A stretch of 64,000 nucleotides of DNA from Macrostomum lignano. Lineage: Eukaryota. The notes beneath the pieces were generated by a model that saw only the letters and a program-made list of their open reading frames with translations, was not told where the DNA came from and ran no database searches. Location: contig NIVC01001126.1 in assembly GCA_002269645.1 (NCBI GenBank), positions 263,687-327,686 of the forward strand. The letters are read 5' to 3'. Shown here piece after piece: positions 1 to 64,000 of this stretch (position 1 is the stretch's first letter; every line of letters starts with the position of its first letter). The position numbers and the translations under genes were made by a program.

Positions 1-607
1 TAGACTGCATTAGCAAGCCGGTATTACTGTTATTTAACACGAGCAAATGCTACTAAAAGTAGCAATTATTGAAAAATCGATGGGTATAAAATGAAGTCAA
101 GAAAGGTTGTTAAAAGTCACAAACGTTAGTTTCACTAAGCACTTCAAAATAGCTTATCAACATAACATTATTAAATTCCAAACGGCTAATTCATTAATTT
201 ATTATTTTTTAACTGAAATAATAGCACAACAGCAACAAGTAAACAACGTCAAAAATTATTTTAACACGATAAACCAGTGTATTTTAACTTGTAACTTGAA
301 TATTAATTTACCGCTAGAAACATAAATAATGACACACAGAGATACATTTAGTGGATGCTTTATGAGTGTCAGAGCGGAATACATAACGCAGAACTATTAA
401 ATATACACGATAATAGAGACAAAACCATTAAAGAAACCAAACACCGAGAAGGAACAGCTAGATAAGTAAAATGGGTTAACTGTCAAAATTGCAGTAATGC
501 TGGTGAAGCGAAGCATAAAACAAAATGTTGATTAAAACAATTTATTTAACGAAAGCAGAACAAAAAAAACCAACGCCGAAAAAACATCGCACAAAAGCTC
601 GCTCCAA

Positions 608-895
608 TCTAAAAATAGCCAACCAATCAGACGCGACCAAGCCACTATCGCACGCGTACTACGCAGCCACCTCACTCCAGTCTAAAAATAGTCAGCCAAA
701 ATTAGACACCACCAAGCCACTATCGCACGCGTACTACGCAGCCACCTCACTCCAGTCTAAAAATAGTCAGCCAATCAGAAGCGGCCAAGCCACTATCGCA
801 CTCGTACTACGCAGCCAATCCACTCCATCCACAGTCACTTCACTCCAGTCTAAAAATAGCCAGCCAATCAGACGCGATCAAGCCACTGTCGCACG
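608..895. repeat. Four degenerate ~70-90 bp tandem copies overlapping the SRPRB stop codon and 3' UTR
   Basis: Unit tctaaaaatagccaaccaatcagacgcgaccaagccactatcgcacgcgtactacgcagccacctcactccag; the last copy contains the terminal codons. Confidence 0.85.
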
Positions 896-992
896 CAGGT
901 GACGTCGTCCAAAGCTGAGCAGCAGGCGAAATCCACTTGACAGCCGGAGTCCGTGAATTCAAATTTTTTACCCTCTCGACCGAGGCGGCGCT
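868..992 (-). CDS. SRPRB: SRPRB exon 2 (not in ORF track frame)
   Basis: Acceptor ctttaaag|AG. Phase-1 join gives ERRLGREGKKFEFTDSGCQVDFACCSALDDVTCVRQWLDRV*, matching the SRbeta C-terminus (LGKxGKxFEF...CSA...WL). Confidence 0.88.
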
Positions 993-1256
993 CTTTAAAG
1001 TGGATAAATTTATGAAGTAAAAAAATCGAATTAAAATTGAACTAAAAATATACAAAATATTAAGAAGATTACGTGATCTACGGAAACTCTGCGGATAAAA
1101 CGTCACGTGACGCATTAAAAAAGAAAGTCACGTGACCAACAAGGAAAGCCTATACATCACGTGATCTACAGAAAAATCTGGAAATCACGTGACTCACTGC
1201 GGGTACAATAAAAAACGCCATAAGATAAGCCAGCTGAGCTAAATCCCTTCACTCAC

Positions 1257-1872
1257 CGGCAGATCCACCGCTGAGGCCGGCCAGAGCGCCAGCCCTGGTA
1301 GTTCGCAGAGTCTCCAATTCGCGTTCCAAAGCCAATCGAACATAAGCGTCAGTTTTGGCCATAGCCTGATCCTGCTTATTGCACAGAATCAAAACCTTAG
1401 TCCGGCCCTGAATATCCGATTCGGTCAGCAGATTATAGAGACACTCGGCGCAATCTTTCAATTCTTTAGCAATCGAATTGGCATCAATAACAAAGACTAC
1501 AGCTCTGGCGCTAGACTTGTACTTGTCCAGGTACTGCCTGCGCAGGCGTTCGTGACCGGGCAGGTCAACTACCCTCAACCGGCGCTTAGAAGCGGCTGTG
1601 CCAACAGCCAAGGGCTCGGATTGGTTGGCTTGCATAGAAGTCACAGTTGGCAGGGGTTTCGAATGCACCAACTGGCTGTACAGAGTAGTCTTGCCGGAGT
1701 CGCTAATGCCGCACAATAGTACCGTATTGCGCTGGCTTCTACGGCGTAACCATAGCAACAGATACACAACTAGTGGGGCTAGTAGGGCGATTAAAGTAAC
1801 AGCGGCTACTGACACCTGCTGGTATTTGATTGGACCGGCCTCTGAGGGCAGCGCTGACATGATTTGATCCAT
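1257..1872 (-). CDS. SRPRB: Signal recognition particle receptor beta, exon 1
   Basis: N-terminal TM helix, P-loop GISDSGKTT, DLPGHERLR, NKQD. Ends at donor GCCG|gtgagt (intron 993-1256). Confidence 0.93.
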
Positions 1873-1924
1873 GCGGGAGGAATTACAGGTGCAAAAATAT
1901 ATGCAGAACTGTCACTAGAGAAAG

Positions 1925-2460
1925 TACGATGTTACTGCTAGGCTAATCTTAATGGGGATTCTAATCACTGCTACGCTAATTCTAATGGGAATTCTAAGCA
2001 CTGCTATGCTAATCCTAATGGGGATTCTAATCACTGCTACGCTAATTCTAATGGGAATTCTAAGCACTGCTATGCTAATCCTAATGGGGATTCTAATCAC
2101 TGCTACGCTAATTCTAATGGGAATTCTAAGCACTGCTATGCTAATCCTAATGGGGGATTCTAACCACTGCCATGCTAATCCTAATGGGGATTCTAATCAC
2201 TGCCATGCTAATCCTAATGGGGATTCTAATCACTGCTATGCTAATCCAATGGGGATTCTAATCACTGCTACGCTAATCCTAATGAGGATTCTAATCACTG
2301 CTATGCTAATCCTAATGGGGATTTTAATCACTGCTACGCTAATTCTAATGGGGATTCTAATCACTGCTATGCTAATTCTAATGGGGATTCTAATCACTGC
2401 TATGCTAATTCTAATGGGGATTCTAATCACTGCTATGCTAATTCTAATGGGGATTCTAAC
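1925..2460. repeat. 33-bp minisatellite upstream of SRPRB
   Basis: Unit ctgctatgctaatcctaatggggattctaatca. Confidence 0.95.
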
Positions 2461-3114
2461 CGACAATATTAACATAAATAAATAAGCCAATAATAATGTG
2501 TAAACTTTAGGTAATATATGCAAAGTTATTCAAAAATTAGTAAATTAAAAATAATTCAATTTATGAAGCACCGCATTAAGAATGATAGCGCGATAACAAA
2601 ATATAAAGGAAACATCTAAGACAAAATGTTTAAATCAGGACGGATGTTGAAAAAAAGTACAATTTATGGAACAGAAACTCTGGGATAAAAAGCAACAGAG
2701 AAAATAATGAGCAACCTTTAACTTAAAAAAGCACTTGAATTGTTAAACAAATTTTTAATTCAAAGACAGCTTTTAGCAGCACTTATTCGGTAGCAGAACA
2801 ATTTCACAATCCTGACTACTCAAAAGTAGTTAGTAGGATTAAAAAAATAAAACGTAAGTTTTTTTGTTTATTTACAAGCACCAAAAATAGGTCGGCATTT
2901 GGAGCTGTCTTGGAGATGTCCGTGGCATGCTGATGCCAATGTTTGTGAACTACGAGCGTATTGTCAATTAAAGTGAACTTTTTGAAACTCAAAATAAGAA
3001 GCTATTATAGCTCAAAACATTTTTTGGTTCAAGCAGACCATCTAGAAGTGGCACTCTAAAAAAAACTGCCTCTAAAAGCGTCACCAAGAAAACAGACACC
3101 ACATGGAAGCACTA

Positions 3115-3410
3115 TGGAAAATTGTCACTCTTGAAACCCTCCAAAAGTGTCATCATTAAAACACCCTCCAAAATTGTCACTCTTGAAACACCCTCCAAAA
3201 GTGTCACTCTTGAAACACCCTCCAAAATTTTCACTCTTGAAACACCATCCAAAAGTGTCAATCTTGAAACACCCTCCAAAATTGTCACTCTTGAAACACC
3301 ATCCAAAAGTATCACTCTTGAAACACCCTAGAAAATTGTCACTCTTGAAACACCATCCAAAAGTGTCACTCTTGAAACACCCTCCAAAATTGTCACTCTT
3401 GAAACACTCT
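3115..3410. repeat. 27-bp minisatellite
   Basis: Unit aaaattgtcactcttgaaacaccctcc, about 10 copies. Confidence 0.92.
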
Positions 3411-3600
3411 CATCACTTGTCTATATATATCTACATTGAAACCATTCCAGTCGCTTTGTAATGCTACTATTTAAGTTGGCATAATGGTTTGACGATATGT
3501 ATCGAAATGAAATATAATATTGCGATTCCAACGGTAGCTTTTGTGCGCAGAAAATAATCCAAATCCAATAGGCAGGCGGACTGTCCGACAAGTCAGCTGA

Positions 3601-4116
3601 TCACGAGCTACTCTGGTATCGCTGGATCAGCTTAGAAACTGGGGCGACGCTGTCTGCAACAACAGAGGACCCTTCTTCGCCTGCCCCAGCGACTGTCTCC
3701 TTGGCTTGTGCTTTGGCACGGATCTCTCTATACTTAGCCAGAAACTCCGGTCCCGACTCCGCGCCGGTCGACATAGTCGTCCTAGCGGCGTCGCTCAATC
3801 GACGCTGTCGTTCGCGTAATACTTTAGACAGTTCAGCCGAAGTGCTTTGCTGCTGCTGCTGCTGCGGGCCGACAACAAATTTGAGTTCGCGAAGCATCTC
3901 CCACTGTTGGGAGCCGCACCTCGGCCGGGCCGGCCGGGAAACTGGCAACTCGGAACTGTCGCTTCCGCTAGATCTTTTTGGAAACGGAAATGAAGGACCG
4001 GGAAGCACAGCCCGAGAGTCGCTGTCATAGTCTGGCGTCGGATAGAACGCGTCGTCGTCGTTATTAACGTTGTCATGGTAACCAAATCCGCTCGATGCCG
4101 ATTGACTGTTGGCCAT
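3601..4116 (-). CDS. Intronless 171-aa protein, polyQ, weak FAM107/DUF1151-like motifs
   Basis: GC-rich island in AT-rich flanks, ATG to TGA, CAG-type polyQ as in neighbouring genes; motifs ELSKVLRERQRRL and PEFLAKYREIR. Confidence 0.6.
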   Translation of the reverse strand: MANSQSASSGFGYHDNVNNDDDAFYPTPDYDSDSRAVLPGPSFPFPKRSSGSDSSELPVSRPARPRCGSQQWEMLRELKFVVGPQQQQQQSTSAELSKVLRERQRRLSDAARTTMSTGAESGPEFLAKYREIRAKAQAKETVAGAGEEGSSVVADSVAPVSKLIQRYQSSS

Positions 4117-5039
4117 GTTGATATTTGGATGGCCAATTTTAGCATGATTTGAGTGACGTCATAAATGATACTTGAGCAATTTTCCAATGCTACCTATTGA
4201 GTCTAAATGACTGTAAAATGAAGCTAAATGATGATTAGATGATGATTGATGATACAAAATGATTATTAGATGATTGATGAAGCTAGATGATTATTAGATG
4301 ATGACTGATGATGCCAAATGATTATTAGAAAATAATTGATAATGAATGATAACTTTGATACAGTATTTAAAATCCCTAATTGCTAAGAATTACTAGCAGC
4401 TCTTAAATTCTGATAAATTACACCAACAACATAGATATCAATAACAGTAAAATAAAATCCACTGTCAAGAGGACAGATTCAAATAAAAAATGAATCGAAA
4501 TGCACCTAAATTCGATTTTGAATGACCGCTACTTATAGTAGTAGCAGTGGTATTATTATTATTAGCTCGATTTCAACAAATAAATTGCCAACCAAGTAAA
4601 TTACCAACATACAAATCGAACGAATGTTGTTTTTTGAAAAGTAGAAAACATTGAATTATTAAAGAACAAAACAGTTCTGCGAATCGATGACGTTTGTCAG
4701 GTAAAAATTTTTTTTGCTCAGCGGAAGATCTAGAATAATGCAACTTATTAGAATTCAATAAAGCTGGTGGACAAACAGCGAACACTTATTGTATATTAAT
4801 TTATTATTTACTAGGAAAATAGATGGATCACGAAAGCAAAGCAGACAAATACACAAGCCTTTGAATACCTTCAATGTTTTAAGTCCTGGGCAAGTTATAG
4901 AAAACTTTCTGTAAAGGCTCTTATAAATCGTAGCATGCTACTAAATAACAAGGTGAACTAAAATAAACGGTAAAAAATTGATTTGGATCACTTGGAATGG
5001 AGAGCAGCTAGAGAGATACATAGAAAAACACAGAGAGTG

Positions 5040-5570
5040 GCTGAAATAAATCTATAAAGAAAGGAGAGAAGAGATATTATGAGAGTGAGGAGAGGGAGAA
5101 AGGAGGAAGAGGGGAGAAGAGAGGGTACAGTGAGAAAAGAGAGGGAGAGGAGAGAAGAGAGGGAAAGGAGAGGAGGAGAAAAGAGAAGGAGAGGGGAGAG
5201 AGTTGACGGGAGAAGAGATAGCGCAAGAAGAGAAGAGAGGGAGAAGAGATAGACAGAAAAGAGAGGGAGAAGAGATACACAGAGAAGAGAAGAGAGGGAG
5301 AAGAGATAGACAGAAAAGAGAGGGAGAAGAGATACACAGAGAAGAGAAGAGAGGGAGAAGAGATAGACAGAGAAGAGAAGAGAGGGAGAAGAGATAGACA
5401 GAGAAGAGAAGAGAGGGAAAGGAGAGGAGGAGAAAAGAGAGGGAGAAGAGATACACAGAGAAGAGAAGAGAGGGAGAAGAGATAGACAGAGAAGAGAAGA
5501 GAAGAGAGGGAGAAGAGATACACAGAGAAGAGAAGAGAAGAGATATACAGAGAAGAGACGCAGAAGAATA
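5040..5570. repeat. Purine-rich (GA) low-complexity tract with a 31-bp repeat core
   Basis: Core unit agagaagagaagagagggagaagagatacac, about 5225-5555. Confidence 0.9.
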
Positions 5571-5893
5571 GATGGAATGCTTGAGACCAAGAGACTGTTG
5601 TGAAGTACACCAGAAACGCGAGTGTGAGAGAGAGATGGAGCAAAGCCATAGGCTATTGTAGCGAAACTGACACAGCAAAATGCGAAGCAAACAAAAGACA
5701 CAGAGGACAAAAAAACAACACTGAAAACACAGACTAGCAGAAGGGACACTTGGAAATGCGGGCACAATGACTGATATTACACTGTATTCTATAAACTGAG
5801 ACCACAATTACACACGCGAGAGTACGAGAATTATATTATAGTATAGTTATTATTATTATTATTATACCAGTTTGACAAGGTAATTTTTTTAGT

Positions 5894-6165
5894 TCAAGCC
5901 TCATCAGACAACACAGCTCGCAGGTAATTGCCCAGACAGATCTCCGGTTCCTGATTTTGTTCGTAACTCTGAATAAACGCGTGCTTCAACAGGCTCTCTA
6001 AGCCCAGCCGTTCTTTAGGATTTTTGCGCAGACAACAATCCACAAAGTCGCAGATATTTTCACTGAAAGCAAAGCTGGGCAGCTTCGGCGGCTGCTGATA
6101 AACAATGTAGGATAGCAGCTCGAATATGGCCATCTGCTTCGGCCCGTTCTGGGGCGGCTCCATGC
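5894..6165 (-). CDS. MAP2K1: MEK1/2 exon 5 (last)
   Basis: Acceptor ccgcag|GC; [19 protein letters not shown]...[13 protein letters not shown] is the MEK C-lobe; TGA at 5894-5896. Confidence 0.93.
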
Positions 6166-6180
6166 CTGCGGTAGCGAGGG

Positions 6181-8050
6181 GGGCGATTCTTAGTATTGAT
6201 ATACAGTATTATGATACTGCTTGTAGGGGCGATTCTCAATGTTTTTGGGGCGATTCTTAGTATTGATATACAGTATTATGATACTGCTTGTAGGGGCGAT
6301 TCTCAATGTTTTTGGGGCGATTCTTAGTATTGATATACAGTATTACGATACTGCTTGTAGGGGCGATTCTCAATGTTTTTGGGGCGATTCTTAGTATTGA
6401 TATACAGTATTACGATACTGCTTGTAGGGGCGATTCTCAATGTTTTTGGGGCGATTCTTAGTATTGATATACAGTATTACGATACTGCTTGTAGGGGCGA
6501 TTCTCAATGTTTTTGGGGCGATTCTTAGTATTGATATACAGTATTACGATACTGCTTGTAGGGGCGATTCTCAATGTTTTTGGGGCGATTCTTAGTATTG
6601 ATATACAGTATTACGATACTGCTTGTAGGGGCGATTCTCAATGTTTTTGGGGCGATTCTTAGTATTGATATACAGTATTACGATACTGCTTGTAGGGGCG
6701 ATTCTCAATGTTTTTGGGGCGATTCTTAGTATTGATATACAGTATTACGATACTGCTTGTAGGGGCGATTCTCAATGTTTTTGGGGCGATTCTTAGTATT
6801 GATATACAGTATTATGATACTGCTTGTAGGGGCGATTCTCAATGTTTTTGGGGCGATTCTTAGTATTGATATACAGTATTACGATACTGCTTGTAGGGGC
6901 GATTCTCAATGTTTTTGGGGCGATTCTTAGTATTGATATACAGTATTACGATACTGCTTGTAAGGGCGATTCTCAATGTTTTTGGGGCGATTCTTAGTAT
7001 TGATATACAGTATTACGATACTGCTTGTAGGGGCGATTCTCAATGTTTTTGGGGCGATTCTTAGTATTGATATACAGTATTATGATACTGCTTGTAGGGG
7101 CGATTCTCAATGTTTTTGGGGCGATTCTTAGTATTGATATACAGTATTACGATACTGCTTGTAGGGGCGATTCTCAATGTTTTTGGGGCGATTCTTAGTA
7201 TTGATATACAGTATTATGACACTGCTTGTAGGGGCGATTCTCAATGTTTTTGGGGCGATTCTTAGTATTGATATACAGTATTACGATACTGCTTGTAGGG
7301 GCGATTCTCAATGTTTTTAAGGCGATTCTTAGTATTGATATACAGTATTACGATACTGCTTGTAGGGGCGATTCTCAATGTTTTTGGGGCGATTCTTAGT
7401 ATTGATATACAGTATTATGATACTGCTTGTAGGGGCGATTCTCAATGTTTTTGGGGCGATTCTTAGTATTGATATACAGTATTACGATACTGCTTGTAGG
7501 GGCGATTCTCAATGTTTTTGGGGCGATTCTTAGTATTGATATACAGTATTACGATACTGCTTGTAGGGGCGATTCTCAATGTTTTTGGGGCGATTCTTAG
7601 TATTGATATACAGTATTACGATACTGCTTGTAGGGGCGATTCTCAATGTTTTTGGGGCGATTCTTAGTATTGATATACAGTATTACGATACTGCTTGTAG
7701 GGGCGATTCTCAATGTTTTTGGGGCGATTCTTAGTATTGATATACAGTATTACGATACTGCTTGTAGGGGCGATTCTCAATGTTTTTGGGGCGATTCTTA
7801 GTATTGATATACAGTATTATGATACTGCTTGTAGGGGCGATTCTCAATGTTTTTGGGGCGATTCTTAGTATTGATATACAGTATTACGATACTGCTTGTA
7901 GGGGCGATTCTCAATGTTTTTAAGGCGATTCTTAGTATTGATATACAGTATTACGATACTGCTTGTAGGGGCGATTCTCAATGTTTTTGGGGCGATTCTT
8001 AGTATTGATATACAGTATTATGATACTGCTTGTAGGGGCGATTCGCAATG
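6181..8050. repeat. 67-bp minisatellite, about 28 near-identical copies (MEK intron 4)
   Basis: Unit ggggcgattcttagtattgatatacagtattacgatactgcttgtaggggcgattctcaatgttttt. Confidence 0.97.
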
Positions 8051-9475
8051 TTTTTGGGGCGATTCTCAATGATTTCTTGGGGCGATTTCAATGTTTTTGG
8101 GGCGATTCTCAATGTTTATTGGGCGATTCTTAATGATTTTTGGGGCGATTCTCAATGATTTCTTGGAACGATTTTCAATGTTTTTGGGGCGATTCTCGAT
8201 GATTTCTTGGAGCGATTCTCAATGTTTATTGGGCGATTCTTAATGATTTTTGGGGCGATTCTCAATGATTTCTTGGGGCGATTCTCAATGATTTCTTGGG
8301 GCGATTCTCAATGTTTTTGGGCGATTCTCAATGTTTTTGGGGCGATTATCGATGATTTCTTGCGGCGATTATCGATGATTTCTTGGGGCGATTTTCAATG
8401 TTTTTGAGGCGATTCTCGATGTTTTTGGGGCGATTCTCAATGTTTATTGGGCGATTCTTAATGATTTTTGGGGCGATTCTCAATGATTTCTTGGGGCGAT
8501 TTTCAATGTTTTTGGGGCGATTATCGATGATTTCTTGGGGCGATTTTCAATGTTTTTGGGGCGATTATCGATGATTTTTCGCGGCGATTATCGATGATTT
8601 CTTGGGGCGATTTTCAATGTTTTTGAGGCGATTCTCGATGTTTTTGGGGCGATTCTCAATGTTTATTGGGCGATTCTTAATGATTTTTGGGGCGATTCTT
8701 AATGATTTTTGGGGCGATTCTCAATGATTTCTTGGGGCGATTCTCAATGATTTCTTGGGGCGATTCTCAATGATTTCTTGGGGCGATTCTCAATGTTTTT
8801 GGGCGATTCTCAATGATTTCTTGGGGCGATTCTCAATGTTTTTGGGGCGATTCTCGATGTTTTTGGGGCGATTCTCGATGATTTCTTGGGGCGATTTTCA
8901 ATGTTTTCTTGGGGCGATTCTCAATGATTTCTTGGGGCGATTTCAATGTTTTTGGGGCGATTCTCAATGTTTATTGGGCGATTCTTAATGATTTTTGGGG
9001 CGATTCTCAATGATTTCTTGGGGCGATTCTCAATGATTTCTTGGGGCGATTCTCAATGTTTTTGGGCGATTCTCAATGATTTCTTGGAACGATTTTCAAT
9101 GTTTTTGGGCGATTCTCAATGATTTCTTGGGGCGATTCTCAAAGTTTTTTTGGGCGATTCTTAATGATTTTTGGGGCGATTCTCAATGATTTCTTGGGGC
9201 GATTCTCAATGATTTCTTGGGGCGATTCTCAATGTTTTTGGGCGATTCTTAATGATTTTTGGGGCGATTCTCAATGATTTCTGGGGCGATTCTCAATGTT
9301 TATGGGGCGATTCTCACTGCTTTTTGAGCGATTCTTAATGTTTATGGGGCGATTCTCACTGCTTTTTGAGCGATTCTCAATGTTTTCTTGGGGCGATTCT
9401 CACTGCTTTTTAGGGGTGATTCTCACTGCTTTTTAGGGGCGATTCTCACTGCTTTTTAGGGGCGATTCTCACTAA
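8051..9475. repeat. 20-23 bp degenerate minisatellite (MEK intron 4)
   Basis: Units ggggcgattctcaatgttttt and ggggcgattctcaatgatttctt. Confidence 0.95.
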
Positions 9476-10009
9476 CAATGTCAAAGGATGATGAAAACAG
9501 CTTTTAAAATGTCAGATTCGCACATAAATTATAAGTTTCAGACAGTTTAAAATTATGCATAAAAATGTCAGTCTAAATTTCTAAGAAATGCATACACATT
9601 CGCAACGTTGCGCTTTTTCATCTTCCTGGATTGGTTCTGATTTTTATCTTGCTTTCTACCCAGTCCTTTCAGTGCCCTGAGTGGCGTGCAGAAGTGGAGC
9701 TTTGTAAAACGGGGATTAAGCGAAAAAGAAATCGCCGAGTAGCATGGGAACTGGCCAAGATGATCACAAGATGACGAGAGAGACGGACAGAGCATATTGG
9801 ACGCACTTTTATTTTGAACACCAAACCGACAGCGGGTGCCGAACAAGGCTGGGATGATTGAGTTTTTCGAGGGGCAATTCTACAGACAAATATTGCATAT
9901 CGATTCTCTTTGCAATGTCCTGAGATCATGAAGAGTGACGGGACGCATTAATTAACAAGCAAAATCTATGTCATTAAAATGAAGAGATTGATTTTAAATC
10001 ATTTTAAAT

Positions 10010-10970
10010 GCCATGTCAGGATTATACTAAATGCGATGTCAGGATTATACTAAATGCGATGTCAGGATGATACTAAATGTGATTTCAGGATGATACTAAA
10101 TGTGATGTCAGTATGCTACTAAATGTGATGTCAGTATGCTACTAAATGTGATTTCAGTATGCTACTAAATGTGATGTCAGTATGCTAATAAATGTGATGT
10201 TAGTATGCTAAGAAATGTGATTTCAGGATGATACTAAATGTGATGTCAGTATGCTAAGAAATGTGATGTCAGTATGCTACTAAATGTGATGTCAGGATGA
10301 TACTAAATGCCATGTCAGGATTATACTAAATGTGATTTCAGGATGATACTAAATGCGATGTCAGAATGATACTAAATGCCATGTCAGGATGATACTAAAT
10401 GCCATGTCAGGATGATACTAAATGCCATGTCAGGATGATACTAAATGCGATGTCAGAATGATACTAAATGCGATGTCAGGATGATACTAAATGCGATGTC
10501 AGGATGATACTAAATGTGATTTCAGGATGATACTAAATGTGATTTCAGGATGATACTAAATGTGATGTCAGTATGCTAATAAATGTGATGTCAGTATGCT
10601 AAGAAATGTGATGTCAGGATGATACTAAATGCGATGTCAGGATGATACTAAATGTGATTTCAGGATGATACTAAATGTGATGTCAGTATGCTAATAAATG
10701 TGATGTCAGTATGCTAAGAAATGTGATGTCAGTATGCTACTAAATGTGATGTCAGTATGCTAAGAAATGTGATGTCAGTATGCTACTAAATGTGATGTCA
10801 GGATGATACTAAATGTGATGTCAGGATGATACTAAATGTGATGTCAGGATGATACTAAATGCCATGTCAGGATGATACTAAATGTGATGTCAGTATGATA
10901 CTAAATGTGATTTCAGGCTGATACTAAATGTGATGTCAGGATGATACTAAATGTGATTTCAGGATGATAC
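10010..10970. repeat. 23-bp minisatellite (MEK intron 4, next to the donor)
   Basis: Unit tgatgtcaggatgatactaaatg, with variant tgatgtcagtatgctactaaatg. Confidence 0.95.
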
Positions 10971-10980
10971 TCTCGCTCAC

Positions 10981-11306
10981 CTCTCAGCCGCGTGCCCTTA
11001 ACAGCGGCCTCCCTATGCTCGGCCAGATTTCTTTGGCGGTCGCTGCTGAAAGCGCTGGTGTAGTCCCGGCTATCCGGCTGCGGAATGGGATAGCGACCAG
11101 TGGCCAGCTCGACCAGGCTTAGGCCCATAGACCAAACGTCAGACAATATTGAGTACTCTTCGCCATTGAGTCGTTCCGGCGCCATATAGGACCGGGTGCC
11201 AACGAAACTGTTGGCCAGACTGTCGATTAGCTGGCCGGAGACGCCAAAATCGCACAGTTTGCAGTCGCCTTCCAGACTAACCAGGATGTTGGAGGGCTTC
11301 ACGTCT
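10981..11306 (-). CDS. MAP2K1: MEK1/2 exon 4
   Basis: ctag|A GAC GTG: [38 protein letters not shown] (SxANS activation loop); donor AGAG|gtgagc. Confidence 0.96.
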
Positions 11307-11424
11307 CTAGAAATATTCATGATGGATATATTGATTAGACCTGAATGAAGCATCAATTATGAGGGACATCTTGTATTGCCTCTAATATACATATAGGTCT
11401 GTCTGACGCCAATTAGGAATGCTG

Positions 11425-13180
11425 TAGACTTGTGTCGCTAATGATGTCGTCAATTGTGTCGCTAATGATGTCGTCAATTGTCTCACTAATGATGTCGTCA
11501 ATTGTGTCGCTAATAATTTTGTCAATTGTGTCGCTAATGATGTCGTCAATTGTGTCGCTAATGATGTCGTCAATTGTGTCCTAATGATGTCGTCAATTGC
11601 GTCGCTAATAATTTTGTCAATTGTGTCGCTAATGATGTCGTCAATTGTGTCGCTAATAATTTTGTCAATTGTGTCGCTAATGATGTCGTCAATTGTGTCG
11701 CTAATAATGTCGTCAATTGTGTCGCTAATAATGTCGTCAATTGTGTCGCTAATGATGTCGTCAATTGTGTCGCTAATGATGTCGTCAATTGTGTCGCTAA
11801 TAATTTTGTCAATTGTGTCGCTAATGATGTCGTCAATTGTGTCGCTAATAATTTTGTCAATTGTGTCGCTGATGTCGTCAATTGTGTCGCTAATAATTTT
11901 GTCAATTGTGTCGCTAATGATGTCGTCAATTGTGTCGCTAATAATGTCGTCAATTGTGTCGCTAATAATATCGTCAATTGTGTCACTAATGATGTCGTCA
12001 ATTGTGTCACTAATGATGTCGTCAATTGTGTCGCTAATGATGTCGTCAATTGTGTCGCTAATGATGTCGTCAATTGTGTCGCTAATGATGTCGTCAATTG
12101 TGTCGCTAATGATGTCGTCAATTGTGTCGCTAATAATGTCGTCAATTGTGTCGCTAATAATGTCGTCAATTGTGTCGCTAATAATTTTGTCAATTGTGTC
12201 GCCAATGATGTCGTCAATTGTGTCGCTAATAATGTCGTTAATTGTGTCGCTAATGATGTCGTCAATTGTGTCGCTAATAATGTCGTCAATTGTGTCGCTA
12301 ATAATGTCGTCAATTGTGTCGCTAATAATGTCGTCAATTGTGTCGCTAATAATGTCGTCAATTGTGTCGCTAATGATGTCGTCAGTTGGGACGCTAATGA
12401 TGTTGTCAGTTGTGACGCTAATGATGATGCTGAATTGTGACGCTAATGATGATGCTGAATTGTGACGCTAATGATGATGCTGAATTGTGACGCTAATGAT
12501 GATGCTGAATTGTGACGCTAATGATGATGCTGAATTGTGACGCTAATGATGCTTAATTGTGACGCTAATGATGATGCTGAATTGTGACGCTAATGATGAT
12601 GCTGAATTTTGACGCTAATGATGATGCTGAATTGTGACGCTAATGATGATGCTGAATTGTGACGCTAATGATGATTCTCAATTATGACACTAATGATGAT
12701 TCTCAATTGTGACGCTAATGATGATTCTCAATTATGACACTAATGATGATTCTCAATTGTGACATTAATGATGATTCTCAATTGTGACACTAATGATGAT
12801 TCTCAATTGTGACACTAATGATGATTCTCAATTATGACACTAATGATGATGCTGAATTGTGACGCTAATGATGATGCTTAATTGTGACGCTAATGATGAT
12901 GCTGAATTGTGACGCTAATGATGATGCTGAATTTTGACGCTAATGATGATGCTGAATTGTGACGCTAATGATGATGCTGAATTGTGACGCTAATGATGAT
13001 TCTCAATTGTGACGCTAATGATGATGCTTAATTGTGACGCTAATGATGATTCTCAATTGTGACACTAATGATGATGCTGAATTGTGACGCTAATGATGAT
13101 GCTGAATTGTGACGCTAATGATGATGCTGAATTGTGACGCTAATGATGATGCTGAATTGTGACGCTAATGATGCTGACTA
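11425..13180. repeat. 24-bp array grading into a 25-bp array (MEK intron 3)
   Basis: gtcgctaatgatgtcgtcaattgt to about 12400, then gacgctaatgatgatgctgaattgt. Confidence 0.96.
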
Positions 13181-13894
13181 GTGGTGCCAATTTAGATTGA
13201 CTATTGATGCAAATTGAATATAAAAACCTGGGTTGCCCATACTTCTAGCATTAAAAGAGAGCATCGATGAACTTTATTTACTTGGCCGGAAAGGATTCCT
13301 CAAAGAGCCCTATAGAGCTAGCAGTTACATGTAGTAGCAGTCATGTCGGACTGGTTTTCAAAGCGTCAAATGCTTGTATTGTATAAGCACTATGGGCTAT
13401 AGAAATCGCAGAAGCAGAGCAGAAAGGCGTGCGCAGATTTCATGACACAGTCTATTTTGCATCTCTAAGAGTTGCAAGTAGGTGAAAGCCTAAGTTGCTA
13501 AGCCGATTGTTGTCATGGCAACCTCAAGAATAAGCAGCTAGACGTCTGGAACTTTTATTGTTGAATTCAAATCTCAAAGGCTACACGCACAATAGGGATA
13601 TCCAATGCGTTTTTGTGACGACAAAAAATTCTAACTGCCTCAATGAGAGCATTTTCAATCCTTTGTAATAATATCTTATCGTAATAATAATCTTATCTCG
13701 GGCGCTGTCATCCTGTTCGTACCCCCCCCCCATCAAAGCATCCGTACCCTAGCAAAGACTAATTGACAACCGTCGTAACTTGCCTATGCAACCAGAGACA
13801 GTGCAGTGGCAATGTACCTCTTCACTATATCCCCAGTGCCTCTCTCGTCTCTTATCTCTTAACATCTGCATACCTAATAAGCTTATGCGATACT

Positions 13895-14185
13895 TACACT
13901 GTCTCTTCTCATATCTACCACTTTCTCTTCTCATATCTACCACTTTCTCTTTTCATATCTACCACTGTCTCTTCTCATATCTACCACTTTCTCTTCTCAT
14001 ATCTACCACTGTCTCTTCTCTTCTCTACCACTTTCTCTTCTCACATCTACCACTGTCTCTCTCATATCTACCACTGTCTCTTCTCATATCTACCACTGTC
14101 TCTTCTCATATCTACCACTGTTTCTTCTCATATCTACAACTGTCTATTCTCACATCTACCACTGTCTCTTCTCATATCTATAATG
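13895..14185. repeat. 22-bp minisatellite (MEK intron 3)
   Basis: Unit ctcttctcatatctaccactgt. Confidence 0.9.
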
Positions 14186-14281
14186 ATCTACCTTTGATAT
14201 CCTGATATCTGCTTCCGTTACTTACACCACCAGTTTCTTGTCATCATTTAGAACAAATATTAAAAGCACACACCGCCTCAC

Positions 14282-14505
14282 CTATGCAGACAGTTAATAT
14301 TCTCCCTCAGATAGATGAGCCCCTTGAGCACGGAACAGCTAATCTTGGCCACAATCGGTTCGGGCAGTCGGCCAGCTTTAGTGAGCACCAGATCTAGCGA
14401 TCCAGCGTTCATGTATTCCATGCAGATGCAGATGGTGGCGGAGGAGTCCACGAAATAGGCGCCGAAGTAGCCGATGATGTAGGGACTGTTGCACGAGTGC
14501 AGCAC
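14282..14505 (-). CDS. MAP2K1: MEK1/2 exon 3
   Basis: ctcag|GTG: [18 protein letters not shown]...[12 protein letters not shown]...LKGLIYLRE...LHR; donor CATAG|gtgagg. Confidence 0.95.
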
Positions 14506-14639
14506 CTGAGGAATTGGAAAAGTGCTTATTGAACTTTATTAAACTCAAACCAATTAGGCAGTGATTTCTTTAAGAACCACTAATTTTCCCGAAAACCCGA
14601 ATTTGAATACCATAACCAATTACCTCAGGTTAAGTTGAA

Positions 14640-15305
14640 ATCCTAAACACAACAAATTCGATCCGAATAAGAAATCCCAAATCCCACAAATTTGAATACC
14701 ACTTTTCCAGATCCCAATAAGAAATCCCACCAAATCTCACAAATTTGAATACCACTTTTCCAGATCCCAATAAGAAATCCCACCAAATCTCACAAATTTG
14801 AATACCACTTTTCCAGATCCCAATAAGAAATCCCACCAAATCTCACAAATTTGAATACCACTTTCCAGATCCCAATAAGAAATCCCACCAAATCTCACAA
14901 ATTTGAATACCACTTTTCCAGATCCCAATAAGAAATCCCACCAAATCTCACAAATTTGAAAACCATATTCCCAGATTCCAAAAAGAAATCCACCAAATCC
15001 CACAAATTCGAACACCATATTCCCAGATCCCAATAAGAAATCCACCAAATCTCACAAATTTGAAAACCATATTCCCAGATTCCAATAAGAAATCCCAAAT
15101 GTCACAAATTTGAAAACCATATTCCCAGATTCCAATAAGAAATCCCAAATCTCACAAATTTGAAAACCTTATTCTCAGATCTCAATAACAAATCCCAAAT
15201 TCCAAAAAATTAAACACCATATTTCCAGATCCCAATAAGAAACCCCAAATCCCACAAATTCGAATACCATATTCCCAGATCCTAATTAAAAATCCCAAAT
15301 CCCAG
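14640..15305. repeat. About 52-bp minisatellite (MEK intron 2)
   Basis: Unit cccaataagaaatcccaccaaatctcacaaatttgaataccacttttccagat and variants. Confidence 0.93.
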
Positions 15306-15388
15306 ATTAACGTCGTAGCATCCCCAGACTGAAACTAGAAGTGTAAATTCCATAAAAGTACAAATTCAACAACTAGTGGAACACGAAC

Positions 15389-15921
15389 CTCCAACTCTCT
15401 GATAATCTGGGCCCTAACAGACGGCTTGATTTCCAAATGAATAAGCTTCCTAGCCATAGCCTGTCTAGTGGGCCTGTGCAGCACCCGTTGAACAACGCCA
15501 GAGGATCCGGCGCCCAATTCGGCGATATCATCAAAGTCTTCGTGACGCAATTCGCCTATGCTGCGCTTGCGTTGAACAAATTCTGCCAGACGCTTGCGTT
15601 GACTCTCGTCGAGGTCCTGATGGCCCCGCTGCTGCTGCTCCTGCTGCTGTTGTTTCGCCTGCAGCTGCTGCTGATGCAGACGAAGCTCTAGCGAATTCAA
15701 ATCGGCGCCGCTTGGCGTGGTTGCTATGGTGAGATTCATCAGGTTGCGCCGGCTGCCGCAGCCCGAACCGGAGCCAGCCTCCATGCTGCCGGAACTGCTG
15801 ACGCTGGTGTTGCTGCTGCTGGCCGCTGCCGCGCCTTCCGCTGCTGCCGACGCCGAGCCAGACGGAGGCGACGACGATGGTGTACCAGCGGATTGGCCAG
15901 GCACCTGCAGCGACCGCTTCA
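15389..15921 (-). CDS. MAP2K1: MEK1/2 exon 2
   Basis: D-site-like [52 protein letters not shown]; donor GAG|gttcgt. The 5' acceptor cttcag|TG is inferred. Confidence 0.92.
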
Positions 15922-15999
15922 CTGAAGCCGAATTTTGTGTCAAATACAAATAGCTCGTGTGTACTAACAGCTCTGAGTATTAGTTTGCTATGTTGTCGA

Positions 16000-16480
16000 G
16001 GCAGAGATGCTGGAGACTTGGGGATAGTTTGGTGATGAAGATGCTGAGGATAGTTTGGTGATGAAGATGCTGAGGATAGTTTGGTGATGAAGATGCTGGG
16101 GATAGTTTGGTGATGAAGATGCTGGGGATAGTTTGGTGATGAAGATGCTGGGGATAGTTTGGTGATGAAGATGCTGAGGATAGTTTGGTGATGAAGATGC
16201 TGGGGATAGTTTGGTGATGAAGATGCTGGGGATAGTTTGGTGATGAAGATTCTGGGGATAGTTTAGTGATGAAGATGCTGGGGATAGTTTGGTGATGAAG
16301 ATGCTGGGAATAGTTTGGTGATGAAGATGCTGGGAATAGTTTGGTGATGAAGATGCTAGGGATAGTTTGGTGATGAAGATGCTGGGGATAGTTTGGTGAT
16401 GAAGATGCTGGGGATAGTTTAGTGATGAAGATGCTGGGATTGTTTGGTGATAAAGATGCTGGGGATTGTATGGTGATAAA
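16000..16480. repeat. 26-bp minisatellite (MEK intron 1)
   Basis: Unit gatagtttggtgatgaagatgctggg. Confidence 0.95.
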
Positions 16481-16626
16481 AATTTTGTGGATTGCTCTAA
16501 AAAAATAATCGCTTCAGAATAATCTAAAATATAAAAATAAATCTTTCAAATTTTACCTAGTTAATTTAAAAATTAACAAAACACTTTACTAGACAAACAG
16601 CAGATAGTTTAAACCAAAATAATTAC

Positions 16627-16696
16627 CTTGCAACAAGTTGTCGGAACAGGTGCGCAAAGTTGAACCAAACGTTTGAAATCTATGCTTGTTAAACAT
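16627..16696 (-). CDS. MAP2K1: Putative MEK1/2 coding exon 1
   Basis: ATG...CAAG|gtaatt joins in frame to exon 2 (MFNKHRFQTFGSTLRTCSDNLLQ-VKRSLQ). The five exons total 1425 nt, or 474 aa. No homology support for this exon. Confidence 0.5.
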
Positions 16697-17289
16697 GTCG
16701 GGCGATCTTTTAGATTTTTATCAGTTCAAATTAAGCTTTAGAAACTGTCACTTCTAATAGAACAGAAATAGTGCTGGGTGGCGGGCAAGAGTATAAAGCA
16801 AAGAAATTGGAACACGATCAAATCTTTCTTATCTTCACTAAAGCTTCTATCCAACGCGCTGAGCAAGTCGAATGAGTTAATACACTGCACTGCTTCAACA
16901 AAGAGAGAGATGCGGGATAAGAAGCTATGCTAGCTCGATAATCCCTAATGGTACCCCCCGGAGAGATGCGGGGCGGGGAAGAGAGGCAGAGAAAGATGAC
17001 GAATAGAAAGAGGGAAGCAAATGAGGAAGAAGAAGAGGGATGAAGAGGAAGAGAACGTTTTTTTGGCCTCGGGGGCGACAACGGCCTAGTAATAATAGAA
17101 TGCAGTTGGTGTGCACAGGGCGGAGGCTTAAGCCTTAGAAGCGACAGTAAAGAGACTTCTACACCAGTGCTATGCTAACACAATTTCGAGATCATAATGA
17201 GAAATTCCTAAACCCAAAACTCTGTTCGCGTTACGCTCGTAGTTAATTACATAACTTGCCTCGACTGAACTGGATTCTATAGCGCGAGA

Positions 17290-17930
17290 TTGCCTCAGTT
17301 ACAGTGGTGGATTGAGCGAGATTGCCTCAGGGACAGGGGCGATTTCTGTGAGATTGCCTTGACTCAGGGCAAGAGGAGATTTCTGTGAGATTGCCTCAGG
17401 GCAAGGGGAGATTTCTGCGAGATTGCCTCAGGGCAAGGGCCTCAGGGCAAGGGGAGATTTCTGCGAGATTGCCTCAGGGCAAGGGCCTCAGGGCAAGAGG
17501 AGATTTCTGCGAGATTGCCTCAGGGCAAGGGGAGATTTCTGCGAGATTGCCTCAGGGACAGGGGTGATTTCTGTGAGATTGCCTCAGGGACAGGGGCGAT
17601 TTCTGTGAGATTGCCTCAGGGACAGGGGCGATTTCTGTGAGATTGCCTCAGGGACAGGGGCGATTTCTGTGAGACTGCCTCAGGGACAGGGGCGATTTCT
17701 GTGAGATTGCCTCAGGGACAGGGGCGATTTCTGTGAGACTGCCTCAGGGACAGGGGCGATTTCTGTGAGATTGCCTCAGGGACAGGGGCGATTTCTGTGA
17801 GATTGCCTCAGGGACAGGGGCGATTTCTGTGAGACTGCCTCAAGGACAGGGGTGATTTCTGTGAGATTGCCATAGGGCAAGGGGTGATTTCTGTGAGATT
17901 GCCTCGGGCAAGGGGTGATTTCTGTGAGAA
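17290..17930. repeat. 32-bp minisatellite upstream of MEK
   Basis: Unit gagattgcctcagggacaggggcgatttctgt. Confidence 0.94.
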
Positions 17931-18487
17931 CGAAGAAACAAAAAACGAGTGGACAGGAACCCAAAAATCAGAGAAACAGAGAACAAGTGTACATAAGAAC
18001 AGAAGAACCATAGAAAGGAAGAATAAGAGAACAGGGGAACGAATCAGCTAACAAATACACAGATACATTAAAATCAACCAGCCCTCACACTTCTTACTGA
18101 CTAAAGCCGAGTTTCCAGTCCCTTCTTTTTTCTATTCTATGATAAATTTATATTGCAGAAGTCCCTGATTAAGCTTTCAAATAGTATAAAACTTGTAGCT
18201 AGCTACTGTTAGTAACAATATTGAAATATTTCAAGTCCTATTTGATTGAGTCAAACAAAAACGCACTAAATTGGTAAACTAAAAATACTCGTATGTAAAG
18301 TATTGAAAATACTCTTATTATTATTATTATTTTCACACTTTGATATGGCAACATTCATTATCTTCTAAGTATTTGAAGATAACCAGAGCTATAGAATTAT
18401 AGCTATAATGCCATATATGATGCCAAGAGTGGCACGAGTTCTAGCTAACAGCTCCACTGAGATCAAGAAGTTTGCATTTCTCCAGAC

Positions 18488-18534
18488 CATGCTTGGGCGC
18501 AACCTAGGGATTCACCCGGCCATTTCTATTGGCA

Positions 18535-18566
<32 letters not shown>

Positions 18567-18676
18567 GTCACTATTGGACAGAATAGTAGTCACGTGACTG
18601 CTCTCAGCCAATAGCGACTTACATGTGTGTGTTGCCAATAGAAATGCCGGGCGAATCCAAAGGTTGCGCATGTATG
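18488..18676. mobile_element. Palindromic MITE with CATAC-type TIR
   Basis: Arms pair along the whole length around a central gtcacgtgac. Right end gttgcgcatgtatg. Flanks ctccagac/caccaggc (6 of 8 identical). Confidence 0.72.
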
Positions 18677-19940
18677 CACCAGGCAATGGATATTACAAGC
18701 TAGGTAGCTTCAAATACTTCCTATTGTTAAGCAAATGCTCTATATGTTTGTACCAGTCAGCATAAAGGCCACTGGACAACATGCTAGTAGCATTAAGAAG
18801 GCTCTAAAAGATCCAAAGATAGAGTTCTACTTTTTGATGGAAGTTCTGCAGGTTTTTAATGTTTAAAGTTTCTCTTTTAATAGGGAAGCACTCAGATTTA
18901 CTGCCTTTATAATAAATTGAAATAAGTTGATACTTACATATTGCTAATAGAACTGACCAAGCTTCTATAATCTTACTGGAAGATAAACATAACTAATTTA
19001 TACATTGGGTTGGGCTTTACAATAGCTAGCCAAGCAATTATTTATTGATATAGATAGATGTCAATAACTAATAAATATGCCTTCAGGTCATGAAGGACTT
19101 CTTTCTTCCATATTAGAACTAAGAAGCTAAAACATTTGCCTTTTGATAGTAGGTTCATCTAGGCACAATGGCACATCAAATGCTAGATCCAAATTGGCAG
19201 TATCATTCTTTATATATTAACTAGATTCCAATCTTGGCTAGTGAGATACCAGAACATTTTCATTGATATAGAGATTAGTAGCCTAGAAATAGAGGAGTGT
19301 TAGTATCAAATAGAGATAATAGAACTAGAGTTTAAAAGTTTTGTCAATTGCAATATTGCAAGTTTTTGGGAAGCAGTTTTATAAGCTAGCAATTATCTAT
19401 TTCTCATTAGACTTGTGAGAACATTGCTAATTTTGCTTTATAACAATGCAATAGTCAAGCATATTTTTAGTCAAATAGTAAACACTATTACCAAGAAAGG
19501 GATGAATAAGTTTGCTACCCTTTATTATCAAGGCCCTAATAATCATATATATTTATTTAGTTACAAAGAATCTTAATCTAGCATCTTGGACTATTGCATT
19601 TTTATTTGTCCTTGTCACTCAATATATTTAAGAATATACATCATATTTGCTGGGCCTAGCATTCATGTAGTATATCATTAAGGATTAAATGATAAGGCTA
19701 GCTTAGCTATTATAGAACAAAAGCATAGCACTAGGCTATAAGAAGGCCTAGCAAATGTCATATTCATTAAGGTTTAGCTAGGCTAAGAAAAAACAAGCAA
19801 GTAGTTTAGCATACTGCAAATTAGTGTTTTGCCATAGCCGTAGCTACGGCTATGGGATCAGGGATCCTATGGCAAATATGGTAAAATAAGTACCTATGTC
19901 AGCTATAGATATGAATATGTAAGCTAGCTGCTCTAATGGC

Positions 19941-21040
19941 TATGACTATAGAAATATGGGCATTCTTTCATTTTACGATCCCTGAGCAGGTCAAGTTTCG
20001 TCTTACGATCCTCATTAAAAAAGAGTCAAAAAGACACTCTAGTTTAAAAAAAAGCATGTTTCACATACATTTCAAAAATCATTGCAACTCACTTTCCAGT
20101 CAACCTAATTCATTACTGCAACTTACTTTTTAGTCAACTTGAGGATCGTTGGTGTAGCATTACTTATGAAAGCACGTAGCTTATATTCACTTTCATCATA
20201 CAATCATTTAAATGGTGAAGTTATATGTAGATGATTGCAAGATGAAACCAAAAGAGCTTATAGGTTTTGAATTACAATCACCGCATTGGTAGAATTGTAT
20301 TAGAGGGGTTGTATGATGAAAGTGAATGGATTATACATTATATCCCTGGTGAAGTTGCACCAGTTCACAGCAGCTTTGGATACAAACTGCTACATCAATC
20401 TCTATCAACAATCTATAGGGTTCAAGAATGAAATTGTATTCATTATAAGATTCACAAGCGTCACCCCCCCCTTAATTTTGTCATACGATCCTCCCAGTTC
20501 ATTGGACCTGTGTTATACCGAGTGGTGATCTTATGACCAAAGTGAGGGGGGAGGGGGGCATGGGGCAGTGTCGGCGCCCAAAAAGGCCGTGCAAAAAGAG
20601 CCATGTAAAAAGCGGGTGGCTTTTGGTTTGCAGACATATTAGAGGCTGCAATTGATTGCTTGGTTGAAATGTCTATTATAGCGACAATTTCCTACCATTT
20701 CGTCATACAATCCTTCCAATACAATTTTACTATTAGTGTGATTGTAAGTCGAAATCTAGAAGCTCTTTCAGTTTCGTCTTGCGATCATCTGCATATAACT
20801 TTATCATTTAAATGATCACATAACGAAAGTGAATATAAGGACAGGCTTCTAACTTCTATAAGACACAATATTTTTTGTTAAAATGGCAAACTTAGAAGTG
20901 GTCTCATTTTGAAGTTCGATTTTAAGAGCAATTTTCCGTTCTCTGTGGGGGGATTGTATAACGAAAGTATTGACTCCTATAGGGACAGTGCTAGGTGATT
21001 GTAAAATGAAAGAATGCCAAAATATGATAGTTGTTGTCAT
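19941..21040. mobile_element. Degenerate foldback-like element
   Basis: Inverted blocks 19941-19983 vs 20995-21040 and 20172-20330 vs 20688-20842. Confidence 0.6.
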
Positions 21041-22037
21041 ATTCCATAGATTCCTGTAGCCGTAGTTATTGTGGCAGGCGGGATGCCATTGAGTTGAGTA
21101 GTTTTTTTTAACAATTGATGACTAAATCTTTATTTTGGTCAGTCTACGCATTGATCATTAAATTATTTTTCCTGGCTTGGAGTTGTCTAGCCAATGCTCC
21201 ATCAAGTGTTCTACGCTCTGTATGCTTGCTTCCCTGTGCAAGAACTTTTGTTAGAATACACTTGCCACCCAGTTTTATGCGTAATGTTTTAAGCCCTGAT
21301 CAGCATTGCCCATTGTGTTTCCCATCAGCTGCTCCCATTTGTGGACCAGCTTGCTTTACTTTTTAAACTCCTTGTTTTTCTTGTAAAATTTTATACTTCG
21401 CCCTTCTTTTTCCCTCTCTTTCTCCTTCTCATTCTGTTTTTTCTATTGCCTAATTTCTGACAAGTTTTAACTAGTTTACTTTATTCTGCTTTAGCACCTA
21501 GGTACTGCTGTTTTTCAGCTTGTTTGTAAGAATTAACTATTTGCCTGCTCAATAACTAACCATTTAATAATGCCTTAATAAACATTTATCATCTAATATT
21601 TATGTGTTGACGATAAGCCATAGTATTTCTTGAGTCATTTGCCCGTGGGTTGTAAAATAACCCAAAGTTCTCATCTCAAAGAAAGCTCTGAGAATTATTC
21701 ATTCCATAATATATAAATTACAATGGTGGCAGCAACTACCCTACTGAAAATAACCAGCTCAGTAAAAGCAACACATTATTTTACAGTATCAGAATCTATG
21801 GCATCTCATCATTTGAATGACCGCGCCACTATACGACTGCTTTGCTATGATTACGACTACCCTCCCATTGGACTTGAGAACCTGGCAAGTGGAGTAAAAC
21901 AGGAGAAAGAATTTTGTTATGATTTGTCTGCGCAATTTCTGGATTTATTCATGCGAACTCAACACCGGTAGGCCTAGCAATTCAAATGTGGAATCCACCC
22001 CACCTTCACTGGTGTCAGCAACCAATTTCAAAACACC

Positions 22038-22539
22038 CCATAGTGTAGATCATGTAGTGCACGCGAGAATTTTCCCGCGTGCATTTTCAAAAGTGGCGTG
22101 CACCGGCGTGCGATTAGGTAAGTGTTGTGCATTTGGCGTGCATAATGCACACTACATAAATACACTGGCGTGCCTGGCATGCGCCGCGTGCCGCGTGCCT
22201 GGCACCTGATGTGGCAAAGCTGCCGATGCAATGGTAAGCAGACATAAAATACGTATTATTGTATTTAACTTTTGAAAAAAACTATTGTAAATAAACAGTG
22301 TATAAGACTGTTAAATAAATTAATGTATTAGAAATACACGTTTTTAAAGATATATCATTTCTTTTGTACATCGTTTGTTGCTTTGTTTTACACAATGCAA
22401 TTTAAAATACGTTTTTTGTCTTCAATTTGAATTTTAATTTATCGGCGTGCATCGGCGTGCATTCGCTTGTCGTCGGCATGCTTTTGGGAATTAGCTTTGG
22501 GTCGTTTCTCGCGTGCACTTAGCATGATCCACACTATGG
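22038..22539. mobile_element. MITE, about 33-bp TIR, 8-bp TSD
   Basis: ccatagtgtagatcatgtagtgcacgcgagaa ... ttctcgcgtgcacttagcatgatccacactatgg; TSD aaaacacc on both sides. Confidence 0.9.
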
Positions 22540-22857
22540 AAAACACCCAACTTCCTCATCTTATTATTATTTTATTAATGTTAAAAAACTTAAAAATATT
22601 AGAAACAGGTAGAGTAAAACAAGGATACTTTTAGTAAACTATATTATCAACTTAGAAACTTTTAAAATATACCTAAAAAAGTACAATAAAACACTAGCAA
22701 ACTCTAATTTTTATAAATGTGAAAAAGTTCAGCATTAGTACTTTAGAGTTTAGTAACAATTAAGACTTAAGTATTGTTGCTCTAAAAAAGGATAGTAAAT
22801 GGACCCTCCTTAGGGCAGAACACTACTGCAAATGAATTAATATTTAATATCATGGAT

Positions 22858-23154
22858 CATACACGCGCAACAGTCGGCCGAGTCGGCCGATCCGGCCGAC
22901 TGATTTGGTGGCCAACAAAGGAAGTCGCGAAAAGGCCCACCTGAAAAAATACCCAAGTAGTTGTACTAAGTAGCTGACGAGGCATTTTGGCTTAAAAGGA
23001 CAGTCATAGTTACTCCTGCCGTTTACCCAAAGTTGCGTTAATTTTGCTTTAGGGTTTTTTACATGTAAGTCGCATTTTTGGCCAAAAACTACGTCGCATT
23101 TTTGTTAAAACTAAGTCGCACGGCCGACCGAATTTTGGAGGTTGCTCATGTATG
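22858..23154. mobile_element. MITE, CATAC-type TIR, 8-bp TSD
   Basis: catacacgcgcaac...gttgctcatgtatg; TSD tcatggat. Interior is the reverse complement of 33084-33318. Confidence 0.88.
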
Positions 23155-23171
23155 TCATGGATGCTAATTTT

Positions 23172-23855
23172 TAGAGCTGTCAAAATTAGAGATTTTATTC
23201 GAGACGAGATTCGAGACAAGTAAGGCTTATAAGTCGAGAATTTCGAGACGAGACAAGACAAAGTAAATCTAAAAAATATATTTCAGAATTGCATCTTGTC
23301 TTGCTCTTATCTTGCCTTATCTTGTCTTAAATTTCTTGATAAGATACAATTCTAAAATATATTTTTTAGATTTTCCAGAATACTTTCTTAATTCTAGTTT
23401 AAATTTTTTGCTATTTATTCATAAGAATTTATGCTTGTAGCATATAGGCCCTTGGCCCTACTATGTCTATTACTAATTCATCAAAAGACCTGTGTAGATT
23501 GTCTTTAAGTCTACTATGATACACCTTGCTGCAGAACTGAAATGATAACTAAAAGAGCACATATGCAATGCAAACTCGTATATAACGACGTTTGTTAAAT
23601 AACTGCTCGACATTGGCTAGATTTTACCATTTGAAAATTGCCCTATCAAGTGTGTTACAACAAACAGTTGTATTTATATGAAAATTTGCTCCCCTTTTTG
23701 TATCTTATCACTTAAAAGCTTTTGAAAAAGGGTATCAGAAAAATTCTTGAATCTCGTCTCAAATTTCTTGACAAAATTCGAGATTTCTCGAGACGAGAAA
23801 AAATGTCGAGATCTTGTCTCGAATCTTGTCTCGTCGAGATCTCGTGACAGCTCTA
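23172..23855. mobile_element. hAT-type MITE
   Basis: TIR tagagctgtca/tgacagctcta, TSD ctaatttt, subterminal cgagacgaga repeats at both ends. Confidence 0.9.
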
Positions 23856-25146
23856 CTAATTTTAGGCTTAATCTTGAATCTCAATTGAATGCTCTTGATT
23901 ATCTCAAAAACATAGGCCTATATCTTGAGTCTAAAAAATCTCTAAAACATGATATTGTCCAATTAACCCCTATAAAAAAGGTGCGCTTAAGCTAGGCCCT
24001 TGCATTATTTAAAATTTAAATAGCATTGTTTATTAATTTAGATAATAGGGCCTATAGAATATGCCTATTAAAATTAAAAATACATAGATTAGATATAAAT
24101 ATAATATTAGGCCCTAAAAAAGCCATAGATCCACAGAGAGTCAATTTATTAAATTCTTTAGATATAAAATAAGCCTACCTACTATAGTATAGTTTTTGCT
24201 TTATTACTGAGCCAATCGGCCCATTAAATTCTGAGGTTGGTTCATTCACTCGACTCTTCGTCTTCACTGGTTGGTTGTAGAGATTCCATCCTTCTCCATA
24301 ATGACATTTCAGTAACCCAGTTTGATTTTCAGCGACCAAGTTAATGAAGCCTAAATTATAAAAAAATCTTACATACCGTTTAGTAATATAAAATCTTAAG
24401 CTTTAACATCAACAATATGAGTGACGTGTATTATACAAGTTTTTAAAAAATATTAATTCGCGCGGCTTAAGCCCGTTCCCTCTTTCAAACACGTGCGATT
24501 TAAAAAGCTTAACAACATCCTTAATATTAATTCGTAATTGTATACTTTTTCTATATTAAATTATTAAAAGCTAAACATATAAAGTTATTTTTTGTCTATA
24601 CTAATAGAAACTAAACGTTTTGCATACTGTTTTGAAAAACACTTTTTCGCGTGTTTTTTGGGTGACACAGTCCTGGATTTGGGATTAGAGCCTCTTCATA
24701 TCGCCAGTTCGAAAAATGGAACCGGTTCGACGCTCTTCATATCGATGGTTTGAAAAACAGAACCAGTTCCGGAACATGGTTCTGTTTCTGGAAAATGTTC
24801 GAGAAATTTTCTCGAACCGTTGTCATGTTTACACGTTAACAGTAAAATATATTTGAAATCGTCAATTTTTTATTATTGATATATAATTATTCCGTTTTTT
24901 GTCATATCCAAGAGGAAACGAGGACACGAGGTCATAGAACGACAAAATTAAATTGTAAAGACTGCCAAACATAAAATAGGTTCGAAGCTTCTCATTTCAC
25001 AATCACACTGGTTCTGGACTGGTTCTAGAACTCGAATTTATTCCAATTAGAACCATGGCAAATAGAACCAATTGCCATAAAGAGGCCTCCTAGTGGGACC
25101 CCTTTTTCGCTTTCAAAAAAATTATCCTGCACATGTGGTCACTGAT

Positions 25147-25624
25147 CACTTTGGCGACAAGTCGCTTTGGTGACAGTCATTTCGGTGACACGTTTGGATC
25201 ACTTCAGCAACCAACAATTAATAGGCCTAACAGCTAAAGAATGTATGTATTTTTTGCCAATCAAACTTCACGATTACAAAGCAACACAAATTTATATTTT
25301 TGTATAGGCCTATTTAGGTATTTAGTTAGGTAGCCTATATTTATTCTCAATTTAATAAACAGAAGGCGAGTTTAACATAAGCTCTAGTGGGGGATGTAAA
25401 TGTGCATGCATTACTATGTACTCGTACATTAACCAATCAGAATGGGGGTATGAAAGGCAGCATGAATAACAAAATACTGAAGATTTGTATTGCTTTTTTA
25501 ATAAATCTGGATAAATCATACTTTTTAATTGTGAAGTTTCATTGGCAAAAAAATATGTCCTTTAGTTGTTATTAATTGTTGCCAAAGCGATCCAAATGTC
25601 ACCAAAATGACTGTCGCCAAAGTG
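25147..25624. mobile_element. MITE with repetitive inverted arms
   Basis: cactttggcgaca...caacaattaata vs tattaattgttg...tgtcgccaaagtg; a related arm occurs at about 27480-27550. Confidence 0.7.
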
Positions 25625-25766
25625 CAAGGTGCTCATGCCCTCTTTTATCTCCTTTATTTAAAAGATTTTTGGGACTGTTATGTTTTAGATATGAATGTTA
25701 TATTATGGCATGGTCGTCTTGTCTGTGCTGACATTATAAAGACATTATAAAGCTAAGGTCATAGGC

Positions 25767-26447
25767 GGATGCCCGTCAAAACAGCTACACAACAAAATGG
25801 CCACACGACAAAACGGCCACATAAAAAAAGGGTTGCAGATCGACTGTTCTATTCGTTATGTTAAGGAAGCTTCGTTATGTTAGGCCCCTAATTATTTGGC
25901 TGTTGCTGTGATCTAATTGCGCTCTACATACTTAAGCCACTCTCCCAAAGGCCCATTCAGGTGAGCAGGTGAGCAGGCAGATCGCAGCTGTTTCTGTTTG
26001 AAGTTTGGCAGAATATCATTTAATGGCAGGTAAGCCAGGGCCATCACCTTTCTGCAGAATCTACGCAATGAGTAAGACACTGCGTAGCTGCATGCAAGGC
26101 CAAGCTGCTGCAGATGGCGATACAGTGCTTGGCAAAAATGGAAGTTGCATCTGTGCAGCATTGCAGTGCTGAGCACAGTACGCGCAGCTACCCAAAATGC
26201 CTGCTCTCTCTCTCTGCAACCATCCACCTTTATTCTTAATTGACCAATGTCTCGGCCCCCATGTATACCACCCCCGATCATTCATCATTTATCTTTCTAC
26301 TTAAATGTACATTCAACCCTCCACTTTTCTTATCTCTTATTATTACAAATTATTACATTGTGTGGCCATTTTGTTGTGTGGCCGTTTTGATGGTATGGCC
26401 GTTTTGTCGTGTGGCCGTTCTGCGTGTGGCCGTTTTGACGGCACCCC
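25767..26447 (-). mobile_element. MULE (Mutator) internal-deletion derivative with a transposase fragment
   Basis: GG...CC termini, repetitive TIRs, 9-bp TSD gtcataggc/gtcatagac. Internal CNFHFCQALYRHLQQLGL...RRFCRKVMALAYLP...EWLKYVERN is the MULE transposase motif. Confidence 0.87.
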
Positions 26448-27699
26448 GTCATAGACAACTTAATTCGGTCTGTCTGCGACAGGGACTTTCTCCTTTATTT
26501 TAGCCACTTTAGCTACTAGGATTCACTTGTACTTAATATATTGTTAGTTTAAGGTCCTTATAAATAATCTTTTAAAATTTATTCTATCAACTTGTATTAT
26601 TTTCCTAGGCAAAGTTATGTAGAAAAATAGTTTATAAGTCTAAGCAAAGGTTTGTAGGCCTATATATGACTAGTTAATATTTGAACAACTTTAAAGTAGC
26701 AACCCTAGGTTAGCCACAATATTAGATATGTGTAACTATCAAGCTAGAAATATACAAGTTTTTTTCAAGACTGCAAATTGGCTAGAAAGATTATGTGATC
26801 AAAGCAGTCAATAAATAGGCCACAGAATGAAACAATTATGAGAGTACTACATCCTTTGAGAGTACAACTGGGAGAGTACATGAGAGTACAACTGGCTTTT
26901 GAAGTAGGGATTGGCAGATTTTTATCTCAAAGGCCAGATAAAGAATCTAGCTAATGGCTATAGGGGCAGATGAGAGTAGAAAGAAAAATTAATAGACAAT
27001 AAGAGAAAGAAGAAGTAAGAGAAAGGATAAGAAAATATTTAGACATTCAGAACTATGGCCATCCATCTTAGTGAGTGAGACTGAGTGGCTATCTTGTCTT
27101 ATACCCCTAGAGGCCTAGATTGCTAGATAGGCCTATACCCGATTATACCATTGAATTTGCCACACAAAAGCTATCAAGTAAATGGCAGGCTTTTTGTCAA
27201 ATTAAGTGCACTAAAAAAGGCAGTCCAGTGAGCCAAAAAATAAAAATGAAAAATAGGCAAAACAAATGTTCTTTATTCTTTAAAACCATAGCCTATCTAT
27301 AAGTAGGCCTATATATCCTCAAAAAAGTTTGAAATAAATATATAGGAAATTGTTCTGAAAACATGCATGGATATCCATCAGTAAACAAACCCACATGGCA
27401 CACACATCATTTCATTTCAGATTATGGACAGATAGAAAGAGACAGTATAGTTTGGAGCATGTGCATACACAAATTATAATCACTTTGGCAACAAGTCACT
27501 TTGGCGACAGTCACTTCAGTGACAGTCACTTTGGCAACAAGTCACTTCCAGGGTGCCCGCACATTTTGAGAAAGTAAAATAAAGGAGGCTATTTGACTGA
27601 TCCCAAAATAAAGGAGATTTAATTTGGTAACGTAACAATGACAGGCAATGTCTATCTAAGGCCTATATAGGCAAACTCTGGCCTTTTGCCTTTGCATCT

Positions 27700-28200
27700 C
27701 TATGTCCTTTGGGTCCTTTAAAACTTCTATCTTTTTTCTGTCTCCTCTCTTCTCTCTCTTATTTTATCTCTTTTCTATTCTTCCCATTCTCCTGTACTCT
27801 TTACTCTTTTCTTTTCACTCTTATTTTGCTCATTTCTATTCTATTTTTCTACTCTTTCCTGTATCCTCTAGGCTCTCTTATCTTTCCTCTTATCTCTCCC
27901 TTCTTCTTTTCTCTTTCCTTTGCTATCCCCTCTATCTCTTCTCTTCTTTTAACTCTTCTTTATTATCTCTTTTCTTTAATCTCTCCTCTTTCATCTGTTT
28001 TTTGCTCTCTCATCTTTACTCACATCTTTCTCCTCTCTCCTCCTCTTCTCTTTTCTTTTATATCCTCTCTCTCTCATCTTATCTCTCCTCTTTTTTCTTG
28101 TCTCTCTTATTTGCCTCTTCCCCTCTTTTGTCCTTGCACTCCTCTTCCTCCTCTTTTTTCTCTCCTTACCCTCCTGTCTATTCTTATATTTTATCTAGAT
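27700..28200. repeat. CT-rich low-complexity tract
   Basis: Near-pure pyrimidine strand; the overlapping ORFs are artefacts. Confidence 0.9.
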
Positions 28201-29639
28201 AAGAATAGGCCTAGGCCTAAATCTAATACATTTAAATTCTTGTTTTTATTAATTGGTAATAAGTATCAACTATCAATACATCAACATAATATTAAGTATT
28301 GGAATGTCAAAAATGGTCATGTTCCTACACTTTTAAATTAAGAAGGCCATCAATAGTACCTCCCCCCCTTTAAAGCAATTTTTCTTTAAATAAAGTCCTA
28401 TTATTTTTATGATTTTCAAATCATATATGCCATAGTATAGATCATGCTGGGTGCATGCCCAAACAAAAATTGATAAGTACAAATGCAAGCCAAAAAATTG
28501 ATAACAATAAATGACATTTTTTACATTGTGAGAATAAACAACCTTTTTTCATTGCATAAAAGACACTTTTAACAGATAATTTGGTTCATTTTTCTGCTTT
28601 TTTGCCAATATTATTTATAGTGGAAAATTGATACATGCAAAGATTTGTTTAAATGAAAAAAGTACAGCAGTAAGTAGTAAGAAGAAAGAAAAGAATAGAA
28701 ATTAATGCCAGGGTTTTTCATTTGAAAATATGAAATGTGGCACTTTGCCACAGGGTTTTACAATTGAACCTAACTTTTGGCTACTATAAGTTTGGCTATA
28801 TAAAGCAATGACTTCAAACTTGACACAATTTTTCTTTGATTTATTTTTCCTCCTATATACTTACACTAAAAATAAAAGTCTTTCTTGCTTGTATATGTGC
28901 AATCAATTTTCTCTCAAATGGCTTAACAGATTTTCATGTGACTGTATATTTGTCTTGGCTAAGAAATTGCTTAATGCTAAAGGGATTAAATATTCAAAAA
29001 CATGCTTTTTTGCAAAGGTCAAGCAAACTTTTTGACTTGAAATGCATTGTAAGAATGCTAGAAAAAAAACTGATTGGTTGAATTCTGATTATGAAATAGA
29101 TTGCATCATAACTGAAATATAGCTCTGACTTGAATTGTGTCACAGTATTGAAAATGTAGTGTGAAGTGTAGCACCAGACTTGATTTAGATTGCATAACCA
29201 TATTGTTAACTGATATTGACTGACTGAGAAATTGATTATATCATAACTGCTTTGTGTGATCTTGCTTGCAAACTCTATGCTTGGAGTTTGGAAAATGTTG
29301 AATTATAAGTTTTGTTTAATTAAAGTTTTTTAATGCCAAGTAAACTAAAAAACTTTTTAAAAAAAGCATTATGTAAAAAAAATCATAGAAGTGTCATGTA
29401 AAAATTATAGAAGCATCATGTAAACAATCATAGAAGCATCATATAAAAATCATAGAAGTGTCACATAAAAATCATAGAAGCATCATGCAACTAATAATAG
29501 AAGCGTCATATAAACAATCATGACGTGACATGACATGTCATGACATACCTCATATAGAAACTAATAAAAGTGTAATTTAAAAAATCATAGAAGCATCATG
29601 GAATAGTAAATGTCATGTCAAAATTAAATAAAGCTATTG

Positions 29640-30640
29640 TGCTCTGATTCTTAGGGAGAATTATTGAGATGTCAAGGCTCACAGAGAATACCTGAAATAT
29701 AAATGATTATGGGGGGTTTCTAAGATGCCAAAGCAAAAGTCAGAAGCTACTTCAAAGTACATGTAGTTTACTCAATTTTTATTATATTCTTTATTGGCTC
29801 GCCACAAGGGGGGCGCTGATAAAAGAAGAGTCATGTAAAAAGAAAAAAAGCACTATGTAGACATAAAAGAAGAGTAATGTTGGAGTTAAAAGATTCATTT
29901 GGGAATTGCTATGATGTCAAGGCTTGGGGGGAATCATTATAGTGCTATGATTCTTAAAGAAGGAATCACTAAAATGTCAAGGCTTAGAGGAGAAGAATTG
30001 CTGAGATTTCAAGGCTTTAGGGTTGGGTTAAAGTTATGTTTAGGTCAGGTTTGGGTTTATGGTTAGGGTTTAGAGGGTTTCAAGGTTGATAGGGGATTTT
30101 TCAGGTTTCAAGTTTTATAGGCGGCATCGCTAAGATGTCAAGGCTTATGGGGAAAATAGCTGAGATATCAAAGCTAAAGTCAGAAGCTACATATAGTTTA
30201 TTAAAAACTTTTTATTATATTATTTGTTGGCTCCTCATAGGGGGGTTGCTGATAGAAAAAAACAATTTAAAAAATAAAAGAAGCTTCATGTCAAAGTTAG
30301 AGATTCATTTGCGAATCCCTACGATGTCAAGGCTTGCAGGGAATCATTATAATGCTGTAGTGCTATAGTGACTCTTGGAGAGAATTACTGAAATGTCAAT
30401 GCTTTAGGGTTAGTGTTAGTCTAGGGTAAGGGTTAGGTTGAGATTTTTTTTATTTCAAGGGGGACATCGCTGAGATGTCAAAGGGAGAGTTGATATTTTA
30501 AGGCTTGTGAAGGGAATTGCTGACATGTCAAGGCTTATAAGAGACTACATGATGGGGCATATTGCAAAGAGACACTATATGTAGTTTATTAAAAAACTTG
30601 TAATGCATTTTTTAGCTCCTTAATGAGGACTGCTAATTGC
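29640..30640. repeat. Old degenerate ~430-bp tandem triplication with scattered ttaggg-like bits
   Basis: Recurrent gagatgtcaaggct and aaagtcagaagctac...tagtttatt blocks at about 29740, 30180 and 30580. Confidence 0.55.
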
Positions 30641-32312
30641 TAGTCTCTGTATAAATGTAATGTCTTAGCTCTATAACTCAATCAGGATAAGCATGTGAAG
30701 TTTGTCTGTTTTTTCTAGTTTTTTTGCTACTCTACTCATTCCCTCATAGCTTTATTTGCACCTCTATAGAAAGGCTTTTAGCCATGATAGTTTAATGAGA
30801 GATTCTAGCCACTGCCTTATTAAGAGTATTTTGTCACACAAACTGGCTTTCTAAGCACTTGACCTAATGCTATAGGATTTGCCCTAAATAGTATCAGTAT
30901 CACCCTGCTACTCTCTGGAGCATGGTGACTCGAGACTTATATTTTTTACCTTGAGGGCCCAATAGAGAATTTAGCTCATGGCTATAGACCAGATGAGAGG
31001 AAAATAAAGGGGATAGAGGAAAACGTTGATAAAACATGAGATAAAACATGAGAAAGAACATAAGAGTTAAAAGGAGAGAGTAAATAAAAGAATAGCAAAA
31101 AGAAGAGATGTGAGAGTAAAGAGAAAAAAGAAAAGAAAGATAAAAGAGCAGATGAGAGAGTATAGAGAAGAGATGAGATGAGAGGAGAGGAAAAAGTAGA
31201 GAGAGGAGAAAACAAATATCAGAGACTAGAATTAAGTAGTGCATGCTTTAGACAGATATTACTTGTCAATCTGTGGCAACCCCAATCAACAAAATCAATG
31301 GTTGCCTCAAATTTTTAAATATAACACAAATTTACTCCAATTTTTTTATTTAACTCTATTCTTACTATTAACAAGTTTTTTTAGTATAGCTTCACATTTT
31401 AATGCATGCAAAAAAGTTCTGGGGATTGGACTTTAGCAGGTTCAAAATCTGCAGGTTTTGGTAGCTTGTATAAAATAAAAATAAATGTTTTCAATGTTTA
31501 CAACTCAAAGCTCAAAAAAGAGGATATGCCAAATTTAAATTTAATGTGTGCCAAAGTGGCACCTAGCCTTCTAATGATTTGTGCCATTTTGGAAAAATTT
31601 AGCAAGGGCACAAATTTGGCACAAAACCCTAAATATAAGAGTGCAAAGATGAGAGATGAGAGATAAGATAATAGATAAGGGAGTATAGACCATGAGAGAA
31701 GATAAGAACAGAGAGGAGATAAAAAGATAAAAAATAAGTGAGTAAAGAGGAAAGAAAATAGGAGAGTCTCTGATGTAATATAGTATAGTATACTCGTATA
31801 GTAGTAAAATTTTGTAGAGGATAGTATTGCATGGTATAATTCAATTCATTATACCATACAAAATTTCATGCAAAAGATATAGCAAAGTTTTTTTCAAGTC
31901 TAAAACATAGTGAAGATAGAAAACAGTATTTTTTGAATAGCACACTTGGGGTAGAAATCTAGCACATTGTATACTTTAACCATACTTGAGCAGGCATGAG
32001 TTATCTGCATTTAACTGCTCTGTTTATCAATTCAATGCACTGTGTCTGGGCCATATACCATAGAAAAATTGAATCGCATATGATTGGCAATTATCTTCAT
32101 ATGAATGCGCAAATTCTTAAATGAAATTCTTAAATGAAAAATATAACCATGTTTTACTAAATAACTTATGTCTTTCTAACCATAACTGGCAAATATCTGA
32201 AACTTAAAGAAGTGTAATTCTCATTTGTTGGCCCATCAATCATAGAATCAAATTTGTAAACTTCGCCAGTAAAATCGAAAATTCACTTCAAAATTGGTTT
32301 TTCAAACTTCAG

Positions 32313-33048
32313 GACGAACCAAGCGAAAAGCTAGGCCAAGATTTAGAGCAGCTGAAGCTGCTAGAAGAATGCCAGTTCGAATCAGAGGAGCCAGAGTCAA
32401 TGCGCATATCGCCATTGGCTAGTGTGGCGCTCTCTGCCAAACTGATGCCACTTTTCCAAGATCGGGTTGATGGCGAATTCTACGTGTTTGATGGCGACTC
32501 TTTACTGATGGAGGCTGCGTCCACAGTGGGGTGGCAATATGGCCAGCAGTTGCATTTGTTCTATCTGGCCGAATCCATTCTGAAACTGCTCAAAGATCAC
32601 GGCGGTGACTGTCAAGTTGTTTACTTTAATAGTTTTCGCAATGATCCACTGATGGATCTGTTTAGGCGCGCTATGCAGTTACACCTTGCCGTCAACTGTT
32701 CAGTGCCTGTGCACACCGACTTGGCCAAGTCTTGCTTCGACCCAGCCTGGCTTCACTATTTGAAGGAGGAGAAGCCTCTGTTCTTTATGCTTCACGACGG
32801 TGTTGGCTATGGCGAATCTGCCGAACAGCGGCACGTGAATTTGGCTTTGTCTAGCCTGGCTCGCAGGGTGCCAGTTGCTTATGTTAGCAGTCTGCAGCAG
32901 AATGACATGAAGCTGCAAGCATCCTATGTACAGTGGATGCCACTGTATGGCAGACTATTTCAAAAGCTATCATGTACAGATCGATCGGCAATGGTCCCTG
33001 AAACTGATGATCATGTTGAAGCTTTAAAGACTGAGGCCGAGTTAATTG
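32313..33048 (+). CDS. DDX60: DDX60-like helicase exon A
   Basis: Acceptor ttcag|GAC, first ATG at 32400. EFYVFDGDSLL...QQLHLFYLAE matches the DDX60 N-terminus. Donor ATTG|gtatgt. Confidence 0.87.
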
Positions 33049-33083
33049 GTATGTTTTTAAATCTCTTTATTAGTTGATTAAGT

Positions 33084-33318
33084 CATACATGCGCAACCCC
33101 CCTGATTTACACTGGCCATGCGACTAACTTTTTGACCAAAAATGCGACTTACCTGTGAAAGAAACCCTAAAGAAAAAATTAACGAAATGTTGGGTAAACG
33201 GCAAGAGTCACTATGACTGTCTTACTAATGCTAAATGCCTCGTCATCTAATTAGTACTACGCCTGTATGTTTTTGGGTGGGTATTTTTACCAGGTCGGCC
33301 AGCAGTTGCGCATGTATG
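33084..33318. mobile_element. MITE, CATAC-type TIR, 8-bp TSD, in the DDX60 intron after exon A
   Basis: catacatgcgcaac...gttgcgcatgtatg with perfect TSD gattaagt. Confidence 0.9.
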
Positions 33319-33389
33319 GATTAAGTGTTTATAAGCTTGTTTATTTGAACTGCTGAGCTAATAACTTTATGATTTTTGTTTCTGTTCAG

Positions 33390-33810
33390 AACCAGGCAGC
33401 CGCCTTAAAGACCACCTCGCTGTTAGAGTTGCTCTCCGAGCTCTAGTTAAAGATACTAACATCGAAAGCAACGACGAAGTTATTGAAAAAGTGAGCCGCT
33501 GGTGCCTGTATTTTGCCTGCATGTCCACCATGACGCTGGACGACCGGCTTCAGCTTGTTGCTGCTACTAAAAGCGCCAATCAAGCCGCTGCTGCAGGCGA
33601 CAAGATAGAGGAGCAAAATTTGCTCTCTTCTTTGCATGAATTGGCCAAGCACCTGCGGCTCGAACTGCTGCCAATGAAGGGTCTCAACGAGTTCGCCGAT
33701 CCAGAGTCTGTCGCCGATCTTATCGACATTTTTGTCTATCGTCGATTTGGTCAAGCCTGGATTAACCAACTGCCCGGTTGGCATCCGCGAGCGCGTGAAA
33801 TTTTGGCTAA
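33390..33810 (+). CDS. DDX60: DDX60-like exon B
   Basis: ttcag|AA and GCTAA|gtaagt; phases 1 and 2 fit both neighbouring exons. Confidence 0.85.
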
Positions 33811-34005
33811 GTAAGTTCAGGCTTCAGTTTTCCGTTTAATTATGCTACAGTTTTTTTGTAATTTTTTAGTACACCTGCCTAAATGAGCAGGTGTGCTTCC
33901 TGCTCAGCCGCAGCTATTGCGCGGCGCATCTGAAGGCTGCGTACGGCCGTTCAGTCCAAGGACTGGGGGGGGGGGTCGCCATACAGCCTCAATAACCCCA
34001 GCTAA

Positions 34006-34078
34006 TGCTGGCACCCATTTTACAGCTGGGTGAACTGAAGCAATGCAGAGTTAAGTGTCTTGCTCAATCAAGGACACA
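34006..34078 (+). mobile_element. SINE core-like fragment
   Basis: gctggcacccattttacagctgggtgaactg...gttaagtgtcttgctcaa..ggacac resembles the conserved central domain of metazoan SINEs (from memory). Confidence 0.55.
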
Positions 34079-34823
34079 AATTGTTCCGAGTAAGTCGGAC
34101 GATAGTGTACGGCCAATATTAAAACGGTTTCTTAGGCTTCCCGGCTGAGTTTTTAACTTTTGTGACCAGCACAGAGAGAGGAGGAGGTCACGGACACGGA
34201 GTATTAACTTGGTGGATTTTTTTATTTATCCACCAATCGCTGCATATTTCTACGACAGCTTTCGGCAAAACTATTTCAGCCTAGGGACTGACAGAACTGA
34301 CCTCTGTAGCTAGCCACGCTATGTCAGCCTAGGACCAGCAAATTCAGCTATGGTCCAACCATACTCCGTAGACACGTGTCTCGAAAAAAAACCAGCTAAC
34401 AAGTGGTGGTTGGTTGAGATTGGATGGCCCTATGCTGAGATAGCTAGGCAATGGGGGTTGTCTGGAAGCGAGAAGACATGGTAATGGCCATAGACACGAG
34501 CGGCGATAGCGGGGGTGTGGGAGTGAAGCCCCCACTTACAACCATAGACTATTTTATCTTACGCTCATAGACTGGTTCGTTTTCTAAAATGATATCCCGG
34601 TAAATTGCTTTATTGTCAATTTCAAACGAATGACCGGTCATTGCTTGAATGTCGTTGCCTTAACGTAAATTACCAGTACCATAGACATTTTGAACAATGG
34701 CTATGTTTTAACCGTGACTATAAAAATAACAGGACGGTAAATAGCTCGAGTCTGTAAATTCTGATTTTTAGTGATGCTACATTAATTAAAATTTTTTTTA
34801 TAACGGCGTTCGCTTTCTTTCAG

Positions 34824-36854
34824 ATACGAAAGCTACGCCTCTAAAATTTGTACCGAGCTGCAAAAGCTGAACAGTGCCGATCAATCGGATGCCTCGCCTC
34901 TATTGTCGCTGTCAATCTCTGAGCAGGCGCTCCCACATGAGCCTGTCATTGAGCAGGCGGCTGAAATGGCGCCGCTTCAGCGTATCGACAATCGTCTGTT
35001 GAAAGAGTTTGCCGGCGAAATTCTTGACAAACTTGGCTCGTCTGGTTGCATATCGTTAACTAACGAGCCTGGACAGAACTCGTCGATGCTATTCGACGAG
35101 CGCTGTCATTGGCACGTTAATCGGGAGCTTCGCGACGATTTAGAAGAGCAAGGCGAGCCTGAGCTGTCTTCTAATCCTATTCTAAGGCAGAGACAGCTGA
35201 AGAGTATTCAGAAGTACAAGAATTACATCAGCATGTACGGCGAGTCGCTGCATGGCGAGACTAGCGAGACTATCGTACTGTCAACCGGTTCTGACGGCGC
35301 GTCCGCTGCATCTGCCGGTGCTAACGAGAAGCCGAAATCTGCTAACCAGCAAAAGCAGAAGCATCAGAAGCAGCCAAAAGGCAAGTCAAAGCCAGTTTCT
35401 AAGGCTGATGCCATCAAAGAAGAGAATTTGCGCGCCAAAGCCGACAAAGATACGAAGAAGCTAAAGGAGCAGTGGAAAAATCTGTTGCCGGGCGTTAAAA
35501 AATTGGAACCGGCTCAGGCTATCGCTGAGGCCACGCGTATGGCGGAGTCCTGCACAGTGCAGGATCGAATTTTCGAGGAGCCGGTACTTTTCGTAATGCG
35601 AGAGCAGTACAAGTTGTGGAAGACCAGCTGTGCTAGTAGTGGAGGCAGCGGTAAGTCTTTCAGCGCCTTGGCAGATCTAGTGCGGACCCTGCACAAGTAC
35701 ACAACCGAGCCGTTGGTTAGCATGATTAGTTCTGAATTGCGCGTCAAGATTGCCGAATTATTTATCATGGTTGGATTTAAAGAGGCTGCCGCTGTCTCTA
35801 GTGTAGACGCGGAGCGCTTAAAACATGTGCAAGTTGAAAAAGAATGCGTCTGTCCACTGAATTATCGCGACTTTCAAATGCAGCACATGGGCCACCTGAT
35901 GCAGAGAAATGTTCGATTCGATCCAGATCCCAGGGTGAAGGGATTCATTCCCGACACCTGGCAGAGAGAACTGCTAGATGTGGTTGACAGGCGCGAGTCT
36001 GCCGTTATTGTTGCTCCAACATCGTCTGGAAAAACATTCTGCTCTTACTACTGCATGAAAAAGGTTCTGGAGATGAGCGACGAGGCTGTCGCTGTTTACG
36101 TAGCGCCAACCAAAGCTTTAGTGAATCAGGTTCAGGCTTCCATTAGTGCCAGGTTTTCTAAGCCAAACCTGACTCCCGGCATGGAGCTATGCGGAGTATT
36201 CACTCGAGACTATAATCACAAAGCCACTAGCTGTCAGATTTTGGTGACAGTGCCGCAGTGCCTTGAACTGCTGTTGCTGAGTCCCAGGCGTCAAGGCTGG
36301 GCTAGCCGTATTCGCTATGTGATCTTTGACGAAGTTCACTGCATCGGCACCGGGATCGGGGGCGTTGTCTGGGAATATCTGCTCTGCCTAATCCGGTGTC
36401 CGTTTCTTGCCCTGTCGGCAACTATCTCTAACAAAGACTATTTTCACGACTGGCTGCAGACCATCAAGCAGTTTGTGCAGGTTCAAGACTCGACTCTTCT
36501 GAAGCAATCTCAGCCGATGCAGCCTAAGAAGCAACAGCGACAGAAAGGTGCCGCTCCTGCTGCTGTAGAAGGTTACAAAGTGAATCTGGTGACCTACTCT
36601 GAGCGCTATTCAGACATTCGCACTTCCGTTTATCTGCCCAAGAGTGAATTTATTGCTGAAGTTAATCCGTGCGCTTTTCTTAGCGACAAACTATTGCGAA
36701 TCAACGGATTCCCAAGGAATTTGAAGCTGTCACCGAAGGAATCTACCGAGGTTTGGTCAGCCGCTTTGCAGTGCTTCACGGACGATCCAGCTGCAGCTAA
36801 GGCTCTGCAGAAATTTAAACCGCAATCGTTTTTTGGCACTGAGCCAATTACTAG
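34824..36854 (+). CDS. DDX60: DDX60-like exon C (DExH helicase domain 1)
   Basis: PDTWQRELLDVVD, APTSSGKT, YVAPTKALVNQV, IFDEVHC, FLALSATISN; ttcag|A and ACTAG|gtaata. Confidence 0.95.
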
Positions 36855-36906
36855 GTAATAATTAATGACCAATCATTTTTTAATGTCTTTAGCCTACCAG
36901 TTAAAG

Positions 36907-37370
36907 CAGGGGTCAGCAAACCCCGGCCCGCCAAGCCTTTCTATCCGGCCCGCTCAAGGTTTGCGTCTCTTCTTAGCTTTCTTCTCCCTTCTCTTCTCCC
37001 TTCTCTTCTCCCTTCTCTCCCTTCTCTTCTCCCTTCTCTCCCTTCTCTTCCTTCTCCCTTCTCTCCCTTCTCCCTTCTCTCCCTTCTCCCTTCTCTCCCC
37101 TCTCCCTTCTCTCCCCTCTATCATCTCCCTTTTCTCTCCTCTCTCTCATCTCTCTTCTCTTTATTCTCTTCTCTCATTTCTCTCTCCCTTCTTTTCTCTC
37201 TACCCTCTCTTCTCTCCTCTTCCCTCTCTCCTCTCTGGTCTCCCTTCTTTCCCTTCTATCCTCTCTCCTGTCTACTCCTCTATTTCCTCTTCTATTTCTC
37301 TTCCTCTGCCTCACAGTCATGCGCCGGATTCTTCATCTGGCCCTTGAGGTAAAAAGTTTGCCAACCCCTG
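36907..37370. mobile_element. hAT/Charlie-like MITE with an internal CT microsatellite expansion
   Basis: caggggtcagcaaac...gtttgccaacccctg; TSD degenerate. Confidence 0.8.
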
Positions 37371-37616
37371 AGTAAGACTCTGAAAAGACAAAAGCATACT
37401 TGAGCAACACGAGGCGATTGGATATTTTCCGTGACAATAGCCAAAATAGCTATTTAAACTCTCATTCTCTCAAATTAAATCTCAGAAGAAAAAAAGAACT
37501 AATATTTTTTTAGGTGCTTCCGATATTTTATAATGACCTCGTGTTGCACCTGTAAGGTTTTGGCCCTAAAATTGTGAAACACTTCCCACCCACCGCTTCA
37601 ATTTAAAAAAACGCAG

Positions 37617-38262
37617 AACGCAATTTCGGGAACTGGAAGTCGGCCTGAAATCGACTGTGTCTGAGCTGCTTCGCCAGAGTCCACATGCCAAGTCTACCCA
37701 GCTGCTAACTACAATTCAGTCAATTGAGGAGCAGCAGAATGTGACTCAACAGTTTGAGTTCCTATCCGACGTTGATCTTATTGAAAAATTTCCCGATCTA
37801 ATCGATCGGCTGCGTTCCGAGGGTCGCTTGCCAGCTTTGGTGTTTATGAACGATCGTAAAGGCATTGAAAACCTTGCCGCGTCGCTTGTCGATCGAGCCA
37901 ATGATCGGATTAAGCAAGCCGTTAATCCTAATCTGCTAGAGCGCATGGAGAAAGCTCGCGAAGCGATGGCCATCGCCGCCAAGCGCAATCGCGACAAAGA
38001 GGATTCGGACGATGAGAATCCAGCCGAGATCGAATTGGAGTCCTACTACAGAGATCGGCTGGAACTGCGCAGCAAAATTCAGGCCTGCGCTTATTTTAAA
38101 CCGCAGGCTGTGCAAGAATCTTTTCTCAACAAAGTGCTGGAGAAGCTGCTTGATGAAGATGTGAAGCATATGCTGGAATTGGGCGTCTGCTATCATCATG
38201 CCGGTTGTTCTTCGAAGCACCGACAAGCTGTTGAGATGCTGTTCCGTAGCGGTCATTTGCAG
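37617..38262 (+). CDS. DDX60: DDX60-like exon D
   Basis: acgcag|A; LPALVF, GVCYHHAG, VEMLFRSGHLQ|gttagt. Confidence 0.93.
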
Positions 38263-38384
38263 GTTAGTTTGGGTTGTTTGCTTCTGTTGTTCAGCTTTGA
38301 GTAGCTGCTTTGTTCCCCTCACCCCACCGGCCCACCTTGTAAGCCGTTATGGAAATCAATCATTTTGCATCAGGTCGCTGAAAT

Positions 38385-39780
38385 ATAGTGCCTGCGGCGT
38401 TAAAGTGAGTGCCTGCGGCGTTAAAGTGAGTGCCTGCGGCGTTAAAGTGAGTGCCTGCGGCGTTAAAGTGAGTGCCTGCGGCGTTAAAGTGAGTGCCTGC
38501 GGCGTTAAAGTGAGTGCCTGCGGCGTTAAAGTGAGTGCCTGCGGCGTTAAAGTGAGTGCCTGCGGCGTTAAAGTGAGTGCCTGCGGCGTTAAAGTGAGTG
38601 CCTGCGGCGTTAAAGTGAGTGCCTGCGGCGTTAAAGTGAGTGCCTGCGGCGTTAAAGTGAGTGCCTGCGGCGTTAAAGTGAGTGCCTGCGGCGTTAAAGT
38701 GAGTGCTTGCGGAGCTAAAATGAGTGCACTGCGGCGCCAAAATGAGTGCCTGCGGCGCCAAAATGAGTGCCTGCGGCGCTAAAATGAGTGCTTGCGGAGC
38801 TAAAATGAGTGCACTGCGGCGCCAAAATGAGTGCCTGCGGAGCTAAAATGAGTGCACTGCGGCGCCAAAATGAGTGCTTGCGGAGCTAAAATGAGTGCAC
38901 TGCGGCGCCAAAATGAGTGCCTGCGGCGCCAAAATGAGTGCCTGCGGCGCTAAAATGAGTGCCTGCGGCGATAATGTGAGTGCCTGCGGCGCTAAAATGA
39001 GTGCACTGCGGCGCCAAAATGAGTGCTTGCGGAGCTAAAATGAGTGCACTGCGGCGCCAAAATGAGTGCTTGCGGAGCTAAAATGAGTGCACTGCGGCGC
39101 CAAAATGAGTGCCTGCGGCGCCAAAATGAGTGCCTGCGGCGCTAAAATGAGTGCTTGCGGAGCTAAAATAAGTGCACTGCGGCGCCAAAATGAGTGCCTG
39201 CGGCGCCAAAATGAGTGCCTGCGGCGCTAAAATGAGTGCTTGCGGAGCTAAAATGAGTGCACTGCGGCGCCAAAATGAGTGCCTGCGGCGCCAAAATGAG
39301 TGCCTGCGGCGCCAAAATGAGTGCCTGCGGCGCTAAAATGAGTGCTTGCGGAGCTAAAATGAGTGCACTGCGGCGCCAAAATGAGTGCCTGCGGCGCCAA
39401 AACGAGTGCCTGCGGCGATAATGTGAGTGCCTGCGGCGCTAAAATGAGTGCCTGCGGCGCCAAAACGAGTGCCTGCGGCGATAATGTGAGTGCCTGCGGC
39501 GCTAAAATGAGTGCCTGCGGCGCTAAAGTGAGTGCCTGCGGCGCTAAAATGAGTGCCTGCGGAGCTAAAATGTGTGCCTGCGGAGCTAAAATGAGTGCCT
39601 GCGGCGCTAAAATGAGTGTATTTGGCGCCAAAATGAGCGCCTGCTTGCGGCGCCAAAACGAGTGCCTGTCTAGGGCGCCAAAACAAGTGCCTGTGACACT
39701 AAAACGAGTGCCTGTGATAGTAAAATGAGTGCCTGCGGTGCAAAAATGTGCGCCTGTGGCGCGAAAATGAGCGCTAACAA
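38385..39780. repeat. 21-bp minisatellite filling a DDX60 intron
   Basis: gagtgcctgcggcgttaaagt (perfect block to about 38705), then gagtgcctgcggcgccaaaat variants. Confidence 0.96.
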
Positions 39781-39910
39781 TACCGATTCCCAAAATAATT
39801 TGCATGTAGGAATTTAGTCATGTACATGTAGAATTCTTGGCTTTATCCCCTCTTCCCACTATAAAATCCCATAGTGTTTTACTTTGGAATCTCTCTCGCG
39901 CCCCGTGCAG

Positions 39911-40351
39911 GTGGTCACAGCAACTGCCACCCTGGCTCTGGGCGTTCACATGCCCTGCAAAACTGTCGTATTCGCTGGCGATGACAAGTTTCTGGACGCG
40001 CTCAACTATCACCAGATGGCCGGTCGGTCCGGCCGGCGTGGCTTCGACAACATCGGCAACATTGTGTTCTACGGCGTGCCCGCCTCTAAGATTGCTCACC
40101 TGATCCAAGCCGACCTGCCCGAACTCAAGGGCGGCTTTCCGCTCACCTGCGCTTTCGTTCTCAGACTGTTGCTTCTGACTGGGAATGCCACTGATCCGGA
40201 GGTGGCCCACGCTAAAGCTGCTACGGTTTTGGAGCACCCGTTTGCTGCGCACCAGAAGCCGGATATGATGCAGCAATTGCGATTGTTCTTCCTGTTCAGT
40301 GCGGAGTTTCTGCACAGGCAGGATCTTATTAATGAGTTGGGCGCTCCTCTG
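39911..40351 (+). CDS. DDX60: DDX60-like exon E (helicase motifs V and VI)
   Basis: gtgcag|VVTATATLALGVHMPCKTVVF...YHQMAGRSGRRGFD; donor CTG|gtgagt. Confidence 0.95.
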
Positions 40352-40662
40352 GTGAGTCTCATTGAGTAACAATTTGGCACCGTGTGTTTTTCCCAAGCTG
40401 GATGCCATTTAGTCTAAGAGTCCTTTCACAGTCGTTGCAGGTAACACAGGTAAAATAGTGAAAGAAGTGACTCTCTAGACGACTATAAAACGACGAGAGT
40501 CAATTTGAGGCGTTTTATTGCCCGCGACTCTGAAACTAACAACTGTGTACATTTAGTCTACTTGTGTTAGTAGAAAGTTAAGCTTTAACAACGACTTTTT
40601 TTGCGACTCCTTGTTTTACGATTCTCTGCAACTCACGTGACTCGCTCTCGGCCATTCTTCAG

Positions 40663-41096
40663 GACCTGGCCGGCTTAGTATGCCACATGGGCTACCAGCA
40701 GCCTGGCAACTTCGTGCTCACCTATCTGCTTCGATCTCCCGCTCTGCGCCAGCTGTGCGAGCCGGCCAGCAAACAGCTGCCGTCAATTCACTACGGATTC
40801 TATTGCGAGGGCTGTCAGACTGGCGAACCGATAGTTGGTCAGCGATTCAAGTGCACCAAGTGCTGGTCTGACTACAGCCTGTGCTCCAACTGCTACTCCG
40901 GCCGGCCCAATCACAGCCGGGGCCGGCAGCAGCACACGGCCGCCGATTTTGAGCGTCAATTGCCGCCGTTGCGAGTGCAATTCTCCGACGAGACGTTGAG
41001 AAAATTGGTTCGAATCCTGTGCCACCTGTTCACTAAGATGGAGCTGGCCCGGTCTCTGGTTAAAAGGACGGCTGATGGAGCTCTGCATTATTTAAG
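40663..41096 (+). CDS. DDX60: DDX60-like exon F containing a ZZ-type zinc finger
   Basis: ttcag|DLAGLVCHMGYQQPGNFV; HYGFYCEGC..PIVGQRFKCTKC..YSLCSNCY..H..H; donor AG|gtaa. Confidence 0.9.
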
Positions 41097-42044
41097 GTAA
41101 TAAAATACCTGCCGTTTTTCCGCTAGAATCATTGATGCCGATTGGTAAACCTCTGACAAAATACGTTTATCTTTGCTGATATGCTTTTACCCTACTAGTA
41201 GTAGTTCATGCTTGGAAAATGTTTGCGACGGGGATAGACAAAGAGTTTCTCTACAAATATAGAGCAGTTAAGACGCAGAGTGTACATTCCTCAGGGGTAT
41301 AGTTTTGTCTCGCATAGAAACGCCTAACCGCAGTACCCCTGTGACACTTGTCTCTGCCTGGCTGAAAGCTTGTACTGAGTTAGTAGGCTGGGTTGGAGGG
41401 TACCCGCCAAACTTAATTCGTCCGATTTTTTGCTTTTAGCACCGGTATCTTGATCCGGTTTATTGTCCGGAATCGGCCCATATCCACAGTGTAAAGAAAC
41501 CGGAACAGAGCCGGACAAAAAGTTACGTTTCAGGACCAGGCGTTCAGATTTTATCGCCTTTGCCCTGTTTTATGTCCGGTGATTATTCCGAAGTTTGTTC
41601 CGGTGCCTGATCCGGTCAAAGAGAGCCGGATGTTGCGCCGGTTTTGTTCCGGTGCCTGATCCGGTCAAAGAGAGCCGGATGTTGCGCCGGTTGCTGGACC
41701 GTGGCATTGACCGATCCAAATGGGATCGAGACCGGACCGAAAGCCGGACCGGCCCGGTTTAATCTTGAACCGTTCTCTCCGGAGCAGGAGGCAGTCTTCC
41801 ACGCGAATAGAAAATGAAAAGAAAATTGAAGAGTTTAAACTGAAGTACTTTTTTTTCAATCCAGGCATTTGTCAACCTTTCCATTTCCATGGCAATTTAT
41901 TTTTACTTCCGAAACATCGAAAGCACCGAACATCGCAAATCACACATGGTCCCTTACAAATGCGTCGCTTCCCTTCTGGCGCTCACAAATGAGTCATAAA
42001 GGTGATAAAGGTGATAAAGGACGTTCAATTGGCCGAACCAACCG

Positions 42045-43156
42045 TCAAACCGCAAGCTTCAGCAAGTCAACGAGGCTACCGGCCGACTGCAAATCGTCCA
42101 TGCTCGTGACGAGGTTAGCCGTCGTCACTGAAGCCGCCAACGTATCCGTAGCCGCAGTCGTAGTCGCAGGCGAAGGGTAAATGAGAACCGGATGGTTCTC
42201 ATCAGGCTCCTCCATGACGACAACGATGGCATGGGAGTCTGTCGTCGAGGAGGCCTTCTTCGGCCTCTTGGTAGCGCTTGGCCTCGGGCCGCTCGATCCG
42301 GGCCTCGGGCCGGTGATACGGCGGCACTTCAGTTTCGGCAGACCCTGGCGAACGCGTGCCGTCTCGCGGCAACGCGAGAAAGCGCGTTGTAGTTGGCGCT
42401 TAGTGGCGATGACGCCAACGTTCTGCAGCCACTGCTTAGCGATAAGCAGTTTGGCTGGGTTAGCGGCAGCAGTCAGCCGGTCCCCCAGCTTTCGGCCCGA
42501 GAAATTTGCGCCTGAAAACTCCGTCTCAGAGAACAGTGCCCGCAAGAGACACCGCAACAGCGACGAATGTTCCGAACGCAGTATTGCGGCGTAGTCCGGA
42601 CGCTCTTCGTCGATGTCCACATGTGGCTGGCCAGCCTTTTCTTTGGCCTGCAAATATGTACGGAGATGAGCTTCCAGTATAGAACGGCTCCCGACCTTGA
42701 CAAATATATTCGGTTGGCGGTCCGACAGTGCGACGCGCCCACCGCTATTACTAGCACCGGCCGAGTTTTCAGCGCTGCAGGCAGTCATTATCGCGTGGGT
42801 GTCGCTGGCAGACAAGGCAGCGTCAGCGACGAAGCGTTTGGCCGAGAAATCACTATCGTCCGCGCTATCACAGCTCATGCGTGTTTCGTCGTCGCTGTGA
42901 CCAGCGACGTGTGTGCTAGTATCAGCATTGGTGGACAAATTGTCCGGGTCGGCAACAAGCATAGTGGACGCCCTGATCAGGAATGCGTTGCATGATTGCG
43001 CCCTGTTTTGCATCTGCCGAATGACGTTGTCCTTGCGACGAATCTCACGCTCAAGGCTGCTCTCGCGCAGCGCCAAATAGGAGGTTCGCTCCTTCGCGTC
43101 GTCCAGACGCCGGCGCAGCTCCACTTCGGCAGCCGACTTGTCTCGTATCTCGCCTC
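42045..43156 (-). CDS. Transposon accessory protein exon 2 (coiled coil plus BEN/DUF4806-like domain)
   Basis: gacag|GA in frame with exon 1; LLRALFSETEFSGANFSG...NPAKLLIAKQWL...AFSRCRETAR resembles a BEN helix bundle. Confidence 0.7.
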
Positions 43157-43225
43157 CTGTCAGTGGAGACAAAAGTTAATGTTACTCCGATCAATCATAC
43201 ATTCCCCAGAACATTCAACACTTAC

Positions 43226-43958
43226 TTAGTGTCTCCACTAAGATGTCCGCCTTGCGACTTTCCAGTAGCAGGCTTCGACAGGACGCGCAGCCTCGAGGTG
43301 GCTCTCTGGTCGGGGCGTGCACATTCGTGAGGCGACAAGAAGCCGTCGCTTCTTCACGACTTTCGAAGGGCCCACGGATGAGAGTGCCGATCCACCGACG
43401 GGCAGTTTTCCTATTACTTTTGGCCACTTTAATGGCAACAACACTCCCAACAGAAACTGGGATGGGTCCGTCGCTGCGGCGCTGCACAATATTCTCCGTA
43501 GTGGAGACAACGTCCGTGCGTTCCCGGGATTCGTCATAGCGCATGATGAAGAAGCGCTCGGTAGGCTCTTGCTTGTACGGGAGCATATCGGATCCTTCTT
43601 TCGACGGGTTGCCACCGTCCCGGTTGACTCGCCTGCCACGTGTGTCTCGATCGCCAGAATCAGTAGCTGAGCACCCCGCCTCATGGGCGAAGCAATCGTC
43701 TGCGTCTGCACCATTGGGCGTCGGATTTGCGGTTGGCGGCTTAGGTATGGTCGTCTGGACAGCATCGATCACGGGTGTTAGCGTGTCACTGCCAGCTGGT
43801 AGATTACCATTCGCAGCTGGCTGATCGTCCTTCGGCTTCGCCTTCGCCTTCTTCAGAGATCTTGGAGCTTTAGACTTCGAAGCAGTACTAGCCGCAGCGG
43901 CGGGAGCTGCGGGAGCGGCAGCTTTTTTTCCGCTTGCGAAGCAGGTCGCCTTGCCCAT
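43226..43958 (-). CDS. Transposon accessory protein exon 1
   Basis: ATG to CTAA|gtaagt; 69-nt intron 43157-43225; the spliced product is 614 aa. Confidence 0.7.
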
Positions 43959-44669
43959 TTAAAGACTGTAAGACATGGAGCAGGTTTTGAAATTAGGTAA
44001 TTCCACGTAGAGATGACAAAACTCACGAGTAAGAAAAGTGTGTTCGCCTGCTTCTACGAAGAGACATGCAAGATGTACAGTATGTGCCTAGGCGTGTAGA
44101 AACTCGAAACTAGAACGAAAAAGGGAACTAGATTATGCAACATCTATAGTATGCAAGAAACTATACTACAGTTAATAGAGTATGCAAGTTAAAGAACTTT
44201 CGAAAGAAGACAGCTGACAGATACCCAGCGCTACGCGTGGAGCTGCAGCTCAACAAAAGCAAATCGTTGTTTTTATTGGCATTTCGTCTGTAGCTCCCAG
44301 CTCTTCTCCAGATCCAGACTCCATCATGCAGTCAAAAAGGTGGTAACGAAGAATAACATTAAAAACATACCTCCCCTGTTTACTCCCATGCAGAATTACA
44401 TGGATGCTGCCACAAGAAAATTAAGTAGGTATATGTGCACATGTGTAGTTCGCTTAAGAATCAAACAACAACAATCAAACAATAGAGCAAGTTTTTTCTA
44501 TTGCGCAAATCGAAATTACCGTGTCAATGCCTACACTGAGTAACATACTAACGTCCCTCACTAACTAACTCACTCACTAACCTGGAGTCAGTCACGCCTT
44601 CGAGAGGATCAAAAAGTCGGGATCTAAAAAAGTGTGGCTTTTAGTATGCTGCCCAGTATATCAGTCCAA

Positions 44670-45653
44670 TCAATTCTTTCCGTGGGCCTTCTTCTCCTGC
44701 TGGAGCTCACGCAGATCCCTTAGTGGCCGTCTGCGGCGGCGTAGCGGTCGCATTGCCGCCACAGGTGCTTCCGGCGGAGTCTCGGGCATGTCAATCGCCC
44801 AGAACTGACGTGGATCCGCAATGGGTTTCGGTTGGTTCGACCGGTGTTTGCCGGCCTGCTGCAGTCGTCTTTGGCGGCTTTCTGGAGACAGGTTAGAATA
44901 CCACGACTCGCAGTCCGGACAGCAGTGCGCCTGCAATTCTAGCCTGTCGGCTTTGCGCCTGCATGGGAAGACGCACGCCGGTCTCGAAGTCCTCTCCGGC
45001 AACAGGTTGTAATCAGCGCGGATTTGAGAAGACGACATGCCGGCATACAGGCCTGCAAAGAGACTGACCCGGCGGCTGGGTTCCGGTGCCGGCTCTGCGG
45101 CGGGTGGTACGTGGTACATGTCAGGGCCCTGCGTCTCAAAACCCTCCTCGTCGTCGTAGTTGAACCTGTCGACTGCCTCGGGTTCCGGTGCCGGCTCTGC
45201 GGCGGGTGGTACGTGGTACATGTCAGGGCCCTGCGTCTCAGAACCCTCCTCGTCGTCGTAGTTGAACCTGTCGACTGCCTCGGGTTCCGGTGCCGGCTCT
45301 GCGGCGGGTGGTACGTGGTACATGTCAGGGCCCTGCGTCTCAGAACCCTCCTCGTCGTCGTAGTTGAACCTGTCGACTGCCTCATCGGCGGGTTCCTCAT
45401 TCGATGCCGCCACGGGTTTCGCTAGCACAAGTGGAGTCGAATCGAAAGGCCACATCGACTGCAACACTTGCGTACTAGGAATGTCATCTAATGCGACGAT
45501 GGCCCTATGCGCCCGCACCATGGACCCCGTGTTAAAAACTGGCGACGTGGGACGTGAACGGCCGAGTCGAAGGAGCTCAGAACGGAGCAAACGGTTCTCC
45601 TCTGTGAGGGCGCGGCAGATGGGACAGCTGGCTGCGTGTGACCAGTGGTCCAT
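44670..45653 (-). CDS. Transposon-borne CtIP/Sae2/Ctp1-like protein, 327 aa
   Basis: RRKADRLELQAHCCPDCESWY...RRLQQAGKHR...ADPRQFWAIDMPET aligns by eye to CtIP [21 protein letters not shown]...KKLASCSRHR...NTPENFWEVGFPST; N-terminal CxxC plus short coiled coil. Confidence 0.85.
   Translation of the reverse strand: MDHWSHAASCPICRALTEENRLLRSELLRLGRSRPTSPVFNTGSMVRAHRAIVALDDIPSTQVLQSMWPFDSTPLVLAKPVAASNEEPADEAVDRFNYDDEEGSETQGPDMYHVPPAAEPAPEPEAVDRFNYDDEEGSETQGPDMYHVPPAAEPAPEPEAVDRFNYDDEEGFETQGPDMYHVPPAAEPAPEPSRRVSLFAGLYAGMSSSQIRADYNLLPERTSRPACVFPCRRKADRLELQAHCCPDCESWYSNLSPESRQRRLQQAGKHRSNQPKPIADPRQFWAIDMPETPPEAPVAAMRPLRRRRRPLRDLRELQQEKKAHGKN
45078..45383 (-). repeat. 3 x 102-bp in-frame coding repeat
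   Basis: EAVDRFNYDDEEG(S/F)ETQGPDMYHVPPAAEPAPEP three times. Confidence 0.97.
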
Positions 45654-46254
45654 CGCTGTAAAATTGGGGTAATCGTTATGGCGCTGAAGCGCGTTACCGT
45701 TCGAAATTCACAGCTATTCAACATACTGTGTATACAGCATACTATACTGTACTACAACTAATAGAGGTGCTGGAACTAGTCGTACAGTAACTATAACGAT
45801 ACAAATACAGATCACAGCAGAAACTGTCGCTGAGTTTGATTTCGACGTGAACGAGTATGTCCGATGACATCCTAGATGCTATAGTCATTGTACAAACGGA
45901 AGCAGAAGACAACAGAAAGTCAATGTGTTTTAACTCCTTTAGTTTTCGTCTCGTTTATTTCAATACCTACCTTAATTATATACCTTAGTGTTACATAGAA
46001 CGGAAGAATTGAAACTATAACTTTCATTTTTTAGGCGAAGAAACACATCATCACATTGTCTTAACTTCGAGCAATGAAGACATAACAAACGCTTGTACTG
46101 CTGTTCTCGTTGAGACAGTCTGACTGGAGCAAAATAGGTGTACATTTTTGGGTGGGCGTGACAGGAATTGGATATGTATTGTTTAGCCTCGGACCACTTA
46201 GTCATCTTAGCCAGTAGTTAGCGACAAAACAAAGCACCGAAGCATCCGAGTGGA

Positions 46255-48551
46255 TCAATGATATGACAACTGTGGGTGAGGCAACAGTGCGATGTGGCTC
46301 TCGGAAAGGACACACGAACCGATGACATCCTCAAGCGGTAGTAGTAGCGGATCTCCGTAGTCCGCCAAATCGCCGAATGGATCGGCTGCAAGCCGCCGCA
46401 CGTGAGCGCAACGGCAGCCACGCCTAGCGGAATTGCCACGTACAGCACATAGTGCCTCTAACGGGTCCTGATCTGGTTCGCGGACCGGTAGAATTAGGAC
46501 CCGAAGTGACACTTGTGCACCGGTACTACTAATGGCTTCAACTCGTGCAAAACGAAATGTCGTCGGACGAAACCCGGAAATTGCAACGAAACACGATGCT
46601 ACAGTGCGGCGCAGTGGGCGGTTATCGTTTTGTCGGCTGATGAAAACTACAATGACCAGCCCTGAGGGCAGTGTCGCACTGCGCCACCCATCCAGCATGC
46701 CATGCGGTCGTCGAAGAACTATGGAGTTACGGAGAACGATTTCCGTGCGCCGATGGCTCCGTTGTCGCCTCTCCAAGCCCTCAGCACCTAGCAGACGCGC
46801 TCCAATCTGGTTGGCGGCTATCTGTCTCTCCACTGACGTAACCACGTCAGCCTCGTTGTTGCTCGAGCCATGAAGGAGCTGTTGTAATCGTTTGTGCATG
46901 GTTTCGAACAACCCAGTTGATTGATGATGTATCGGCCCACCGGAGTCTACAGCGCTCAGCATGTGGCAGCAAACTTGATGGGCGTTGTACGTAAGCGCCC
47001 GAGTGGAATATAAGCGCGGTAAATTTGCGAGGAAGCATCTGAGGGACACCTCGACGTGGTCCAGTTCGTCCTTTGGCCCACCTTCAAGTCCCATCCAAAA
47101 CACAGCCGTTGATAGAACTAGTAAATGGTTGTAGTGGTCCGGCGGCAGAAAATCACCCAGAACGAGCGGAGCGAACACTAAAATCCACATTTCTAGTTCG
47201 TGTCCACGAAGATGGCGCAGGTCCTTCAGCTTCCTAACACTGTGGCGTTGCACTGATCGTGGCACGAGAATGCGATTGAGACGCTCGCCGACATCGCCAA
47301 GTCTGGGGTGCAGGTCCGGACAGTTAGTGTCTGCACGGTCTGGCTTCTCATTGCGGATTGCGAACATCTGTAGCAATATCCGACGAACGAGCCCGCCGCA
47401 CAACTGGTGCAAATAACAGGGCGGACAACCTTTTATAAAATCAAAGCCAGGCAGCCTGCTTAGAGGAGAGTGTCCGTACACACCGAGTACGTCGCGGCAA
47501 GTACCACCGCCGTTGCTCACATGTAGATCGGCAAGGTGCGAAGTGTCAGCAGCATTACGCACTGTTGTCTGTGTACAGCCTAGCATAGCAGGAGCGTTCA
47601 ACATGGCGGGTGTAGCTTCGACGTGAAAAAGTCGCCCGCCGCCTTGCAAGTAACCGGTCCGCAGATAGCATTTGTCGCAGTATTTTCCGGAAAAGCGACG
47701 CATGCATAGAGCGTCCGCCCTCGCCGGGGCGTCCATCATCCCAAGGAGGGGATGGAGGCGCAGGACGCAAGTCTCGCCGTTGGCGTTGTTGTACGTTACA
47801 CCTATGGTACGCAGGCTGGACAAGACGTTTACCATAACAGGCAGAAATGCGGCGGCCTTGACTTTTTGCTTGCCAGCCCACACTCCTGCGATGAAAACGT
47901 ATCGCAGTTTAACTCGGTCGTGTACCTCTACGATGGAAATGTAGAATGGGCACACTTCGACGCAGCTAGTACTGAACCGAGGAAAACCATCGAAGCAGAA
48001 AACGTACGACAGATCGGCTCGGCGCTGTACATCGATGACCTCCAGAAAGTCTCGGTACAACGAGCTGTTGTACACGTGCAAAACGTCCGGCTGCACGTCG
48101 CGGTCAGCAGGCCAAACGACGTTGTCAAGAAGTCCACCGCTCTCGATAGACTGTCGGATCTGCTGACGCACGTCGAATGCGTAAAAGTTGGCCACAGATT
48201 CTTCGCCGCAGTGTGCACAGACGTCACCATCGGAAACGTGCCGAAAACGAGTGCGACGCATGCAGCTATTGCAAACGGCGTTGCAAACCGTCGAACCAAT
48301 CGCTGACTGCGCTGAGCTGACGCACGACTCCAGACTTCGTCTTGTTCGCGGTAGACTACAGCCTGGCATAAGGCGATGAAGCAGCGCCATCAGTTTGTCG
48401 ACTACATGATGCTTCATGTGCGTCTCTATGACGAACAGCATAATGTCTGACGCAGCCTGGCCCAGCGTTCCCGGAAGCGCTGGATGGAACGGCTGATGCA
48501 GTTGTGCATCCGGTACCGGCAGCGGTGCGTCTTCGTCGCTGTCAAAGTCGC
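46255..48551 (-). CDS. EnSpm/CACTA transposase exon 2
   Basis: CxxC motifs, FCFDGFP, FIAGVWAGKQK, MDAPARA..FSGKYCDKC, YLHQLCGG, YNAHQVCCH..GPIHHQSTGLFE; uninterrupted frame. Confidence 0.9.
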
Positions 48552-48648
48552 CTTTGATCGAAAATGAAACGAATGAAATGACTTTAGAGGGAGGTGTATA
48601 TGCATCTGCATCGCAATATGCAATTATAATGTATGTGACATTACTTAC

Positions 48649-49060
48649 TGTCACCGACATCTGAGAAGCTACTACCAGAGTCAGATGAGGATGCGACATC
48701 AACGCTCTCACGATTAGTCTCGTTGTCTGCAGATGCAGACTCACTGTTACAGTCGTCCGCAGGTTCGGTATTGTCACTGTCAGCCGATGGGTCGACCTGA
48801 TCACAGCATGCTTGTTGACCAGATGTGCCACCGTCACTGTCACCAGGAGCAGGATCAACAGTAACAGCATCACTGTCATCGTCACTGCTAACAGCGCCGT
48901 TAGAAGCTGCACTTGCAGCGTCAGCGTCAGCTGACGTGCCAGCGCCGCGTTTCTCCACGGGGGATCGCGATCGGGCTGGAGTTGCCGCATTTAACTTTCT
49001 TCGAAACCGGTATGCCCGCATGTACAACCGCCTGTGCAGCCTTTTTTCATCGTCCTCCAT
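48649..49060 (-). CDS. EnSpm/CACTA transposase exon 1
   Basis: MEDDEKRLHRRLYMRAYRFRRK (basic) plus an acidic tract. GACA|gtaagt to tcaaag|GC (97-nt intron) joins in frame to give 902 aa. Confidence 0.78.

Positions 49061-64000: not shown

Follow-up and report, generated by a model that had tools for sequence, protein, structure and literature searches.

An aspartate in the CDK-site column of a CtIP/Sae2/Ctp1-type protein encoded by the flatworm Macrostomum lignano

CtIP, Sae2 and Ctp1 and the phosphorylated switch

Homologous recombination is restricted to the S and G2 phases by a textbook switch, the CDK site on CtIP/Sae2. Phosphorylation of human CtIP at T847, or of yeast Sae2 at S267, by CDK licenses resection; the human T847A variant is defective, and alanine at this position is strongly defective in both yeast and human (PMC2666608; bioRxiv 10.1101/2023.08.05.552090). 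Phosphorylated S267 has been modelled, with mutational support, as sandwiched by Rad50 R77 and Mre11 R187, and human T847 contacts RAD50 R79 (bioRxiv 10.1101/2023.08.05.552090). Engineered acidic residues replace the phosphorylated one only in part: cells with CtIP-T847E resect after CDK inhibition, but more weakly, and show radiation sensitivity and reduced end joining (PMC2666608), while Sae2-S267E retains part of its activity (bioRxiv 10.1101/2023.08.05.552090). In Ctp1 of S. pombe, Ile283 faces Rad50 Leu77 and Mre11 is activated without CDK (bioRxiv 10.1101/2023.08.05.552090). The literature of 2009 described the CDK site in almost all orthologues, with fission yeast (Ctp1) as the sole known exception.

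The protein considered here is encoded in a stretch of Macrostomum lignano DNA of 64,000 nucleotides, the whole of which was analysed and is called the window below. An earlier, sequence-only reading of this DNA had noticed a CtIP-like protein with an acidic residue at the CDK site, and its premise that an acidic substitution partly bypasses CDK is documented (PMC2666608; bioRxiv 10.1101/2023.08.05.552090). Vertebrate CtIP/RBBP8, compared through a mouse-type protein (P0105) and the proteins of gar (P0027) and eel (P0065), shares with the window protein the CxxC motif, the (K/R)-H-R triplet, the Pro-x-x-F-W motif and a Thr that lies 12 residues past the CDK column. However, the vertebrate proteins are roughly 850-900 aa long and carry the CDK Thr and a Thr-Gln, whereas the window protein has 327 aa, with Asp and Thr-Pro at these places, and a Pfam search with all 327 aa gave no match to the N-terminal domain CtIP_N. 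S. pombe Ctp1, for which the comparison uses the literature description and not an aligned sequence, is likewise short and without a CDK site in this column. The repeated acidic S-x-T motifs of the window protein recall the CK2/Nbs1-FHA motifs of Ctp1. Unlike the window protein with its acidic Asp, Ctp1 places a hydrophobic Ile opposite a Rad50 Leu. The closest match at the level of the residue itself is with human CtIP-T847E and yeast Sae2-S267E, which have an acidic residue in the same column, although in these it is an engineered Glu that acts as a partial mimic, and in the window protein a natural Asp. In literature that was not searched for this question directly, we came across no animal CtIP described as having Asp or Glu naturally at the CDK column. 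The natural Asp is a modest extension of what is known, namely a CtIP-family member with an unusual regulatory residue.

A short and intact protein with a conserved C-terminal domain

The gene occupies positions 44670..45653 of the window on the minus strand, as do all features of the protein given in this section and the next, and encodes 327 aa and a stop codon in a single, intact coding exon with an uninterrupted ORF. Close to the N-terminus, residues 9-32 (45558..45629) comprise a CxxC motif and a helix-like stretch rich in Leu, Glu and Arg; MAFFT aligns them with the N-terminal coil motif of two relatives discussed below, P0102 and P0002. A coiled coil, or a tetramer formed by it, is a putative assignment. 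Further along is an in-frame tandem repeat of 102 nt, present in 3.0 copies of 99% identity according to TRF (45078..45383). Each 34-aa repeat unit bears an acidic DDEEG-S-E-T-Q motif, and hence TQ motifs are found in every repeat. Profile and alignments together place the conserved C-terminal Sae2/CtIP domain at approximately residues 225-300 (44754..44981), and the Pfam match proper to PF08573 covers residues 261-292 (44778-44873). The domain contains a CxxC motif, C245-P-D-C248 (44910..44921), with both Cys columns conserved in 99-100% of 102 relatives, and a K-H-R at residues 269-271 (44841..44849) that replaces the R-H-R of the family, in three columns where 100% of the relatives have K/R, H and K/R. 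The peptide KHRSNQPKPIADPRQFWAIDMPETP, encoded by letters 44775-44849 within the 327-aa ORF, holds the two positions on which the remainder of this work concentrates. Beyond the domain, a basic tail, RRRRRPL (residues 305-311; 44721..44741), is common to the window protein, P0102 and P0002, and R306, R307, R309, P310 and L311 are invariant in the full-length alignment of the three.

The sequence-only reading had called the protein CtIP-like, and this was borne out. PF08573, the SAE2/CtIP C-terminus, matched the 327-aa protein with E=2.7e-4, its score of 22.4 bits exceeding the curated threshold of 19.8, and phmmer, run with the C-terminal 143 aa against 1.84 billion cluster representatives, returned 101 matches at the threshold of E<=1e-3. 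These matches include proteins of gar and eel named as DNA endonuclease RBBP8, proteins of a sea anemone, a shrimp, a hagfish and two tunicates that are named after RBBP8 or the Ctp1 C-terminal domain, and uncharacterised or hypothetical proteins of a chiton, an amphioxus, a nemertean, a brachiopod and a beetle. Other collections gave nothing for this protein: its C-terminus had no match in a word-indexed protein database, a metagenome scan with the CtIP alignment and a search of IMG/VR found no relatives, and nothing in the PDB matched it, where the CtIP entries are N-terminal fragments only.

The conservation of individual columns gives a finer view. Nineteen columns are strongly conserved, in the sense that one residue class accounts for at least 85% of the 102 relatives, and 16 of these are preserved in the window protein, among them the two Cys of the CxxC motif, the K/R-H-R triplet, Pro281, W285 and Thr292. 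The three departures concern a hydrophobic column, a Ser column in which the nearest relatives likewise have Gly, and the S/T column, which is occupied by Asp280. As so many conserved columns are kept in an intact ORF, the domain is constrained, and Asp280 is no sign of a general decay. The family hallmark, S/T-Pro at the T847/S267 column, is missing from the window protein, which reads Asp280-Pro281 there. This does not bar it from the family, because S. pombe Ctp1 is accepted as a member without the site. On the strength of profile and alignments, the placement of the window protein in the CtIP/Sae2/Ctp1 family can be regarded as confirmed.

Asp280 and Thr292 among relatives near and distant

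Columns were numbered on P0105, the mouse-type CtIP of 893 aa, in which the Thr of the Thr-Pro is residue 843 and the Thr of the S-T-Q is residue 855, 50 and 38 residues from the C-terminus. Human T859 corresponds to mouse T855 (PMC6605744), and with this offset of 4 between human and mouse, T843 of P0105 is human T847, the equivalent of Sae2 S267. The phmmer alignment and one made independently with MAFFT L-INS-i from 103 domain segments (the window protein and 102 relatives) agree in setting Asp280 (codon GAT, 44814..44816), which precedes the conserved Pro281, on T843 and Thr292 (codon ACT, 44778..44780) on T855. The spacing between the two columns is 12 residues in the window protein and in P0105 alike. 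The alignment with metazoan CtIP that had been proposed with the original observation thus leaves the Asp on the T847 column by either method, and the assignment first made from the letters was upheld by the position of the codon and by both alignments.

At this column nearly all relatives conform to the hallmark. S/T-Pro stands in register in 88 of the 101 phmmer matches and is displaced by gap placement in about 8 more, and S/T occupies the column in 100 of the 103 MAFFT sequences (about 98% of relatives). The three exceptions are the window protein with Asp, a second M. lignano protein (P0001) with Ala or Gln depending on the placement of a gap, and the P0033 cluster with Glu. Judged from these alignments, Asp at the CDK column is confirmed as a real rarity. 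All five members of the P0033 cluster, which come from ENA/Logan animal assemblies, have Glu-Pro there; one of the contigs, L004, also bears ADAMTS-like genes. The cluster resembles the window protein in that the CDK column is acidic and a Pro comes next, but the residue is Glu rather than Asp, and the T859 column is also acidic (Asp or Glu), while the window protein keeps its Thr. The cluster offers an independent precedent for an acidic residue at this site.

The second column is far less unusual. The residue following Thr292 is Pro and not Gln, so that the TP reported earlier at the T859-Q site is indeed present in the T855/T859 column, but too much weight had been attached to it. Among the phmmer relatives, this column and the next residue read TQ in 32, TP in 25 and SP in 4, which sets 29 TP or SP against 32 TQ, and TP is found in chiton, amphioxus, shrimp and sea anemones. 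TP at this position is the common state in invertebrates and, as such, ordinary. It does, however, bear on another earlier claim, that a phosphomimic at the first site would give activity independent of the cell cycle. Such activity does not follow, as Thr292-Pro leaves a minimal CDK-type site within the motif.

The nearest relative is the hypothetical protein BOX15_Mlig004387 of M. lignano (PAA54340.1 / PAA88737.1; P0001 / P0102), by a wide margin the best match (E=6.9e-24), with 56% of residues identical in the domain. Identity between the two proteins is 53-56% within the domain and low outside it. P0102 is the longer form of this protein, with at least 481 aa, and in the MAFFT alignment it shares a common plan with the window protein and with P0002, a metagenomic protein of 40% identity: an N-terminal motif rich in Leu, Glu and Asn, a DDEGSET-type motif, the Sae2 domain and an RRRRPL tail. 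The DDEGSET-type motif occurs twice in P0102 and once in every 34-aa unit of the window protein. At the CDK column, the BOX15_Mlig004387 protein has Ala or Gln, according to where a gap is placed, and no S/T, whereas P0002, with the same plan, has kept Thr-Pro. Another relative, on a Logan contig of 910 bp (L002), is also without S/T-Pro and has an Ala flanked by Asp at the site, and it contains one premature in-frame stop within the domain. Based on these alignments, the canonical CDK site seems to have been lost in the clade closest to the window protein, and an acidic residue is not conserved there. The two M. lignano proteins are therefore alike in their N-terminal motif, DDEGSET-type motif, domain, basic tail and absence of S/T at the CDK column, and differ in that the BOX15_Mlig004387 protein is longer, has Ala or Gln in place of Asp, and is encoded by a multi-exon gene with other neighbours, located between genes for acetyl-CoA synthetase and EMP24. 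An intronless gene in the window and a multi-exon gene elsewhere, with domains of 53-56% identity, would be compatible with a paralogous or a retrocopied origin.

These relatives affect how the Asp is to be understood. The suggestion that it is a natural phosphomimic holds in so far as the residue lies exactly in the T847/S267 column, and is weakened by the Ala or Gln of the nearest relative and by the L002 relative, which is also without S/T-Pro. With a neutral residue in the nearest relative, it may be that the contact was re-wired in this clade and that the Asp is incidental. In that case the site would have been released rather than mimicked: the contact between CtIP and RAD50 would need no charge, and the Asp would be neutral or nearly so. 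This possibility deserves serious attention, although we do not favour it. Among the three closest relatives the column varies (D, A/Q and A) although the neighbouring Pro and the F-W motif are retained, as would be expected of a released site, and S. pombe Ctp1, also without the site, activates Mre11 without CDK alongside a hydrophobic switch on Rad50. Yet Ala at this position is strongly defective in yeast and human, and the P0033 lineage, with its Glu in five of five members, indicates that acidic residues can be kept there. Moreover, a single nucleotide step separates Asp from Ala, and the change might just as well have brought in a charge by way of compensation.

Drift of another kind is conceivable, in which the gene would be a redundant or decaying copy of the genuine CtIP gene, no longer under its regulation. 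The low identity to the other M. lignano protein outside the domain, the recent expansion of a minisatellite within the coding region and the premature stop in the domain of the L002 relative might be taken as signs of it. However, the ORF is fully open over 327 aa, the conserved columns of the domain are intact in 16 of 19 cases, and the repeat has expanded in frame, and we consider this explanation very improbable.

Genomic surroundings and a proposed role

Two further genes lie on the minus strand beside the CtIP-like gene. Gene A, upstream (46255..49060), is intact and encodes about 925 aa in two exons separated by an intron of about 107 nt of the form GTAAGT...AG; gene B, downstream (42045..43958), is intact as well and encodes about 610 aa in two exons around a short GTAAGT...AG intron. 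Both are given for context only. A frameshift at the start of gene A was considered and rejected, as the two frames are joined by the canonical GTAAGT...AG intron, and the same applies to the ORFs of gene B. A CxxCR likeness between the N-terminus of the CtIP-like protein and the last part of the first exon of gene B was not significant (E=0.55). Searches with gene A of Pfam (with the whole protein and in pieces), NCBIfam, PDB sequences, the word-indexed protein database, IMG/VR and the metagenome scan gave no match, and neither did searches with gene B of Pfam, NCBIfam and PDB sequences. The mean pLDDT of a single-sequence AlphaFold2 model of the gene A product was 36. In the order of its motifs gene A is reminiscent of tnp2/CACTA-type (DDE) transposases. 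The profile tests were negative, although a transposase of an unrecognised kind is conceivable in gene A.

Elsewhere in the window, a DDX60-like helicase gene with PIN-like_DDX60, DEAD, Helicase_C and ZZ domains lies on the plus strand at 32.4-41.1 kb, and a Tc1/mariner ORF at 61 kb is the only recognisable mobile-element gene in the 64 kb. Profile searches found no viral domains anywhere in the window. GC3 is 0.56-0.67 for the CtIP-like gene, gene A and gene B and 0.51-0.67 for the exons of SRPRB and the DDX60-like gene. A GC-rich island at 32-52 kb was considered as foreign DNA and rejected, since it reflects coding density and its GC3 matches that of host exons. At 33861-34097 there is a repeat that is 84-86% identical to M. 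lignano copies, as alike as two such copies are to each other. It has the look of a SINE whose core is widely conserved.

The sequence-only reading had linked the CtIP-like gene to a selfish, DNA-cutting element. The gene would then be cargo, gene A perhaps a nuclease or transposase, and Asp280 the means of being active at any stage of the cell cycle. Three compact genes standing together on the same strand might suggest such a unit, particularly as genes A and B are orphans in every database searched and the CtIP-like gene is intronless, unlike BOX15_Mlig004387, and the presumed resemblance of gene A to DDE transposases would add to this. The boundaries and contents of an element are nevertheless missing. 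No pair of repeats brackets 39.8-52 kb, around which searches for terminal inverted repeats, direct repeats and a target site duplication found none; the best inverted match has 13 nt (E=0.28), with no extension and no adjacent duplication. Neither gene A, gene B nor the flanks matched a transposase, integrase, polymerase or capsid domain of Pfam or NCBIfam, the 64-kb window holds no second copy of the CtIP-like gene, and no relatives turned up in IMG/VR or in the metagenome collections. Codon composition is host-like, both neighbouring genes have spliceosomal introns, and the M. lignano homologue BOX15_Mlig004387 sits in a plain host context near which no relative of gene A or gene B was found. 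On present evidence the selfish-element frame is unsupported, and cargo status appears improbable; that the CtIP-like gene travels with gene A as a kind of DNA element so far unrecognised is likewise the less likely view. The exciting claim of a selfish element with its own deregulated resection factor gets no support from the finding.

The reading we prefer, at roughly even odds (about 0.5), is that this is a CtIP/Ctp1-type gene of the organism itself, in which the CDK switch has been lost and the Asp is probably a partial charge mimic. The protein would be a short-form cofactor of the MRE11-RAD50-NBS1 nuclease, consisting of an N-terminal helix, acidic S-x-T-Q repeats, the Sae2 domain and a basic tail. 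Its clade would have given up the canonical CDK switch of the C-terminal motif, as suggested by Asp in the window protein, Ala (or Gln) in its nearest relative and the L002 relative without Ser/Thr-Pro. Asp280 is predicted to put a permanent negative charge where the phosphorylated Thr or Ser usually links one Arg of RAD50 with one of MRE11, and the nuclease would probably be engaged and co-activated without this position being phosphorylated by CDK. If T847E and S267E are a guide, the Asp would be only a partial and weaker substitute for the phospho-residue. It counts against a charge mimic that Asp has a shorter side chain than Glu and little likeness to a phosphate.

The loss of S/T-Pro at one site does not mean that control by the cell cycle or by checkpoints is lost, because Thr292-Pro, three other S/T-Pro sites (S37, T73 and S256) and the TQ motifs remain. 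Gating by the cell cycle would, under the preferred reading, come from elsewhere: from Thr292-Pro, from these three sites, from the TQ motifs of the repeats or from the pattern of expression. We infer both parts of this proposal, the Asp as a charge mimic and the move of regulation to other places, from residue identity and from the literature on the engineered mutants.

A broader version can be put forward, although it is speculative and we think it rather unlikely as it stands. Perhaps a hard-wired acidic residue has taken the place of the universal CDK licence on CtIP among a clade of free-living flatworms and, independently, in one or more further animal lineages. The start of DNA-end resection would then be ungated by CDK at the interface of MRN and CtIP, and control would be exerted through the second Thr-Pro or through expression limited to cycling stem cells.

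Lineages that naturally have Asp, Glu or Ala at the CDK column would serve as natural comparisons, from which it may be learned how essential the CDK switch is and what replaces it. Such natural variants also yield a prediction at the level of sequence, namely that RAD50 and MRE11 would co-vary with the residue at this column.

Genes and repeats surrounding the CtIP-family gene

Outside the immediate neighbourhood of the CtIP-family gene, the window carries a DDX60-like helicase gene on the forward strand (32400-41100), with exons encoding PIN-like_DDX60, DEAD/ResIII, Helicase_C and ZZ finger domains, and a reverse-strand exon (1249-1872) that encodes most of SRPRB, the beta subunit of the signal-recognition-particle receptor (E=8.6e-37). 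The only recognisable mobile-element gene within the window is a Tc1/mariner transposase ORF on the forward strand (61047-61784) with DDE_3 and HTH_Tnp_Tc3_2 domains.

Arrays of a 21-nt minisatellite lie inside the span of the DDX60-like gene (38245-39750), and very large minisatellite arrays occupy 6046-8221, 9883-13320 and 54259-59600. One of these large arrays consists of about 32 copies of a 67-nt unit at 98-100% identity, and several others are built from 21-25-nt units that give rise to long spurious ORFs on both strands. A SINE-like repeat at 33861-34097 is 84-86% identical to two copies in the M. lignano locus L001, which are themselves 83% identical to one another. The left arm of an inverted-repeat pair of about 140 nt each, with 10 kb between the arms (22960-23099 and 33118-33260), also resembles positions 5644-5708 of that locus. 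CpG observed/expected falls to 0.1-0.3 at 26000-32000 and 54000-60000 and is about 1.0-1.2 in the gene-rich 32-50 kb of the window.

Same-strand neighbours, genes A and B

The upstream neighbour, gene A (46255-49060, reverse strand), is intact and encodes about 925 aa in two exons, the first of which is acidic and Ser-rich. No relatives of it were found in any of the databases searched. The order of its Cys pairs and hydrophobic blocks recalls that of tnp2/CACTA-type DDE transposases, a likeness that no profile supported. A forward-strand ORF lying just upstream of gene A gives a weak, below-cut-off match to FANCL UBC-like domain 1 (49847-50200, E=0.029); the forward-strand ORFs adjoining it had no matches. 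The downstream neighbour, gene B (42045-43958, reverse strand), is likewise intact with two exons and about 610 aa, a short GTAAGT...AG intron lying where ORFs of 247 aa and 375 aa meet, and neither relatives nor domains were found for it in the databases searched.

An acidic repeat in the CtIP-family protein

The reverse-strand coding sequence of the CtIP-family gene contains an in-frame tandem repeat (45078-45383) of 3.0 copies of a 102-nt unit at 99% identity. An acidic DDEEG-S-E-T-Q motif, with a TQ in it, recurs in each unit of 34 aa, and the homologue from M. lignano has two motifs of this type. The repeated motif resembles the SXT motifs that, once phosphorylated by CK2, connect S. pombe Ctp1 to the FHA domain of Nbs1.

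Relatives lacking Ser/Thr-Pro at the CDK column

L002 (Logan SRR31628425, 910 bp), another relative of the window protein, also lacks Ser/Thr-Pro at the CDK column. It carries one premature in-frame stop within the conserved domain, which could reflect a pseudogene or an assembly error. In an animal lineage represented by the P0033 protein cluster (P0033 and P0108-P0111; loci L004 and L005), the CtIP C-terminal exon encodes Glu-Pro at the column of human T847 in all five members, and the T859 column is Asp or Glu, again in five of five. The CtIP of this lineage is a natural doubly acidic form of the T847/T859 motif.
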